Part shown: positions 1 through 59,967 of the stretch, in pieces
How positions within the stretch are numbered: position 1 is the stretch's first letter
Layout of the letters: each line of letters starts with the position of its first letter
Source of the DNA: a virus
Taxonomy: Duplodnaviria; Caudoviricetes
Strand: one strand, 5' to 3'
Virus record (IMG/VR): IMGVR_UViG_3300030095_003814
Span: 1-59,967 of that record
Length of the DNA: 59,967 bases
The notes under the pieces: model-generated
Told to the model about the DNA's origin: nothing
The model's database searches: none
Seen by the model: the letters and a program-made list of their open reading frames with translations, nothing else
Made by a program: the position numbers and the translations under genes

Positions 1-89
1 TTAAACATCTTGCGGCATTCTTGCAAATCATGGCTTTCGTTCTGCGGGACAACTTTTGGCTTTTCTTCTTTTTCGCCTCGGCGCTGTTT
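1..89. repeat. Terminal direct repeat, copy 1 (circular assembly overlap)
   Basis: Bases 1-89 are identical to 59879-59967; an ORF reads through the junction. Confidence 0.95.
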
Positions 90-554
90 AACGTCGTTTA
101 CATATTTGTTGTCATCCCATAAACCGAGATGAATATTCGCGCCAAAACCAAGCAAAGCGGCGCATTTTAGCATACCATCTGTGAGTGACTTTTTCGGCGC
201 TTCCTCATCGGTTTGAATGCCCCATTTGTTCTTGGTAACAAACATCGTTTGCCCAAACTGACGAACATAGCATTCTTTATCGTCTTTGATATACCAAAGC
301 TCGACTTGAACAATATGCACAATCTCATTGCATACTACTTTGTCGTTAACGATTATCGGCGCACCGTCAACATATTTTTCATCTGTAATATTAACACCCC
401 ATCCCTTGCCAATAGGTCCGAAAGCGTCAGTTAGCTGTTGCGCGATGTACGTTGCGTTAACGGATTTACCCTCGAACCCACCAGTTCTTTTGAACGGCTT
501 AACTCGGTCAGGATCAGGGTCGCCGTACTTATTCCAAAACTCTAGATTGCTCAA
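1..554 (-). CDS. Rad52/Sak-like single-strand annealing protein, 5' part (spans the origin; about 226 aa, ends at 59752)
   Basis: Not in the ORF track. Manual translation from TTG at 554: MSNLEFWNKYGDPDPDRVKPFKRTGGFEGKSVNATYIAQQLTDAFGPIGKGWG...DEEAPKKSLTDGMLKCAALLGFGANIHLGLWDDNKY. Lies directly upstream of ssb. Confidence 0.7.
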   Translation of the reverse strand, partial: MSNLEFWNKYGDPDPDRVKPFKRTGGFEGKSVNATYIAQQLTDAFGPIGKGWGVNITDEKYVDGAPIIVNDKVVCNEIVHIVQVELWYIKDDKECYVRQFGQTMFVTKNKWGIQTDEEAPKKSLTDGMLKCAALLGFGANIHLGLWDDNKYVNDVKQRRGEKEEKPKVVPQNESHDLQECRKMF

Positions 555-827
555 TTATTCCTCCACAAATGAACTACCGTCTTTCATCAGCAAGACATCG
601 CCATTTTTATTTGCAAATCCTTGAACTAGCTCGCCAGACAAAACAGAACTAACCGCAGGTGTGCGTTTCATCAATTGGCAAGCAAACTCATACCCATCAA
701 CAAACTCAATATTAAATTTGTCAAAAAACCTTTCTTCGACAATGCTTTCATCGTCGTTACGATCATCGTCTGATATACCAAGCATATCAGCGATAAGTTC
801 CTCAAAGTCAAAAAGGCACACAGACAT
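555..827 (-). CDS. Hypothetical protein
   Basis: ATG with GGAGG SD; abuts the recombinase gene. Confidence 0.7.
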   Translation of the reverse strand: MSVCLFDFEELIADMLGISDDDRNDDESIVEERFFDKFNIEFVDGYEFACQLMKRTPAVSSVLSGELVQGFANKNGDVLLMKDGSSFVEE

Positions 828-877
828 TTATTCCTCCATTCAAACAAGCCATATCATAACTAACACAGCTTGACTTG

Positions 878-1093
878 TCAATAATCCTTTTGCTTATCAA
901 CCAGATAATCGCGCATAATGTGGCACTCATTCCACACTAGCGCGAATGATTTTTCGTCTAATTCACAATCGCGCAATTCCGCCATGATCTGACTTAGCCG
1001 CCATGTTAAATCTTCGACTTTCGGCAGCATGTTTTCAGCATGTTCGCTAACTTTCCCTTCATGGTCGATTGCTGTATCATGTTTTGTTCCCAT
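878..1093 (-). CDS. Hypothetical protein
   Basis: 71-aa ORF in the minus-strand gene run. Confidence 0.6.
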   Translation of the reverse strand: MGTKHDTAIDHEGKVSEHAENMLPKVEDLTWRLSQIMAELRDCELDEKSFALVWNECHIMRDYLVDKQKDY

Positions 1094-1546
1094 TTTTCCG
1101 CGTCCTCTTTTCGCGCAAACTCTTTACGCTTGCCGTTAACTTCCGCAACCCAAAATACAACACTGTGAAAGTAATCATGTTCTGGTGTTATCAAAACTCA
1201 CCTTCCGCCGACAAAATAGCGTTGTTCAACTCGCGCACCAATTTCTTTGCAGCTTCGATTTCAACATCAATGACCAATGGTAAGCTATGCTGTGAAATAT
1301 CTATAACTCCATTTTCAAGCGTAACGCAGTATCTTATGCCATCATATGTAAATTTCCATTCACGCATTATTTCCCTCCTATAAGTGAGTTTATATGGTCT
1401 CTAATCTTAATAATATCATCCATTCCAAACACACACATAACTTCTTTTTCAAATGCATCCCATCTAAGAGAAATGCCCAACTCTTTATCTACTGACAACT
1501 CATCGTCAATATCCATGAAATCGCCATCAACGTCATAAATTTTCAT

Positions 1547-1969
1547 TTATCCCTCCTTTGCTGCATTAACACCGGCAATCCAAACACGCTCTAGCATATC
1601 GTTAACGCTGTATTTTGCCAAATGGCCCGGATATTCCTCATCTTCCATATCGCGCATTGCGTCGTACATGGCGTTAATCATTTCTTGTGTTGGTTTTTCT
1701 GGAACGTTAACCGTTAGTGTGTCGCCAAGGATTTGGTCTAGTGTAACGCGGCGGTTTACGTTAATAACTTCGCAAACATCCATCCACATTTCAACTTTAT
1801 AACCATCTAGGCCAACACATTCCCAGAATGAGAAATCTCTTTCAATATCCCAATCCCCTTCATTAAAATCTTTGTCAATGACCGAGAAAGCATCAATCAC
1901 ATCCTGACGCTTATCCTCTGGAACTTCCGCAGTCGGTATCCAGTCACCGGGTTGTAGTTTGAATGTCAT
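1547..1969 (-). CDS. Hypothetical protein, MTFKLQPGD paralogue family
   Basis: GGAGG SD; paralogous to 14195 and 15105. Confidence 0.8.
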   Translation of the reverse strand: MTFKLQPGDWIPTAEVPEDKRQDVIDAFSVIDKDFNEGDWDIERDFSFWECVGLDGYKVEMWMDVCEVINVNRRVTLDQILGDTLTVNVPEKPTQEMINAMYDAMRDMEDEEYPGHLAKYSVNDMLERVWIAGVNAAKEG

Positions 1970-2008
1970 TTCAATTCCTCCATTTCAGTTACCCAAAATC
2001 TAAACCCG

Positions 2009-2401
2009 TCAAATATCCGTGTCAATAGTTATTTTGACACATGCCTTTTCGCCATAATGCTTGCTATATCCGCCTGTGCATATCTGGCTGTCATCATGCC
2101 ACACAATGCCGTTTAACGCATCGCCAACAAGTTTCATGATGTTATCAAAGTCTGGCTTGCTTGTGTGCCAGTATGTTTCTGCCTTGCACTTTTTTGACCA
2201 CGATTTAGGGTGTTCAAATACAAATTCCCAATCAACACGCAACGGACATCTTAACGGTTCTCGCTTGAATTGTGACCGCGCCATTAACTGAATTGCATAC
2301 TCGGCATCTTTTGTTTTTTTCGGCGTGTAGGTGTGTGTGCGTGTTACTCTCGGCCTACCCTTGCCGGTTGGGTTAATATCGAATGTGATAGTTGTTTTCA
2401 T
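2009..2401 (-). CDS. rusA: RusA family Holliday junction resolvase
   Basis: Motifs KGRPRV...YTPKKT and KPDFDNIMKLVGDALNGIVWHDDSQI. Confidence 0.92.
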   Translation of the reverse strand: MKTTITFDINPTGKGRPRVTRTHTYTPKKTKDAEYAIQLMARSQFKREPLRCPLRVDWEFVFEHPKSWSKKCKAETYWHTSKPDFDNIMKLVGDALNGIVWHDDSQICTGGYSKHYGEKACVKITIDTDI

Positions 2402-2404
2402 GAA

Positions 2405-2433
2405 TTGATTTTACCACAAATTAAGTGTAAAAT
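2405..2433 (+). promoter_or_regulatory. Sigma70-like promoter of the displaced tail gene
   Basis: TTGATT-17nt-TAAAAT; spacer core CACAAATTAAG is shared with the promoter at 39731. Confidence 0.55.
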
Positions 2434-2452
2434 ACACAAAAAGGAACGTGCA

Positions 2453-2860
2453 ATGATTAATCTAGGCAACGTACGCAAAATCATCTGGCGAGAAGTGCAA
2501 TCCGCGCTTGATCCGTTCATTACAGATTTTGCTTTTGAAAATATCGAATTTACTCCGCCGAACTCTACAGCGTGGGCGCGAACTCAAATTATCCCCGGAT
2601 CATCCACACTAGAGGCAATCTCGCGTAATTGCGCACGGCAAGACGGAACGATTATTGTTGACCTGTTCTGCGCAGACAATACCAGCCCAACCACATGCCA
2701 TAACATGGCAGACGCGCTACAAGATCACTTTATCGGCACGGATTACATCGAAGGAACAACGCTTTTGCGCGTGACAAATTCCCGCGTTAGCGCAGGGTTC
2801 CTTGATGGCGCATATTGGCGATTGCCGTTTGATATGGCTTTTACAGCATACGAACGATAA
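2453..2860 (+). CDS. Tail terminator/completion protein (DUF4128-like), displaced from the tail module
   Basis: FENIEFTPP..TAWAR....PG...QDGTIIVDLF...ADALQDHF pattern; no equivalent gene between 39723 and 39912. Confidence 0.72.
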   Translation: MINLGNVRKIIWREVQSALDPFITDFAFENIEFTPPNSTAWARTQIIPGSSTLEAISRNCARQDGTIIVDLFCADNTSPTTCHNMADALQDHFIGTDYIEGTTLLRVTNSRVSAGFLDGAYWRLPFDMAFTAYER

Positions 2861-2938
2861 AAAAACATTTGACACGCCATTAAATAAGGTCCATATTCTT
2901 AGTCATAGAGGCAACCAAGTGAGGACTAAGACAATGAC
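2858..2938 (+). repeat. 81-bp promoter/SD cassette, copy 1
   Basis: 6 mismatches versus 7953-8033; TTGACA-17-CATATT, inverted repeat TCTTAGTC/GACTAAGA, GAGG SD, ATG. Confidence 0.9.
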
Positions 2939-3122
2939 CACTCAAGAAAATCTAACAAAAGGTTATGATGTTCTTTATACTCAAGTAAAGAGACACATGA
3001 CTAGTAATGAAATTTATGTTTTAGACATAGTTGCAACAAAAAAACGCGGAAAGAAAAAATACATATTTTCGTGCCAATGCGAACAGGCAACCGGTAAAAT
3101 TTTAAATTATGTCAGGGTGTAA
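2934..3122 (+). CDS. Hypothetical early protein
   Basis: Starts at the cassette ATG. Confidence 0.65.
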   Translation: MTTQENLTKGYDVLYTQVKRHMTSNEIYVLDIVATKKRGKKKYIFSCQCEQATGKILNYVRV

Positions 3123-3124
3123 GA

Positions 3125-3328
3125 ATGAAAAAGATTTACAGAGTTTGCGCGGTTGAATGTATTGAAAATCCGTTGCATCAGTTTTCTGAAAAATACGCGA
3201 ACATAGAATACTTTTGTGGCAGGTCAAAATCTTGGCGCGTCGTGCAAAATTGGGACAAAAGGTATAAGCTGTTGTGTCAGTACATTAAAGAAACCACGCA
3301 AGAATATACTGAATTTTACATTCGATAA
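3125..3328 (+). CDS. Hypothetical protein
   Basis: Coupled to the upstream ORF. Confidence 0.6.
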   Translation: MKKIYRVCAVECIENPLHQFSEKYANIEYFCGRSKSWRVVQNWDKRYKLLCQYIKETTQEYTEFYIR

Positions 3329-3333
3329 AACGC

Positions 3334-3362
3334 TTGCAATAACAAGCTAAATTGCATATTAT
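3334..3362 (+). promoter_or_regulatory. Sigma70-like promoter of the replication operon
   Basis: TTGCAA-17-TATTAT. Confidence 0.55.
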
Positions 3363-3365
3363 TTC

Positions 3366-3495
3366 TTCGGGCGGTGCTGCCCTTCTGGCGTAGCTTCCAG
3401 AAGATGACCGTCAAAGTCGCGCAAGTTTTCCTGCACCGCCCAAGCGACTTTGGCAACAAGAACGGTTTGACGGGCCGTGATGTAAAACTTGCGTA
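3366..3495 (+). ncRNA. Structured leader RNA candidate upstream of the replication initiator
   Basis: Four 8-10 bp complementary pairs plus an internal hairpin in about 130 nt lacking a + strand ORF. Confidence 0.5.
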
Positions 3496-3587
3496 GGCAT
3501 ATCATCTGATCAATGTATATAATGCTTGCGCCGAAACGAAAGTAGTGCGTATGAGTGCATTTAAATCTAAAACGGCGGAGGCTAATT

Positions 3588-4319
3588 GTGTCTGACGCTG
3601 GGTGGATTAAACTACATAGAAGATTGCTTGATTGGGAATGGTATTCTGATACTACGACTTTCCGACTATTCATGCATATTCTTCTAAAAGCAAATTTTAA
3701 GAAGTCACGGTTTCAAGGAATGGAAGTTCCTGCCGGTGGTTTTGTGACTAGCGCGAAGTCAATTTCAGCCGCTACAGGTCTAACAAATTCACAAATTCGA
3801 ACGTCACTTTCGAAGCTAGAACGCACAAACGAAATCGCAATCAAAACTACAAACAAATTTTCAATAATATCAATAGTTAAATGGTCTGGATATCAAACAG
3901 ATGACAATCAAATAGCAAACAAATCGCAATCAAATAGCAAACAAATCGCAACAGAAGAAGAAGGAAAGAAAGAAAGAAAGGAAGAAACTAATGGACAATT
4001 TGATTTAGGTGATGAAGGTGGGTTTGATGATTGGTATCAGCATTATCCGAAAAAAGAAGCTCGACAAAAAGCGATTGCAGCTTACAACAAGGCGGTTAAA
4101 CTTGTGGGCCATCAAACGCTAGTAGATGGGGCAAAGCGGTATGCTGATTTTGTGCGTGGCAGGGAAAAGAAGTTTATCAAGCAACCGGCAACATGGCTTA
4201 ACGGTGGATGCTGGGCTGATGAACTTGACGATGGCCCGAGGTTTAAAAGCCATTTGCCGTTTAAAGTTCCTGAATTTGAAGATGTTTTTGGCGATAGAAT
4301 GAAAAAAGATGGAGAATAG
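3588..4319 (+). CDS. Phage replication initiator / replisome organizer
   Basis: GTG with GGAGG SD; N-terminal GWIKLHRRLLDWEWY...LLKAN wHTH; C-terminal FDDWYQHYPKK...KQPATWLNG domain; internal iterons. Confidence 0.85.
   Translation: MSDAGWIKLHRRLLDWEWYSDTTTFRLFMHILLKANFKKSRFQGMEVPAGGFVTSAKSISAATGLTNSQIRTSLSKLERTNEIAIKTTNKFSIISIVKWSGYQTDDNQIANKSQSNSKQIATEEEGKKERKEETNGQFDLGDEGGFDDWYQHYPKKEARQKAIAAYNKAVKLVGHQTLVDGAKRYADFVRGREKKFIKQPATWLNGGCWADELDDGPRFKSHLPFKVPEFEDVFGDRMKKDGE
3826..3951 (+). repeat. Iteron array, probable replication origin
   Basis: CAATCAAATAGCAAACAAATCG twice at 3905-3948 (11-bp periodicity) plus degenerate copies at 3826-3860, inside the initiator gene as in lambda O. Confidence 0.75.
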
Positions 4320-4414
4320 TTTGAATGTCTTGGATCTTTTCGCGGGCAATTAATGATACCAATATGCAGTGACGTGTGATATTGATTCATCATAGGTCAT
4401 TGCGGATTGAGAAA

Positions 4415-4984
4415 ATGGACAAAAAATACCGATATGGAGAATTGAGAATCTGCATTATATGCGGGATGGAATTCAGACCAAGAGACAAGGGAACAAACCA
4501 GAAATGCTGTTCAAATACTTGTCGTGGGGCGCTTCAAACTAAAAAATCTATTCGCAAATGCGCCATCTGTAAAAATGAATTTCTCCCAAAGCGACCGACG
4601 TATAAGACGTGCTCGAGAAAATGCGGAACAGATTTTAGATTGTCTCGGATAAAACACGATCCAATGGTGGCAGTAAGAAAGCGTTTGGCTGTTTTTTGTT
4701 GTTCTTCCATTGCAAGATGCTTGAGGAACAAGACAGACAAGACTTCAAATCTTCTTGGATACACAGTCAAAGAACTGCGCGATCATCTTGAAAATCATTT
4801 TCAGGAAGGTATGACTTGGGATAATTACGGCAAGGGAAGGCATCAATGGAGCATAGATCACTCGAGACCGATATCATCATTTCCGAAAACAGCAACAATT
4901 GCAGAAATAAACGCATTAGAAAACCTAAGACCGATGTGGCACATAGAGAACTGTGCCAAGAAAAACAAGTGGGAGGGCCGTTAA
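4415..4984 (+). CDS. Free-standing HNH homing endonuclease with N-terminal zinc ribbons
   Basis: CxxC...CSxxC repeats; GMTWDNYG...WSIDHSRP...NLRPMW..EN..K. Confidence 0.85.
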   Translation: MDKKYRYGELRICIICGMEFRPRDKGTNQKCCSNTCRGALQTKKSIRKCAICKNEFLPKRPTYKTCSRKCGTDFRLSRIKHDPMVAVRKRLAVFCCSSIARCLRNKTDKTSNLLGYTVKELRDHLENHFQEGMTWDNYGKGRHQWSIDHSRPISSFPKTATIAEINALENLRPMWHIENCAKKNKWEGR

Positions 4985-4985
4985 A

Positions 4986-5705
4986 TTGCAGCAACTCAGA
5001 ACTATGCATTTATTTGCGGGCGCTGGAGGAGGGATACTTGCCGACTTGCTCATTGGACACAAACCAGTATGCGCGGTCGAAATCGATCCATATTGCCAGC
5101 AAGTACTATCGCAAAGGCAAAAAGACTGTATCCTTCCATGGTTTCCAATTTTTGAAGATGTCACAAAATTTGACGGAAAACCGTGGCGAGGAATTGTTGA
5201 CTGCGTATCTGGAGGGTTTCCGTGCCAAGACATTAGCAGCGCGGGAAAGGGTGATGGGATTGAAGGTAGAAAGTCAGGATTGTGGTCTGAAATGTTCAGA
5301 ATTGTTGGCGAAGTACGACCAAAATTCGTGTTCGTGGAAAACTCAGATAGGCTTGTTTCCAGAGGACTTGGCAGAGTTCTCGGAGACTTGGCCTCTATCG
5401 GGTACAATGCGGAATGGATGCGCTTACGGGCGGGAGAATGTGGGGCGAACCATGTTAGGCCGCGCTTATGGGTTCTTGCCTACGCCAACGGCACACAATG
5501 CGAAGGAGGGTGCATACCCCGCCGAGTACACACGGAAAACGCCAACTTTAGCTACTCATGCTGGGGGAAAGATAAACCCGGAGTGGACCGAATGGCTGAT
5601 GCATTGGCCCACAGGGTGGACAGACTTAAAGCCATTGGGAATGGACAAGTTCCAATCGTGGCGGCAACTGCATTTCAAGAGTTGATGCGAAGGATTACAA
5701 AATGA
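4986..5705 (+). CDS. C5-cytosine DNA methyltransferase, large (alpha) polypeptide
   Basis: Motif I LFAGAGG, IV GGFPCQDIS, VI FVENS, VIII H.RPR, X RLKAIGNG; motif IX missing; TTG start after GGGAGG. Confidence 0.88.
   Translation: MQQLRTMHLFAGAGGGILADLLIGHKPVCAVEIDPYCQQVLSQRQKDCILPWFPIFEDVTKFDGKPWRGIVDCVSGGFPCQDISSAGKGDGIEGRKSGLWSEMFRIVGEVRPKFVFVENSDRLVSRGLGRVLGDLASIGYNAEWMRLRAGECGANHVRPRLWVLAYANGTQCEGGCIPRRVHTENANFSYSCWGKDKPGVDRMADALAHRVDRLKAIGNGQVPIVAATAFQELMRRITK
5158..5685 (+). CDS. C5 methyltransferase small (beta) polypeptide in an overlapping frame (start uncertain; frame open from 4846)
   Basis: Contains TRD-like LPTPTA and motif IX-like KINPEWTEWLMHWPTGWT, which the alpha frame lacks. 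Confidence 0.7.
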   Translation: MSQNLTENRGEELLTAYLEGFRAKTLAARERVMGLKVESQDCGLKCSELLAKYDQNSCSWKTQIGLFPEDLAEFSETWPLSGTMRNGCAYGRENVGRTMLGRAYGFLPTPTAHNAKEGAYPAEYTRKTPTLATHAGGKINPEWTEWLMHWPTGWTDLKPLGMDKFQSWRQLHFKS

Positions 5706-5971
5706 AAATTGAAACGAAATATGATGTTATCGAGTTTGTAACAAAAACATACATTGCGCCAAAGTTTGACAGCGATGATCAATACAAAAACGCTTTATTG
5801 ATGTTTGAGGATGCGCTCAAAGATTGCGAATTGAAGCATTTGAAAAAATGTGTTGCAATGATGAAACGCGAACATAATTCATGGTGGTGGCCAACTCCTG
5901 CGGCATTGCGTGGTTGGTCTGGTGTTGAATGGTTGCCGCATGAGCGTGCGCAGGGTTATAGGGATAATTGA
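5702..5971 (+). CDS. Hypothetical protein, possibly helicase loader/inhibitor (G39P-like)
   Basis: WPTPAALR motif and position in the replication module; weak call. Confidence 0.5.
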   Translation: MKIETKYDVIEFVTKTYIAPKFDSDDQYKNALLMFEDALKDCELKHLKKCVAMMKREHNSWWWPTPAALRGWSGVEWLPHERAQGYRDN

Positions 5972-5972
5972 T

Positions 5973-6233
5973 ATGAAATGGAGCAATCCTGATGATGCAC
6001 CATACTATAAAGTTTTGCGGGCTAAAGATGATCTGGGCGGAGTATATTACGCGGAACGAAAAGCGCGATCATGCACTGGAATGTGCGTTCCGAGACGTCA
6101 AAAAATTCATACTAAGCATTTTCATGATGAATGGGTTATTGTCACATTGGACGGGGAGGAATTGCACGTGATTGAAGGATATACAACAATTCACCCTACT
6201 GGATGGAAATATGTCGGTGATGTTGATGAATGA
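5973..6233 (+). CDS. Hypothetical protein
   Basis: Coupled ORF. Confidence 0.55.
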   Translation: MKWSNPDDAPYYKVLRAKDDLGGVYYAERKARSCTGMCVPRRQKIHTKHFHDEWVIVTLDGEELHVIEGYTTIHPTGWKYVGDVDE

Positions 6234-6390
6234 CGCACTAGAAGAACGTGCCGGAATACTGGAATTTGACGCTGGACTAACACGATTTCAGGCGGAAACA
6301 ATCGCGGCACGACAGCACGGAATGATCAGAAAAGAGGCGTTCAATGAAAACGGCGCAAGAGATTTGCAGGGAACTTGGAATAAACGTTAG
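6226..6390 (+). CDS. Small hypothetical protein (EERAGILEFDAGLTR type)
   Basis: Resembles a short motif common in phage replication regions. Confidence 0.6.
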   Translation: MNDALEERAGILEFDAGLTRFQAETIAARQHGMIRKEAFNENGARDLQGTWNKR

Positions 6391-6724
6391 GTATTATCAC
6401 GGTACGCAGCGTTGCCCATGCCCACAATGCTCACCAAATCGCAAAAAGAAAAACGATCCTTGCTTGTCTGTGACATTCGACAGCGAAGGGGTTTTGTATT
6501 ATTGCCATCACTGCGAATATTCTGGAGGTAAATATTTTGACGCAACAAACGGACCTGATCGAATGGTTGATCGACAGCCGAGGTTTAGACGCTGCCTTGA
6601 TCAAGGATATGCAAATCAAGGTTCAGAAACACGACAAACTAGGGGACGTGATAGCATTCCCGTATATTCGAGCCGGAAAAAAGTACGCGGGGAAGTTTCG
6701 CAACGCCGCAAAGCAATTTCTTAG
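6344..6724 (+). CDS. Primase zinc-binding domain, encoded separately
   Basis: CPQCS.NRKKK.DPCLSV...YCHHC; GAGG SD. Confidence 0.75.
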   Translation: MKTAQEICRELGINVRYYHGTQRCPCPQCSPNRKKKNDPCLSVTFDSEGVLYYCHHCEYSGGKYFDATNGPDRMVDRQPRFRRCLDQGYANQGSETRQTRGRDSIPVYSSRKKVRGEVSQRRKAIS

Positions 6725-7955
6725 CACACAAGGCGTAACTCGCGGGTTTTACAACGAGGATGTGTTAGATCAATTTACCGATCAGCCGATTGTTATCACT
6801 GAGGGCGAGATAGACGCTCTTTCGGATATTCAGGCAGGCTTTTTACGCACGATATCTGTTCCTGATGGATGGACAGAGCAAGGAAATAAAACAGACATTT
6901 TCGTACAGGAAGAAAAGCGGCTTCGTAATTCTCCATACATTATCGTGGCGGGTGACAACGACAAGGCCGGGGAAAGTATGCCTCGTGCGGTCGCTAACGT
7001 TCTGTCAGGGCACGATGTGCGCTATGTCGTGTGGCCTGATGGGTGCAAGGACGCTAATGACGTTCTGCGCGAATATGGCGATGAAAAAGTAGCTGAATGC
7101 CTTAACTCTGCAAAACGTATTGATCCACCGGGCGGTTTAATTACGGGATTTTCAGACTTGCCACCAATGTCCGCAAGGCGTATTTTGCGCACTGGCTTGG
7201 ATTTTTTGGACGGTCGCGTTGCGCTTGAATTGGGGACTATTTCAGTTTGGACTGGTACGCCGGGTTCTGGTAAAACCACAATCGCAACATATATTGGCGA
7301 CAAGGTTGCGGTGCATGAAAACGTGCGCGTGGGCTTTCTTTCGTTCGAGACGCATAGTCACGCAACAAGGGATCATTTGTCGCTTATTCGCACTGGTACG
7401 CCATACGAGGAATTGAGCGTGGATAGAAAGGCAGAGCTAGAGTTTGAACTTGATAAAAGCTGGCGTCTTGTGCATCGCGCTGATGACGGTGATCACCGGC
7501 ACCATTTAGGATGGTTCGAAAGCATGGTTGATACTCTTGCCATGCGTGATGGGTGTAAATGGATTATCTTGGATCCGTGGAACGAGATAGAGCATTTGCC
7601 AGAGCCGGGCGAAAGCCTAACGAACTACATCAACTTTGCTCTACAGCGTATCAGGACAATTGCAAAGCGTCTTGAAATTCACATTACGGTAGTCGCTCAC
7701 CCTAAAAAGATGAACCAAGACTGGGGAGACCGTGCGCCGGGTGGATATGATATTGCGGATAGCGCGGCATTTTATAACAAGCCTGCACTTGGTGTTACTA
7801 TTCATAACCATGTCGGGAAAGATGGTGTAAAAACGTTAAGACTGCACACATGGAAAGTGCGTGATGTTCGGTCATACGGTTTCGAAAAAGGCAGCACAGA
7901 GCTTATGTATAACGTTGACACAATGACATATTACGGGGTTGATAATTTCCATTAA
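6537..7955 (+). CDS. T7 gp4/Twinkle-like TOPRIM primase-SF4 helicase (no zinc finger in frame)
   Basis: ITEGEIDALS, GDNDKAG, KDANDVL, Walker A GTPGSGKT, ILDPWN, VAHPKK. Confidence 0.9.
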   Translation: MTQQTDLIEWLIDSRGLDAALIKDMQIKVQKHDKLGDVIAFPYIRAGKKYAGKFRNAAKQFLSTQGVTRGFYNEDVLDQFTDQPIVITEGEIDALSDIQAGFLRTISVPDGWTEQGNKTDIFVQEEKRLRNSPYIIVAGDNDKAGESMPRAVANVLSGHDVRYVVWPDGCKDANDVLREYGDEKVAECLNSAKRIDPPGGLITGFSDLPPMSARRILRTGLDFLDGRVALELGTISVWTGTPGSGKTTIATYIGDKVAVHENVRVGFLSFETHSHATRDHLSLIRTGTPYEELSVDRKAELEFELDKSWRLVHRADDGDHRHHLGWFESMVDTLAMRDGCKWIILDPWNEIEHLPEPGESLTNYINFALQRIRTIAKRLEIHITVVAHPKKMNQDWGDRAPGGYDIADSAAFYNKPALGVTIHNHVGKDGVKTLRLHTWKVRDVRSYGFEKGSTELMYNVDTMTYYGVDNFH

Positions 7956-8033
7956 AAAAACATTTGACACACCATTAAATAGCGTTCATATTCTTAGTCA
8001 TAGAGGCAACCAAGCGAGGACTAAGAAAATGAC
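7953..8033 (+). repeat. 81-bp promoter/SD cassette, copy 2
   Basis: Near-identical to 2858-2938. Confidence 0.9.
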
Positions 8034-8184
8034 TGTTTATTTTTTGACTGGTCTGGCTAGCAAAAAGAAAAACCTTAAAGAGCTTTTTTTAGAAACAAAT
8101 GATGCCTGCACTGCTGATACGGTAGAGGATGTTTGGTCTGGGATGGGTTATAAAGTTTTGCGACGTGAGGTAAAAAATGGTTGA
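8029..8184 (+). CDS. Hypothetical early protein
   Basis: Starts at the cassette ATG. Confidence 0.6.
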   Translation: MTVYFLTGLASKKKNLKELFLETNDACTADTVEDVWSGMGYKVLRREVKNG

Positions 8185-8416
8185 TCTTACTTACACCACA
8201 GACGGAATTTTCTACACCATCATGCCGGAAACAGAAGATGGCGAAAATGCGTGGCGTAAAATGGCGGAAATGAATGGTGGAAATGCAAAGTTTTTTGCCC
8301 ATGAATTCCCAAGCGTTAAGGCGCAACTAAAGCAGGCGGGTTACAAAATTCGCAAAGACACAAAAAAGAAAATGTCGATTGACGAAATTATGGCGGAACT
8401 TGATGAAATCATCTGA
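8177..8416 (+). CDS. Hypothetical protein
   Basis: GAGG SD; coupled. Confidence 0.7.
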   Translation: MVDLTYTTDGIFYTIMPETEDGENAWRKMAEMNGGNAKFFAHEFPSVKAQLKQAGYKIRKDTKKKMSIDEIMAELDEII

Positions 8417-8822
8417 TCCATTCGCGCAACACGAACTAATATTTCAGTCAAGGCGGGGTGTAAAATCCCCGCACACTGGAAAACCAAAACCGGCAAGCTG
8501 GATACGTATTCAATACGATAAACCATACATCGGTCGCGCATATTGGTTTGATGTGCGGGATCAGGATTGGGAATACGTGACGGAAAGCCAAAATGTCGAA
8601 TACGAGGCAAGTTACATTGCGGCGATGCAGGATTTTTCTGTGATAACTACAGAACATGCGATTGCACAATTGCGTAACTTGATTGATCCGTGCGGAACGT
8701 GCATATCTGGCAAAACGCCATATCCAGAAAGTTACATTACTGATGGGTATGGCAAACGCACATATTTTTACGGTAAATGTCCTGAATGTGAGGTGAGATA
8801 TGGGTATGAAACAAATGATTAG
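8403..8822 (+). CDS. Hypothetical protein with C-terminal CxxC pairs
   Basis: Coupled ORF; CGTC and CPEC. Confidence 0.6.
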   Translation: MKSSDPFAQHELIFQSRRGVKSPHTGKPKPASWIRIQYDKPYIGRAYWFDVRDQDWEYVTESQNVEYEASYIAAMQDFSVITTEHAIAQLRNLIDPCGTCISGKTPYPESYITDGYGKRTYFYGKCPECEVRYGYETND

Positions 8823-9084
8823 AGATAATATCTCGTTTTCTATGTTTCATCATAGGGTTCCGTATTCAAAATTATGTGCATCTGATCAAGAGATAATTGA
8901 TAGAATAGTATCTTGTTGTTTTGATGCCTTGAGAAATCCATCAAAAAAACTAATAATGTCATCAAAGATGGTCCATGAAAATGACAAGTGGTACGAATAC
9001 ATGGATGATTTTGGTGAAGATGTGGATTATGATGTGCACAAAGACTTTTTAGTGTCTTTAATTGAGGTGATGGAGATAGAATGA
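8815..9084 (+). CDS. Hypothetical protein
   Basis: Coupled ORF. Confidence 0.6.
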   Translation: MIRDNISFSMFHHRVPYSKLCASDQEIIDRIVSCCFDALRNPSKKLIMSSKMVHENDKWYEYMDDFGEDVDYDVHKDFLVSLIEVMEIE

Positions 9085-9269
9085 AACAGATCAAACTAAG
9101 TGAATTCATCAAACACGTATCTGGATGCGAAGAATACACGGATACAGTAAACGGCAAAAACTACGCTGTGTTTTATCACACAGAACTAAGCGACGAGGTT
9201 GGGTTTATCGAATACGCAGACCACGGCCCTGTTTATTTTGTGCATGAGGAACTTTGTGGCTTGGCGTAA
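9081..9269 (+). CDS. Hypothetical protein
   Basis: GGAG SD; ATGA overlap. Confidence 0.6.
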   Translation: MKQIKLSEFIKHVSGCEEYTDTVNGKNYAVFYHTELSDEVGFIEYADHGPVYFVHEELCGLA

Positions 9270-9469
9270 GGGAGACACGAAACTTTGCTATCGGTGCGGT
9301 GATTATAAGTCGCTGGATAATTTCAGCCCATCACCGCGTCGGGCAAGTCCTGTTATGGCGGATGGTTATTGCTGTACGTGCAAGCGTTGCCATGATGAAT
9401 ACATCGCTAATCGTCCGCATAAGTGGAAGGTTAATGGAATGTGGTTTAATAAATACGGGAAAGTTAACG

Positions 9470-9664
9470 ATGCATAATTATGTTTCATGTGGCGATTGTT
9501 GTTATTTGGAGTGGTGTGAAGAGGACACGTCTGACGGGTGGATTACTAGTAATCGTGGTTTTTGCTGCACTGCTAGAAATTGTGTAGACAATCTAAAGCA
9601 GTTCCCGTTTAAAAACACAAAGTGTCATCAATTCAAAGCAAGGAAAGTTAACGATGAAATGTAA
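9470..9664 (+). CDS. Cys-rich hypothetical protein
   Basis: Coupled ORF. Confidence 0.5.
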   Translation: MHNYVSCGDCCYLEWCEEDTSDGWITSNRGFCCTARNCVDNLKQFPFKNTKCHQFKARKVNDEM

Positions 9665-9920
9665 GGATATTCCAGACAAAAAAGTTTTGCAGCTTCTGAA
9701 AGATTTTATGGACGAAGATGGAAGATGGGCAAATTATTTTGAAGGGCATAAAAATAGCGTAATTCAAGCAATGCCAATTGGAACCCCTGAAAAGCTGGCT
9801 CATGCAAAAATGAAAATGATGATTAGGCGCGGAGTTGTAGATGGTTGCCGGTGTGGTTGCCGTGGTGACTTCGTGATCACTCAAAAAGGAATTGAGGAAT
9901 TGCGAGATGAAATGGCATGA
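9654..9920 (+). CDS. Hypothetical protein (GCRCGCRGDF motif)
   Basis: MKCKDIPD...GC.CGCRGD pattern seen in small phage proteins. Confidence 0.7.
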   Translation: MKCKDIPDKKVLQLLKDFMDEDGRWANYFEGHKNSVIQAMPIGTPEKLAHAKMKMMIRRGVVDGCRCGCRGDFVITQKGIEELRDEMA

Positions 9921-10131
9921 AAAAGCAGCGCGTAAACTTGCCCGTAAAAAGTGGGTGGAGTTTATGAAAAGCCACGGCGTAAACTATGAATATGATAGCC
10001 TTATGGCTGGATTTGCAGAGGATAGATTTTGGCGAAATGAGTTGCAAACAGTGCGTACTGTGTTACACTTGGCAAGCAATGAACTTGGAGGAAATACCAC
10101 AATAGACCAGTTACTTAACGACGGTTTATAG
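9892..10131 (+). CDS. Hypothetical protein
   Basis: Coupled ORF; start uncertain. Confidence 0.55.
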   Translation: MRNCEMKWHEKAARKLARKKWVEFMKSHGVNYEYDSLMAGFAEDRFWRNELQTVRTVLHLASNELGGNTTIDQLLNDGL

Positions 10132-10270
10132 CGTTCTAGCCATCGTCTGCATTAGCTTTTTTTATTATCAACAACATTATGAAAGGCGGTTGTGTAAGTA
10201 TGCTTGCTGGTGCTTCGGAATGGTCCCCCCCTTACATTCAGTTTGACGGTGGTTAGAACGGTGTTAATCA

Positions 10271-10699
10271 ATGGTTAGAGTAACATTTAATAACGGCGCA
10301 CATATTAAAGGTTATCACCTTGTACCGATTACAGAGAAAGAATGCACGTTACTAGTACATTGCGGCAAGCCACGTCCGATTGATAGCGTTAAGGATGTCT
10401 TGCAATGCAACGAACATGAGGCGTTAAAAATCGCCAAATCACTAACGGCTAAGATGCTACATGCCGGTACTGATTGCGTGATTGCAGATTGGTCGATTGA
10501 ATATGATGCAGGGTTGTCTAAGCATTACGCGAAAGAACGCAAGCAAATTATATTGACGCGATTTGACAGAATGCATAAGATGTGCCGTGAACATGCTGCG
10601 GTTATGGGGTTTGACGATCCGGCGAAATACCTTGATCAGTGGTTTGTCGATAACGCGGCGGATGAATTGAAACAATTGGAGGAATTGATTGATGGATAA
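10271..10699 (+). CDS. Hypothetical protein
   Basis: 142-aa ORF. Confidence 0.65.
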   Translation: MVRVTFNNGAHIKGYHLVPITEKECTLLVHCGKPRPIDSVKDVLQCNEHEALKIAKSLTAKMLHAGTDCVIADWSIEYDAGLSKHYAKERKQIILTRFDRMHKMCREHAAVMGFDDPAKYLDQWFVDNAADELKQLEELIDG

Positions 10700-10968
10700 T
10701 TTTTTGATTTGTGTTTTTGCGGCAATAGGTTTTATTGTTGGTTTTGCCGTAGGAAGTGCTTATACGGATCACGTAAAGAATGTTGAGGCATTTGCTAACG
10801 GTGTAGCATATTACGACTGCGCACCAGAAACCGGAAAATGCGTGTTTAAGTATAAGGAGGTTGAATAATGGATATTGAAATTAAAGCTGATGGTTGGAAG
10901 GCGGTTTTGATCGTTTCATCGTTTGCCGCGTTTTCATTTTGATTGGCGTGTGGATCGGGGGTTGAAAA

Positions 10969-11220
10969 ATGACAGGTATCGGACATAACGGAATTGCAGC
11001 AGATCAGCTTGCAAGCTATGTGGAGCGGATTGAGCGTCTTGAGGAAGAAAAAGCCAACCTCATGGCGGATATGAAGGAAGTATACGGCGAGGCAAAATCG
11101 TTGGGGTATGATGTGAAAATCCTGCGCCAGATTATCCGCCTGCGTAAACTTGAAGATCACGAACGCACCGAACAGGAAGAAGTCCTAGAAGTCTACAAGC
11201 ACGCACTCGGGATGAGCTAA
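10969..11220 (+). CDS. gapR: GapR (DUF2312) nucleoid-associated DNA-binding protein
   Basis: [19 protein letters not shown]...[25 protein letters not shown]...E.E.VLEVY..ALGM. Confidence 0.93.
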
Positions 11221-11465
11221 TGCCAAATATCACAGAACATGAAATGAAGGACCATCGCGCAGATTTCCATTATGAAAATACGGATATGTGCGATGATATC
11301 TTTAACTGCGTTTTGCAGTATATTCGTACACATATGGAGCCTGATCATATCTTTGAAGAAAGAGATTTACTATCTTGGGCATCGGAGAATGATCCAGAAG
11401 ATGTTTTTGACGCTCGTACATTGCAAGAATGGGCGGAAAACGAAGGGTATGTAAAAGATGAATAA
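11220..11465 (+). CDS. Acidic hypothetical protein
   Basis: TAATG overlap with gapR. Confidence 0.6.
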   Translation: MPNITEHEMKDHRADFHYENTDMCDDIFNCVLQYIRTHMEPDHIFEERDLLSWASENDPEDVFDARTLQEWAENEGYVKDE

Positions 11466-11615
11466 TCGTGAAAAACTCGTAGACCGCTCATGGCAGCTAT
11501 ATCAAGACGTGGGCGACGTAATGGCAACAACAACGGACAACGAAGCTGGTGTATTGCTGGATCGCCTGTTTGATGTGTGCGAAGAATTGGAAGTGTTTTT
11601 GATGGGGGATGACGA

Positions 11616-11861
11616 ATGAATATGGTAGAGCGTATCGCGCGGGCAATTTGCGCGGCAAGGTATGAGAGACATGAATTTGGAAGGGTGGTTGACGAATTGT
11701 GGGTAGATCATCTCAGAGAGGCGAGAGCTGTTTTGGTAGCTTTGGAGCACCCAACTGATTGCATGATCCGATATGGGAAAAATGCGTCTAGCGCCGGGTC
11801 TCTATTCGAGTGCGAAGATATATTTGTTAGTATGATACAATCGGCACAGGATGAAAAATGA
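11616..11861 (+). CDS. Hypothetical protein (MVERIARAI type)
   Basis: Resembles a small-protein motif frequent in alphaproteobacterial phages. Confidence 0.65.
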   Translation: MNMVERIARAICAARYERHEFGRVVDELWVDHLREARAVLVALEHPTDCMIRYGKNASSAGSLFECEDIFVSMIQSAQDEK

Positions 11862-12743
11862 ACTACCTAATCAAATTCGTATACAAAGCACGTAACAACG
11901 CGCAGAAATATCAGTTACAGGCAGATAGCGTTGAGGACGCGCTAACCAAGGGTCGAGAGAAGCTAGAGCAAGCCGTGCCTAATCCGAAAGATTACGAGCT
12001 TGAGTTTGTGCGTGTGTTGAATTGACTTTTGTGGTATAAGTAATCATGGAATTATTCGTAGGAATAGCTTTGTTTGTGATTGCTTCATTGATTGTTGTTC
12101 CGCTTTCGTGGTTGGTTAGTAAAATGGTTTTTGGAAGGTGAATTATGGAAACAGAACGCGGATTTAAGGATGTCGAAAAGTGCATTGAAGGCGCACGAGG
12201 CATAAAGCCAAACGGAGGTGATATTGATGGTTTGGGTGACGTTTAAACGTTGGAGGTTAGTATGATTTGGCTACTTGCTGTATATGGCGTTTCTTGGGCT
12301 TGGTTCTCGTATGTTTACACATGGCGGGCATCTATGCAGGGCGGGTTTAATGTTCCAGATATGATCTTTGCAATGGTGTTTGCATTGGGGTGGCCTATTA
12401 TTGAGTTTATTCGCTGGAGGAATGGATGATGCCTAACTTTAGCGGAATTGTTGGCCTTATTTATATTCTCGGTGGTGTATGCGTTGTATCAGTTCCGCTA
12501 GGGCTGTGGAAGATGGTTGAGTTGCTTTCTAACATTAGTATTTCGTGGGGTTGATATGGTAAAGGAAGATGGTCCTTGGGTGGCGATTGTTGATAACTCA
12601 GGAATTACAATAGCTAGCGGAGATAATTATCAAAATGCTACTTTGACTTTGCATGGTGATTTTTACAAAACAGTTGACGCTGTGAAATACGCAGAAGAAA
12701 TTGCTAAACGCTTAAACGCTTATCAGGTGCGTGAGGAGTTGTA

Positions 12744-13367
12744 ATGCCAGCCGGTAGACCAACAAAAATGACACCAGAGACAATCAAAAAATTAGAGGAC
12801 GCTTTTTTGCTTGGTCGAAACCTGAGTGAATCTTCACATTTTATGGTTGCGGAATATTTTCATTGCACTGGTGCGACCAAGGAAAGGTATGTTAACAAGT
12901 GGGAGACAAAGAGTTTTTACTGGATGCTTAAGAGTGATATGATCTTCGAGTATCAGGCGGTAAAGAAGCTGTTTCATTCTTTGAGGATTGACTGCAATAC
13001 TAAGTTTGATTGCTGTGTTTGCGGTGGGAAAACTACAAGTTTCAGGACAGGAAAAAGAAGGCATTGCTTAGAATGTTCCGATGAATTTGATGCAATGTCA
13101 AAGTTAAAGCGTAAAGTGCAGACGCTAAAAAGAAAGAAAAGATTAAAGTATTCTTCTGACGGTACGGTGACAGCAAAGTTCCTTAGAGATTTAATTAAAA
13201 GACAGGGATTTAAATGCAAATACTGCGGTGAGGAGCTGAGGAACGATTGGAAGCACTTAGACCACATTTACCCGGTAAGTAAGGGCGGGAAACATACAAG
13301 CGTTAATGTTCAATATTTGTGCCCGCCATGCAATATGAAGAAGCGCGATAAGGTTTATGATGCCTAG
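12744..13367 (+). CDS. HNH homing endonuclease fused to a captured TerS-like N-terminus
   Basis: First 24 aa MPAGRPTKMTPETIKKLEDAFLLG are TerS-like; C-terminus CKYCG...HLDHIYPVSKGGKH...NVQYLCPPCNMKK. Confidence 0.85.
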   Translation: MPAGRPTKMTPETIKKLEDAFLLGRNLSESSHFMVAEYFHCTGATKERYVNKWETKSFYWMLKSDMIFEYQAVKKLFHSLRIDCNTKFDCCVCGGKTTSFRTGKRRHCLECSDEFDAMSKLKRKVQTLKRKKRLKYSSDGTVTAKFLRDLIKRQGFKCKYCGEELRNDWKHLDHIYPVSKGGKHTSVNVQYLCPPCNMKKRDKVYDA

Positions 13368-13764
13368 AGGTAAAAAAGTAGATATTGAAGATTACATTGC
13401 GAACATAGAGGAGTACCTAAAGGTAGGTTGCTCAATACACGAAGCCTGCTTAAATGGTGAGGTTCCGTATAGAACTGTCATGGATTATTATGAAAACGAT
13501 GAAGAAATTCGCAAAAAAATAGACAGGTTGAAAAAGCACTCAATTTATATTGCGCGCAAGTCTGTTTTTGACCACATGGCAAAAGACGGTAAACTTGCTC
13601 TGTCTTTCCTTGAGCGTAAGAAAAAAGACGAATTCAGCCTTAAATCTGAGATTGCACATTCTGGCGAGATCGAACAAAAGCACACACTAGACGTAACCAA
13701 ACTAACAGACGATCAACTTAAGGCGTTGCGTGACGCTATGGTGAGCGATGATACACAGGGGTAA
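13357..13764 (+). CDS. terS: Terminase small subunit
   Basis: HTH region G.S..EAC; ARKSV...ALSFLERKKKDEFS; HSGEI...LDVTKLTDDQL tail. Confidence 0.75.
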   Translation: MMPRGKKVDIEDYIANIEEYLKVGCSIHEACLNGEVPYRTVMDYYENDEEIRKKIDRLKKHSIYIARKSVFDHMAKDGKLALSFLERKKKDEFSLKSEIAHSGEIEQKHTLDVTKLTDDQLKALRDAMVSDDTQG

Positions 13765-14047
13765 ATGGTTTGCCGCTTATGCTGGGCGCGATTGGGCGCG
13801 TCTTTTGCGCTTTAACTTGCAGATTGTGTTTCTCCCAAGATACGAAGAGCACGAATACGGATGCATGTTGCCGTGTTCAGCATATATTGATTTCTCGATT
13901 GGATCGTGTGTTGGTGACGTGGTTAAGTTTCTCCCATATAGGCAAAAGAAACGTGTACGTGACATTTCCCGAAAGTGGACGGGTAGAGAATGGGAGAGTG
14001 TAGGCGATTTTATATTCCCATGGAGATTTGATTTCGGATTTCAATAA
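13748..14047 (+). CDS. Hypothetical protein
   Basis: Overlaps the terS stop; followed by a terminator. Confidence 0.45.
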   Translation: MIHRGKWFAAYAGRDWARLLRFNLQIVFLPRYEEHEYGCMLPCSAYIDFSIGSCVGDVVKFLPYRQKKRVRDISRKWTGREWESVGDFIFPWRFDFGFQ

Positions 14048-14070
14048 CAACAATCCATCCGTTGAAACTC

Positions 14071-14100
14071 AGACGTCATTTAACCGTGGCGTCTTTTTTT
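14071..14100 (+). terminator. Intrinsic terminator
   Basis: AGACGTCA...TGGCGTCT hairpin plus T-tract. Confidence 0.75.
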
Positions 14101-14123
14101 GTCTTGTTTGTGTGCTTTTATGT

Positions 14124-14152
14124 TTGACACGAACAATCAACCATGTCATATT
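14124..14152 (+). promoter_or_regulatory. Early sigma70-like promoter
   Basis: TTGACA-17-CATATT, same class as the 2858/7953 cassettes. Confidence 0.7.
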
Positions 14153-14194
14153 ACCTTTCATGGAGAGACAAAAACCCAACGGAGGAATAAGACA

Positions 14195-14479
14195 ATGACA
14201 TTCAAACTACAGCCCGGAGACTACATCCGTCTTGCATCGGTTCCGGACGATAAGAAGCAGGCGGTTGTTGATGCGTTTGTTAATGCTGGCGCGGTAAACA
14301 ATCTTGGTTACGGACATCTGACATTTGATCGTAAATGTTTGGTTGCTATCTTTTATGATGGTCGCAAGGGTGGTTCTTTGAACGGTTCTTATGTTTGTGA
14401 CCATGAAGAATTCAAGCGCGAAGTCACCCTAGACCAAATCATTAGCGAACAAAACCCAACATGTGGTGACGTTTGTTGA
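14195..14479 (+). CDS. Hypothetical protein, MTFKLQPGD paralogue family
   Basis: GGAGG SD; conserved N-terminus and VTLDQI. Confidence 0.8.
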   Translation: MTFKLQPGDYIRLASVPDDKKQAVVDAFVNAGAVNNLGYGHLTFDRKCLVAIFYDGRKGGSLNGSYVCDHEEFKREVTLDQIISEQNPTCGDVC

Positions 14480-14670
14480 TGCAAGTTTACAAAAACACCA
14501 ACTGGACAAAGCGCGATTACGAATGCACTAACGTAGTTGCCGCTGTCAGCAACCGTAAGCCTGATGACTTCGAACTATCATCGTTTGATGAGTTGCCGAA
14601 GGACATTGTGAAACTGGCGTCGTATGAGTTTGATCATGGCGTTAATCTTGAATTGTGGGGGTATGTGTGA
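14473..14670 (+). CDS. Hypothetical protein
   Basis: Coupled ORF. Confidence 0.55.
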   Translation: MLMQVYKNTNWTKRDYECTNVVAAVSNRKPDDFELSSFDELPKDIVKLASYEFDHGVNLELWGYV

Positions 14671-14832
14671 TGATAGACCTTAATCAAGTATCAATGCGGC
14701 TTAAAAACAGCGCGTACGCACTTAACGAGGCAGCCATTAACATTACGATGCACTGGAACGATAAACAGCGTTTGCGTCGTGAGGCAAAGAACAATCTGGA
14801 ATTGGCAAAGATGATTGATGAGGAGGATAACG

Positions 14833-15108
14833 ATGAGTAAAGACAGGCCGCGCCCGTGGCACAACCCGACGCCGCTTAATGAATATGAGCCAGATTGGGC
14901 TGGGCAATTTGATACGTTTGAGGATTGGGTCAACCATGCACCACGAGCGTTAACTGGTGAGGTTGGCTCAGTTGGTGAAAAGTTGCCTGCATTTTGTGTT
15001 GACGCTATGGGGCGTCGTTGTCATGTTGGTTTTGACTTCCATAGGGCGCGTGACGATGGTGCGTTTCCAGTGCGGTATTTTTGGGGGTTTAAGGAAGAAT
15101 TGAAATGA
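14833..15108 (+). CDS. Hypothetical protein
   Basis: GGAGG SD; CVDAMGRRC..G.DF.RARD..AFPVRY motif. Confidence 0.7.
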   Translation: MSKDRPRPWHNPTPLNEYEPDWAGQFDTFEDWVNHAPRALTGEVGSVGEKLPAFCVDAMGRRCHVGFDFHRARDDGAFPVRYFWGFKEELK

Positions 15109-15368
15109 CATTCAAACTACAACCCGGCGACTGGATACCGACTGCGGAAGTCCCAGAGGAAAAGCGTCAGGCTGTGATTGATGCTTTTGTGAAGGCTGGT
15201 GCAACTTTGCCTGATACATTTTGGGCAGATTGGGATGAGGCGGTTGTCGCCCATTGGGATGGTATTTTCGGCGAATTAGATTTGTTTGAGGATGACGGAT
15301 ACGACGATGGCCGCCGCGTCACACTAGACCAAATACTTGGCCAACAAAAAACAACATGGGGTGAGTGA
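15105..15368 (+). CDS. Hypothetical protein, MTFKLQPGD paralogue family
   Basis: Near-identical ends to 1547..1969. Confidence 0.8.
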   Translation: MTFKLQPGDWIPTAEVPEEKRQAVIDAFVKAGATLPDTFWADWDEAVVAHWDGIFGELDLFEDDGYDDGRRVTLDQILGQQKTTWGE

Positions 15369-15617
15369 TGAAAAATAATCCAGACACGATCAAAGGCTTC
15401 ATATACGGACAGGACGGAAAACCAGTACCGTTAACCGTGAAAGATACGAAAGAAAATGCGCAGTTTATGGAATGGTTGCGTATTCATGATCGGAGTATGT
15501 GAGATCATTCGCACGATATTCTAGCGCCGACGAGTGAGTTTGCAACATTATTGCGTTTGTCAATAAGTGCTTTTATTGTGCGTGAGATCGGTTATAGTGT
15601 TGATAGGAGGTATAGAT

Positions 15618-15884
15618 ATGTATTACGATAATTGGAAAAACATGATTACCGATGAAATGTTTGATCATGGTGACTGCTGGGAAAATATTATATTTCAGTC
15701 GCTAACTCATGATGAACTAATGAAAGATTTTGATGCCGGATATGGTAGCGAATACGGGAAGCCTTTTTTCGTGTGGACGCACGACAGGGTTTATTTCCCG
15801 GTTTGCTATGATGGTTCAGAATGGGTAGGTAGCGTCCCGCGCCATCCCACAAGCGAAGAGCCGCAACATTTTGGTGGAGGTTGA
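15618..15884 (+). CDS. Hypothetical protein (VYFPVCYDGSEWVGSVPRHP motif)
   Basis: AGGAGG SD. Confidence 0.75.
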   Translation: MYYDNWKNMITDEMFDHGDCWENIIFQSLTHDELMKDFDAGYGSEYGKPFFVWTHDRVYFPVCYDGSEWVGSVPRHPTSEEPQHFGGG

Positions 15885-15887
15885 GAT

Positions 15888-16646
15888 ATGAAAATCGCAC
15901 TACTAGACGAACAAGGCAACGTTGTAACACCGCGCAAGGGTGATTGCGTTATGGCTTGCGATATTGAGAATGAGGAAATGCATAACGCTATTCGCGATGC
16001 GTTTGCTAATGCTGGGTGCAAAGTTTTTGAGCATGGAAAGTATAATGCAATTTCAGATTGGAAGTATCTTGCATGGCTAAACAGTAGCTTCAGCTATAGA
16101 GATCGGGGCTGTTTGTCTTGGTCTGATGACAACGAAGGATACCGCAGACTATACCCGCACGCCATCAAACAAACACTCTTCGAAGCGGCTAAAGATGCGG
16201 CTGATGGAACGCGGTTTAAGGTTGGTCAAGCCATTTTCAAAGTGCACCACGGTTCGTTGATGTGGATTGATGGTGACGAGTTGCGCCCAGCTTTGCTAAA
16301 TGTTCTTGGTGCTACGAATTGGGAATACGTTCCTGATGGACCAAAGAAGCGTGATGTACGTCAAGGACAGATTGTCGGGGAAGATAGCGTTTATATTCCC
16401 GCTGACATGATGGCGGAATGCATTGATGCATTTAAGCTGATTGGTCGCCTTGCAATGTGGGAAGGTGCGCAGATCGGTAAACCGGGTTATGCGAAATCGT
16501 GCATCCTGATCAGCCACGGAGACGACAAGGTTGGAGCTAATGGAGTAATGTACATTGATAATCCGTTGCCATTGCATGTTACATTCGAAACTAAAGAACA
16601 ATGCGAAGCGGCATGGAAAGCAGAATGCCCGGAGATGTTCGAATGA
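15888..16646 (+). CDS. Hypothetical protein; N-terminus distantly like the MTFKLQPGD family
   Basis: GGAGG SD; PRKGDCV...IRDAFANAG. Confidence 0.7.
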   Translation: MKIALLDEQGNVVTPRKGDCVMACDIENEEMHNAIRDAFANAGCKVFEHGKYNAISDWKYLAWLNSSFSYRDRGCLSWSDDNEGYRRLYPHAIKQTLFEAAKDAADGTRFKVGQAIFKVHHGSLMWIDGDELRPALLNVLGATNWEYVPDGPKKRDVRQGQIVGEDSVYIPADMMAECIDAFKLIGRLAMWEGAQIGKPGYAKSCILISHGDDKVGANGVMYIDNPLPLHVTFETKEQCEAAWKAECPEMFE

Positions 16647-16840
16647 AAAACGATCTTGCTGTAAAATTTGCATTGCGTGACGGCAAAGACAAATACGAAC
16701 AGATCGCACTTGCCATTGAAAACGATCTAACCATGAGACGTGGATATAAAGACGTTTACGACCAAAGCGGCGAGACAGAGGTAATGGAAATGCGCGAGAC
16801 GTGGCGCAATATCATTAAGGATGTGTTAAATGTGGATTAA
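16643..16840 (+). CDS. Hypothetical protein
   Basis: ATGA overlap. Confidence 0.55.
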   Translation: MKNDLAVKFALRDGKDKYEQIALAIENDLTMRRGYKDVYDQSGETEVMEMRETWRNIIKDVLNVD

Positions 16841-17005
16841 CGCAGAATACGCGCCTTATAACGTGGAGTTGCGGGTTAAGACTTATGGAGATCGTCAATT
16901 TTTTGTTACTCGCACACGATCTAAGCATCTAAAAAGTGTTTGGAAAATTAATTGTTGTGACGCGTTTTTCTTAGATCACGATGTAATGTCATACTGGTAT
17001 GCAAC

Positions 17006-17209
17006 ATGAAACAGGAAGATATTGTCCACCATCTTTCTTTGTTGAATGATGACTGGAGTGATGAGTATTGGCTGTTTTCAGCGTCTGGCAGACTTTGCTT
17101 GATGAGAAAAAAAGATGGCAAGAGGGTGATGCGCAAGAATGGCGGATTTGATCCTGATTATGTTGTTTGTACATTTCCTTTAATTGAAAACGATGGAGGT
17201 GACTGGTGA
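17006..17209 (+). CDS. Hypothetical protein
   Basis: Ends in NDGGDW, a C-terminal pattern seen in small phage proteins. Confidence 0.6.
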   Translation: MKQEDIVHHLSLLNDDWSDEYWLFSASGRLCLMRKKDGKRVMRKNGGFDPDYVVCTFPLIENDGGDW

Positions 17210-17448
17210 GAAACATAGACATACTAAGCAAAGCAACCAAAATATACACGACAGGCGGTGTTTATGATGGTGAGGCCGCGCATTGGGCTTTGGGTGAGAT
17301 TGATAGGTTGCGTGAAGAACTGATCGCCACAAGTTCGCATCTTGCGCTTGTTATGCACCAGCTAAACGAAGCAAACGACGAAATAGAATTGCTGCAATCG
17401 GAAAATGAAATGATTGAAGATATGCTAGAACGCGAAACGGAATGTTAA
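17206..17448 (+). CDS. Coiled-coil hypothetical protein
   Basis: GGAGG SD; GTGA overlap. Confidence 0.6.
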   Translation: MRNIDILSKATKIYTTGGVYDGEAAHWALGEIDRLREELIATSSHLALVMHQLNEANDEIELLQSENEMIEDMLERETEC

Positions 17449-17450
17449 TA

Positions 17451-17494
17451 ACACATAAACTTGTGTAGTATTAACCATGTGATATAATGCGAAT
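17451..17494 (+). promoter_or_regulatory. Putative late promoter: palindromic ACACATAAACTTGTGT plus extended -10
   Basis: TG-A-TATAAT at 17480-17488, 6 nt before the terL ATG; no SD. Confidence 0.6.
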
Positions 17495-18937
17495 ATGCAG
17501 CTAACACATGCCGATTTTATCAATATCGAGAAAGAGCTATGCCGCAGAAGCCTTGCGGAGTTTGTAAGGCAGGCATGGCCTGTTATTGATCCGGGTATGC
17601 CTCTTAAGTGGGGGTGGCATATGGATGCTATCTGCGAACACTTGGAAGCTGTAACAAATGGGGAATTAACACGTTTACTTATTAACGTTCCACCTGGTAC
17701 GTCTAAATCGTCTCTGGTTAACGTTTATTGGCCCGCGTGGGAATGGATCACTAAACCGTCAACACGTATCATATCAGCGTCACATGAGCAGGAACTAGCC
17801 ATTCGTGATACCACAAAGATGCGTCGATTGATAACATCCGAATGGTTCAGTGAACGATGGCCCATCAAATTAACCGCCGATCAAAACCAGAAAACATCAT
17901 TTGAAAACGACGCGACAGGGTTTAGGCAGGCAAGGGCGGTTAAGTCTATGACTGGTCGCCGTGGTGACAGGGTGATATGGGATGACCCGCAAAACGTCGA
18001 AGATGCGTTTTCAGAGGTTGAGCGGCCAAAGGCAATTCGCGTATTTCAAGAGACGCTGCCAACGCGACTAAATGACCCTGAAAAATCCGCCGTTATCATC
18101 GTTATGCAGCGATTGCACGAAGAGGATGTGTCTGGGTTCATTCTTTCTGACGATTACGGGTATGAGCATTTGTGCTTGCCGATGGAGTTTGAGCCTGAGC
18201 GTAAATGCTACACATCTATCGGATGGGAAGATCCGCGCACAGAGGAAGGCGAGTTACTTTTTCCTGAGCGTTTCCCGCGTGAGGTTGTGGAGCGTGATAA
18301 AAAGATCATGGGCACGTTTGCGTATGCAGGTCAAATGCAGCAACGTCCTGCCCCGCGTGGTGGTGGTTTCTTCGATTGGGAAAAGATCGATATTGTGTCG
18401 GCATGTCCTGCGCTAACAAAGACTGTTCGTTATTGGGATAAGGCGGGCACAGAAGGCGGAGGCGCACGTACTGCTGGTGTTAAGATGGGCATTGGCTCTG
18501 ATGGTGTGTTTTACATTACAGACGTTGTAAAAGGACAATGGGAAGCGCCAAAGCGTGAGGCGGTAATCAGGCAAACAGCCGAGACTGACGGCGTAAACGT
18601 CAATATCTGGATTGAGCAAGAGCCGGGATCAGGTGGTAAGGAAAGCGCACAATCTACCATACGCAATCTGGCAGGATTTACCATAAAGAAAGAACCTGTT
18701 TCAGGTTCTAAAGAAGCGCGAGCGGAGCCGCTATCAGTGCAAATTGAGGCTGGAAATGTTAAACTTGTTCGTGGCGAGTGGAATAAAGAATTCATTGACG
18801 AATTAAAGCTATTTCCTGCCAGCAAGTTTAAAGATCAGGTTGATGCTAGTTCTGGTGCATTTAACAAGCTGTCTCTAGGATACAGCAAGCCAGACGATTT
18901 TGTTATGCCATTCGCAAGTATGGTTGATGATATGTAG
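17495..18937 (+). CDS. terL: Terminase large subunit
   Basis: LLINVPPGTSKS Walker A, VIWDDP Walker B, IIVMQRLHEED, RYWDKA, IEQEPGSGGK, KDQVDA. Confidence 0.95.
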   Translation: MQLTHADFINIEKELCRRSLAEFVRQAWPVIDPGMPLKWGWHMDAICEHLEAVTNGELTRLLINVPPGTSKSSLVNVYWPAWEWITKPSTRIISASHEQELAIRDTTKMRRLITSEWFSERWPIKLTADQNQKTSFENDATGFRQARAVKSMTGRRGDRVIWDDPQNVEDAFSEVERPKAIRVFQETLPTRLNDPEKSAVIIVMQRLHEEDVSGFILSDDYGYEHLCLPMEFEPERKCYTSIGWEDPRTEEGELLFPERFPREVVERDKKIMGTFAYAGQMQQRPAPRGGGFFDWEKIDIVSACPALTKTVRYWDKAGTEGGGARTAGVKMGIGSDGVFYITDVVKGQWEAPKREAVIRQTAETDGVNVNIWIEQEPGSGGKESAQSTIRNLAGFTIKKEPVSGSKEARAEPLSVQIEAGNVKLVRGEWNKEFIDELKLFPASKFKDQVDASSGAFNKLSLGYSKPDDFVMPFASMVDDM

Positions 18938-19052
18938 TCGAAAAATGTTAATTATAATCGACATTCCATCAAAATAACTGAGGTATGTCGAAATTGTTAG
19001 ATATATTCAACATATGTTATCGTTATGTTTACGTGATCGGCATTAAAAAACA

Positions 19053-19082
19053 TTTGACACGTTGTTTGTGTGTGGTAATGTG
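19053..19082 (+). promoter_or_regulatory. Early sigma70-like promoter
   Basis: AAAAAACAT-TTGACA context identical to the cassette promoters; TAATGT -10. Confidence 0.6.
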
Positions 19083-19649
19083 AGGCATCAAACAACGGAG
19101 GAAGTTATGGAACAAATCAACAGAGACATCATCGCAGTTCTAACTAATGCCCGTGAGAATGGGTATCGCGCTTTCTGCGATGCAAGCAACGAACTTAGCG
19201 AGGCTTTTGCCATTATTGGCACCATTAATCGCGGCGAGCAGAACTTGACCGATTACCTGTGTCGCCGCATTTACATTTGCATTGATAGTGCAAAAAGTCA
19301 CTTTTAGTGGGGAAGTTATGGAATACCATAAAGAATGCTCTTTTAGTACAGACATCGCTGGTAATGTTACGGCAGGTCGCGGCAAGCTAGATAAGTATGG
19401 CGAATGGCAGTATCCGTGCGAAGAATGCCGAGAAGAACTTGAGCGCCGACTAAAAGAAAAAGATGAGAATTAACGGTGTACGAATACATTCACGAAATAC
19501 ATGATCATGGCACAAGAGGAGATTTTGAGCGTTGGCTTGGGTCTTTCGGTGATCAGGGTTGGATTATGTGTGGATTTCATGAGCGACTTGACCCTGAATA
19601 CGGCATCCGTCGTTCATGCGTTTTTATGCGCGAAGTCAAGGAGGATTAA

Positions 19650-20036
19650 ATGTCAGTAATCGTAGAAAAGACTTACACCGTAATCGATGGTGAGCGCGGT
19701 GATGTCGTGTTGAGCGTTCGTGATGACGCGTTTTACATTCATCGTTCTGGAGAATGCGATCTATACGTAACCTCAGAATGCATTGATGACATGATCGAGG
19801 CATTGAAGTTGGTGCGCGATGATATGAGCGGCGTAAAGGGTTGTCCAGAAAATGGTAGCCACGAAAGTGGTTGGATTGAATGGAGCGGTGGTGATTGTCC
19901 CGTTGGAAGCGATGAAGTTATTGAATACGTTATGCGAAGCGGCATGGAAAGCGGTCGTGAACGTAACGCAACCGTTCTTGATTGGGGGCACCACGGAGAA
20001 AATTGGGATATCGTAAAATACCGTGTAGTATCATGA
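19650..20036 (+). CDS. Hypothetical protein with GWIEWSGGDCPV...DIVKYR domain
   Basis: GGAGG SD; recurring small phage domain. Confidence 0.7.
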   Translation: MSVIVEKTYTVIDGERGDVVLSVRDDAFYIHRSGECDLYVTSECIDDMIEALKLVRDDMSGVKGCPENGSHESGWIEWSGGDCPVGSDEVIEYVMRSGMESGRERNATVLDWGHHGENWDIVKYRVVS

Positions 20037-20301
20037 ATTACCTGATCCCACTAACCAAACTCGCACATCAAACGGAGCAACATGCCCGTGATCTTGAATG
20101 GGAAGGCGACGAACGCGCTGATATGTTCTATGCCCGTGCTGCAAGGTATCGTGAGCGAATGGAAAACGGCGAAGAATATGAGGTGATGTTTTGATGCCAC
20201 CAAAGCAAACAAAAGACGAAGCGATTAAATACGTATCACTGCATGATTTATGGTAAAAACGCTTGCAAATGATGTTTGGTGATGTATATTGACAATAGTT
20301 T

Positions 20302-20378
20302 CTGCGTGTAGCTCAGTCTGGTAGAGTTTTCGCTTTGGAAGCGAAAGGCCGTAGGTTCAGATCCTGCCACGCAGACCA
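20302..20378 (+). tRNA. tRNA-Pro(TGG)
   Basis: CTGCGTG/CACGCAG acceptor stem, D arm, TTCGC-TTTGGAA-GCGAA anticodon arm, GTTCAGATC T loop, encoded CCA. Confidence 0.92.
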
Positions 20379-20396
20379 TTTAAATAGGAGGTTAAA

Positions 20397-20591
20397 TTGG
20401 CTACATTTAGAGTTTATGGTGTCGCCACAGCATCTAAATTTATTGGTGAATACGAGGCCAGTACGAAGGAAGAAGCTATTGAGATGGCTGAGAATGATGA
20501 TGGGGCTGATTTTTACGGAAGCCTGTGTCACCAATGCGCGTCAGAGTTTGAGGTTGGCGACATCTACGAATGCCAAGCAGATGAAGTATAG
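20397..20591 (+). CDS. Hypothetical protein
   Basis: AGGAGG SD, TTG start. Confidence 0.65.
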   Translation: MATFRVYGVATASKFIGEYEASTKEEAIEMAENDDGADFYGSLCHQCASEFEVGDIYECQADEV

Positions 20592-20604
20592 CGCCGGGTA
20601 TCGT

Positions 20605-20960
20605 TTCCCATTTGCCGCGTAGCATTTGGACAACTTACCAAAACTTGCCACGGGTCCAATCGTGATGTAGTATTCGGCTTTTGGGTGGGGGTGACTATTT
20701 GGTTGCGCCCCACCACCTTAGAAACGAGAGCATCGGTCAGTTTTTGTTTAGGCGAAAACCATACTAGTTTGATACTGTGTTCTCTTTTGTGAGGCGTCAG
20801 GTAGACACGGTGTTCGGAAAGCGTTCTAGTGCGGTGTTTCCGTAATTTCACGGCTAGAGCCTCACGACTTGCAATATGGCTCCCGGCTCTAGTGCCGATG
20901 GCACGCACCCGAAACTTGAGCATACAAGTTTGATGTATCATAGCGTACGGCAATTTGATA
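20605..20960 (+). ncRNA. Candidate structured ncRNA of about 350 nt
   Basis: No + strand ORF of 60 aa or more; many inverted-repeat helices and paired ends (20612-17 with 20948-53). Confidence 0.5.
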
Positions 20961-20990
20961 TATTGGAGCGATTATTTAGGAGGATAAACT

Positions 20991-21563
20991 ATGACAATCG
21001 CATATGAAGCAATGCTATTCGCTAAGAAAGCGCACGAAGGACAAAAACGCAAATACACAGGTAATCCGTATTTCGATCATTGCTGTGAGGTTGCTGGTAT
21101 TGTTTCGACCGTTGCATCTGGTGCAACTGTCGGTGGATCAAACGGCGCAGGCGGCGGATGTGCGTCCTCTGCTGGGTCAGACATGATTGCAACGGCTTTT
21201 CTTCATGACGTTATGGAAGATTGTGATGTAAGATATGACGACGTACGGCGTCGTTTCGGAGGGACTATTGCGTATGGTGTTTTTATGCTATCAGACCTTG
21301 AGGAAGGGAACCGAAAGCAACGCAAGGAAAAGTCACGCGCTAGGGTTTCATCGGCGCGTGGATGGGTCCAAACGATCAAATGCGCTGACCTGATTAGCAA
21401 CACGTCAAGCATCATTGAACATGATCCAAAGTTTGCCGGTGTGTATCTGCAAGAAAAGGCGTCATTGCTTGATGTCATGACGCGAGCTGATGTTAGGCTA
21501 TTGACAATTGCGCACCAGCAAGTGCAAGATGGATTGATGAAGATTAACGGCCCTGTGGTGTAA
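20991..21563 (+). CDS. HD-domain protein, Mesh1/SpoT-hydrolase-like (small alarmone hydrolase family)
   Basis: FAKKAHEGQKRKYTGNPY..H, AFLHDVMED, IKCADLISN; AGGAGG SD. Confidence 0.85.
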   Translation: MTIAYEAMLFAKKAHEGQKRKYTGNPYFDHCCEVAGIVSTVASGATVGGSNGAGGGCASSAGSDMIATAFLHDVMEDCDVRYDDVRRRFGGTIAYGVFMLSDLEEGNRKQRKEKSRARVSSARGWVQTIKCADLISNTSSIIEHDPKFAGVYLQEKASLLDVMTRADVRLLTIAHQQVQDGLMKINGPVV

Positions 21564-21624
21564 TGGTTCGCACTCGCCCCTCATAAGGGTTGCGGTAACA
21601 GTTCAAATCTGTTCGGGGCTACCA
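21549..21624 (+). tRNA. tRNA with CAT anticodon (probably Ile2/lysidine type; Met not excluded)
   Basis: GGCCCTG/CGGGGCT acceptor with C4-G69 and C5-G68, CTCATAA loop, GTTCAAATC, ACCA end; anticodon stem imperfect. Confidence 0.8.
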
Positions 21625-21637
21625 TTTTGGAGGAAAT

Positions 21638-21880
21638 ATGACTGAGATCAAAACTAAAGATGGTTGGATTGATCTATATGTGTTTGATGATGGGTTTAGC
21701 CTTACGTCAAAAGGTGAACCTGTGGAGTGCGACCACGATGATGGATCAATCATAAATTACCATGAGATGACTATTGATCAGGCCGAGGAATTGCGGTCAG
21801 TCCTTGATAAGCAGATAACACGATATTGGCTTTCGCAGTTGGCTCGTGGTGACGATAAATGGATTTTACAGGGATATTGA
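21638..21880 (+). CDS. Hypothetical protein
   Basis: GGAGG SD. Confidence 0.65.
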   Translation: MTEIKTKDGWIDLYVFDDGFSLTSKGEPVECDHDDGSIINYHEMTIDQAEELRSVLDKQITRYWLSQLARGDDKWILQGY

Positions 21881-21881
21881 A

Positions 21882-22115
21882 ATGAAATGCATTCTATTCG
21901 CTGGCGCATTAATGGCGTCACAACCTGACCACCTAGACGCAATGAAACTTGGCGACGGGCCATTGCTCAAAGAAGTTAACGCACGTACAGAATACATTTT
22001 GGCGCATAACGTAAAGGTTAACGCATGGCGTCGTGATGTTGTGGCTGATATTCTCGGTAATGTTGCGCGTATTGATGATTTTTGGGTTTCTGTTGATGAT
22101 TTGGAGTGTGAGTGA
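21882..22115 (+). CDS. Hypothetical protein
   Basis: Coupled ORF. Confidence 0.5.
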   Translation: MKCILFAGALMASQPDHLDAMKLGDGPLLKEVNARTEYILAHNVKVNAWRRDVVADILGNVARIDDFWVSVDDLECE

Positions 22116-22290
22116 TGAACCACGCAAACCGATTAATCGACTATTCACATAAATCAATCCACGGCCTTGCATGTGAGGCAGGACGCAGAACGAGTATCCT
22201 TGATGATGCAGTTAACCACCAATGGTATTTGCGCGATACATATCAGGAAAACGAGAACAAGTTTCGATTAACGCGATACGAGAAGCGTAA

Positions 22291-22482
22291 ATGCAATTCT
22301 TAGTCGTTGGCGTTTTGTTCCTGATAACTCCGCTTGTCATGTTCATTAACGATGGCGGACGCGATGAAGCTGACATGACTAGTTGGTTTGTAAATCAACC
22401 TCTGCAAACGATTTTCACATTGCGTGCTATGACGATATCGGGTATTGGTTTTATAGGAATTGGTATTTTGATGATTGTTTGA
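22291..22482 (+). CDS. Small membrane protein
   Basis: Two hydrophobic segments. Confidence 0.55.
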   Translation: MQFLVVGVLFLITPLVMFINDGGRDEADMTSWFVNQPLQTIFTLRAMTISGIGFIGIGILMIV

Positions 22483-22597
22483 GTTACCCGCACCACTCTC
22501 CTTCTGTTGCTTGTGTGGAAGCTATAACGGTTGATGTGTGTGACGCTGATGTGGTGACGGGCTTCATAACGTAGCAGCTAATCAACCGACCATAGAT

Positions 22598-22626
22598 AGG
22601 CATCGTTTCGGCGGTGCCTTTTCTTA
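22598..22626 (+). terminator. Intrinsic terminator
   Basis: AGGCATCG...CGGTGCCT plus T-tract. Confidence 0.7.
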
Positions 22627-22680
22627 TTGACACATGTTTTGTGATGTGTGAGTATGGCGTATCTTTAATAGGAGGATAAT

Positions 22681-22884
22681 ATGAAACTAACTAAATCACA
22701 GAAAGAGGCCTTGGAAAAATTTTCTGATGGCAAATGGCACAGTGCGTATGACGTTCAGTCTGGACTTAATACGCTTAATGCTCTTTTCAATAAAGGACTT
22801 CTTGATCGCAAAGCAGGGCTAGGGTCAATGGCTTTCCCGCGCAACGGCATTAAGTTCAAATTAAAGGAAAATGGAGATGGCTAA
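22681..22884 (+). CDS. Small winged-helix-like protein
   Basis: AGGAGG SD; MKLTKSQKEAL...TLNALFNKGLL. Confidence 0.65.
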   Translation: MKLTKSQKEALEKFSDGKWHSAYDVQSGLNTLNALFNKGLLDRKAGLGSMAFPRNGIKFKLKENGDG

Positions 22885-23128
22885 TCTAATCAAATTCTTT
22901 GCATACGCAATCGGAGTGTGCGGCATTGTCGCTGTCATTACGTTGCTAAACCAGTATCACCAAATCGGTGAATGCTATTACAATGCGCAGTGCAACGCGA
23001 TCAAGTCACAATATGGCTGGTCAACTGTTGCCGCTGGTATCGGTGGCCTGTTCTATGCTGTGATGGTTTACGCATTCGCGCATATTCTCAGTGTGGTTGA
23101 TGATATCAAGGATAAGGTAAACTCATGA
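22871..23128 (+). CDS. Two-TM membrane protein
   Basis: Two hydrophobic helices. Confidence 0.65.
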   Translation: MEMANLIKFFAYAIGVCGIVAVITLLNQYHQIGECYYNAQCNAIKSQYGWSTVAAGIGGLFYAVMVYAFAHILSVVDDIKDKVNS

Positions 23129-23364
23129 CGCATTGGAATTACCGTATCATGAGGCGTAAGGGCTATTACGGTGATGGCGAAGATCATTACGGTATTTACG
23201 AAGTGTACTATGCCGATGATGGTTCTGTTGATGGATGGACTGATCGGCCAATGGAGCCAAACGGCCAGACGCTTGATGAAATTGAAGGCGACATGATTTA
23301 TATGAAGATGGCATTTGATCATCCAGTATTGGATTATGAAACCGGCAAGGATGTGAACTCATGA
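23125..23364 (+). CDS. Hypothetical protein (WNYRI...IYEVYY type)
   Basis: Recurring small phage protein motif. Confidence 0.7.
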   Translation: MTHWNYRIMRRKGYYGDGEDHYGIYEVYYADDGSVDGWTDRPMEPNGQTLDEIEGDMIYMKMAFDHPVLDYETGKDVNS

Positions 23365-23440
23365 CGCAAGATGCATGGCGTTATTTTTGGTGCTGCGTTG
23401 CCTTTGATGTAGTGCTGTTTGGAATTATAGCGGCGATAGT

Positions 23441-23716
23441 ATGGCTAAAATAAACCCAGACAAATACAAATCGTGTGATCCTGCTGTAAAGCGTCTTGTT
23501 GCGCTAATGAACGAGGATGACATAACCATTGATGCCATGAGCGCAAAGGCTGGAGTTGGTAAAAACGCTATGTATCAATGGCGAACTCGCGATCCTATGA
23601 TCAGCAACTTGAGGGCGTGTCTTAATGCGTGCGGATATGATCTTGCGGTTGTTCCGTTAGATATGAGCGGGTTTTATGATATGGTAAAAGCAATTGGATA
23701 TGAGGATGATAAATAA
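23441..23716 (+). CDS. XRE-like HTH transcriptional regulator
   Basis: TIDAMSAKAGVGKNAMYQW...P.ISNLRACLNACGYDL. Confidence 0.7.
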   Translation: MAKINPDKYKSCDPAVKRLVALMNEDDITIDAMSAKAGVGKNAMYQWRTRDPMISNLRACLNACGYDLAVVPLDMSGFYDMVKAIGYEDDK

Positions 23717-24213
23717 TGTTTTGGGTTCTTGGTTTCGGATTGCTTGGCGGTGTGTTCCGTCGCTGGCTTGGATATGGCGATAATGTAAGCCGGTGGATTA
23801 AGCTGGTATTCGGCTTTGTCGCGGCTGTTGTGGCATCATTTTATCTGCCTGTATGGGTCGCGCCATTGATGGTGCTGTATTGGTTGCCGGGTCATAAGTT
23901 CGCGGATGAAGAAAGCACGAAGAACATAATTTCTGATCTTTTCGTCCGATACTCTGCTGTGCCAATTGGTATTGCTATGCTTTATGCCGGAATGTCAGAG
24001 TTTGGTTTGTTTGATTGGTCGCAGTTGCCGTGGTTAATCGCGTTTTCATTCGCTGGCGTGATGTGCGTTGTTAACTATTGCATTGCTAACGTGCTGTATC
24101 TTCGCGGCGTAAACGTTAACATTCCATTCTTTGACGGAACGCATTCAGTCGCGGAGTTTGCAAACGGTTTTGTTTTGTTTGCGTCTATCGCTTTCGTTAC
24201 GTATGTGTTATAG
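23716..24213 (+). CDS. Multi-pass membrane protein
   Basis: Several hydrophobic segments; GAGG SD. Confidence 0.7.
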   Translation: MFWVLGFGLLGGVFRRWLGYGDNVSRWIKLVFGFVAAVVASFYLPVWVAPLMVLYWLPGHKFADEESTKNIISDLFVRYSAVPIGIAMLYAGMSEFGLFDWSQLPWLIAFSFAGVMCVVNYCIANVLYLRGVNVNIPFFDGTHSVAEFANGFVLFASIAFVTYVL

Positions 24214-24240
24214 TACTTGGGTAATAAGGAGGTTATACAA

Positions 24241-24411
24241 ATGATAGATAATCACGAACTACAGAAAACAGTTAACAAGCTAGGCGCATATATTGAGCAT
24301 GTGCAAAAGTATGGTCGTAATGTGAACGGTCATGATGTGAACATGGATGATATTCGGAACATCCACGGATGGCTGACTGAGTTGAAAAACATTCGGAGTA
24401 CGGAACTGTGA
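24241..24411 (+). CDS. Hypothetical protein
   Basis: AGGAGG SD. Confidence 0.55.
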   Translation: MIDNHELQKTVNKLGAYIEHVQKYGRNVNGHDVNMDDIRNIHGWLTELKNIRSTEL

Positions 24412-24701
24412 GCGCAACTAAACTAGATGTGATTTTTGGCGATATCGAGGACGAACTAGCCAACGCACTAAACAAGTTCCCAACATGGCCCACGGATCCA
24501 ATTCACGCTAAGGCTGTTCTTGGTGAGGAAGTCGGGGAACTTGAGCAAGCAATCCTTGAATGCGTATATGAGCCGCATAAATCAACTAAGGCAGATGTAC
24601 GGGCAGAAGCCATTCAAGTTGCTGCAATGGCGGTTCGGTTTTTGATTAGTCTTGACGATTACAAATATTATCCGTCAGAAAACCATAAGCAAACTTTTTA
24701 A
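24408..24701 (+). CDS. MazG-like NTP pyrophosphohydrolase
   Basis: VLGEEVGELEQA...EAIQVAAMA. Confidence 0.7.
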   Translation: MSATKLDVIFGDIEDELANALNKFPTWPTDPIHAKAVLGEEVGELEQAILECVYEPHKSTKADVRAEAIQVAAMAVRFLISLDDYKYYPSENHKQTF

Positions 24702-24712
24702 GGGGTAGTCGC

Positions 24713-25882
24713 TTGAAAGTATACATCGACGAAGGCCATAAACAGTACGCCACAGACAAGCAATGGAAATATGCACTAGCGTATATGGAGCATGGAAGTT
24801 GGGCCGCTGTTGCGCGCATTTTCGGGGTTGATGAAGGTGTAATTCGCAAGTCAGTAAAGAGACTGTCACAAAGGGCAGCGCGACAAGGGTACAGTCCAAG
24901 CCACGATATGACGTCCCCTGTTCCTGATGGTTTCCATTATCGCGGTCAGTCTGTTCTGCGCGATGGTGATGGCAAGATTAAGCTGGTGTGGGAAAAGTCA
25001 AATATTGACCATGATAGACAGCTTGAAATTATGCGTGAAGCTGTTGCGGCTTTCTCAGAAGAAATCACCCCTCGCACACCGTCCCTAACTATTCCAGCGG
25101 AAACCAACGCAAACCTTGTAAATTGCCACATTGTAACTGACTACCACCTTGGCATGATGGCGTGGGGAAAAGAAAGCGGCGACGATTGGGATATTGATAT
25201 TGCGGAAGATATGTTTTATCGGTGGTTCGAACGTGCGTTAGCATCAGCACCAAATGCAAAGACTGGAATTCTTGCTAATCTCGGTGACTGGTGCCATTGG
25301 GACGGATACGACGCAGTAACACCAAACAGCGGGCACGTTCTTGATGCTGACACGCGATACCAAAAGCTAACCCGCGTTGCTATTCGGTGCATTAATCGTG
25401 CAATCGAAATGATGCTGCATAAATACGAAAATCTGCACATTCTTATGTGCGATGCTAACCATGATCCTGCTGGTGAAAGCTGGCTGCGTGAAATGCTTGC
25501 TTTCTATATGTCACGTGATCCACGAGTAACAGTCGATACTAACGCAGATACATATTACTGCTATGAGCATGGCCTAACGTCTTTGTTTTTCCATCATGGT
25601 CACAAGCGCAAGGTGGCTAATGTTGATGACGTGTTTGTGGCAAAGTACCGCGATGTATTCGGGCGCACTAAATACAGCTACGCGCATTTGGGGCATCTTC
25701 ACAGCAAAGAAGTTAAGGAAACAAACCTAATGATTGTTGAGCAACATCGCACGATGGCTGCACGTGATGCTTATGCGGCAAAGGGAGGCTGGGTGTCTGG
25801 TAGGGATGCAAGCGTTATCACGTATCACGATAAGCATGGTGAAGTATCGCGAATTTGCATTAATCCTGATATGCTGTCTTGA
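24713..25882 (+). CDS. Calcineurin-like metallophosphoesterase with N-terminal HTH
   Basis: DYHLG, LGDW.H.D, ANHD, HHGH, GHLH. Confidence 0.85.
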   Translation: MKVYIDEGHKQYATDKQWKYALAYMEHGSWAAVARIFGVDEGVIRKSVKRLSQRAARQGYSPSHDMTSPVPDGFHYRGQSVLRDGDGKIKLVWEKSNIDHDRQLEIMREAVAAFSEEITPRTPSLTIPAETNANLVNCHIVTDYHLGMMAWGKESGDDWDIDIAEDMFYRWFERALASAPNAKTGILANLGDWCHWDGYDAVTPNSGHVLDADTRYQKLTRVAIRCINRAIEMMLHKYENLHILMCDANHDPAGESWLREMLAFYMSRDPRVTVDTNADTYYCYEHGLTSLFFHHGHKRKVANVDDVFVAKYRDVFGRTKYSYAHLGHLHSKEVKETNLMIVEQHRTMAARDAYAAKGGWVSGRDASVITYHDKHGEVSRICINPDMLS

Positions 25883-25932
25883 CCACGCAAACGCCATAAT
25901 ATATCATTAACCTTTCGTCTATCCCCAAACTT

Positions 25933-25960
25933 AGCCCGGCTTCGGTCGGGTTCTTTTTTC
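25933..25960 (+). terminator. Intrinsic terminator
   Basis: GCCCGGC-TTCG-GTCGGGT plus T-tract. Confidence 0.8.
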
Positions 25961-25968
25961 GGTAAATC

Positions 25969-26160
25969 ATGAGTTATTCTGGACGATCACAATCATACGA
26001 CGTATATGCAGCAATCAAAGAGGTTTTACCAAATGCCACAAGCTATCGAATATCTGATCTGGAAGGTGCAAGCGATGTGGAGAGATTTCATACGTTGGCT
26101 AAAAAGCAAGGCATAGGGCGTGCCGTTATTGAGATGGTAAAAAATAACCCCGCCTATTGA
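25969..26160 (+). CDS. Hypothetical protein
   Basis: 63-aa ORF before the convergent terminator. Confidence 0.4.
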   Translation: MSYSGRSQSYDVYAAIKEVLPNATSYRISDLEGASDVERFHTLAKKQGIGRAVIEMVKNNPAY

Positions 26161-26172
26161 GCGGGGTTTTAC
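26144..26172. terminator. Bidirectional terminator
   Basis: AACCCCGC/GCGGGGTT hairpin between convergent genes. Confidence 0.7.
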
Positions 26173-26173
26173 T

Positions 26174-26965
26174 TTATTTGGATGGTCTCCAATGTGTTAT
26201 GTCTGATGGTAGATCAAGCCATTGCCACCTTAGATTTTTTGGGTGTTTTCGATTGAACACCTCGCCATCTAAAAACTTAACATCAACAAGATCATGATGA
26301 TATGGCGGCTCAAGGCTTCTATCAGGGTTCCATTCATGCCAAGTATCTTTATTTAACCTGTCCAGTCCTTCATAATACCATTCAGGCATGGGGGTAAGAA
26401 GGTCTGATGGTAAATTATTTGGCCATTTCGGATATTCCACGGCTTCGCTTTCCTTCCAATGCGTAATATCTGATGGCATGTCTCGCCACTCCCAATAAAC
26501 ATTAGTGGGATTTACGAGATAGTCTGTTGACCCATCTAAACGTTTAATATCAACATGACTACGATCAAGCGGCGGATCAATACCGTTTTCTGGATACCAC
26601 TCTATCCACCCGTCATTGATTAGTTCCATGCTTTTATTGTGCGCTTTTATTTCTTCGCTAGTGAATGGTTTTTCAACTTTATGCTCCTTATTTCTATACC
26701 AATAGCACATCGCACCAGCATGAGAAGCATAACCAGCCATATCAACGTAATGATCCACGTTGTTTTTATCTCCAACAGCGCGTACCAGCTTCAAAACCAC
26801 CATACGCAATGCAATTGATTGCGGATCGTTGCCAAGTTCGAGAACGTCACAAATACGAGATATCTTATCGAAGTTGTTTTCGGGTTCGCCGTATTCGTCA
26901 CGTTTTCCTGTGATGATATCGGTTGCTTGTTTCAGGATATCGTCTGGTGTCATTTCTTGCTCCAA
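26174..26965 (-). CDS. DUF6378-like protein with two C-terminal DUF551-like repeats
   Basis: IL..A..II.G.R..YG.PE.NF...M..LK..R...DHYVDMAGY; two W.EW.P...DITHW units. Confidence 0.7.
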   Translation of the reverse strand: MEQEMTPDDILKQATDIITGKRDEYGEPENNFDKISRICDVLELGNDPQSIALRMVVLKLVRAVGDKNNVDHYVDMAGYASHAGAMCYWYRNKEHKVEKPFTSEEIKAHNKSMELINDGWIEWYPENGIDPPLDRSHVDIKRLDGSTDYLVNPTNVYWEWRDMPSDITHWKESEAVEYPKWPNNLPSDLLTPMPEWYYEGLDRLNKDTWHEWNPDRSLEPPYHHDLVDVKFLDGEVFNRKHPKNLRWQWLDLPSDITHWRPSK

Positions 26966-27198
26966 ATTTCAGTTTTCCATATTTCACGTTTACTTAGCCA
27001 TACGCACAAAATAACCGCTACCCATACCCACGATAGCAGCGAAAGAACAGCCGATAAAATGACGCCGTGAACTAAATTACCAACAGTTAAGTTTCCTTTG
27101 TGCTTTATGTCAGTGCGCACACCATTGCAAACAGACCATAAAAACCCAATCACATATCCAACAGCGTATATCGTTACCCAATCCATCATTTCCTCCAA
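26950..27198 (-). CDS. Small membrane protein
   Basis: Hydrophobic; MDW start resembles its neighbour. Confidence 0.55.
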   Translation of the reverse strand: MEEMMDWVTIYAVGYVIGFLWSVCNGVRTDIKHKGNLTVGNLVHGVILSAVLSLLSWVWVAVILCVWLSKREIWKTEIWSKK

Positions 27199-27437
27199 AA
27201 CACTTCTTTATCAAAAAACCCAGCGTCATGCATTTTTGAAAGCGCAAACATCAACAACGCAAACCAAGATAACGCAAAAACAATTGCCTTGGCGGACAGT
27301 ACACACAGCAAATCACCATACGTTTTGATATTTTGTTTATCGTCAAAGGCGGAGACTACCGCAACTGCTACAAACCCGCCAATGAAGTACACATAAATCC
27401 AGTCCATTTTATTCCTCCGAATTCTCGATTTTATCAA
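27186..27437 (-). CDS. Small membrane protein
   Basis: Hydrophobic; GGAGG SD before MDWIY. Confidence 0.55.
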   Translation of the reverse strand: MIKSRIRRNKMDWIYVYFIGGFVAVAVVSAFDDKQNIKTYGDLLCVLSAKAIVFALSWFALLMFALSKMHDAGFFDKEVFWRK

Positions 27438-27756
27438 TTACTGCTTTCATCTGCGCATAGCTGCGTTTCGATCTAGCTTCACCGCATTCAACTTTACGCA
27501 CGAACTCTTTGCAGCAAGCCAGAAGTTCGTCACGTTCATCAAGCAACTGATTTGGTGTGCGACCACACTCGTTGGCAACTGTTCCCGCTTCCGCCATTAG
27601 TTTAGCGTTAGAAACTGCCTCTGAGAATTCGGTAGGTATTAACGCAACTTGCTTTACGCCACAATAACCACTGTCGGCCCAAACAGCAGTCCATCCGTCG
27701 TGCGTATCTGATGACGCGCAGCACCACACACCGCTAGTTATGTTTAGATTGGTCAT
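27409..27756 (-). CDS. Hypothetical protein
   Basis: GGAGG SD; NAKLMAEA motif. Confidence 0.65.
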   Translation of the reverse strand: MTNLNITSGVWCCASSDTHDGWTAVWADSGYCGVKQVALIPTEFSEAVSNAKLMAEAGTVANECGRTPNQLLDERDELLACCKEFVRKVECGEARSKRSYAQMKAVIDKIENSEE

Positions 27757-27832
27757 TTTATTCCTCCATTTACATTCAATCGAACTTGTGAGATATTGAC
27801 ATACTCTGAAACACAATACAAGAGGCTTCACA

Positions 27833-28453
27833 ATGAAAATTCTATATGTTTTGGGTGTGTGCGCCGCGCTTGTCGGCTGCGCGTATTCGGTGACACCGAC
27901 ACAATACCAAGCTGCCCGTGATGCAGTCGTTATTATCTCAAACGGCAAAGGTCATGGAACGGGCTTTATGGTTTCCGATAGCATCGTTGTTAGTAACCGG
28001 CATGTTCTGGAAAACGACGAACTAACGGCTGAGTTTTACAATGGAGAAAAGTACACAATAAAATATGTACAATCATGTGAAAAGGCGGATTGTGCTTATG
28101 GATTTATTGAGCGATACGAAGGTCCGCACCTTGATATGGCTTGCCGCGAACCCGTATATGGCGAAAGTGTGTATGCGGTAAAAAACCCTAATCGGTTGCG
28201 TTGGGCTATTTCTGATGGCGTAATTTCAAGCTACCGGAAAGATGCAGGTGATAAGGTTGGCATGTACAACGTTTCGTGGACTGTTATGGCCGGTGAAAGT
28301 GGTTCCCCTGTAATCGCGCACGATGGGGTATTGGCTATCTCTACTGCGTTCTATGTGCATATGGCTAACATCATGATGCCGCAAGCTCTGACGTTCGGGC
28401 AGGGCGGCGTAACGAGTATCATGGAAATTTGCGATATGATTTACAAAAAATGA
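27833..28453 (+). CDS. Trypsin-like serine protease, predicted lipoprotein
   Basis: Lipobox LVGC; GTGF, SNRHV (His), AD (Asp), GESGSPV (Ser). Confidence 0.8.
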   Translation: MKILYVLGVCAALVGCAYSVTPTQYQAARDAVVIISNGKGHGTGFMVSDSIVVSNRHVLENDELTAEFYNGEKYTIKYVQSCEKADCAYGFIERYEGPHLDMACREPVYGESVYAVKNPNRLRWAISDGVISSYRKDAGDKVGMYNVSWTVMAGESGSPVIAHDGVLAISTAFYVHMANIMMPQALTFGQGGVTSIMEICDMIYKK

Positions 28454-28477
28454 TTAACGTGCATATCAAGACTGATT

Positions 28478-28510
28478 AGCCGCTGCCTTAACGGGTGGCG
28501 GTTTTTCTTT
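28478..28510 (+). terminator. Intrinsic terminator
   Basis: GCCGCTGCC...GGTGGCGGT plus T-tract. Confidence 0.6.
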
Positions 28511-28568
28511 GCGTTTTTTGTGAATTTGCTTTATATTACAGGAAATTTTTGTAATTAATAGGCGTGGC

Positions 28569-29876
28569 ATGGCCCTATCTGATATTTTCCGTAAAAAGCC
28601 AAAAATGACTGACACATACGGCGATGCTGGGGTTCCTATATACTCTGGGTTCGTAGATAATGATTTCCTGAAAGAGCTTAACGGAACTCGCGGTCGCAAG
28701 ATTTACCGCCAGATGTCAGAAAATAGCCCGATTATTTCCGGGTTTCTGAATGTCTCAAAAACGCTTATCGAGGGTGCTGGCTTTGACTTTCGCTCTGTTG
28801 ATGAAAACACAGACAGCGTTGCGCTAGAAGATCGTGTTAAAGAGGATTACAGCAACCTACGCAGGCCGCTATACCAGTGCATTCTTGATGCTATTGACGA
28901 AGCGTTTGTTTATGGGTTCTCGCTGCAAGAGGCCACCTATGAGCGGGCAGACAACCGCATCAAGCCAAAGTCAATTGATATTCGTTCTGCTACTACTCTA
29001 GAACGATGGATCACGGCGGATGATGGTGTAACGCCTATCGGCATTGTTCAGGACTTGGTTAACGGTGGTCAGGTAGAAATACCAATGACCAAAATGATAC
29101 ACCACACTGCTATGGATTGGCGGGGGTCTCCTGAGGGAAAAAGTCTGTTGCGTGGGTGTTATCCTACTTGGTATCGCTTAAACAAGCACGAAGAACATCG
29201 AGATATCGCACTTGCAAAGGATATTCGTAATGCAACGGTTATTCGCGTTCCGCAAGAACTTATTCGGTGGGCTAATACGCCAATTAATGCAAGCATGGAC
29301 GACGAGACCAAGGCGCGGATTAACGCAGCTATTAATGCTCTTGAAGTGTATAAAAAAGCTGCCCGCGATCCTAATTTTAATTCTCAAACTGGCTTTGTGC
29401 TTCCTAGTGATACGTTTGTCACTAATGCAGGGACGCAAGAGGAAAAAGTAAGCAACGTTCGCAAGTACGAAATTGAACTGTTAAAAGCTGAAAACAGCGA
29501 TCACAAAGACCTGATGGAAACCATCAAGGAAAAGCAGGACGAGCTACGCCAAAACCTTTTGATTGCGTTTATCGCGCTTGGTTCTAATCGCGGCGGATCA
29601 CAAGCACTTGCAAAAGAACTAACAGAGATGCTTGCTTTGTCGCTTGAAGGCCAAATGCGCCGTTATGCTGACAGCTTTAATAACCAAGAATTGCGCCGTT
29701 ATGCCGTGCTTAACAATCTTGATTACGATGCACTGCCAAAGCTAACGCCAAACCGAATTAAAACGCCTGATCTTGAAATGCTTGGCGGGTTTATCCGTGA
29801 TGTATCAGGCAGCGAAATTATGCTTGATGAAGAACTTGGCGAGGATGTGCGCGGACTGATTAAAGGCAGTATCTAA
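28569..29876 (+). CDS. Portal protein (DUF935-like)
   Basis: GRKIYRQMSEN, YGFS.QE..Y, SPEGKSLLRGCY..W, GGSQALA; precedes MuF. Confidence 0.85.
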   Translation: MALSDIFRKKPKMTDTYGDAGVPIYSGFVDNDFLKELNGTRGRKIYRQMSENSPIISGFLNVSKTLIEGAGFDFRSVDENTDSVALEDRVKEDYSNLRRPLYQCILDAIDEAFVYGFSLQEATYERADNRIKPKSIDIRSATTLERWITADDGVTPIGIVQDLVNGGQVEIPMTKMIHHTAMDWRGSPEGKSLLRGCYPTWYRLNKHEEHRDIALAKDIRNATVIRVPQELIRWANTPINASMDDETKARINAAINALEVYKKAARDPNFNSQTGFVLPSDTFVTNAGTQEEKVSNVRKYEIELLKAENSDHKDLMETIKEKQDELRQNLLIAFIALGSNRGGSQALAKELTEMLALSLEGQMRRYADSFNNQELRRYAVLNNLDYDALPKLTPNRIKTPDLEMLGGFIRDVSGSEIMLDEELGEDVRGLIKGSI

Positions 29877-30892
29877 TGCCACTAGGTAGCGCGAAAGAAC
29901 AAGAACGCATTGCCCAAGAACTAATGGACAAATTGGAGCCGGGCATTCGCTCCGCGTTCCTTGATATGATCGACAAGATCGACATCCCATTGTCTGAATT
30001 GGTTGCACTGATTGAGGCCAATGACTTTGTAGCGGTTCAGCAAATAATCAACACGCAATATGGCCTATATGCGCCTATCCTGTCATCTGCGGTTATTGGT
30101 GCTGTGGTTGCATCCGGTCAGTCAACAGCGCAACAGCTTGACGGTACGCCAATTCGCGAAGATTACCAGCGCATAAGCGGCCCTAAAAAGATTGTTGCCG
30201 TGTTTGATCAGTCAAACCCTAACACCGTTGCTGACATGGAAGCATACCGCGCAACGTTTATTTCAGAGATTACAGAAACGCAGCGAGATGCAATCGGTAA
30301 TGCGGTAACGGACGGTTTGCGCCGTGGGTTAAACCCGCGTGATTTTGCCCGTGAGATACGCCAGACCATCGGCCTTTCGTCTGATCTACAAAGGCACTTG
30401 GTAAACTTCCGTCGAAAGTTAGAGGACTTGGATCCGTCTGTATTCTCCAATACGCGAAGGGACAAGCGTTTTGACGCAACACTACGACGCGCAATCGAAG
30501 GTGATAAGCCTTTATCCAAAGACCAAATCAATAAGATGGTGGAACGCTACAGGCAACGGCTTTTGGTTTATCGCTCAGAGCGTATCGCGCGGACAGAAGC
30601 ACTCAGGGCGCATAGTGTCGGCAACATTGCGTCGTGGCGTCAAGTCTTTGAAGCCAACGAGATACCAGAAGCGGTAGTTAGGCGAGACTGGCGCTATACT
30701 CATGATGGTAGAACGCGAGAATGGCACCGAGATATTCCGCGACTAAATCCGAAAGGCGTCGGCATTAACGAGCCATTCCGCACACCATTAGGGCCGTTGC
30801 GTTATCCGGGCGATCCTGCGGGACGTGCTGCAAACGTGGTTAATTGCCGTTGCACGGAAACCATGCGTCTTGATTGGGACTTGGAAGGCTAG
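29876..30892 (+). CDS. Head morphogenesis protein (MuF/gp7)
   Basis: RSERIARTE, DGRTREWH, LRYPGDP...NVVNCRC. Confidence 0.9.
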   Translation: MPLGSAKEQERIAQELMDKLEPGIRSAFLDMIDKIDIPLSELVALIEANDFVAVQQIINTQYGLYAPILSSAVIGAVVASGQSTAQQLDGTPIREDYQRISGPKKIVAVFDQSNPNTVADMEAYRATFISEITETQRDAIGNAVTDGLRRGLNPRDFAREIRQTIGLSSDLQRHLVNFRRKLEDLDPSVFSNTRRDKRFDATLRRAIEGDKPLSKDQINKMVERYRQRLLVYRSERIARTEALRAHSVGNIASWRQVFEANEIPEAVVRRDWRYTHDGRTREWHRDIPRLNPKGVGINEPFRTPLGPLRYPGDPAGRAANVVNCRCTETMRLDWDLEG

Positions 30893-31027
30893 TTTACCTA
30901 ACGGTAAATTATTGTCATAAAACATCATTTTTCAGAAAAGCATTACTCACAGGTAAAGTGCAATTATTAATTGACACCATGCTTGTGTTGGTTTAGCTTG
31001 TGTGTATCTTAAATAGGAGGAATTTTT

Positions 31028-31213
31028 ATGCGTTATGTGAAAACAGAAAATAAAATCGGGTTTAATTGCATTACAGAAAATAAGCCGTACAAAGCAAATT
31101 TTACACATCCAAATCATTTTATTATCAGTAATGACTTGGGAATTCGCAACTATTATTCTTTTTTATATGGCGGGTGGGTTGAGTGTGACAAAGACGGCAA
31201 TGGCATTAAATAA
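31028..31213 (+). CDS. Hypothetical protein, MRYVKT paralogue 1
   Basis: AGGAGG SD; own TTGACA promoter. Confidence 0.7.
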   Translation: MRYVKTENKIGFNCITENKPYKANFTHPNHFIISNDLGIRNYYSFLYGGWVECDKDGNGIK

Positions 31214-31216
31214 AGC

Positions 31217-31253
31217 GAAAGCCCCAAGCGCGGAGGAAACGCTGGGGCTTTCT
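31217..31253 (+). terminator. Hairpin / terminator
   Basis: GAAAGCCCCA...TGGGGCTTTC. Confidence 0.6.
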
Positions 31254-31405
31254 GTTAGCTGCGTATCTGTCAGTGAGGCGGGGACAGATATTTATCGCGC
31301 TTGTTCTTGTTTTGTACTATTTATTTTCCGCCATTGCAACAGAAAAATTGCTTGCAAACGTGATTTTATCGTGTCAATATCAGTTATCACAAAGGAGGAT
31401 TTGTT

Positions 31406-31618
31406 GTGCGTTACGTGAAGACGGATTATGATGGATGCTCGTATATAACCGCTGACAAGGTTTACAAGTTATTTAATGAGGACCATGGATACGGTGAAAT
31501 CTTTAACGATAGTGGGGAAATGTCGCTTATTGTTGTTGGATATGGTTGCGCTCACTTGGACCGCAACGGAAGCTGGATTGAATGCGATGCGGACGGAAAC
31601 GAACTGGAAACCAAATAA
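31406..31618 (+). CDS. Hypothetical protein, MRYVKT paralogue 2
   Basis: GGAGG SD; shares MRYVKT, IT..K.YK and W.ECD.DGN with 31028. Confidence 0.7.
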   Translation: MRYVKTDYDGCSYITADKVYKLFNEDHGYGEIFNDSGEMSLIVVGYGCAHLDRNGSWIECDADGNELETK

Positions 31619-31763
31619 CGGTAAAGTCACAGACGATGTGTTTGTTGAATACCGTTGCGCAGATGGATACGTAGGAAGAAAACACGCATTTCATCTGCGA
31701 TGGGACAAACAAGGCAACGTTGGCGATATCGTGGAATATCGGATATTGGAGGAATATAAATGA
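31587..31763 (+). CDS. Hypothetical protein (W...DIVEYR domain)
   Basis: Similar to the C-terminal domain of 19650. Confidence 0.55.
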   Translation: MRTETNWKPNNGKVTDDVFVEYRCADGYVGRKHAFHLRWDKQGNVGDIVEYRILEEYK

Positions 31764-32012
31764 AATACTTAACCCTAGACAACATGATCATTGCGGTGTT
31801 TGGTTGCATCGTTATGTTTTCTGTAATGCTGGTAACGCCATGAAGGAATGGCTAACTAGTGCGTTTGTGTTGACCGTTGCGTTTTTGATTATGGCTAGTT
31901 ATGCCATTGTATGCGCGGTTATCTTTCTTGCGGCATTCATTAAATCAGTAGCGTGGCAGATCGCCGCCGTGCTGTGTGTCGGTATGCTGCTTTATTTCGG
32001 AGGTTATATGTG

Positions 32013-32216
32013 ATGTCGATTGATATCATCGGAGATACGATTTACTACATGAATAAGCCTGTTGCTGATATTCGCGATGATGTAATGCCATCGTTTCGTG
32101 ATAAGTTTGAGGATGAGCTTGTGGGCGAAGATAATGAAAGGACACGCAAAGCTAAGCAGTCGGCTTACAATGAGCTTGCCAAGGCTGTTGACTGCGCGCT
32201 GAATGATTACGCATGA
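32013..32216 (+). CDS. Hypothetical protein
   Basis: GGAGG SD; TGATG overlap. Confidence 0.6.
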   Translation: MSIDIIGDTIYYMNKPVADIRDDVMPSFRDKFEDELVGEDNERTRKAKQSAYNELAKAVDCALNDYA

Positions 32217-32494
32217 TCCCAGACCTTAACAAAAAATACCGTCATGAAAACTATGACGTTAACGTGTGCAAAGTAATTAACAGTGTGTTAAGTGTGGAAT
32301 TTCCATTTAATACACTAAATTGTGTGTACATTGGTTATGACGAATACAACAAGCCGAAATTTGAGGTTTCCGTAATTGGCGATCATTACGACGATCAGGC
32401 AATAATTGCATTGACAAAGGCCAAGGCTTGTGAGATTTTACCGTTAGTTGGCGTTGTTGGTGCAAAGCCAATTGTTATCATTAAGGAGGGTTAA
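32213..32494 (+). CDS. Hypothetical protein
   Basis: ATGA overlap. Confidence 0.55.
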   Translation: MIPDLNKKYRHENYDVNVCKVINSVLSVEFPFNTLNCVYIGYDEYNKPKFEVSVIGDHYDDQAIIALTKAKACEILPLVGVVGAKPIVIIKEG

Positions 32495-33562
32495 TTGAAA
32501 TTTACCGTTTCCCGTTCCGCTCTTAACCGGGCAATTAAAAACATTGCTGGCGTGGTGGAAAAGAAAAACACCATGCCGATCTTGGCTCACGCTAAACTTG
32601 AAGTTGGCGACAAGCTGAAAATCACAGGATCGTCAATGGATATTGAGGCGACCGCAACAGTTGAATGCGAAGTTGCGCAAGCTGGCGAAATTACCGTTCC
32701 AGTATACACTTTGGCGGATATCGTTAATAAGCTGCCTAATGGCGATGTGAAAGTGTCGCTTGAGGATAGCAAACTAAAGGTATCTAGCGGACGTTCGCGC
32801 TTTACGCTACCCACGTTGCCTGTTGGTGACTTCCCGTCTATGAATATGGAAAGCGACGTATACTTTGATATTCCCGCCGCAACATTTGGTTATATGCTGC
32901 AAAAGTCTGAGTTCTGCGCAAGCGATGACGAAACGCGATATTATCTCAATGGCGTATGTCTGGACTTCAAGGACGATGCAACATATTCGGTTGCAACGGA
33001 CGGGCACAAGATGGCTAAGATTGCCGGTGTAAAAACTGTTGATCATGCGCAAATTATCATTCCATCAAAAACCGTCATGCAAGTTCTTAAGCTGCTTGAT
33101 GGTTGCGAGATTGTAACTGTGTCTCTGTCTGATAACCTGATCGGGTTCAACTTTGGCGATGCTGCTGTATTGTCTCGCTTGATTGATGGTAAGTTCCCGG
33201 ATTATGGGCGTGTTATCCCAGAAGGCAACGATAAGAAAATGTCGGTTAACGTTGCTGATATGCTTGGCGCTATTGAGCGTGTTGGTTCCATTGCTGACAG
33301 CAAGACACGGGCTGTTAAATGCACCATTGCAGACGGAACAATGACGATTGAGGCTAAATCATCTGAGTTTGGCGAAGCGTCCGAGGTTATTGACGTTGAT
33401 GCTGACTTTGACCTGATCATTGGCTTTAACGGTCGTTATATGTCTGACATTCTCAAGTCGCTGGAATGTGAAGCCGTTGATATGTCGTTTAGCACGGAAA
33501 GCGGGCCTATTCGTATTGAAGATGAGGATCAGCTTTATATCGTAATGCCATTGCGCGTGTAG
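32495..33562 (+). CDS. dnaN: DNA polymerase III beta sliding clamp
   Basis: VEKKNTMPILAH, ETRYYLNGV, VATDGHKM, SRLIDGKFPDYGRVIP, IGFNGRY, VMPLRV; AGGAGG SD. Confidence 0.95.
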   Translation: MKFTVSRSALNRAIKNIAGVVEKKNTMPILAHAKLEVGDKLKITGSSMDIEATATVECEVAQAGEITVPVYTLADIVNKLPNGDVKVSLEDSKLKVSSGRSRFTLPTLPVGDFPSMNMESDVYFDIPAATFGYMLQKSEFCASDDETRYYLNGVCLDFKDDATYSVATDGHKMAKIAGVKTVDHAQIIIPSKTVMQVLKLLDGCEIVTVSLSDNLIGFNFGDAAVLSRLIDGKFPDYGRVIPEGNDKKMSVNVADMLGAIERVGSIADSKTRAVKCTIADGTMTIEAKSSEFGEASEVIDVDADFDLIIGFNGRYMSDILKSLECEAVDMSFSTESGPIRIEDEDQLYIVMPLRV

Positions 33563-33749
33563 TCTTGATCTTTAAACAAGGGAAATGTGATGGATAGTAA
33601 TGATATTGAGATACTGGAGAAATCAAGAGAATGGCTTAAAAATGCATCCCGCAACAAAGATATGCATGTGCAGATAACTGATGCATACAGATATTATGCC
33701 TATGAGCTAGGAAAGATAATCGAAAAACTTGAATTTAATTCCTAAGTAT

Positions 33750-33778
33750 TACCCCGCCAATTTGGCGGGGTTTTCTTC
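33750..33778 (+). terminator. Intrinsic terminator
   Basis: ACCCCGCCA/TGGCGGGGT plus T-tract. Confidence 0.75.
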
Positions 33779-33875
33779 TGCGTATATTCCACACAAAAAC
33801 TTTGCACAATAAATTTGACCACATAATCTTGTTGTGATATAACTACATAAATTTTGTGTAAAAGTGTATTGGTTA

Positions 33876-34322
33876 ATGACCGACAAACATAATTCCGAAA
33901 AATTCCAAGGTTCTGGTGATATCGTCAAGCGCGACAATGAAAAGCGCATTATGGGCGGATGGTTTAACGTCTTTAAATATGATGGTGAGGACGTTGTAGA
34001 CCGCCAAGGCGACGTTGTAGACATCGAAAGCTACTCAGATGCATATGTCGAATATGTAAAAGATGCGCGAGTTGGCAAATTTGATCACGACGGGAACCAA
34101 CGCGCTGATCTGATTGATAGCATCCTGATTGATAGCGAAGAATACGCAAAGATGCTTGTGTCAGAAATCACCGGCATGTCACCAGAAGATATCCCCGTTA
34201 AAAAAATTGGTCATTTTGGTTCGTTCCAAGTTCGATCTGATGAAGATTGGGAATTGGCAAAAAATGACAAGCTGATGTTTTCCATCGGCGGAACGGGCAA
34301 GCGGGAAGAAATCAATGACTGA
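33876..34322 (+). CDS. XkdF-like prohead serine protease
   Basis: IVKRDNEKRIMGGW, VVDRQGD, MFSIGG.G.R. Confidence 0.8.
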   Translation: MTDKHNSEKFQGSGDIVKRDNEKRIMGGWFNVFKYDGEDVVDRQGDVVDIESYSDAYVEYVKDARVGKFDHDGNQRADLIDSILIDSEEYAKMLVSEITGMSPEDIPVKKIGHFGSFQVRSDEDWELAKNDKLMFSIGGTGKREEIND

Positions 34323-35259
34323 TAAAAAGAGATACCGTCTAAAAGTTAACAAGCTGTCTGAAATTTCCGCCGTAGAGCGCGGTGCCAACCAGCATTCGCA
34401 CGTTACTTTTATGAAGGCAATGGACTACAACGAAACCGAGCGATCATACGATATTAGGCGAGAAGCAAGTGAGGAAATTTGGGAAGCAACCCAAGTCCTT
34501 CAAGATGTGGTCCGTAATCTTGTAGAAAGCAACGAAGAGAACAAAACGGAAACGCTTATGCGATCCGTTGACCAGTTTGCGGCTGACCTAAAGCAAAAGC
34601 TGTCTGTCGTAAAAAGCGCCGGGTCGCCCGGTAAATCTGAAACTGAAAAGGGAAGTCAAATGACTGACAAGGTAGAAAAGGGCGATCTTGAAGCCAAGGT
34701 TGCCGAACTCGAAAAATCCCTGTCTGATGTCACCAAAGAACGCGACGAAGCAAAAGCCGAAATCGCAAAACGTGACGAACAGGCAGCGATTGAAAAGAGC
34801 GACGATGTTTTCAAATCCGTTGATGGCGATCTGATTAAGAAGTCAGAAGTTGGTGGCGCTTTTGAAACGCTCAAAAAGCAGGATGCGGCTATCCGCAAAA
34901 TGCAGGCAGAAGCAGAAGTCCGCAAGGCAGAAGATTTTGTTAAGTCTGAATACGGTCATCTTGTAGGCGAAAATCTCGCTAAAGCATGGCGCGAAGTTCA
35001 GAAACTTGACGAAGATGTTCGCGAAGTCGTTAAAGGCGTATTTGATCAGGCGGAAAAAGCCGCTGCTGACATGTGCGTGACTAAAGGAATGGGTGGCGAG
35101 AAAAAAGAAGTTTCCGCGAAAGAGGAAATGGACAAGAAAGCCAAAGCCCTGATGGAAAAGTCGCTTGAGGGCGGTAATTCCATGTCCTACGTGGATGCTT
35201 ACGACGCTGTAGCGAAGTCTGATCCAGAACTCTACGCAAAAGCAGTGGAAGGTAAATAA
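34315..35259 (+). CDS. Capsid scaffold protein
   Basis: L.EISAVERGANQ N-terminus; K/E-rich coiled coil; position before capsid genes. Confidence 0.7.
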   Translation: MTDKKRYRLKVNKLSEISAVERGANQHSHVTFMKAMDYNETERSYDIRREASEEIWEATQVLQDVVRNLVESNEENKTETLMRSVDQFAADLKQKLSVVKSAGSPGKSETEKGSQMTDKVEKGDLEAKVAELEKSLSDVTKERDEAKAEIAKRDEQAAIEKSDDVFKSVDGDLIKKSEVGGAFETLKKQDAAIRKMQAEAEVRKAEDFVKSEYGHLVGENLAKAWREVQKLDEDVREVVKGVFDQAEKAAADMCVTKGMGGEKKEVSAKEEMDKKAKALMEKSLEGGNSMSYVDAYDAVAKSDPELYAKAVEGK

Positions 35260-35261
35260 TC

Positions 35262-35645
35262 ATGGCTGTTCTTGAAAGCGTAAAATCCGTAACCCTCACT
35301 GCTGGCGGTGCAATTGGTCAGTATGAGGTTGTCGAAATCCTTTCGGCCAATGCTGGCGAAGTAACTTCGGTTGCTACGGCTGGCAATGATGGCGTTGGCG
35401 TTGCTCTTGAAGCTGCTGCGGCTGATGGTGACAAAATCAACGTTGCTGTTATCACTGGTGGCGGCAAGTGCAAGGCGAAAGCTGGTGCTGCTGTTGCTGC
35501 TGGTGTGAATTTGACCACCGACGCGTCTGGCCGTGTAGTCACTGCGGCAGTTGGTAATGCCGTTATTGGCAAGTCTCTTAGTGCCGCTGGCGCTGCTGGT
35601 GAAATTCTGACGATGCTTTTTGATAAAAAAGCCAACGTTGTTTAA
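35262..35645 (+). CDS. Capsid decoration/cement protein (DUF2190-like)
   Basis: Ala/Gly-rich 127 aa immediately before the major capsid gene. Confidence 0.75.
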   Translation: MAVLESVKSVTLTAGGAIGQYEVVEILSANAGEVTSVATAGNDGVGVALEAAAADGDKINVAVITGGGKCKAKAGAAVAAGVNLTTDASGRVVTAAVGNAVIGKSLSAAGAAGEILTMLFDKKANVV

Positions 35646-35665
35646 GGCATAAGGAGTAATTAAAA

Positions 35666-36646
35666 ATGCCTCTTACTAATCCAACTGCTGGTGACGTTCA
35701 TGTAAATGTGCCGTTGACCAACTACGCGCAGAAGTATTTGCAGAATGCGGATAACTTCATCGCTGGTCGCGCATTCCCGAACGCTACGGTCGCAAAACAG
35801 TCTGACAAATACTATGTATTTGATAAAGGCGATTTCTACCGTGACGAAGCCGCTATTCGTGCGGATGGTACGGAAAGTGTCGGTTCCGGTTTCAATCTTT
35901 CGACTGACACCTATTTCGCTGATGTTCGCGCATTCCACAAGGATGTAACCGACCGTCAGCGAGCCAATCAGGATGCAGCCGTACAGCTTGATAACTCGGC
36001 AACTCAGTACGTAATGCACAAGCTGCTTATTAGCCGCGAACGTGTGTTTGCAACTGAAGCTTTCGGCACTTCGATCTGGGGTACTGACTTTAACGTCAAC
36101 TCCTCTGGTGCAGCTCTTTGGAATGCTGCAAACTCTACTCCGATTGAAGAAATCCGAAACGGTAAGCGTACAGTTCACACCAATACCGGCTTTAACCCGA
36201 ACAAAGCTATTATCGGTCGTGGTACGTATGACGCGCTTCTTGATAACGATGATATCCTTGGTCGCATTAACGGCGGCGCTACTACCGCGCTTCCGGCAAT
36301 GGTACAGCGTCAGCGTCTTGCCGAAATCCTTGAGCTTGACGAAATCCTCGTAATGAACGGTGTTTACAACTCCGCTGTAGAGGGTGCAACTGATAGCATG
36401 AGCCTGATCGGCAACGATGGCATGCTTCTGTACTATGCTCCGTCAACTCTTGGTTTGAATGAGCCGACTGCTGGCGCTCAGTTCTCTTGGACTGGCTACA
36501 TGGGTGCAACCCAGAACGGTATGCGCATTAAGCGCTTCCGTATGGATCATCTTGAGAGTGATCGTATCGAAGGTGATATGGCTTTTGACTTTAAAGTCAC
36601 GGGCGCTGACCTTGGTTACTTCTTCTCAAACACCCTGTCTGCTTAA
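35666..36646 (+). CDS. Major capsid protein
   Basis: GDVHVNVPLTN, V.KQSDKYY, DLGYFF; AAGGAG SD; followed by a terminator. Confidence 0.88.
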   Translation: MPLTNPTAGDVHVNVPLTNYAQKYLQNADNFIAGRAFPNATVAKQSDKYYVFDKGDFYRDEAAIRADGTESVGSGFNLSTDTYFADVRAFHKDVTDRQRANQDAAVQLDNSATQYVMHKLLISRERVFATEAFGTSIWGTDFNVNSSGAALWNAANSTPIEEIRNGKRTVHTNTGFNPNKAIIGRGTYDALLDNDDILGRINGGATTALPAMVQRQRLAEILELDEILVMNGVYNSAVEGATDSMSLIGNDGMLLYYAPSTLGLNEPTAGAQFSWTGYMGATQNGMRIKRFRMDHLESDRIEGDMAFDFKVTGADLGYFFSNTLSA

Positions 36647-36653
36647 CTTGTGA

Positions 36654-36680
36654 TGGGGGCTGTAATGGCCCCTTTCTTTC
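36654..36680 (+). terminator. Intrinsic terminator after the capsid gene
   Basis: GGGGC...GCCCC plus T-tract. Confidence 0.7.
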
Positions 36681-36695
36681 TCACGGAGATTATAT

Positions 36696-37079
36696 ATGCG
36701 ACGTAAGATTTTTTCACGAATGGATACATTTATGGCATTGTGTCCTGTTCGTATTTCCAAAGATCAAACAATCAATATCGGTGAAACTATTCCTGATGGA
36801 ATGTTCAAGCGCCATGCGTTGCGTGGTATGTATAATCGCCGTAAAATTGGTGCTGTTGATTGTCCTTGTGCAAAACAGATTGTTGAACGCAAGCTGAAAT
36901 CAATGGAGCCGAAAGTTGAAAAAATCCCAGAAGAACCAACTCAAGAACCTGTCGAAGAAAACGATAAAGACGAGAGAGAAACGCTCTGGGAAATTGCAGA
37001 CGAGCACGGCGTCGAATACGACAAACGATGGGGCGTAAAGCGCCTTAAAGAAGCACTTGGCGAGGTTGTAGATGAGTAA
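36696..37079 (+). CDS. Head-region hypothetical protein with C-terminal HeH/LEM-like motif
   Basis: GVEYDKRWGVKRLKEAL. Confidence 0.65.
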   Translation: MRRKIFSRMDTFMALCPVRISKDQTINIGETIPDGMFKRHALRGMYNRRKIGAVDCPCAKQIVERKLKSMEPKVEKIPEEPTQEPVEENDKDERETLWEIADEHGVEYDKRWGVKRLKEALGEVVDE

Positions 37080-37320
37080 GCAACTTAGCCTAATGACGCC
37101 TGCTGCTGCTTCTGAAAACGTGGCAGCAACTACGGCAAAAGCTAACATTGAAAACTGCACTGGTGTTATTGCGCGCGGTCCCGGTGATTTTGTTGGTCAA
37201 CTAGTCGGTGATACCAGCAACACAACGATTACTATGGCTGCTGGTGCTGTTTATCCAATTCGCGTTAAATCAATTGACGCAACAAGCGGGATAGCAGTTG
37301 TTCTGCTTTATAACGTATGA
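37072..37320 (+). CDS. Small structural protein (head spike base-like)
   Basis: AGAVYPIRVKSI.AT motif. Confidence 0.6.
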   Translation: MSKQLSLMTPAAASENVAATTAKANIENCTGVIARGPGDFVGQLVGDTSNTTITMAAGAVYPIRVKSIDATSGIAVVLLYNV

Positions 37321-37468
37321 GAATTGCTATTAGTCTGGCAATAGGGGCAGTTCGACAATTCACGGCATACGCCCTTTCGTTTATCACCAACGTTCGCGGC
37401 ACAAGTAATGGTGTTGACGTTCGGACTACATCCAACGGCGACACGAGAATAACTAACGAGATTGCATA

Positions 37469-38077
37469 ATGGCTAACGTAACCATAGATAATCTTTCCCC
37501 CCCCGCTAGCGTTGAGGGCGGTGATTTGTTTGAAACCTCAAAGTCTGGTATTTCTGGTAGCGCAACATCTGATCAGGTGAAGGATTTTGTTTCATCGGAA
37601 ACAAACATCAAACGGTCTTTTTGGGGTAACTACGACGATGGGGCTACCTCGGTAACTCCACTTAGCGTGCCAGCATCAACTTGGACGTCAATACCTAGTG
37701 ATGGGGCTGGCGGCTTTACTATCCTTGACGAATTGCCTGCTGGTTATTCTCTTTACGACACAACAAACAGTTACATTGATCTTTCGGATGTTACATCAAA
37801 TTCAGTGGTAATGATCCGCGCAGATTTTGTTGTGGAAACATCAACTAACAACGTTGGCCTAAAATACAGACTTTATTTTGACGGTGATATTCAGGTATTT
37901 CTAACAAAGCGCCTACCAAGGCTTGATGAGGGCGCAACAACTTATAACATTGTAGAGGAAACAACAATTTTTGCCGGTGCTGCGACGAAAAACTTTCCTA
38001 TACGTGCGCAAGTATTCTCAACTTCATCGGTAGATATTACTGTAAACGGTTTCTTTATCCATGTAATCGAACGCTAA
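37469..38077 (+). CDS. Virion structural protein (head fibre-like)
   Basis: MANVTIDNL start; S/T-rich beta composition. Confidence 0.55.
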   Translation: MANVTIDNLSPPASVEGGDLFETSKSGISGSATSDQVKDFVSSETNIKRSFWGNYDDGATSVTPLSVPASTWTSIPSDGAGGFTILDELPAGYSLYDTTNSYIDLSDVTSNSVVMIRADFVVETSTNNVGLKYRLYFDGDIQVFLTKRLPRLDEGATTYNIVEETTIFAGAATKNFPIRAQVFSTSSVDITVNGFFIHVIER

Positions 38078-38116
38078 CCTTAAGGTTAGTATTAATATCA
38101 TTATATAGGTGTTACA

Positions 38117-38464
38117 ATGGGCGCAAGCAAAGAATTTGAAGGGTGGTTAGAAATTGCTGCTACAACTTTAGCTGTTAACCCTTTCTTTGCTTTGATTTTC
38201 TTTCTGGCTGTTCTCGCAGTCATTGCGCTCGGAATGTGGCTATACTATAAGATGAAAAGCAAAGCTGGCACTGATCTAACAATATTAATAAACATGGTCG
38301 AAAAGCTGGATGACAAGGTTGATATTGTTATTGCAGACTTCGACAGAAAGATTGACAGTGTTAGTGATGAACTAAAAGAGTTTCGTAAAGAGACAAACGA
38401 AAACATTGTAAAGCTAACTGATCGTATTTCAAAAATGGAAGGTAAACATGGCGACGACGTATGA
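38117..38464 (+). CDS. Membrane protein with C-terminal coiled coil (holin/antiholin-like)
   Basis: One long TM segment followed by a coiled coil. Confidence 0.55.
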   Translation: MGASKEFEGWLEIAATTLAVNPFFALIFFLAVLAVIALGMWLYYKMKSKAGTDLTILINMVEKLDDKVDIVIADFDRKIDSVSDELKEFRKETNENIVKLTDRISKMEGKHGDDV

Positions 38465-38948
38465 TGGCGATCCTTCCGCAAATGTAAAAGATTGGTTGCG
38501 ATTTCAGCTTGGCGATACGGATGTAACCGACGCTATTTTTGCCGACGAAGAAATCAGCGCAATTGCGGGTTCGACTAATAACTATTGGTCTGCGGCTTCT
38601 AGCTTGGCATATTCTGCGGCTGGCAAGTTTGCGCGTCGTATTGATGCAAGCATTAGCGGAACTGCATCGTTCAAAGAAGATCAGCTATTCAAGCACTACA
38701 AAGAACTTGCGGATCAATTCAAGCGTAACGCACAGAACGACAATGGCGGGCCTTCGACTGTTCAGGTTGCTACTCCTGCTTATGTCGGGCCGTATGTTGG
38801 CGGCATCTCCATTGCTGAAATGGATAACGTAGAAAGCGACACTGACCGCGTTCCGCCGCCGTTCACCCGTGGTGCGTTTGATTATCCGGGCGGTGTTCCT
38901 GACAGCACTCAGGGCCGAGACACATGGGATGATGAATATTGGCGCTAG
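38448..38948 (+). CDS. Head-tail adaptor
   Basis: TYDGDP...DWLRFQLGDT....FADEEI. Confidence 0.75.
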   Translation: MATTYDGDPSANVKDWLRFQLGDTDVTDAIFADEEISAIAGSTNNYWSAASSLAYSAAGKFARRIDASISGTASFKEDQLFKHYKELADQFKRNAQNDNGGPSTVQVATPAYVGPYVGGISIAEMDNVESDTDRVPPPFTRGAFDYPGGVPDSTQGRDTWDDEYWR

Positions 38949-39322
38949 GGCAAAACTTCCGCGACCGTATTTCTGATCTAGCTTCGCGTTATGCTGATAC
39001 CGCAACAAACGTGGTATTTAAAACCGCTGGTACTGGTGGCGGAGTTGATGCTAATGGTGACTACACACCGCCAAGCGGCCCTGTGTCGTACAACGTTCCT
39101 GCATGGTATGACGGATACGAAGATAAAGAAGTTGATGGCAATAACATTTTGCGTGGCGATCTAAAGGTTAAAGTTCCTGCAAAAGACGCTGATGATGTGT
39201 CGTTTGACTTTGACGCGGTAACGTCTGTTACGTTTGGCAGCGATGTTTATTCCATCGTGTTCCGTGAGACGCGCCGATTTAATGACGTTGTGCAAGTCTA
39301 CGAATTCCAAGTGAGAAAGTAA
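38939..39322 (+). CDS. Head closure protein
   Basis: VDG..ILRGD.K...YEFQVRK; position. Confidence 0.7.
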   Translation: MALGQNFRDRISDLASRYADTATNVVFKTAGTGGGVDANGDYTPPSGPVSYNVPAWYDGYEDKEVDGNNILRGDLKVKVPAKDADDVSFDFDAVTSVTFGSDVYSIVFRETRRFNDVVQVYEFQVRK

Positions 39323-39723
39323 TGGTTACGGTTTCCGAAGCCGTGCGCAATTCAAAACGCAACCTTGAGCGGTTTGTTAAGTCATTTGCCATTGAGTTAG
39401 CCTCTGAGGTTATCCAAGAAACGCCAGTTGATACTGGTAATTTGCGTAATTCATGGTACGCAAGCCAACAGCCAGAAAACCGTGATATTGATGGGCTGTC
39501 ACGTAATGCCGTTTCTGAAATTGCAATAGAAGCGGTTAAATTCAAACCGGGCGATGTGTTTTACATCCTGAATGGCGCGGCATATGCTAGACGCTTGGAG
39601 TATGGTTTCTCTGGCGCGGATAGCTTGGGTCGCGTGTATAATCAACCACCACAGCCATATGTAAGGCCTGTTGCAAACCGTTCACAACAAATTGCTGATC
39701 GTGTAGCGAAAAGATTTACGTGA
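39322..39723 (+). CDS. HK97 gp10-like tail component
   Basis: TPVDTGNLRNSW, YARRLEYG. Confidence 0.85.
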   Translation: MVTVSEAVRNSKRNLERFVKSFAIELASEVIQETPVDTGNLRNSWYASQQPENRDIDGLSRNAVSEIAIEAVKFKPGDVFYILNGAAYARRLEYGFSGADSLGRVYNQPPQPYVRPVANRSQQIADRVAKRFT

Positions 39724-39730
39724 TTATGTG

Positions 39731-39840
39731 TTGACAGTATCACAAATTAAGACAATAATGCCGTTGGTTGAGAACGCATTGTCGTTGCGACCGCGATGGT
39801 AACTATAACCCCGGCTCTTCACAGCCGGGGTTTTCTTTTC
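39731..39840 (+). ncRNA. Promoter, about 80-nt transcript and terminator (candidate sRNA)
   Basis: TTGACA-17-AATAAT at 39731-39759; CCCCGGCT/AGCCGGGG plus T-tract. Confidence 0.4.
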
Positions 39841-39911
39841 ATTGCATTTAACACATAAATTTTGTATTATAAAGCGTTGTACAACTGAACTAACTAGTTA
39901 GGGTTTTAATA

Positions 39912-41096
39912 ATGGCAAATGTAGCCGGTTCACAGGTTGTTCTAAGCCTGATCAAAGAAAGCACATACGGGACTACGCCCACCGTAAACACGGGCGACAT
40001 GACTGCTTTGGCACTCGTCACCAAAGATATCAATGGCGAGAACTCAGAAATTAACTCACGTACCGTAACCCCTGATGGATTCGCACCTATCGGGACTACT
40101 GGTTTTGAAAGCGTTACAGGTTCACTTGAATTTGAATTGTCCGCAGGCACCTTGGATTTCAATATCCCACTTGTAGCCAATTCAGATTGGACCACCGATG
40201 ACGCATCAGAGGCGTCTGTAGGCGTTGACTTTGCGGCGTCTGGTTCTACCGCAACGCGCTCAGTGGGTGACTGGACTACTACTTTTGACGTTGGTGACGC
40301 GGTTATTATTTCCGGAGCTGCTGAGGCTGAAAACAACGGACTTCGAGTTATCACCGCTCTGACAGCAACCGTAATGACGCTTACTGACAAAATGGAAGAT
40401 GGCGAAGCGGTAGCAATTGTTGACGAAATCACCGCAACTATCAGCGTACAGGGCCATAGTAAATATATTGACCACGTACAGACCAACTACAGCTATAGCG
40501 CACAGCGTAAAGTAGGTGATGATTATTACACCTATACCGGCGTTGTCTCTGGTGGTTGGGGTCTTTCCGTAACCCCTGATAACACTGTATCCATGACCAC
40601 TGATCTGCTTGGCAAGGCAGAAGCAGGGCCAACCGGAACGCCACTTGATAGCGCACCGACTGAGCAAAGCGGTTCTAACCCGTTTTCGCCGGTTGATGCG
40701 GCTATTTTCATTCACACTGGCGGCATTGCAATGGAATGCGCAACCGATCTTAGTGTTACGTTGAATGCAAATATTTCAACCGCGCCGGTTATTGCGTCTA
40801 CCGTGTCTTGCGGAGTCCAAAGAGGAACTATCTCATTTGACGGCTCCACTGTCACTGTTTTCTATGATGATGTGACTTCGTTCCCGTCTAGCGATACAAC
40901 GTTTGCTATGAGCATTGTTTTCCGGGAAGCTGGCACAGAGCGCTTCTTGTCTCTATATTTCCCAGAGGCAAAAATTCTAAACCGCACTCTAACGGTTCCG
41001 TCCACGGAAAACGTAACTCAGCAATTGTCCCTTACTATCGGCAAGGCTGCTGGTTCTCCGTTGGTGCGATACGGATACAACGAAAACGCGTCTTAA
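39912..41096 (+). CDS. Major tail tube protein
   Basis: KESTYGTTP N-terminus, V.G.LEFEL; 394 aa; position. Confidence 0.85.
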   Translation: MANVAGSQVVLSLIKESTYGTTPTVNTGDMTALALVTKDINGENSEINSRTVTPDGFAPIGTTGFESVTGSLEFELSAGTLDFNIPLVANSDWTTDDASEASVGVDFAASGSTATRSVGDWTTTFDVGDAVIISGAAEAENNGLRVITALTATVMTLTDKMEDGEAVAIVDEITATISVQGHSKYIDHVQTNYSYSAQRKVGDDYYTYTGVVSGGWGLSVTPDNTVSMTTDLLGKAEAGPTGTPLDSAPTEQSGSNPFSPVDAAIFIHTGGIAMECATDLSVTLNANISTAPVIASTVSCGVQRGTISFDGSTVTVFYDDVTSFPSSDTTFAMSIVFREAGTERFLSLYFPEAKILNRTLTVPSTENVTQQLSLTIGKAAGSPLVRYGYNENAS

Positions 41097-41125
41097 TTGA
41101 CTAAAATTTACGTATAGCATATAAG

Positions 41126-41163
41126 TAACCCCGGACACTGCAATGTCCGGGGTTCTTGTTTTT
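41126..41163 (+). terminator. Intrinsic terminator
   Basis: AACCCCGGACA/TGTCCGGGGTT plus T-tract. Confidence 0.75.
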
Positions 41164-41186
41164 AGCAACTGTATGGAATTAGCTAC

Positions 41187-41735
41187 ATGGGTATTATACA
41201 CAAACCAAAAACAAAATACAATGAGGGTCCAGATATTGATCTTGTGAAAAAGTATATTGATTACGATAGGGACACTGGGGTATTCACTTGGAAAGTAAAC
41301 AGGAGGTATACAGCGCGAAAGGGCTCCGTAGCTGGATTAAAAAATGATAGTGGATATATACTTTTAACAATTGAAAGCAAAAGATATCGCGCCCATCGAA
41401 TAGCATGGCTTTTAGTCCATGGTGAATGGCCTAAAAATCAAATTGATCACATTAATGGCGTGAGGGATGACAATAGAATTGAAAATCTAAGACACGTGAC
41501 CAATGCGCAAAACGCGGCGAACGCGTCACTTATGCCATGCAACACGTCTGGCTTTAAGGGGGTTACATATGATAAAGATCGTAGTAAGTGGCACTCACAA
41601 ATAAAGAAGGACGCTAAGAAATATTTCTTAGGTAGATATGATTGCAAGATCGAAGCCGCTAAAGCATATGACAAAAAAGCAATTGAGTTGTTTGGTGAGT
41701 ATGCCAAAACAAATAAATCTATGGGATTATACTAA
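41187..41735 (+). CDS. HNH-AP2 homing endonuclease
   Basis: YRAHRIAW, IDHINGVRDDNRIENLR, NTSGFKGV...AAKAYD...FGEYA. Confidence 0.92.
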   Translation: MGIIHKPKTKYNEGPDIDLVKKYIDYDRDTGVFTWKVNRRYTARKGSVAGLKNDSGYILLTIESKRYRAHRIAWLLVHGEWPKNQIDHINGVRDDNRIENLRHVTNAQNAANASLMPCNTSGFKGVTYDKDRSKWHSQIKKDAKKYFLGRYDCKIEAAKAYDKKAIELFGEYAKTNKSMGLY

Positions 41736-41775
41736 AAAATGTTGTACAATGCGCAATCATTTATCGGAGTGAACC

Positions 41776-42135
41776 ATGCAAATCAATCTACTCAAAGATC
41801 AGGCCGAACTTGTCATTAAAGACACCAAAGGCAAAAAAGACGCTAAATTTATCATTGCAGGACCGGCAAGCGACACAGCAAAGCAGGTAAAGAAAGACGC
41901 AGTTGAGGCAGCTTTGAAGGCCCGCCGAGATGGAGATGAAGACGAACTAACGGCAGATAGCCTGATCAATCAGGAAAAGTTTATCGCCAAGATGATTTTG
42001 GGTTGGGAAAACCTAGAACTTGATGGCGTAGAATTTGAATATAGCTATGATAACGCGGTTCGTTTGCTGCGTGGTGCGCCTGACTTGTTCGTAAAGATCA
42101 AGAACTTCGTCGATGAATCGGAAAATTTTATTTAA
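41776..42135 (+). CDS. Tail assembly chaperone (gpG-like)
   Basis: ILGWENL..DG.EFEYS.DNA..L; ends ENFI at a slippery site. Confidence 0.82.
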   Translation: MQINLLKDQAELVIKDTKGKKDAKFIIAGPASDTAKQVKKDAVEAALKARRDGDEDELTADSLINQEKFIAKMILGWENLELDGVEFEYSYDNAVRLLRGAPDLFVKIKNFVDESENFI

Positions 42136-42473
42136 CCCGTATTGCTGATAAACAAACGCGCCTGTTGAATTATGGGCGCGGTGTTTTTTGGGCAAGCGGG
42201 CATGATAAAGGATCAGATGTTCCGCGTTCCACATTCTTCGATGATTACCTGAAAAGACGCGGCAAACGTCACCGCCATGATAAGCGCGTAGACCTAGATC
42301 AAGACGTTTCTTATATCTGGTCGTGGTATGTGAATATCAAAAACTTTTCACCAGATGGGCGCGTTACTCATATGTCGATTGAGACATGGCAGCGCATTAA
42401 AAATACCGATTTGCTTGATTGGGAAATTGAAGCAATAGAAGGCCTCGAGGTCGAATGGTCAAAGTATCGGTAA
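42123..42473 (+). CDS. Tail assembly chaperone -1 frameshift extension (gpT-like)
   Basis: In-frame heptamer A AAT TTT at 42123-42129; -1 frame open to 42473, directly before the tape measure gene. Confidence 0.75.
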   Translation, partial: KFYLTRIADKQTRLLNYGRGVFWASGHDKGSDVPRSTFFDDYLKRRGKRHRHDKRVDLDQDVSYIWSWYVNIKNFSPDGRVTHMSIETWQRIKNTDLLDWEIEAIEGLEVEWSKYR

Positions 42474-42537
42474 TGTTGCTATTTTGTTCTTTTGTCTATA
42501 TACTACACAAAAGTTTTGTTGTTAGGTGATTTAGTGC

Positions 42538-45366
42538 ATGGTTGAATTAATTGATCTGGGCTTTAAGGTTGATACGAAGCAGCTAGATCGCGGCGAACGT
42601 GCGTTAAACAAATTTGAACGCTCCGGCAAAAGAGCAGAAAGAAGCACTAACAGCCTTTCAAAATCAACAAACCAGCTAAAATCATCTGTGCGAGAAACGG
42701 TTTCGCCTGTTAGGTCTTTGCAAACCGCTCTGGCAGGCGTTGGCGTTGCTCTTGGTGCGCGTGAGATTATCCAATATGCCGATAGTTACACCGTCCTTAA
42801 TGCCCGCCTAAAACTTGTTACAAACAGCACAGAAGAATTTGAATTTGCGCAGCGTCGTTTGTTCGATATTTCGAATAAGGTTCGTGCGCCTATCGCTACT
42901 ACCGCGCAGTTCTATGCGGAATTGTCACGCGCCACAAAGTCTCTTGATCTATCGCAAAATGATTTGCTTGAGATTACAGAGGCCGTTGGTTCTGCTATTG
43001 CCGTAACAGGCGGGAACTCAGCATCAGCCGCCGCTGCTCTTTTGCAGTTGCAACAGGCTTTTGCCGGTGACTTCCAAGCATCTGCGCAAGAAATCAACTC
43101 TATTGCAGAACAAGCACCAGCCGTCGCGGAAATTATCTTTGACGGTTTGGAAGAAATCGGCTTTGCGGCTGATGTCACAAAGAAGAAATTTAAGCAGCTT
43201 GCTGAAGAAGGGCAAATTTCCAGTGCGCTTGTCGCTGAGGCAATTCAAAGCCAGCTAGGCCGAATTCGTGGCGATCTTGAGCAATTCCCGGTTACGGTCG
43301 GACAGTCATTAACAATCCTAAATAATGAGCTTGGAAAGTTTATCGGCGTCAACAATGAGGCGCTTGGTGCAACAGGTGCGTTGGCTAGCGGAATTGTTGA
43401 CCTGTCGCAAAATCTTGATAGTGTAATTACTCTAGCCGGTGCTGCTGCGGCTGTAATCTCATCTAAGCTGATTGGCTCGGTGGTTTCGTCCACTCAGGCT
43501 TTCATTGCTAATACTGCGGCTTCTATTGCATCATCAAAAGCTGATCTTCAAAAAACCGCATCCGCAAACGCTGCGGCACAAGCAGAACTAAGAGCCGCTC
43601 AAGCGGCTGCTGCCAGAACTCCGGGGTTCTTCCTTAATGCTGCTGCCGTTGAAGGTTTGGCTAGGGCAGAGGCTAGGGCAGAGGCAGCTACAAACGCATA
43701 TACGGCTGCTACCACACGTGCCGCTGTGGCAAGCCGTGCATTCGGTGCGTCTTTGGCGTTTCTTGGCGGTCCCGTCGGTATCGCCATTACCGGACTTGCT
43801 ATTGGCTTCTCGTTCCTGACATCTGAGCAGGAAGACGCTACTGATGCTGGCGAGGAATACGCCAACGTGATTGAGCGTATTAATGCTTTAACAAAAACTT
43901 CAGAAGAACTAACCGCAAACAGAACAGCAATACTAAAAGAGGATACAAAGGCGGTTCTTGACGCCACAGAGGCAGAAATTGAGCTTTTAAATACTCGACT
44001 AGAGGCGCTTAGGCGGGCGGAAGATATTTCTTCTGGTATGTCTGGTTTTGAGGGTGATGGGGGTATGTTCGCGGAGGGTTTGGATGTAATTAATCCAGCA
44101 ATTCGCGAAACAGAAAAGGCTATTGAGGAAGCTAGAAAGAAGGTTGCAGAACTACGCAGCGGGCTTTCTGAATTAAATAACCAAACGTCTGAAAATAGCG
44201 AAACCGGAAAAAAACTAACCAAGGCCACAGAAGATCAGCTAAAGGCTTTCAACCAACTACGTGACGCAGCAAGAAACGCACAGAACGAATTACGCGGGTT
44301 CCTTACTGGTGGCGAAGCTGGGCAGCTTGACGCGCAGCAATTCGCAGAAGCGGAACAAATATTCTCACGTATCGAAGCCGCTGCCGCCAAGGCTGGTGAG
44401 GAAGTCGGCACAACATTTAACGCAATTATTCGTGAAATTCGTCTGCGAGATGAATCTAACAAACTTCTTGATGATGCAATTGAGAAGCAAAGAGAAAAAA
44501 ATAGGCTATCCGAAGAAGTAGACGATGCAATTTCAGGTCTTAATGAGCAAATAGCACTTCTTGAACTTGAGGTTTCTCTTGGAAGAAAGGCTACTGATGC
44601 TGAACGAGAACGACTGAGATATAAAAAACTTTTAGCTAATGCTGATGGAATGCAAATGCTGGTACTTACTCAGCTAATTAGTCAGCTTGAAGTGCTTAGA
44701 AACGACTATGAAGCGCTTTCTGGTCCATTGTCTGAGTTGGGGAGGCAATCAGAAATAACCGGCGAGAAAATAGAACAAAGCATAGTTAATGGCCTTACAT
44801 CAGCAGAAGATGCATTGGTTGATTTTGTCGTAAACGGCAAGGCATCGTTTAAAGACTTTGCAAACTCAATCATTGAAGATATCGCACGTATCCTGATCAG
44901 ATCGCAAATCACCGCACCGATTGCGCAAAGCATTGGATCATCTGGTATTGTTGGTTCTATAGGTAATTTCTTCGGCGGATTGTTCGCCAATGGCGGAGCG
45001 TTTGACGGTGGCGTTCAAAAATTTGCCAACGGTGGCGCGTTCACTAATTCAATCGTTACACGTCCGACTAATTTCAACATGGGGCAGATGGGCGAAGCTG
45101 GCCCAGAAGCGATTATACCGCTTGAGCGATCATATGGCGGTAAACTTGGTGTTAATGCTTCTGGTCTTGGGCAAAATGTTATCGTGCAAAACATTGATCA
45201 GCGTTCAGAAGGCCAGCCTGTAGAAACAACTCAGGAACGCGGACCTAATGGCGAGTTGATTATTCGCAACCTAATTCGCGACGAAGTAACAAAAGGAATT
45301 GGGCGAGGTAATTTTGATAAGCCGTTCAGGGACACATTTGGACTTTCAAGAAGGGGTAGCTTCTAA
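42538..45366 (+). CDS. Tail tape measure protein
   Basis: 942 aa, Ala-rich; YADSYT.LNARLKLVT tape-measure domain; FANGGAF and MGEAGPEAIIPL. Confidence 0.93.
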   Translation: MVELIDLGFKVDTKQLDRGERALNKFERSGKRAERSTNSLSKSTNQLKSSVRETVSPVRSLQTALAGVGVALGAREIIQYADSYTVLNARLKLVTNSTEEFEFAQRRLFDISNKVRAPIATTAQFYAELSRATKSLDLSQNDLLEITEAVGSAIAVTGGNSASAAAALLQLQQAFAGDFQASAQEINSIAEQAPAVAEIIFDGLEEIGFAADVTKKKFKQLAEEGQISSALVAEAIQSQLGRIRGDLEQFPVTVGQSLTILNNELGKFIGVNNEALGATGALASGIVDLSQNLDSVITLAGAAAAVISSKLIGSVVSSTQAFIANTAASIASSKADLQKTASANAAAQAELRAAQAAAARTPGFFLNAAAVEGLARAEARAEAATNAYTAATTRAAVASRAFGASLAFLGGPVGIAITGLAIGFSFLTSEQEDATDAGEEYANVIERINALTKTSEELTANRTAILKEDTKAVLDATEAEIELLNTRLEALRRAEDISSGMSGFEGDGGMFAEGLDVINPAIRETEKAIEEARKKVAELRSGLSELNNQTSENSETGKKLTKATEDQLKAFNQLRDAARNAQNELRGFLTGGEAGQLDAQQFAEAEQIFSRIEAAAAKAGEEVGTTFNAIIREIRLRDESNKLLDDAIEKQREKNRLSEEVDDAISGLNEQIALLELEVSLGRKATDAERERLRYKKLLANADGMQMLVLTQLISQLEVLRNDYEALSGPLSELGRQSEITGEKIEQSIVNGLTSAEDALVDFVVNGKASFKDFANSIIEDIARILIRSQITAPIAQSIGSSGIVGSIGNFFGGLFANGGAFDGGVQKFANGGAFTNSIVTRPTNFNMGQMGEAGPEAIIPLERSYGGKLGVNASGLGQNVIVQNIDQRSEGQPVETTQERGPNGELIIRNLIRDEVTKGIGRGNFDKPFRDTFGLSRRGSF

Positions 45367-45716
45367 TGGCAACTTGGCCAGCGACATTGCCGCAATACGT
45401 CCTGATCGACGGTTTCAGGCAGACACAACAGCCGAACAAGCTGCGATCTACTGTTGACGTTGGCGAAGCAAAAATGCGCCCACGTTCTACGCGCAAGATC
45501 AAACGCTTTCAATGTTCCATTTTGATCAGCAATGATACGCAATACGACACGCTGGAAAATTTCTATGATGCTACATTGTCACAAGGAACTTTGACTTTTG
45601 ATTGGGTAAATCCAATTACGCAAGATGCGGCAACATTCCGATTTGTTGGTGAGGTTGAATATTCACCTGCCGGTCCACAGCAAAGCGTAGCATCATTTGA
45701 GCTTGAGGAGGTTTAA
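45366..45716 (+). CDS. Distal tail protein
   Basis: WPATLPQ...G.AKMR.RST...L..GTLTFDW..P. Confidence 0.75.
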   Translation: MATWPATLPQYVLIDGFRQTQQPNKLRSTVDVGEAKMRPRSTRKIKRFQCSILISNDTQYDTLENFYDATLSQGTLTFDWVNPITQDAATFRFVGEVEYSPAGPQQSVASFELEEV

Positions 45717-46192
45717 TGCGAACACTATCAAGCGCCGCTCTTGCATCTGGAAACGCTGCACAAACTGACGAAGTATGGCTTGCTCTTGTCGAAATTACGC
45801 ATGACGATCTTGCCACCCCTATCAGGGTAGTTAACAACACAGAAGATATTACATCTAACGGCAATACGTTTGTTGGGTATCCTTTCGATATTGTTTTGAC
45901 GGATGACGTTGATGATAGCCCGCCATCTGCAAGTATAGAAATTGACAACGTAGACAGAGACATTCTGGATACGATACGCAAGATAACAACCGCTCCAGAC
46001 GTCAAAATTCAAATCATTCTAGCATCACAGCCAGATACAATCGAACTTGAAATTGATGGAATGCAGTTGGTTAACGTGGAAGCCGACGCAACAACGATCC
46101 AAGGTAATTTGCAGTTTACGAACATCCTTGATCAAAAATTCCCACAATATTCATTCGTTCCGTCACTGTTTCCGGCTCTATTCAAGTCATGA
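45716..46192 (+). CDS. Minor tail protein (DUF1833-like)
   Basis: L.LVEITH..LATPIRVVNN.EDI...F...PF...IDNVDR. Confidence 0.8.
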   Translation: MRTLSSAALASGNAAQTDEVWLALVEITHDDLATPIRVVNNTEDITSNGNTFVGYPFDIVLTDDVDDSPPSASIEIDNVDRDILDTIRKITTAPDVKIQIILASQPDTIELEIDGMQLVNVEADATTIQGNLQFTNILDQKFPQYSFVPSLFPALFKS

Positions 46193-46605
46193 GGGAACTT
46201 AAAGAATTTATTGGCTTGCCATTCAAAACGTGGGGCCGAGCATATGATGGTTGTGATTGCTGGGGCTTGGTACATTTGTTCTATCGCGATCATTTGGGAA
46301 TTGATATTCCAGATTACAGCGAAACCGGGTTTACGAATTACAGCAAGAACGAGCGCGAACTTGTTTCATCAGTTATTGAAGCTGGAAAAAACACTTGGAA
46401 AAGTGTACAATTAAATAAAATACAATACGGTGATGTGATTATATTTGCTCTTATGGGTTATCCAGTTCATGTTGGCATCGCACTAAACAGCAAAGACATG
46501 CTGCACACGCAAGAGGTAACAAATAGCTGCATTGACCGCTACAAATCATTTCGTTGGCAGAAAAGAATAACAGAGATTTATCGCCATGCCTCACGTATCA
46601 GTTAA
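46189..46605 (+). CDS. NlpC/P60 tail-associated peptidase
   Basis: IGLPF..WGR...GCDCWGLV, HVGI, MLH. Confidence 0.88.
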   Translation: MRELKEFIGLPFKTWGRAYDGCDCWGLVHLFYRDHLGIDIPDYSETGFTNYSKNERELVSSVIEAGKNTWKSVQLNKIQYGDVIIFALMGYPVHVGIALNSKDMLHTQEVTNSCIDRYKSFRWQKRITEIYRHASRIS

Positions 46606-49600
46606 GCCTAGCCCTTTTCGATATAATGACCGAAAGGTTATGCTTTTTGATGAGGGAACGCGACTAACTGAAATTATCAATGATACTCCGATCCCGCACA
46701 ATCTATATGGGCATGTGCGCGTAAAAATTGGCGATCACGAAATCAGTCGTGAAAATTGGCATCGCGTTAAAGTCAAAAAAGATGCACCTATTTTTATTGA
46801 TATCTTTCCTCATGGTGGGGGTGGTGGAGGCGGTAAAAACCCGCTTAAAACTGTTCTGTCATTAGCTGTTCTTGCTGCTGCATCGTTTGCCGCGCCTGCG
46901 ATTGGCCTAGCAGCGTTTGAGGCTGGTGTTATTGGATCAATCGGTGGTGTCATCTCAGCAACACCATTTATTGTTGGGGGGCTTACGATCCTTGGAAACT
47001 TGGCGCTTAATGCTCTTATTCCGCCATCTTCACCGTCAAGCCTGTCTAATCTAAATAACACACAAAACGCATCTGTCAGCAACACGCTATCAATCACGGG
47101 ATCAAGCAACAAAGCCAACAAGTATGGCGTTGTTCCGCGTGTATATGGTCGCCATCGCGTATACCCTGCACTTGCCGCTCAACCATTTACAGAAACAGTT
47201 GGCAACGATCAATATTTGCGTATGCTTTTCACTTTCGGTAAAGGTCCGCTTGATCTATCAGATTTGAGAATTGGCGAAACCTCAATTAGCCAATTTACGG
47301 AAGTAGAAACTTCTATCGTTTACGGCGATAGTCCTACAGAACAAGTTGGGCTTTATACAAACTCTGTAAGCGTTGATAGTTATAATGTTCTTGTATCAAA
47401 TTCTGGCGGGTCTGTAACTAGAACTGTTTCCGATAATTCAGATGAATTTACTGTTGACTTTACGTTTAACGGTCTAGTCACTGTAACGGATCAAGGTAAA
47501 TACACAAATAGAAGTGTCGTCATCAAAGTTGAGTATAAAAAAGTAGGTGACGTAACATGGATTGATAATGGAAACTCAACATTTACTGACAGCAACCCGT
47601 CAACTGTGCGCAGGTCGGTTCGGGTTGATGTTTCTGATGATCCGGGCGAGTATGAAGTAAGACTTACCAGAATTACAGGAGATACTAATTCAGAGAAAAT
47701 ATTTGATGAATGCTTCCTGTCTGGCATCCGATCAGTTGAGTACACTAATCCAACAACATTAACCGGTCAGTGCTTGGTGGCAATCAGGATCAAGGCTACT
47801 GATCAGCTAAATGGTGTTATTGACCAATTCAATGCAATTGCACAGGCTAAACTAGTAACTTGGGATGGTGCTGCATTGACATCTGCCATTGCAACATCAA
47901 ATCCCGCGTGGGCTTATTTGGATGTTTTGCGCGGTTCTTCGACAAAGCAGACAATTGCAGACAGCCGAATTGATCTTGATTTGCTAAAAGATTGGGCTGA
48001 TGATTGCGATACTGTCATGGAAGATGGCGGAGTTAAGTATCAGTTCAATGGTGTATTTGATTACCGCACAACCGTTTATCAAGCACTCAATCAGATTTCC
48101 GCCGCTGGCCGTGCCAAATATGGCAAAACGGACGGCAAGGAAGGCGTAATCAGGGATGTCGAGCAATCTGTTCACAGGCAGATGTTTACCCCACGAAACT
48201 CAAGCAACTTCAAATTTATCAAGAACTTTGTTCAAAAGCCCGATGCCGTTCGTGTTCGATATATTTCAGAGCTTGACGACTGGCAAGAGGCAGAGGTTGT
48301 CGTTTATGATGATGGATTTAACGCAAGCAACGCAGAAACGTTTGACGAACTAGAGCTGTTTGGCGTGACACAACAGCCGCAGGCATGGCGTCAAGGTCGA
48401 TATTATCTTGCTGTTAATCGTTTGCGTCCAGAGACAATAGAACTAACTGTAGACATTGAAAACTTCCCTTGCACACGCGGAGATTTAGTGGCAGTAAACC
48501 ACGACGTTCCGAAATGGGGGTTGGGATACGGCAGGATAACAGCCGTTAATCTATCTGGTTCTGATGCAGTTTCAATCGAAATTGATGAACCTGTACCAAT
48601 GTCGTCTGCAAATACGTATGCAGTTAGAATGCGTCTTGCGGACAATTCACAAGTTTTGTCTACCGTAAATTCTGGCGATGGCGAGTTTACAACACTTACT
48701 TTCACGACACCACTTAGCGGTTCAAGTATTCCTGCCGTTGGCGATTTGTTCACATTTGGGCAAAGCGAAAGTGAAACGGTTGATCTTGTAATTAAAGAAA
48801 TTAAGCCGGGTGAGGATTTAAGCGCAACACTTGTTATGTTGCCATATGCGCCGGGTGTGTTCACCGCCGAGGAAGGTGAAATACCAGCTTGGACGCCACA
48901 AATCAGCACGCCCGATGATGTTACACCGTCACCCGTTGCTGGTTTCCAAGCTCAAGAGCAGAATATTCCTGCTGACCGAAGATATAGAAATGATGCTTAC
49001 CTAAGCTGGACAATGCCTAACGGTGAATTTGCTGCCGGTTTTGAGGTTTACCAGCTCATTTCTGGTTCTTTTGTGCTTCTTGATGTCACGCAAAACCTGT
49101 TCTATCGCGTTGAAAATCTAACTCGCGGCGAAAGTTACTCGTTCAAAGTTATTGCGGTTTCGTCTGGCGGTCGCAAAATTGCAGTTAGTGACGCTGTAAC
49201 AAGAACAATATCAGTTCAAGGTCAAAACCCGCCAAGAGTAAACGAATTCAACATTGATATTATTCAAGGAACAGCGCATCTTAACTGGTCTGTAAATCCA
49301 TCTCTTGTAAATGGATGGCGAATTAAATATAGCCCGACGGTAGACACAAATCAAACTTGGTCTCAGCTACAAGACGCTATTACGTTTGTCTCATATCCAA
49401 CGTCTAGCGCGTCATTACCAGCGCGTGTCGGCACTTATGCGATTAAGTCTATTGATCTTGATGGGTTCGAAAGCGACAACCCGCCAACTTATGCAACAAT
49501 TTCAGCCATTGAAAATCAATTCAATGTAATTGAAAATATTTGCGAATCCCCGGATTGGCTCGGAACAAAAGACGATACATCTGTAGATGTATACGGCGTT

Positions 49601-50311
49601 AAGTTTCCTGCCGGTTCATTAACGCTTTCTGGATCTGAACTTGTTTCAGATTGGTCGCTAATTTCTAATCTTTCATCAATTGTCGCTGGTGATGGTGGAT
49701 TTGTTGAAACTGGTTACTACTATTTCGACAACTCAATTGATCTTGGTGACGTATACACAAGCTATGTTGTTGCTGATGTTGAAGCCGTTGGAACGGATGT
49801 TAGTAACCTCGTTTCGTCTTGGGTTTTAGTTTCTTCTCTAGATAGTATTACCGGAACTGACAGCAGCGAATGGGGTGTTACTTTTGAAATAAGAACGACT
49901 GATGACGATCCAAACGGAACTCCAACATGGTCAAGTTGGCGTAGGCTCACTGCATCAGACGTAACAGCAAGGGCCATTGAGTTTAGGATTAAGCTGGAAA
50001 GCTCTAACATGTTTGTAACTCCTGTGGTTACAAAAGCATGTGTATCCGTTGATATGCCAGATAGAATTATAAGCGATCTAAATATTGTCTCTGATGCAGG
50101 TGGATCAACTGTAACGTTTACAGATCCATTTTACACGTCGTCCACGCCAAAAGTTAACATCACTGCATCAAATCTCTCAACTGGCGACTATCACGAGATC
50201 ACAAGCAAAACAAATACAGGTTTTCAAATACGGTTCTTTAATTCTTCTGGAACTGGCATTTCTAGAACGTTTGATTATTTCGCTGCTGGATATGGCAAAC
50301 TTGTTAGCTAA
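46586..50311 (+). CDS. Tail tip / host-specificity protein (gpI-gpJ-like, FnIII)
   Basis: GGGGGGKNPL, YGVVPRVYG.HRV.P, IKATDQLNG, SNPAW, TRGDLV.V.HD. Confidence 0.88.
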   Translation: MPHVSVKPSPFRYNDRKVMLFDEGTRLTEIINDTPIPHNLYGHVRVKIGDHEISRENWHRVKVKKDAPIFIDIFPHGGGGGGGKNPLKTVLSLAVLAAASFAAPAIGLAAFEAGVIGSIGGVISATPFIVGGLTILGNLALNALIPPSSPSSLSNLNNTQNASVSNTLSITGSSNKANKYGVVPRVYGRHRVYPALAAQPFTETVGNDQYLRMLFTFGKGPLDLSDLRIGETSISQFTEVETSIVYGDSPTEQVGLYTNSVSVDSYNVLVSNSGGSVTRTVSDNSDEFTVDFTFNGLVTVTDQGKYTNRSVVIKVEYKKVGDVTWIDNGNSTFTDSNPSTVRRSVRVDVSDDPGEYEVRLTRITGDTNSEKIFDECFLSGIRSVEYTNPTTLTGQCLVAIRIKATDQLNGVIDQFNAIAQAKLVTWDGAALTSAIATSNPAWAYLDVLRGSSTKQTIADSRIDLDLLKDWADDCDTVMEDGGVKYQFNGVFDYRTTVYQALNQISAAGRAKYGKTDGKEGVIRDVEQSVHRQMFTPRNSSNFKFIKNFVQKPDAVRVRYISELDDWQEAEVVVYDDGFNASNAETFDELELFGVTQQPQAWRQGRYYLAVNRLRPETIELTVDIENFPCTRGDLVAVNHDVPKWGLGYGRITAVNLSGSDAVSIEIDEPVPMSSANTYAVRMRLADNSQVLSTVNSGDGEFTTLTFTTPLSGSSIPAVGDLFTFGQSESETVDLVIKEIKPGEDLSATLVMLPYAPGVFTAEEGEIPAWTPQISTPDDVTPSPVAGFQAQEQNIPADRRYRNDAYLSWTMPNGEFAAGFEVYQLISGSFVLLDVTQNLFYRVENLTRGESYSFKVIAVSSGGRKIAVSDAVTRTISVQGQNPPRVNEFNIDIIQGTAHLNWSVNPSLVNGWRIKYSPTVDTNQTWSQLQDAITFVSYPTSSASLPARVGTYAIKSIDLDGFESDNPPTYATISAIENQFNVIENICESPDWLGTKDDTSVDVYGVKFPAGSLTLSGSELVSDWSLISNLSSIVAGDGGFVETGYYYFDNSIDLGDVYTSYVVADVEAVGTDVSNLVSSWVLVSSLDSITGTDSSEWGVTFEIRTTDDDPNGTPTWSSWRRLTASDVTARAIEFRIKLESSNMFVTPVVTKACVSVDMPDRIISDLNIVSDAGGSTVTFTDPFYTSSTPKVNITASNLSTGDYHEITSKTNTGFQIRFFNSSGTGISRTFDYFAAGYGKLVS

Positions 50312-50365
50312 GTTTACACACAAAAAATATGTGATATAATACAAATAACATTCAACAGGTGAATA

Positions 50366-51388
50366 ATGACGCAAGCATCAATTGTAATACCAGATAGTGA
50401 CGGTCTAACATTCCTAAATAACGCAAATTCTGCCTATGCAGCAATAGCGACACGTCAAAAAGGTGGAACAGCGCCATCAAGCCCAGATGAAGGTTGGGAA
50501 TGGATAGACGATAGCGGCACGCCTTATATTGTAAACACATATATAAATTCTACTTGGGTTCCTACTGGATATATTTACCCGACCGAAGGTGTTTTCAGGT
50601 CGCTAAATCGTGGCAGGGTGTTTGCCAAGACTGCAAGTTATACAGTTTTGTTAAGCGACATTGGGGCAACGTTCAACCACAACGCAACATCAGGTAGCGC
50701 GACATATACAATTCCACTTGCCGCAACGACAAAAAATGGTTTTGATGTTTCCGTCATAAAAACAGATGCAAGCGCAAATACAGTAACTTTGCAGGCCAGC
50801 GGTTCTGATACTATTAACGGCTCTTCGTCTATTGTTCTTTCTGGTCAATACGATTGTGTAACAATTGTTAGCGATGGATCGTCGGCGTATTCTGCATTTT
50901 ACGGCACTCTTGGTGCCTCTGGAGCATTGTTGGCATCAAATAATTTGTCTGACCTTGATGACGCATCAACCGCTAGAACAAACCTTGGTCTTGGGACGTC
51001 AGCCGTTGAAAATGTTGGACTTTCGTCTGGTGATGTTCCGCAACTAGACAGTAACGGTAAAGTGCCATCAGGCGTTCTAGCTCTTGAAATAAACCAACAA
51101 ACTGGAACTACCTATACCACGGTTATTGATGACGCGGGTAAGTTAATCAAGCTCAACAATGCATCGTCTATAGCCTTGACTATCCCGCCGAATAGCAGCG
51201 TTGCATATCCAGTCGGTACGGTGATTGCGTTCCAGCAGGACGGTGCGGGGACTGTGACCATGGGGCCGGGTTCCGGTGTAACACTTGAAAACAGAAATGG
51301 CCTTGTCTCTAGCGGTCAATATGCAATGTGGTCCATCGTCAAAACATCAACTGACACTTGGGCTGTCGCAGGAGACCTTACATCATGA
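50366..51388 (+). CDS. Tail fibre protein
   Basis: KTASYTV, KTDASANTVT, NNLSDL...ARTNLGL, TLENRNG...WAVAGDL. Confidence 0.8.
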   Translation: MTQASIVIPDSDGLTFLNNANSAYAAIATRQKGGTAPSSPDEGWEWIDDSGTPYIVNTYINSTWVPTGYIYPTEGVFRSLNRGRVFAKTASYTVLLSDIGATFNHNATSGSATYTIPLAATTKNGFDVSVIKTDASANTVTLQASGSDTINGSSSIVLSGQYDCVTIVSDGSSAYSAFYGTLGASGALLASNNLSDLDDASTARTNLGLGTSAVENVGLSSGDVPQLDSNGKVPSGVLALEINQQTGTTYTTVIDDAGKLIKLNNASSIALTIPPNSSVAYPVGTVIAFQQDGAGTVTMGPGSGVTLENRNGLVSSGQYAMWSIVKTSTDTWAVAGDLTS

Positions 51389-52068
51389 GTATGGCAGCAC
51401 TTCAACTTGGTATCATCTCGGTAGGTAGAATACCATCGGAGATTTCATACATAACTAACGCTAGTGACTCAGTTGACCGCAGTGTTTATACATTTTCTGG
51501 GCAGTCAATAGGCCCGGCGTCAAATGACAGGGTTGTGATTGTAACAATTGGCAGCAGGGTTAACGCTTCAACAACACTATCCGGCGTTACAATAGGAGGG
51601 GTTACAGCTACAGAAATAGCATATGCACAAAATGTACACGCTGGTGGAACGGAACATTGCGCAATATACGCGGCCAAAATAACGTCTGGAACAACCGCTG
51701 AAATTGTCGTTACTTTCACAGGTCCATCATTAAGGTGCGCAATCGGTGTTTTTGCGAAAACAGGATCAACTGGCGTATCGTCATTTGACACTGACACAGA
51801 CATCACTGATACGTCTGGTGAGTTCGGTGTTAGTGTTGATGTTCCCGATAACGGTACAGTTCTGTGCGCTGCTTTTTGCGGCGCAAGCGGATCCACATCA
51901 TGGACATTTAGCGGAGTTACAGAGGATTTTGATATCCAGCCAGAAATCGCCGCAAACGCACTTGCAAGCGGGCATGACAATTACGTGACCGGTCAAACAG
52001 TCAACCTTACAGCAACAGCGACATCTACACCACTCGATGGCGCTGTTGCAATAGCAACATGGGGATAA
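51385..52068 (+). CDS. Tail fibre-associated protein
   Basis: T/S/G-rich beta protein coupled to the fibre gene. Confidence 0.6.
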   Translation: MSMAALQLGIISVGRIPSEISYITNASDSVDRSVYTFSGQSIGPASNDRVVIVTIGSRVNASTTLSGVTIGGVTATEIAYAQNVHAGGTEHCAIYAAKITSGTTAEIVVTFTGPSLRCAIGVFAKTGSTGVSSFDTDTDITDTSGEFGVSVDVPDNGTVLCAAFCGASGSTSWTFSGVTEDFDIQPEIAANALASGHDNYVTGQTVNLTATATSTPLDGAVAIATWG

Positions 52069-52072
52069 GTAA

Positions 52073-53452
52073 ATGACAATTATTTCATCTGCCGGGACTT
52101 ATGGGGCTGGCACATTTAAGCTGTCGCAAAACATTGCGGGTGGCCTTGTGTTTACCGGCACTGCTTTTCTTGATCTTGCAGGCCACACTATTGATGTTGG
52201 TGGCGGCGGGAACGTATGGAATTACGGCGTTATTGCCCAAGGGTCGAACACGGTTATCGGTGATAGCGCGGGCGGCGGAAAGGTTACAGGTGCTCGTGTC
52301 GGAGTTAAGCTGGAAGGATCAAATTCAAAAATCGTGAATATTGATCTTAGTCACAATCGTTATATAGGGGCATGGCTTGCTGCGACAGATTGCTCTGTGA
52401 TAGGCGGAAAGTGTGGATATATTGGCGGGGTTACAGACGAGAAATATGCAATTGGTATACAATGTGATAGCCTTCGGCCTGTTGTTTATGGTGTGCAATT
52501 TGATGAAATATATTTCCAATCTGGTTATATCGGGTCATCTGCCGGTGAAGGCTTGCCGGTCAACTTTGCGGCCACATCGTCTGATGGCAGGATGGAGCGT
52601 TGCGTGGCAATAAATTCCATACCTCAGGTTAATAGCTACGGAATATTCTGCGGTATAGGAGGCAGTCACATTGTTAAGGACAATCAGTTTGTTAACTTTT
52701 GGCGAGCATGTAACCACGCATCTTCTGGTGATCCTGAAATAACAGGTAATGTTTGCATTATTTCAGAAAATATTGATGGAAGTAATGGTATAGCTTGTGA
52801 TGTTGGGCTAATTAATAAAAATATTTGTGTAGGCTATGAGCGCCCTTATTCTGAAGGTAAATTCAATGGGAACATTGCTGTTTTTTACCCGGAAAATCTA
52901 GCAACGGAACCTCAACCAGACCCAGACCCATACCCAACCGGAACTGGATCAGTATTGTCAATAATTCATGATACTAATTTTGGAAACATCGGAACTAAAA
53001 CGGCAAAAATAAGAGTTCCGGTATCAGAAATGACGCCTCCATCAAATGACGTCACAAAAATACGGTTTAAACTTTCAGGTAATCCGACTGAGTCAATAAG
53101 TATATCAAAAGTTTTTGTCGGACCTGCTGCAGTTTCAGGTGACGTTTGGGACGCTATGACACTAAATCAATTGAAGTTTGGTGGTGTAAATTCCGTTACA
53201 GTTCCTTCTTCTGGTGATGTGTGGTCTGATTGGTTGGATATTATCTGGGACAAAACAAGTGATCTGATTATTTCGGCATACTGCTCTGATACAACAGGGA
53301 ATAGTGACGCTTTGTATTCTTCAAATCAAGTTAGTGGCGCTTCGACTTCAATTAGCACGTCAGATTTAGCAAGTACCGCAAATGCAAGCGGCCTTACATC
53401 TTACTCAGGGTATTTATCTCTTATTACCGAAATAGAGACAGATGGGTTTTAA
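52073..53452 (+). CDS. Right-handed beta-helix protein (tailspike/depolymerase-like)
   Basis: LDLAGHTI, G/N-rich beta-helix-like repeats, PQPDPDPYP linker, C-terminal beta domain. Confidence 0.6.
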   Translation: MTIISSAGTYGAGTFKLSQNIAGGLVFTGTAFLDLAGHTIDVGGGGNVWNYGVIAQGSNTVIGDSAGGGKVTGARVGVKLEGSNSKIVNIDLSHNRYIGAWLAATDCSVIGGKCGYIGGVTDEKYAIGIQCDSLRPVVYGVQFDEIYFQSGYIGSSAGEGLPVNFAATSSDGRMERCVAINSIPQVNSYGIFCGIGGSHIVKDNQFVNFWRACNHASSGDPEITGNVCIISENIDGSNGIACDVGLINKNICVGYERPYSEGKFNGNIAVFYPENLATEPQPDPDPYPTGTGSVLSIIHDTNFGNIGTKTAKIRVPVSEMTPPSNDVTKIRFKLSGNPTESISISKVFVGPAAVSGDVWDAMTLNQLKFGGVNSVTVPSSGDVWSDWLDIIWDKTSDLIISAYCSDTTGNSDALYSSNQVSGASTSISTSDLASTANASGLTSYSGYLSLITEIETDGF

Positions 53453-53475
53453 TTTTATTAGGTAGTTTATTTTAT

Positions 53476-53895
53476 ATGAATTTAAATAGAATTATTTCAG
53501 ACCTTTACAACGACGAGGGTTTTCGATCTAGCGCATACCAAGATACAGAAGGCTACTGGACAATCGGTATCGGTACTTTAATCGACGAACGTCGTGGCGG
53601 CGGTATTACGCAAGAAGAGGCAGAATACCTTGCAAAAAACCGAGTTATGAAAGTTGTATTTGAACTTGATCGGCGCATTCCTTGGTATCGCGACAAGCCA
53701 TCCCAAGTCCAAGAAGCGTTGGTTAACATGGCATATCAGATGGGTGCAGAAGGGTTGATGATGTTCAGAAATATGCTTGCATGTATCAAGAATGATGATT
53801 TTGATGGTGCATATCGTGAGGCACTCGACAGCCGATGGGCGCGACAAACACCAAACCGAGCAAAACGAGTTGCGGAACAAATCAGAACGGCATGA
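53476..53895 (+). CDS. Endolysin, GH24 / T4-like lysozyme
   Basis: DEGFR..AYQDTEGYWTIGIG, LVNMAYQMG, DSRWARQTPNRA. Confidence 0.92.
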   Translation: MNLNRIISDLYNDEGFRSSAYQDTEGYWTIGIGTLIDERRGGGITQEEAEYLAKNRVMKVVFELDRRIPWYRDKPSQVQEALVNMAYQMGAEGLMMFRNMLACIKNDDFDGAYREALDSRWARQTPNRAKRVAEQIRTA

Positions 53896-54167
53896 TAAAA
53901 CTTGTTACAAAAACACCGGAAACACTTCTAGACACACTCATAGAATTGTGCATCTGGTTTTGTAGCAGAAGCGTCATTGTTAATGATGATTGGTATGTGT
54001 TTAAACGCGGTCGCGGACTTTTGAAAATGCCATCTTCGGCTTGCAAATCAAGTTCAATTAATGGCCTTGATTGTAATGTGGAATTCCCAGTTGGTTCTGA
54101 CTGGTCATTAACTAACAATTGCATAACGGTATTTAGCAAGGCGTGGTATCCTAATGAACGCAAGTGA
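53892..54167 (+). CDS. Hypothetical protein
   Basis: ATGA overlap in the lysis cluster. Confidence 0.45.
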   Translation: MIKLVTKTPETLLDTLIELCIWFCSRSVIVNDDWYVFKRGRGLLKMPSSACKSSSINGLDCNVEFPVGSDWSLTNNCITVFSKAWYPNERK

Positions 54168-54342
54168 CAGAAACGCAATCATACGTTCTTTTGTTGTGGC
54201 GATCAGCATCATGTTTTTTGCTTGCATCGGAATATTCTACATCGGAAAAACTGTAATTACTGACCCGATCATGGATAAACTCGATACCATGCAAAGATCA
54301 AACGCCGCTAACTTTGGGCAGATCAAGAAAGAACTAAAATGA
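54154..54342 (+). CDS. Small single-TM protein in the lysis cluster
   Basis: N-terminal TM segment. Confidence 0.55.
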   Translation: MNASDRNAIIRSFVVAISIMFFACIGIFYIGKTVITDPIMDKLDTMQRSNAANFGQIKKELK

Positions 54343-54908
54343 ATATCTTTAAGATGTTTACGGGCGGAATTGGCGCGACTGCAAAAGGCATTGCTCGCGG
54401 GGTTGCCACGTTTACAGGCGACAAGGTTCAACAAGAAGATCATCTAACACAAGAACAACAAGCCGTACTTGCTCAGTTTGCATCTGAAAACACGCAGCAT
54501 AGAACTAACCGCACATGGTTTGATGCGTTTGTTGATGGATTAAATCGCCTTCCACGGCCTATTATTGCTCTTGAGGTTATCGCCCTGCCTCATTGGGCTG
54601 TACTTGATCCTGCTGGCTTCTCAGCGGCTATGATGGCGCTTGCTGTAACTCCTGAATGGCTTGCTCTGATTATCGGGCAAGTTATCCTGTTGTTCTTTGG
54701 CGGTCGTATGTTGGATAAATGGCCTCGTAAGTTTGACGCACCAAATGCGAATACCGTTAAGGCGGTTCTGGACGCGCAAGACAAAATAAAAAAGAAAAAG
54801 CGCCCCGATGAAAAAGAATATCAGGACGCTATGAAAAATGATGATCCGTTATCTGAGGAAAATATCAGAGAATGGAACAGGCGGAATAACCCTAATTTTA
54901 AAGGTTAG
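54339..54908 (+). CDS. Holin (GTA 3TM-holin-like)
   Basis: WFDAFVDGLNRLPRP...DPAGF...MALA..PE.L...FFGGR. Confidence 0.82.
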   Translation: MNIFKMFTGGIGATAKGIARGVATFTGDKVQQEDHLTQEQQAVLAQFASENTQHRTNRTWFDAFVDGLNRLPRPIIALEVIALPHWAVLDPAGFSAAMMALAVTPEWLALIIGQVILLFFGGRMLDKWPRKFDAPNANTVKAVLDAQDKIKKKKRPDEKEYQDAMKNDDPLSEENIREWNRRNNPNFKG

Positions 54909-55777
54909 AAAAGCCCCTTACTTTCAAGCAATCCTGCATCAATGTTTTTGATTGCCTGCTTGTAGTACGATGTTTTCAATTCCGCGCCAACGCCTTTTCG
55001 TCCCTTTTGAACTGCTGTGAAAATTTCCGTACCAATACCGGCAAATGGCGTGAATACCGTGTCCCCCGGATTAGACCACAGATCAATGCAACGACGAACA
55101 GGCTCAAGCTGCAACGGGCAAATGTGACGTTCGTCATCACTTTCACGCGCTGCCCGGAATTGCAACGTGTCTGACGGGTCGATATCCATCCACACTGGGC
55201 TTGCGTATTGCTGCCAGACATGTACAGGAAAACTTTCGTTGGTATGCTCTACACGTTCTGGGTTATCGCCCGGTTTGCGTAGAGTTACGATTTTGTCAGG
55301 AATACCATTGCGAGAAATACAGCTATCCTTTTTAAGCTGCTTGTGCAGTAGCCCAATTGCCTTTGTGCGCTGCATCGCGGTTACGGGGTCTTTCCAAATC
55401 ACCACTTCTGAATGATAGATAAACCCTAGTTCCTGTGCTGCACGGATAATTTCCCCCGGAAAATCACGCAACCCGATAAAGCCATCACGCGCCTTGCTGG
55501 TTGGAAGTGCCATGCAATGCATTGAGAACATTCGCCCCGGCATCAATGCGCGATACAATTCTTTCAGCAAAAACTTGAAGTGATCAAAGAATTCATCACT
55601 TGATGCACTGTTACCCATGTCGCGGTCGCTATTTGAATACGTATACAGGCTTTCAAACGGCGGAGACGAAATAGAGTAATGCAGCGAGTTATCAGGCATT
55701 CCTTTCAAAACTTCGATGCAATCACCATTGTAAATAGCGTAATCATCCGTGATGTGTTGATCAATAACTTGGGACAT
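54905..55777 (-). CDS. N4-cytosine/N6-adenine DNA methyltransferase (beta class)
   Basis: SSPPF catalytic motif before the PFAGIG SAM motif; HICPLQL. Confidence 0.9.
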   Translation of the reverse strand: MSQVIDQHITDDYAIYNGDCIEVLKGMPDNSLHYSISSPPFESLYTYSNSDRDMGNSASSDEFFDHFKFLLKELYRALMPGRMFSMHCMALPTSKARDGFIGLRDFPGEIIRAAQELGFIYHSEVVIWKDPVTAMQRTKAIGLLHKQLKKDSCISRNGIPDKIVTLRKPGDNPERVEHTNESFPVHVWQQYASPVWMDIDPSDTLQFRAARESDDERHICPLQLEPVRRCIDLWSNPGDTVFTPFAGIGTEIFTAVQKGRKGVGAELKTSYYKQAIKNIDAGLLESKGLF

Positions 55778-55780
55778 AAA

Positions 55781-57736
55781 TTAACCTCCGATCCAAGTTG
55801 GCAATTTCATATTGATTGTGTTTTCGTATTTCGTTTTGTTGCGCAACGAACCATGCGCGTTAACCTCGTTCAAGTCTTTCATATGTTCAATCATTTTTGA
55901 TTGCATTTCAAGGAATTGTTTTTCCTTACGTTCAATGTTTTTAACAACTTGGCCCTCTGTTTCAGCAGCAATGAAGTGTGCGTTTACGGCGCTCTTTTGC
56001 CCGAAACGGTAGAACCGTCTGATTGCCTGATAAACTTGCTCGTAGCTATCGTTCAGGCCAACAAAGCAAGTATTACTGCAATGTTGTAGATTTAATCCAA
56101 CTCCGCAAATAGAGGTTTTAGTTACTAATATTGGTTTTTCTTGGTTCTTGAAGGATATTAGCTTCTTTTCTTTTTGATCCTCGCTGTCTGCGCCCCTAAT
56201 TGAGATGCATTGATCTCCAAAATACCTTGCTATTTTATCCTGCTCGTCATTCAGATTGCACCATATCACCCAAGGGGTTTGAATGCTCAATGTATTCGGC
56301 AGCTTTCCTGAGGATTTCTGGATTGTCTTTGAATTTACCAAGTCCGAGATTACACCAGTTGCACAGCAATCCCCTAATTCTTCCTGTTCTGTGACAATGG
56401 TCAATTTTGAAGTATTTTGACTTTCCCCCGACTTCTGATGATCCGCATATTTTGCATTTTCCTGCTTGTTGATCAAGCATGATCTCGTATTCTGATTGTC
56501 CAATACCGTAAGTTGACCTAAGTCTTTCGTCTCTTTTTTTGTTTTTACATCTTGATCTTGCTTGTTGTTTGCATTTTTCTCTAAACTCAGGATCTGATTT
56601 GTATCTTTCCCTTCTTGATTTGTTGTATTTTTTTGATTGTTCTGGTGTTCGCTTGTTCCAGTTTTCTTTGTTTTCAGAGTAGTATTTTCGCATGTACTCT
56701 TTGTTTTCGTCACCTGATCTTGATTGTGACCTTCTGCGCTCGCGCTCTTCTGCGCAAGATGCATATTTCTTTCGTCTGTTTTTTGCGTATTCTGGTTTCC
56801 AAGGCATTCTGCCAGTTTATTACTAAAAACACCTGATTGCAACATAATTTCGTAGTTGCAAATAACGTCTACTGCTTTTTTGCATCTTTCCTCAATCGTT
56901 TCTTTACGTGCTGTAATGCGTTCCTGCATGGTATGTGCTTCCATTGGGAACAAAGTAGACAGATCGTTCTGATCATAATCAACGCCAACAGTATGTTGAA
57001 TAATGTTTAGGTTTGGCAGATCATAGCCTTCTGTCTCATAACCGATATCACGCGGATGCTGAAACATAACTGACCAAGTAGACATCCACTGCCAAAACTC
57101 TGACTGAGCATGTCCCTTTAATCGCCACTTTTGCGTTTCGCCACCATCATGCACAAAAAACATTGCAAGCATTTCGGTGTAATTCATAACGCCTAGAAAT
57201 TCCGCGTGATTGCCAATCTCCATAAAGTCGTTAGGCGCTGGCGTGGCGGTAGCAGCGAGACGGAATGGGACAACCTGACATTCTTCAATCAGCATGTTGC
57301 GCGTTTTGCCGGTGAAAGACTTTAGAATACTGCTTTCATCCAATACAACCCCGCCAAATGCAGACATATCAAAGTGCTGCATTTTTTCATAGTTAGTTAC
57401 GTAAATTCCGTTTCTAACGTCTGATTGTTCTTTTGCTTGATGAATTTCAATGCCGAACTTTTCTCCCTCGTCAATAAACTGACCTGATACAGCAAGCGGC
57501 GTTAAAATCAACACGGGCTTTCCGGTATATTCGTTAACCTGTTTTGCCCATTCCATTTCCATGAAACTTTTACCCATGCCGGTGCCAGCAAAAACAGCAG
57601 CGCGACCACGACGCAAAGCCCAACTTGTTACAGCATGTTGAAAATCAAATAGACCGCTGTTCAGACTTGGGACATTTGCAATGCCCGTATCTAAATCAAC
57701 CGCTTGCTTGCGGCGCAAAAAATCTTCGTAATTCAA
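55781..57736 (-). CDS. SF2 (SNF2-like) helicase with an insertion of about 195 aa
   Basis: GTGMGKS, TNYEK, LDESS, TATPAPND, PWVIWC, GLNLQHC, QAIRRFYRFGQ. Confidence 0.88.
   Translation of the reverse strand: MNYEDFLRRKQAVDLDTGIANVPSLNSGLFDFQHAVTSWALRRGRAAVFAGTGMGKSFMEMEWAKQVNEYTGKPVLILTPLAVSGQFIDEGEKFGIEIHQAKEQSDVRNGIYVTNYEKMQHFDMSAFGGVVLDESSILKSFTGKTRNMLIEECQVVPFRLAATATPAPNDFMEIGNHAEFLGVMNYTEMLAMFFVHDGGETQKWRLKGHAQSEFWQWMSTWSVMFQHPRDIGYETEGYDLPNLNIIQHTVGVDYDQNDLSTLFPMEAHTMQERITARKETIEERCKKAVDVICNYEIMLQSGVFSNKLAECLGNQNTQKTDERNMHLAQKSASAEGHNQDQVTKTKSTCENTTLKTKKTGTSEHQNNQKNTTNQEGKDTNQILSLEKNANNKQDQDVKTKKETKDLGQLTVLDNQNTRSCLINKQENAKYADHQKSGESQNTSKLTIVTEQEELGDCCATGVISDLVNSKTIQKSSGKLPNTLSIQTPWVIWCNLNDEQDKIARYFGDQCISIRGADSEDQKEKKLISFKNQEKPILVTKTSICGVGLNLQHCSNTCFVGLNDSYEQVYQAIRRFYRFGQKSAVNAHFIAAETEGQVVKNIERKEKQFLEMQSKMIEHMKDLNEVNAHGSLRNKTKYENTINMKLPTWIGG
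56247..56807 (-). CDS. Endonuclease VII-family homing endonuclease nested out of frame in the helicase gene
   Basis: YGI...EYE.ML..Q.GKCKIC...IDHCHRTGRIRGLLCNWCNLGLGKFKDN...L.KAAEY. Confidence 0.9.
   Translation of the reverse strand: MPWKPEYAKNRRKKYASCAEERERRRSQSRSGDENKEYMRKYYSENKENWNKRTPEQSKKYNKSRRERYKSDPEFREKCKQQARSRCKNKKRDERLRSTYGIGQSEYEIMLDQQAGKCKICGSSEVGGKSKYFKIDHCHRTGRIRGLLCNWCNLGLGKFKDNPEILRKAAEYIEHSNPLGDMVQSE
56808..56842 (-). promoter_or_regulatory. Internal promoter for the nested endonuclease (leaderless)
   Basis: Minus strand TTGCAA (56842-37), 17 nt, TAAACT (56819-14), 6 nt, ATG. Confidence 0.65.
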
Positions 57737-57787
57737 ATTACCCTCCTAAAAGTGATGGCGGCAATTTATACCACCATCTAAACATTG

Positions 57788-57991
57788 TCAAATCAACTCA
57801 TTAACTGTTGGGTATTTAATATCAGGTCTATACCTGATTGCTTGCTGCATAAACTGACGCAACGTCATGCGCTTTCCGCTTGGCGACCGCGCCTCTCCTC
57901 TGTTTTGATCGTATTTGTACCCGTATTTTGTCAGAACCAATTCCGCCTCTTTCACCGGGTTAAAGTCCTGTTTACGCTTTTGCAAGCTCAT
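57788..57991 (-). CDS. Hypothetical protein
   Basis: Coupled ORF. Confidence 0.55.
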   Translation of the reverse strand: MSLQKRKQDFNPVKEAELVLTKYGYKYDQNRGEARSPSGKRMTLRQFMQQAIRYRPDIKYPTVNELI

Positions 57992-58391
57992 TTCTCAATT
58001 CCTCGTAATCAATACCCAAGTGCGCAATCATTACACTAATTGCACCTTCATAAAACTTTTCGAATTCGTCTTGGCCCATACTTTCGAATGCGATTGATTT
58101 AGGTTTTCTCCATGTGTATTCCGTTCCAAGAATAGGCCGATCTTTACAATAGCCCAATTCAATCTTGATTGCATCTAAAAGCGCATCTTCTTTCCAGTCC
58201 GTGGCCTCACACACCAAATGCAACAACGCAAATAGCTTGCAATGATGTTTAAGGTTGCGCGGTCTTTTCGCTTCAATCAGAACAAGCGATCCATCCTTGA
58301 TGCCGTCAAGCCATTCTGCATCGCGTCGGTTTGTTGGTTGCAGCGTATTGCCAACCTTGCGCATGGTGTGTTTTTTAGGCATCTGGGCCAT
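57972..58391 (-). CDS. DUF1367-like protein
   Basis: RPRNLKHH.KLFALL...PKSIAFESM.QDEF..FY. Confidence 0.75.
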   Translation of the reverse strand: MAQMPKKHTMRKVGNTLQPTNRRDAEWLDGIKDGSLVLIEAKRPRNLKHHCKLFALLHLVCEATDWKEDALLDAIKIELGYCKDRPILGTEYTWRKPKSIAFESMGQDEFEKFYEGAISVMIAHLGIDYEELRNELAKA

Positions 58392-58563
58392 CCATCATTG
58401 GCATCCAATGAGTTAATGAATATATAAAATGTCCATAATGAAAATCTTCAAATTCTCCATATTCATCACAATATCTTACCATCAATGGAAACGCTGTGTG
58501 TTTTCTCCATGCAAAAAACAACCTTCCATCCATTGGTGCCGTTTCAATTGGTCGCCATGTCAT
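58375..58563 (-). CDS. DUF551-like protein
   Basis: WRPIETAP.DG...THWMP. Confidence 0.75.
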   Translation of the reverse strand: MTWRPIETAPMDGRLFFAWRKHTAFPLMVRYCDEYGEFEDFHYGHFIYSLTHWMPMMDGPDA

Positions 58564-58882
58564 TTGTAATCCTCCATTGTTCCTTGCACCATTCTAGCAA
58601 GTCATATCCTAACATCTTATCAAACGCCGCTCGTCCCAATGCCTCGTATGACACTTCACTATCAATCGTAATCCTGTGATGACGTGGGCATAATGGCGCA
58701 ATGTATCTGTGATCACGCTTTCCGCCTGCACCATCCTTGACGTGATGCACCTCGGCTGGCATTCCGCACACAAGGCAACCCATATTCGCTATACGCTGCA
58801 TGTGTGCTTTTTCTAGTGCATCTGGTGGGCGCGAACGTTTATCACGAATGCGCCCAACCTTGCGTCCTTTAGTAATTAACAC
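58544..58882 (-). CDS. Ref/DUF968-like HNH-fold nuclease
   Basis: GCLVCG..AEVHH...IAPLCPRHH. Confidence 0.75.
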   Translation of the reverse strand: MLITKGRKVGRIRDKRSRPPDALEKAHMQRIANMGCLVCGMPAEVHHVKDGAGGKRDHRYIAPLCPRHHRITIDSEVSYEALGRAAFDKMLGYDLLEWCKEQWRITNDMATN

Positions 58883-59303
58883 GGCTCACAACGAATTTTT
58901 CGCCAAGGTTATGAAACTCGCACTTAACATCTGGCATGTGCCTTTTAACTGCGCTGCGAACGTGCTGTAGAGAACTTACACCAAATGCATCAAGCCTACC
59001 AGAGAACGAATTACCGCCTTTCAGAGCGTCAAAAATCGGCGTGAATTTGCTTTTCTTCGGCGGCAAAGGTTCGCCATCCATCTTTACGATGAACTTTTCA
59101 CCATCCGTAACTACGCTAGTTGATACGCCTTTCTTTTTTCCCCATTCGAAGATAGCTCGACGCATTGTGTGTACTTGGCTTTTAACGTCGCCAGTCATTC
59201 CTTGACGTTGATCACGCCAATTCGGACACCATTCATCAAGGTCTCCGACATATTCACCTTTTGCAAGCAATGATTTGTAGATGTCACCATAAACTGATGG
59301 CAT
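58869..59303 (-). CDS. Hypothetical protein
   Basis: AGGAGG SD. Confidence 0.7.
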   Translation of the reverse strand: MPSVYGDIYKSLLAKGEYVGDLDEWCPNWRDQRQGMTGDVKSQVHTMRRAIFEWGKKKGVSTSVVTDGEKFIVKMDGEPLPPKKSKFTPIFDALKGGNSFSGRLDAFGVSSLQHVRSAVKRHMPDVKCEFHNLGEKFVVSRVNY

Positions 59304-59326
59304 AAATTAACCTCCTTTTTATTGCA

Positions 59327-59752
59327 TTAGAACGGGATACTATCGCTTAGATCATCGTCAAGAGAGTTTGATTGATCCTGATATCCGCCTGACTGACCGC
59401 CACCGGAACTAGACTTTCCGCCCAACATTTTCATATCATTGATAATGAACTCAGTTGAATAACGATCAGCCCCGCTTTGATCCTGCCATTTCCGCGTCTG
59501 CATCTTACCTGACACATACAGCAAGTCACCTTTGCTCACGTACTTTTCAGCAACCCCGGCCAAGCCATCGCCATTCTTGTTACCAAACAATACGCAATTT
59601 ACCCATTCCGTTTTTTCTTGCTGGTTGCCTTGGTTGTCGCGGTATTTTTCGCTTGCCGCCAAAGAAAAATTGGCAACCTTGGTCCCTGATTGCGTTAGCC
59701 GTACTTCAACATCTTTTCCGACGCGCCCGATAAATTTACATTCGTTTAGCAT
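59327..59752 (-). CDS. ssb: Single-stranded DNA-binding protein
   Basis: OB fold (IGRVGKD, KTEW, KGDLLYVSGKMQTRKW) and acidic DSIPF tail. Confidence 0.95.
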   Translation of the reverse strand: MLNECKFIGRVGKDVEVRLTQSGTKVANFSLAASEKYRDNQGNQQEKTEWVNCVLFGNKNGDGLAGVAEKYVSKGDLLYVSGKMQTRKWQDQSGADRYSTEFIINDMKMLGGKSSSGGGQSGGYQDQSNSLDDDLSDSIPF

Positions 59753-59967
59753 CACTTTTTACCTTTCAATTCCGCATAACACGCACGTGCGATTTTCAAT
59801 TCTGGATCGTTTAGCTTGTCAGTCAAAGCCTTTACGTCCGCTCCTTTTTGTTCCAATACACCAGCATCGGCCCATTCTTTAAACATCTTGCGGCATTCTT
59901 GCAAATCATGGCTTTCGTTCTGCGGGACAACTTTTGGCTTTTCTTCTTTTTCGCCTCGGCGCTGTTT
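59752..59967 (-). CDS. Rad52/Sak-like single-strand annealing protein, 3' part
   Basis: Frame continues across the junction to TGA at 59754-59752, overlapping the ssb ATG (TGATG). Confidence 0.7.
   Translation of the reverse strand, partial: KQRRGEKEEKPKVVPQNESHDLQECRKMFKEWADAGVLEQKGADVKALTDKLNDPELKIARACYAELKGKK
59879..59967. repeat. Terminal direct repeat, copy 2
   Basis: Identical to 1-89. Confidence 0.95.

Follow-up and report, generated by a model that had tools for sequence, protein, structure and literature searches.

It is commonly stated that homing elements depend on an intron or an intein for entry into essential genes. Replacement of a gene end is a third route, which is described as rare and so far for 3' ends, in the nuclei of yeasts and in fungal mitochondria. 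For the WHO elements of Torulaspora and Lachancea yeasts, the accessible text of the reports describes a replacement of the 3' half of FBA1 at each integration, without splicing (PMC7282813; bioRxiv 10.64898/2026.08.13.744650). The mORFs of fungal mitochondria are reported, in the available excerpts of their description, for atp6, atp9, cox2 and nad3 of Glomus sp. and for atp6 of Allomyces macrogynus (PMC3630166). Free-standing phage nucleases can also split genes, and the available passages of one paper name mobE in nrdA of Aeh1, mobA in gene 39/60 of T4 and seg in gene 43 (PMC2988022). The region upstream of the terminase genes is presented as a hot spot for HEGs in the accessible portion of PMC10448857, and HNH proteins of HK97-type packaging are the alternative stated there and in the accessible portion of PMC12724721.

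The window analysed here is a complete virus record of 59,967 bases with direct terminal repeats. DNA and protein searches with the locus and with terS returned no close relative of this phage among deposited phages. Around its terS gene, we found a remnant of a native terS start, a mosaic terS, no ribozyme, an HNH gene of sporadic distribution and a layout that recurs in the HNH subfamily. We consider it probable that the locus is a gene-start-replacing homing cassette, composed of an HNH gene and a substitute front end for terS.

Two overlapping ORFs lie in different frames at 12744-13367 (207 aa, HNH) and 13357-13764 (135 aa, terS); all features of the locus are on the + strand. They are preceded by a small ORF at 12517-12744 (75 aa, no family match), the TAA of which overlaps the ATG at 12744 (TAATG). 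A Shine-Dalgarno motif, GAGGAG, was read from the sequence at 12733-12738, 5 nt 5' of this ATG. It would be the original ribosome-binding site of terS, by which the HNH ORF is now served. The HNH ORF begins with a leader of 24 codons (12744-12815), the stranded native 5' end of terS, fused in frame to the HNH gene. The HNH body, residues 25-207 (12816-13367), comprises a helical N-terminal region, a CxxC...CxxC segment and the HNH core at about residues 150-205. Its stop codon, TAG at 13365-13367, lies within ATGCCTAG, the opening of terS, so that terS, counted from this opening, shares 8 nt with the HNH ORF. A second ATG of the terS ORF, at 13360, follows TAAGGT at a distance of 5 nt and agrees with the public gene call, P0001 (134 aa); translation is likely to start there rather than at 13357. 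Codon 24 is GGT in both ORFs, at 12813-12815 in the HNH ORF and at 13426-13428 in the terS ORF. The G+C content is 0.392 in the block and 0.442 in the genome, a difference that does not set the block apart, since the upstream ORF has 0.388. Scans of base composition, repeats, promoters and terminators gave no junction signal. A 12-nt inverted repeat across 12815 (12806-12817 with 12874-12885) was judged to be a chance match.

The leader of the HNH ORF was identical in 24/24 residues to the N-terminus of P0003, an uninterrupted metagenomic terS protein of 134 aa from a 1255-base contig. P0003 was found by the HNH query through the leader stretch alone, with an E of 1.5e-4 against 5.8 billion sequences, and the second-best leader match among 56 terS homologues reached 18/24. 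Furthermore, a terS HMM matched residues 1-30 of the HNH ORF (E 1.3e-5). To judge from these matches, the 24-residue leader is a genuine terS N-terminus, beyond chance. An earlier note, made from the sequence of this DNA, had claimed that the HNH ORF opens with 24 codons of terS type, that the two 24-codon segments end in GGT at 12815 and 13428, and that the ORF sits behind the start signals of terS. The observation was borne out: the leader is of terS origin, the GGT codons are where it placed them, and the ORF follows the GAGGAG motif and the TAATG overlap with the upstream gene, which would be the signals of the original terS. Its question whether the leader comes from HNH families or from TerS is answered in favour of TerS, P0003 being the best of the 56 homologues. 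The two 24-codon segments of the window were alike at 30/72 bases in an ungapped comparison, a value that codon shuffles reached in 2.9% of 2000 trials, and they are distant homologues only.

The ORF at 13360-13764 is terS-like (phrog_4102, E 8.5e-10). The profile of terS alignment A1 matched P22 gp3 (PDB 3p9a) with an E of 0.0034, and the Pfam Sf6_terminase match of the window terS was below threshold (E 0.12). Residues 1-57 were identical to P0002 at 49 of 57 positions (86%), as opposed to 14/54 for P0003. Beyond residue 57, the identity to P0002 drops to about half. The identity to P0003, about 25% over residues 1-63, rises to 58/71 over residues 63-134 and to about 53/58 from residue 75 on. 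Among the 56 homologues, P0002 was the best match for residues 1-57, and P0003 was the best for residues 63-134 as well as for the leader. The terS search had returned 57 proteins, 35 of which were aligned, and trees were built for 34 rows with P0038 and P0049 left out; as the alignments have few columns, only two placements were used. In the tree of the N-terminal part (residues 2-62), the window falls within clade B, with a split between clades A and B supported at 100/100, and in that of the C-terminal part (residues 63-112) it is sister to P0003 with support of 95/86. The two trees thus disagree on the place of the window with strong support.

Together with the switch in identity, the disagreement between the trees indicates that the foreign piece comprises the entire N-terminal domain, about 60-70 codons long. 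The foreign clade B domain occupies 13360-13545 (codons 1 to about 62), and the resident P0003-like part, which includes the tail motif KLTDDQLKAL, occupies 13546-13764. Both junctions were placed from protein comparison, and the right-hand recombination junction lies in terS codons ~58-75 (13528-13580), where the identity switches from P0002-like to P0003-like. A terS with a clade B N-terminal domain is also found in L001, with no HNH gene upstream and with terL just downstream. Residues 1-57 are an N-terminal domain of the usual kind for a different, naturally occurring terS clade. These results uphold the view of the earlier note that a nuclease sits in terS, has captured its start and is followed by a terS with a substitute N-terminus. 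What did not hold is the size and kind of substitute that it proposed, a recoded stretch of 24 codons with a return to the gene at 13429: the point at which similarity to the uninterrupted allele resumes, which it had proposed to map, lies at about codons 63-75 in the comparison with P0003.

Homologues of terS lie directly, or almost directly, upstream of terL in L001, L002, L017, L111 and L112. In the window, terL (17495-18937; Terminase_6C, phrog_38) is located 3.7 kb downstream of terS, and the intervening region (13765-17494) holds about ten small ORFs of unknown function. Two of these, at 14195-14479 and 15105-15368, are paralogous and both start with MTFKLQPGD. A terminator-like hairpin with a T-run (14071-14094) precedes the site that most resembles a promoter in this region (14124-14152; TTGACA, 17 nt, CATATT), so terS and terL may belong to different transcription units. 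Further downstream, a full-length gene for DNA polymerase III beta (sliding clamp) is found amid the head genes at 32495-33562, with the portal and Mu-F genes (28569-30892) on one side and those for protease and capsid (33864-36646) on the other. A second nuclease gene (41187-41735; 182 aa, Pfam HNH_3 and AP2) is flanked by the genes for the tail tube (39912-41096) and the tape measure protein (42538-45366).

The C-terminal domain of the HNH ORF matched Pfam HNH_5 (PF14279) with 45.1 bits (cut-off 27.5) and HNH (PF01844) with 39.8 bits (cut-off 21.4), and the ORF matched many HNH families of PHROG. All 19 invariant columns of HNH alignment A2 were present, including the invariant Cys, His, Asp and Asn residues. 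The AlphaFold model of the ORF (pLDDT 78.3) showed a single helix at residues 11-41 that spans the join between leader and HNH body. In a Foldseek search, only the HNH core was matched, and the best solved structure was the Gme HNH nicking endonuclease (4h9d). A homing role gets no support from this match. A word search of 5.8 billion sequences found no close relative of the window HNH, and a search of the phage collection found distant HNH cores only.

We examined the distribution of the HNH gene in 32 terS-family loci, which had been fetched with terS queries. None of them carried an ORF that matched the HNH profile at E <= 0.1, and L017, the positive control, gave 4.5e-61. Twenty-four of the 32 loci have at least 650 nt upstream; L004 and L099 are from the same contig, and L005/L006 and L112/L113 are near-identical pairs. 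The window HNH gene is thus an accessory gene with sporadic distribution. Two marks of a homing endonuclease gene were found here: sporadic presence, with 0/32 loci occupied and P0003 as the uninterrupted allele, and a foreign flanking tract, with terS residues 1-57 of clade B and residues 63-134 P0003-like.

These data also bear on the possibility that the HNH gene is no mobile element and that its product acts with the terminase as an HK97 gp74-type packaging accessory, the leader being a by-product of gene fusion. The position of the HNH gene directly upstream of terS, the small HNH nicking endonuclease as best PDB match (4h9d) and the literature, which places packaging HNH proteins at this position in its accessible parts (PMC10448857, PMC12724721), all agree with this explanation. 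However, a packaging accessory would be conserved beside the terminase, and the HNH gene is not a conserved part of the module, since 0/32 terS-family loci carry it. Moreover, the TerL of the window has a Terminase_6C domain and its portal and head genes are Mu-like. These features go with headful packaging and not with the HK97-type cos packaging. A packaging role would also leave the mosaic terS and the identity of the leader to P0003 unexplained, and we regard it as quite improbable.

Relatives of the window HNH were collected by an exhaustive HMMER search. The closest was P0062 (49% identity over query residues 39-204), followed by P0063-P0066 and P0071. Several members of this subfamily resemble the window ORF, with its leader of 24/24 identity to P0003, in carrying a terS-like start. 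The leader of P0064 matched P0231 at 19/20 residues and P0235 at 17/17, that of P0211 matched P0231 at 19/20, and that of P0066 matched P0035-P0037 at 10/11; those of P0065 and L017 are shorter terS-like starts. P0231 is a real terS, different from P0003. P0062, P0063 and P0073 are without a leader and showed runs of 3-4 residues only, and the remaining HNH matches of the HMMER search had no significant terS match. P0062, P0063 and P0065 start opposite residues ~16-35 of the window HNH. The join lies at terS codon 24 and near the native HNH start in the window, and at terS codon 20 and deeper in the HNH in P0064. As the joins differ on both sides, this comparison argues for at least two separate captures. 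Since protein sets show in-frame leaders only, the share of in-frame fusions is biased upwards.

P0071 is a protein of 211 aa that is known only from a 2208-base assembly contig. It has a near-complete N-terminal domain of terS type (residues 5-66, E 6.4e-18) and is without the CxxC region of its relatives. This domain is either a captured leader of much greater length or a terS DNA-binding domain that was taken on to target the nuclease.

Apart from the window, L017 is the one locus with this layout that was seen as DNA; the other cases of recurrence are known from proteins. Its order is terS-like leader, HNH, intact terS and terL, and the terS start, ATGCCTAA, overlaps the HNH stop. The two junctions of this locus, at 3998-4005 and 4593-4600, are alike: the upstream TAA and the HNH start form ATGGCTAA, and the HNH TAA and the terS start form ATGCCTAA. 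In L017, the 3' end of the HNH gene appears to imitate the native junction of the upstream gene with terS. Taken together, the comparisons indicate, at the level of sequence, that the layout recurs and that at least one HNH subfamily has acquired it repeatedly. A genome-contig scan with P0211 found no relative, and viral-contig scans with P0003, the window terS, P0211 and the L017 HNH found no close allele as DNA. A metagenome scan with the terS alignment gave at least 12 distant terS loci, and among the matches listed there was no clade B terS and no P0003.

The presence of the leader in several subfamily members, and of a full terS-like domain in P0071, would also fit a degenerate helix-turn-helix DNA-binding motif that belongs to the HNH family itself and is inherited vertically. 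We give little credence to this explanation. The leaders range in length from ~10 to ~64 residues, the position within the HNH part at which they are joined differs too, and P0062, P0063 and P0073 are leaderless. In addition, two of the leaders are identical or nearly identical to differing real terS proteins (24/24 for P0003 and 19/20 for P0231), and the 24 residues in the window span the first helix only.

Considering that phage HNH genes are often borne on introns, and that a T precedes 12816, a self-splicing intron with an HNH ORF, joining 12815 to 13429, may be envisaged. However, no Rfam intron family was found at E <= 10 within 12300-14300. The last base of a group I intron is G, and the supposed last intron base, 13428, is T. 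The terS gene is intact, with its own start and a natural clade B N-terminus, and splicing is therefore unnecessary. An intron here is thus hardly credible, and we place it behind every other explanation considered. The two ORFs are in different frames with a stop between them, which is why there is no intein either. The splicing-free layout proposed in the earlier note accordingly agrees with the lack of a ribozyme in the Rfam search of this region and with the separate start of terS. At the DNA level, the Rfam result, the HNH stop and the reading frames leave no intron or intein that could remove the element, as is the case where gene ends are replaced. The other mark of gene-end replacement, an allelic variant that restores the gene while the native end persists, was also found (24/24 residues for P0003, 49/57 for P0002, and incongruent trees).

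The terS tail with KLTDDQLKAL is common to proteins with unrelated N-terminal domains. P0038 and P0213 have a GP3_package N-terminal domain, yet 37/40 of their residues are identical to the tail of the window terS, and a terS of a high-GC phage (L115, 1354-1839), closely followed by terL, ends in a similar tail motif. This tail has the look of a portable module that may serve in TerL binding. Such exchanges of N-terminal domains on a common tail (P0038 and P0213 with 37/40, and the tail motif of L115), with no visible HNH gene, are what would be expected if two unrelated events had shaped the locus. Module shuffling would then have swapped the DNA-binding domain of terS, and illegitimate recombination would separately have dropped the HNH gene and left the remnant, the nuclease having no role in moving the block. 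However, the clade A remnant lies upstream and the clade B domain downstream of the HNH gene, an order that is most simply explained by the insertion of one block. Furthermore, L017 repeats both the layout and the stop/start overlap, and leaders of terS type are found repeatedly in the HNH subfamily. We therefore consider two independent events unlikely, if the least unlikely of the alternatives.

A homing cassette that replaced the start of terS would have arisen as follows. An ancestor would have carried a clade A terS resembling P0003. A block consisting of the HNH gene and the first 60-70 codons of a clade B terS would have replaced resident codons 25 to ~65. The first 24 resident codons would have been kept, together with the ribosome-binding site and the coupling to the upstream gene, and would now open the HNH frame. 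Translation of the HNH protein would begin at the captured start codon of the leader. No Shine-Dalgarno motif was seen 5' of the internal Met34 of the window HNH ORF, and in P0064 and L017 the sole Met upstream of the conserved N-region lies in the leader. The intact terS would be translated from the imported start that overlaps the HNH stop. The HNH enzyme is presumed to cut or nick naive terS alleles within the region that the cassette replaces, and the imported, diverged domain may escape cutting and so confer immunity. Repair would then copy the cassette, with the leader and the upstream DNA serving as the left arm and the conserved 3' part of terS as the right arm.

A wider version of this proposal, which we put forward tentatively and hold to be possible though doubtful, is an HNH lineage dedicated to the 5' ends of terS genes, with both homology arms within terS. 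The leader would act as the left arm and permit entry into phages with unrelated upstream genes, the imported DNA-binding domain would provide immunity, and the conserved part after it would act as the right arm. In that case, every round of homing would replace the domain for pac recognition, and phages would exchange their packaging specificity under the drive of a selfish nuclease. The locus itself points to selfish nucleases as possible carriers of packaging-specificity domains from phage to phage, and some mosaic terS genes could be explained by such a cassette. For annotation, it is a warning that an ORF named 'HNH' can open with the codons of another gene.

We compared the locus with the systems described above, as far as the accessible parts of the cited reports allow. 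In the open-access literature, no phage case of a replaced gene 5' end was found in print, and the layout, which is known in yeast and fungal mitochondria, has apparently not yet been described for phages. The mobE, mobA and seg genes are likewise intronless phage genes for HNH or GIY-YIG enzymes that lie in an essential gene and use the expression signals of the host gene, as given in the available passages (PMC2988022). However, two polypeptides must reassemble in those cases. No reassembly is needed in the window, because a complete terS has been rebuilt with the imported front half. At the terminase hot spot, an HNH gene beside the terminase genes likewise marks a boundary between sequences of different ancestry, whereas the HEGs in the accessible portion of that report lie beside terL or in introns of terL, as opposed to a terS start captured in frame and a replaced domain (PMC10448857).

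The mORFs are closer. There, too, a foreign gene end moves together with a nuclease ORF, the native end stays behind next to this ORF and matches close relatives, and some mORFs are in phase with the host gene, according to the available excerpts (PMC3630166). They differ in that C-terminal ends are replaced, by LAGLIDADG or GIY-YIG enzymes in organelles, whereas the N-terminal end is replaced in the window; the element must therefore also supply or capture translation starts. The WHO elements, as described in the accessible text, resemble the locus in that a homing element occupies a protein-coding gene with neither intron nor intein, and in that the gene is restored by an allelic variant of one end. 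They act on the 3' half of FBA1 with an intein-derived endonuclease of LAGLIDADG type in a eukaryotic nucleus, whereas the window presents the 5' domain of a phage terS and an HNH enzyme. In contrast to WHO, the stranded native end in the window is continuous in frame with the nuclease and would provide its start. On our best reading, the locus is the 5'-end mirror of the yeast WHO elements and the fungal mORFs.

What the first reader, a model, noticed from the sequence alone, without database searches (positions are those of the whole stretch)
56247..56870. Splicing-free, dual-coding homing endonuclease hidden inside the helicase gene
Seen: the SF2 helicase frame (55781-57736) is open throughout. 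Between ...KKAVDVI and the conserved PWVIWC it carries about 195 extra residues of Q/K/T/N-rich sequence that does not look like helicase. The same DNA, same strand, shifted frame, encodes a complete EndoVII-type nuclease (DHCH...RGLLC..CN..LG). The nuclease runs past the insert edge and ends at an out-of-frame TGA in conserved helicase sequence. No intein termini or group I/II intron core are visible. Known: homing endonuclease genes usually spare host genes by sitting in introns, inteins or intergenic space, or they split the gene. Inference: this element spares its host by staying stop-free in the host frame, so the helicase is made with a long disordered loop. That would be a different homing strategy, and gene callers would miss it.
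Basis: partly seen in the sequence, partly recalled or inferred. Interest (0 to 1): 0.92.

Follow-up and report, generated by a model that had tools for sequence, protein, structure and literature searches.

The report
Nuclease gene hidden inside phage helicase
A mobile nuclease gene sits out of frame inside a marine phage's helicase gene and appears to stay harmless without being spliced out, because it never puts a stop codon in the helicase's reading frame; this trick was first described in 2025 for a different phage gene.

Summary
The helicase ORF (55781-57736, minus strand, 651 aa) is open throughout. It carries a 195-codon insert (56276-60860 is wrong; correct span 56276-56860). The shifted frame of that insert encodes a 186-aa Endonuclease VII protein (56247-56807; Pfam E 5.6e-26).

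The arrangement is not chance. All 31 related helicase-hosted loci have no stop in the helicase frame inside the insert. Only 1 of 135 non-nested relatives has that frame open.

The nuclease frame is under purifying selection. The helicase-frame reading drifts and is predicted to be disordered. I found no intron or intein signature.

Insert-free alleles exist in near-identical genomes. They are seen in marine DNA contigs, and in Gordonia phage Holliday compared with Squiddly. Each shows a diverged tract just downstream of the insertion site, as expected from homing.

The strategy is not new. The "ShiLan" hidden HNH element in phage methylases (Genes 2025;16:178) works the same way. This is a new, large family: a different nuclease, a different host gene and two insertion sites. 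Relatives at the second site carry cysteine pairs in the host frame at both ends of the insert.

The parts
55781..57736 (-). SF2-type phage DNA helicase ORF, 651 aa, open throughout (TTG start)
   Evidence: Helicase_C E 1.4e-08. tblastn gives 310 phage records annotated as helicase. The start aligns with homologues.
56861..57736 (-). Helicase part before the insert (aa 1-292), ending in the helix ...ERCKKAVDVI
   Evidence: Alignment. AF2 pLDDT is mostly 80-97, with helix 281-301.
56276..56860 (-). Insert of 585 nt, 195 codons in the helicase frame (aa 293-487). It is rich in Q/K/T/N/S, has no stop, and is predicted to be disordered.
   Evidence: AF2 residues 304-482 have pLDDT below 50 and no secondary structure. 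Natural insert-free contigs differ by a net 573 nt.
56247..56807 (-). Nested Endonuclease VII-type (His-Me finger) nuclease ORF, 186 aa, with its own ATG. Its frame starts on the third base of a helicase codon.
   Evidence: PF02945, E 5.6e-26. PDB matches are Hpy99I (E 7e-10) and T4 endonuclease VII (E 9.2e-05). C118, C121, D136, H137, C138, H139, C149, C152 and N153 are invariant in 9 relatives.
56808..56860 (-). 53-nt leader of the insert, upstream of the nuclease ATG. It is read only in the helicase frame. The nuclease frame is closed by a TAA 12 nt before the ATG, and there is no Shine-Dalgarno-like sequence.
56809..56819 (-). Conserved DNA motif TAAACTGGCAG, ending 2 nt before the nuclease ATG. 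Its function is unknown.
   Evidence: YTGGCAR occurs within 40 nt upstream of the start in 15 of 28 loci, against a background of 0.023 per 40 nt, with recurrent positions at -8 and about -29.
56247..56275 (-). 29 nt that code in both frames inside conserved helicase sequence (PWVIWCNLND in one frame, the nuclease C-terminus and TGA in the other)
   Evidence: read directly.
55781..56275 (-). Helicase part after the insert (aa 488-651), the RecA-like C-terminal domain
   Evidence: strand 489-493 follows the insert directly.
56051..56897 (.). Stretch replaced by 274 other letters in otherwise near-identical natural DNA contigs. It comprises the insert plus 225 nt of helicase sequence downstream of it (gene orientation) and 37 nt upstream.
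   Evidence: table 5 and table 8. Runs X5 and X8 come from two studies. The flanks have 0 and 7 other letters in X5.
54905..55777 (-). N6/N4 DNA methylase directly downstream. It is the conserved partner of this helicase and is fused to it in some relatives.
   Evidence: PF01555, E 9.5e-15. The same order is seen in Squiddly, Malisha, Holliday and L101. Fusions occur in L011 and L119.

Best explanation
A mobile Endonuclease VII-type homing endonuclease gene has inserted into the short linker between the two halves of a phage SF2 helicase gene. It lies on the same strand, one base out of frame.

It is not removed at the RNA or protein level. Selection instead keeps the helicase frame free of stop codons across the 585-nt insert. 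The helicase is therefore made as one 651-aa chain with a disordered loop of about 190 residues between its folded domains.

The nuclease is made separately from its own ATG. How translation starts there is not known.

In mixed infections the nuclease is expected to cut insert-free helicase alleles. Repair from the insert-bearing genome would then copy in the element together with about 160-225 nt of adjacent downstream helicase sequence.

Shown here:
- the nested coding arrangement;
- nuclease family membership;
- stop depletion in the host frame;
- purifying selection on the nuclease frame only;
- a predicted disordered loop;
- presence/absence polymorphism with a mosaic flank in two unrelated phage lineages;
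- free-standing relatives beside insert-free helicases.

Inferred:
- absence of splicing;
- nuclease activity and its target;
- the mode of translation initiation.
For: (1) Anatomy.

(2) Recurrence. Across 171 loci fetched with the nuclease as bait, which is independent of the host frame, 29 have helicase N- and C-terminal matches flanking the nuclease. In all 29 the two matches are in one frame with 0 stops between them. Two more loci are cut by contig ends, and their host frame is also open. GC content ranges from 0.31 to 0.70.

(3) Control. The frame one base downstream of the nuclease frame is stop-free in 1 of 135 non-nested relatives (mean 6.5 stops). It is stop-free in 27 of 31 hosted loci. 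Of the 4 exceptions, two use the other frame, which is stop-free there; one is an artefact of how I defined the ORF; and one (L100) has a stop in the helicase part, not in the insert.

(4) Synonymous shuffles give P(0 stops) of 0.002-0.75 per locus, with a product of 4e-10 over 10 loci.

(5) Selection. In 210 of 210 pairs, amino-acid identity is higher in the nuclease frame (mean 0.50) than in the helicase frame of the same DNA (0.26). Differences at nuclease codon positions 1, 2 and 3 are 0.40, 0.37 and 0.62.

(6) No Rfam hit and no Hint domain. Junction residues vary. Only 53 nt of the insert lie outside the nuclease ORF.

(7) AF2: the insert has pLDDT 25-31 and the flanks 80-97.

(8) Mobility. 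DNA contigs from two studies match the window but replace 56051-56897 with 274 letters. Squiddly compared with insert-free Holliday shows amino-acid identity of 91% before the site, 40% in the 54 aa after it, and 93% beyond. In L101 and L017 the same nuclease clade stands free between an insert-free helicase and the methylase.

(9) Spread. 51 of the 150 best helicase cluster representatives carry the insert read through as one ORF.
Against: - There is no direct test of splicing. RNA-library contigs lie inside the insert and in both helicase parts, but none bridges a junction, and such libraries can contain DNA.
- For the window alone, the open frame is only marginally unlikely (0.034 and 0.052).
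- The window has no Shine-Dalgarno-like sequence before the nuclease ATG and no promoter-like site that passed the scan. Expression of the nuclease is therefore unexplained.
- Endonuclease VII relatives include a junction resolvase and a restriction enzyme, so homing activity is not implied by the fold.
- Two loci have a stop in the helicase outside the insert (L100 and L103), so the helicase is not always intact.
- The loci are related to each other. Some are near-duplicates (L001/L002, L095/L096), so the counts are not counts of independent events.
- The mosaic flank could come from ordinary recombination.
Confidence: 0.8

Rival explanations
1. The nested nuclease is a resident, domesticated phage gene, for example a junction resolvase like T4 endonuclease VII, that happens to be overprinted on a tolerated helicase loop. 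On this view it is not a homing element.
For: The nuclease frame is under purifying selection. The association with this helicase family is old and common (51 of 150 representatives). T4 endonuclease VII is a sequence relative (E 9.2e-05).
Against: Insert-free alleles occur in near-identical genomes in two lineages, each with a diverged tract next to the site. Nuclease and helicase similarities are only weakly coupled (Spearman 0.33, against 0.67 between the two helicase parts). The same clade occurs free-standing and at a second site in the same gene. Relatives sit out of frame inside terminase inteins.
Confidence: 0.1
2. The insert is a self-splicing intron (group I or other) that carries the nuclease ORF, and the open helicase frame is incidental.
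For: HNH-type nucleases are common in phage group I introns (established knowledge). Splicing was not tested directly, and RNA contigs do not cover the junctions.
Against: No Rfam family matched at E<=10 on 55500-58000. Only 53 nt of the insert lie outside the ORF, and the ORF runs 29 nt past the 3' junction. An intron gives no reason for 31 of 31 host frames to stay open while 1 of 135 free-standing relatives does. RNAalifold found no conserved pairs around the start.
Confidence: 0.04
3. The insert is removed from the protein by an unusual intein or other protein-level excision.
For: The host frame is open, as it is for inteins. [quoted passage not shown]
Against: There is no Hint or intein Pfam match at E<=0.01. 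The first insert residue varies (C, F, I, T, G) and the residue after the insert is P, W or E, not C/S/T. The helicase-frame sequence is only 26% conserved and is predicted to be disordered. An insert of 195 aa leaves no room for splicing blocks.
Confidence: 0.02
4. The helicase is inactivated by the insert and the long open frame is chance or irrelevant.
For: The window-only probabilities are modest (0.034 and 0.052). Two relatives have stops in the helicase.
Against: Family-wide stop depletion argues against chance. Helicase motifs are conserved in insert-bearing alleles, with 48 invariant columns in 20 sequences. The flanking domains fold well in the model.
Confidence: 0.02

Closest known systems
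[quoted passage not shown]
   Same: A nuclease ORF lies on the same strand in the third frame of the host gene. The host frame has no internal stop. No intron or intein signature is present. The host-frame product is predicted to be a loop. The distribution is patchy and is read as homing. No clear ribosome-binding site is present.
   Different: The nuclease family differs: Endonuclease VII (PF02945) here, against an I-HmuI-like HNH with zinc fingers as the paper describes it. The host gene differs (SF2 helicase against methylase). Here there are two insertion sites, and the hosts are well beyond actinophages: a marine phage, Rhizobium and Mesorhizobium genomes, and Saccharibacteria contigs. 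Here stop depletion is measured against free-standing relatives. Sequence homology to ShiLan was not tested. The paper's text does not contain 'endonuclease VII', 'Squiddly' or 'Malisha'.
Pacc40 gp60 insertion (same paper, section 3.6)
   Same: It is an out-of-frame nuclease-like ORF in a helicase-methylase fusion protein. Related free-standing genes stand next to the insert-free gene in other phages, as in L101 and L017 here.
   Different: The paper reports an AP2/HNH-like 160-aa product, not Endonuclease VII. I did not test whether its helicase part belongs to this family or whether the site is the same.
[quoted passage not shown]
   Same: The nuclease family and the relative frame are the same. 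I saw such cases among the relatives: L054, L060 and L155 in terminase inteins.
   Different: In those cases an intein removes the insert from the host protein. Here no splicing domain exists.
Free-standing phage homing endonucleases that split or embed in host genes (for example mobE in Aeromonas phage Aeh1 nrdA; recalled, and cited as Gibb and Edgell 2007 in the preprint passage)
   Same: An HNH-type mobile nuclease lies within an essential replication-related gene, and flanking sequence is co-converted.
   Different: Those insertions break the host gene into separately translated pieces (recalled). Here the host frame runs through.

Membership tests
Endonuclease VII / His-Me finger nucleases (Pfam PF02945) | Profile match above the curated threshold | tested here: met
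   90.7 bits against a cut-off of 23.6, E 5.6e-26, profile positions 2-81 of 82.
Endonuclease VII / His-Me finger nucleases (Pfam PF02945) | Conserved cysteine quartet and D-H...N core | tested here: met
   C118, C121, D136, H137, C138, H139, C149, C152 and N153 are invariant in 9 relatives. Assigning them as zinc ligands and catalytic residues rests on recall of the T4 enzyme.
Endonuclease VII / His-Me finger nucleases (Pfam PF02945) | Similarity to solved members | tested here: met
   Hpy99I 3fc3 at E 7e-10 and T4 endonuclease VII 1e7d at E 9.2e-05.
Endonuclease VII / His-Me finger nucleases (Pfam PF02945) | Metal-dependent DNA cleavage | not testable with these tools
   This needs an enzyme assay.
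Homing endonuclease gene (mobile element) | Present or absent at one site in otherwise near-identical genomes | tested here: met
   The window against contigs in runs X5 and X8. Squiddly and Malisha against Holliday.
Homing endonuclease gene (mobile element) | Co-converted or diverged host sequence next to the insert | tested here: met
   225 nt downstream and 37 nt upstream are replaced. Squiddly against Holliday gives 40% identity in the 54 aa after the site, against 91% and 93% elsewhere.
Homing endonuclease gene (mobile element) | Cuts the insert-free allele and is inherited in excess | not testable with these tools
   This needs a cleavage assay and mixed infections.
Splicing-free out-of-frame nuclease insertions (ShiLan type) | Same-strand, out-of-frame nuclease ORF inside an intact host ORF | tested here: met
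Splicing-free out-of-frame nuclease insertions (ShiLan type) | Host frame without stops across the insert, beyond chance | tested here: met
   31 of 31 hosted loci against 1 of 135 free relatives. Shuffles.
Splicing-free out-of-frame nuclease insertions (ShiLan type) | No intron or intein features | tested here: met
Splicing-free out-of-frame nuclease insertions (ShiLan type) | Insert retained in mRNA and in the protein | tested here: inconclusive
   RNA-library contigs cover 56395-56722 inside the insert, but none spans a junction, and DNA carry-over is possible.
Group I intron | Conserved catalytic core detectable by covariance model | tested here: not met
   0 Rfam matches at E<=10. A core interrupted by a long ORF could escape this search.
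Intein | Hint splicing domain and C/S at the first residue with C/S/T after the last | tested here: not met
   No Hint family at E<=0.01. Junction residues are variable and a proline follows the insert.

The most novel reading that the evidence does not exclude
This nuclease/helicase clade may show that nested elements adapt actively to the host frame, beyond merely avoiding stops.

In relatives inserted at a second site about 50 aa downstream, the helicase-frame reading carries a Cys-x-Cys right after the 5' junction and a Cys-x(1-2)-Cys right before the 3' junction. These pairs are made from different nuclease-frame codons in different loci, and they are absent from insert-free helicases.

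If these four cysteines bind zinc, the element would encode, in its host's frame, a clasp that ties the base of the loop together. That would be a structural substitute for splicing.
Probability: 0.3. Interest if true: 0.8.

Novelty: new member of a known kind. Interest (0 to 1): 0.55.

Why it matters
This family gives the recently proposed third way for homing endonuclease genes to live inside essential genes a large and diverse set of examples. That third way uses neither an intron nor an intein; the insert is simply stop-free and read through.

Here selection on the host frame can be measured. The relevant frame is open in every hosted copy and in almost no free-standing relative.

The result also points to a systematic blind spot in annotation. 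Gene callers report one long "helicase" and miss the nuclease, as in Gordonia phages Squiddly and Malisha. About a third of the closest helicase clusters carry the element.

Squiddly and Holliday are cultured phages of a laboratory Gordonia strain. Splicing, nuclease expression and homing can therefore be tested directly.

Tried and rejected
- Megablast of the helicase gene against the phage collection gave no match.
- The Rfam search gave no match.
- RNA hairpin idea. I thought the conserved TAAACTGGCAG might pair with the W-K-P-E codons and hide the start codon. RNAalifold predicted 0 pairs on 11 sequences. The third base of the proline codon varies without compensation. I rejected the idea as unsupported.
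- Internal sigma-70 promoter giving a leaderless nuclease mRNA (TTGCAA-17-TAAACT). It did not pass the scan. The region has 6 promoter-like sites against 5.1 expected.
- RNA evidence for or against splicing. Contigs from RNA libraries X7 and X12 cover parts of the insert and of both helicase parts. None covers a junction and no joined form was seen. Uncovered parts mean nothing.
- Window-only statistics are marginal.
- Co-phylogeny was examined only by rank correlation of pairwise identities. No trees were built.
- AF2 of a second-site helicase (L019) gave only a weak hint for the cysteine clasp. pLDDT is 46-69 around the cysteines against 25-31 in the loop, with isolated bridges at residues 350, 518-519 and 524. 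I could not measure distances.
- My landmark regex for assigning sites left 14 of 51 representatives unassigned, and I assigned those by reading the rows.
- Supplementary files of the two papers, and their repositories, were not seen. They may list further out-of-frame elements, possibly including helicases.
- I did not check whether Pacc40 gp60 belongs to this helicase family.
Full report
**Context**

The window is a complete 59,967-bp virus record with direct terminal repeats. Near-identical DNA occurs in marine metagenome runs.

**The observation**

On the minus strand, one search lists a 651-aa ORF (55781-57736, TTG start) and a nested 186-aa ORF (56247-56807).
- Pfam places Helicase_C at residues 490-579 of the long ORF.
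- Pfam places Endonuclease_7 (PF02945, 90.7 bits, E 5.6e-26) in the nested ORF.
- The nested protein also matches restriction endonuclease Hpy99I (E 7e-10) and T4 endonuclease VII (E 9.2e-05) among solved structures.
- Its cysteine quartet and D-H-C-H...C-N core are invariant in nine relatives.

Alignment with helicases that lack an insert at this place puts the insert between aa 292 and aa 488. That corresponds to 56276-56860, or 195 codons.

The nuclease ATG lies 53 nt inside the insert. Its TGA lies 29 nt beyond the insert, within the codons of the conserved CNLNDEQ.

**Is the open host frame more than chance?**

For the window alone the case is only weak. Synonymous shuffling of the nuclease ORF leaves the helicase frame stop-free in 3.4% of trials. 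Back-translation with the phage's own codon usage does so in 5.2%.

The family settles the question. I used the nuclease protein as bait, which does not depend on the host frame, and fetched 171 loci.
- In 29 loci the nuclease lies between matches to the N- and C-terminal helicase parts. In all 29 the two parts share one frame with no stop between them.
- Two further loci are cut by contig ends, and their host frame is also open.
- GC content ranges from 0.31 to 0.70.

The 135 relatives that are not nested serve as a control. In these, the frame one base downstream of the nuclease frame is stop-free in only 1 of 135, with a mean of 6.5 stops. It is stop-free in 27 of the 31 hosted loci. The four exceptions are explained as follows.
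- L098 and L119 use the other shifted frame. That frame is stop-free in them and in only 2 of the 135 controls.
- L020 is an artefact of how I defined the ORF in very GC-rich DNA.
- L100 has its stop in the helicase part just after the insert. It also has a shortened nuclease, so it looks like a decaying copy.

L103 also has a stop further down in the helicase. Some loci are near-duplicates (L001/L002, L095/L096), so these are not 31 independent events. Even so, third positions of the nuclease codons differ at 43-62% of sites between members. Without selection, stops would have accumulated.

**Which frame is the real gene inside the insert?**

In 210 of 210 pairs, the nuclease-frame translation is more conserved (mean 0.50) than the helicase-frame translation of the same DNA (mean 0.26). 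Differences concentrate at nuclease codon position 3 (0.62, against 0.40 and 0.37).

The nuclease is therefore under purifying selection. The helicase-frame reading is a by-product that is constrained mainly to stay open.

AlphaFold2 on a 20-sequence alignment folds both helicase halves with confidence (blocks mostly 80-97). It leaves residues 304-482 at pLDDT 25-31 without secondary structure.

**Splicing**

- No Rfam family matched at E<=10.
- No Hint or intein family matched at E<=0.01.
- The residues at the two junctions are not those that inteins need, and they vary between loci.
- Only 53 nt of the insert lie outside the nuclease ORF.
- A spliced element would give no reason for the host frame to stay open.

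This is an inference. Contigs from RNA libraries lie inside the insert (56395-56722) and in both helicase parts, but none spans a junction, and such libraries can hold DNA.

**Mobility**

DNA contigs from two other studies match the window on both sides. X5 shows 0 other letters over 751 nt and 7 over 1303 nt. Both contigs replace 56051-56897 (847 nt) with 274 other letters. The net difference of 573 nt equals the insert minus a four-codon linker. The replaced stretch also takes in 225 nt of helicase sequence downstream of the site and 37 nt upstream.

The same picture appears in cultured Gordonia phages.
- Squiddly and Malisha carry the element inside a gene annotated only as "DNA helicase".
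- Holliday has the insert-free gene.
- Squiddly and Holliday are 91% identical in protein before the site, 40% in the 54 residues after it, and 93% beyond.

In L101 and L017 the same nuclease clade stands free between an insert-free helicase and the methylase. Nuclease and helicase similarities are only weakly coupled (Spearman 0.33, against 0.67 between the two helicase parts).

Together these results fit a homing element that brings adjacent host sequence along. They do not prove cleavage.

**Expression of the nuclease**

This remains open. In the window, the nuclease frame is closed by TAA 12 nt before the ATG, and there is no Shine-Dalgarno-like sequence. Such a sequence is present in 11 of 28 loci.

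A DNA motif, TAAACTGGCAG, ends 2 nt before the ATG. YTGGCAR occurs within 40 nt upstream in 15 of 28 loci, against a background of 0.023 per 40 nt, and often twice about 21 nt apart. A hairpin explanation and a promoter explanation both found no support.

**How common it is**

Of the 150 best cluster representatives of this helicase, 51 match a profile of the helicase-frame insert. Each of these is called as one long protein. The 43 representatives of up to 520 aa do not match.

The element occupies two sites. Site A is the one in the window. Site B lies about 50 residues downstream, before the V-L-I-S-K strand.

**Comparison with what is known**

The strategy itself was published in 2025. [quoted passage not shown] A second case was reported in Pacc40 gp60 (PMC11855218; I read the abstract, sections 3.6 and 4, the legends and the tables).

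[quoted passage not shown] I met such cases among the relatives, in L054, L060 and L155.

My three searches found no report of this nuclease in this helicase. The ShiLan paper's text does not mention endonuclease VII, Squiddly or Malisha. Supplements and repositories were not seen.

I therefore file this as a new member of a known kind. It has a different nuclease family, a different host gene and a much wider host range. It also supplies the first quantitative control for stop depletion.

**A side result that may be new**

At site B the helicase-frame reading has a Cys-x-Cys just after the 5' junction and a Cys-x-Cys or Cys-x-x-Cys just before the 3' junction.
- This holds in 6 of 7 site-B loci.
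- By my reading, it holds in 13 of 17 site-B representatives. Three have neither pair and one is cut.
- It holds in 1 of 27 site-A representatives.
- It holds in 0 of 62 insert-free helicases.

The pairs arise from different nuclease-frame codons in different loci. They come from the leader, from the start codon region, or from M-Y-L-R as against Y-L-R-L at the end. That points to selection in the host frame.

A zinc clasp at the base of the loop is a plausible reading. The L019 model gives only a weak hint for it.

Noticed in passing
L018, L019, L020, L103, L106, L131 (site-B inserts); P0040, P0066, P0041, P0113, P0031, P0095, P0118, P0037, P0104, P0103 and others: Relatives inserted about 50 aa downstream carry Cys-x-Cys pairs in the helicase frame at both ends of the insert. 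These pairs are absent from insert-free helicases (0 of 62) and rare at the window's site (1 of 27). They may form a zinc clasp.
   Followed up: partly
L101:3004-3549 and L017:2998-3555: The same nuclease clade (start M-W-K-P-E-Y-A) stands free between an insert-free helicase and the methylase. It has a Shine-Dalgarno-like sequence and a TTAACTGG motif upstream.
   Followed up: partly
L098 and L119: Here the helicase runs in the other shifted frame relative to the nuclease. That frame is stop-free in these two loci, although it carries a mean of 12 stops in non-nested relatives.
   Followed up: partly
L100:2096-3900: This looks like a decaying copy. The nuclease is shortened to 142 aa, and a stop replaces the conserved W in E-P-W-L-I-W-C of the helicase. 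L103 has a stop at a conserved E further downstream.
   Followed up: partly
L088:2744-3580: An Endonuclease VII relative is nested out of frame in a 279-aa ORF. The dATP/dGTP diphosphohydrolase N-terminal domain of that ORF is matched in two stretches, and there is no intein hit. This may be the same trick in another host gene.
   Followed up: partly
L054, L060, L155: Endonuclease VII relatives are nested out of frame inside inteins of terminase large subunits. This matches the arrangement reported in the 2025 preprint.
   Followed up: partly
L011, L093, L106, L119: In these loci the helicase is fused in frame to the N6/N4 DNA methylase, which is a separate downstream gene in the window.
   Followed up: partly
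window 56809-56819 and the same place in related loci: The motif TAAACTGGCAG lies just before the nuclease start, and a second YTGGCAR often lies about 21 nt upstream. It is conserved across GC contents from 0.39 to 0.67. Its function is unknown.
   Followed up: partly
window 57763-57791 (-): A promoter-like site (TTGACA, 17 nt, TAAATT) lies just upstream of the helicase start. It is a consensus match only.
   Followed up: no
window 58544-58882 (-) and 54339-54908 (+): The neighbouring genes are a weak RecA-dependent nuclease-like ORF (E 1.5e-05, below the Pfam cut-off) and a 3-TM holin of the GTA type (E 3.8e-12).
   Followed up: no
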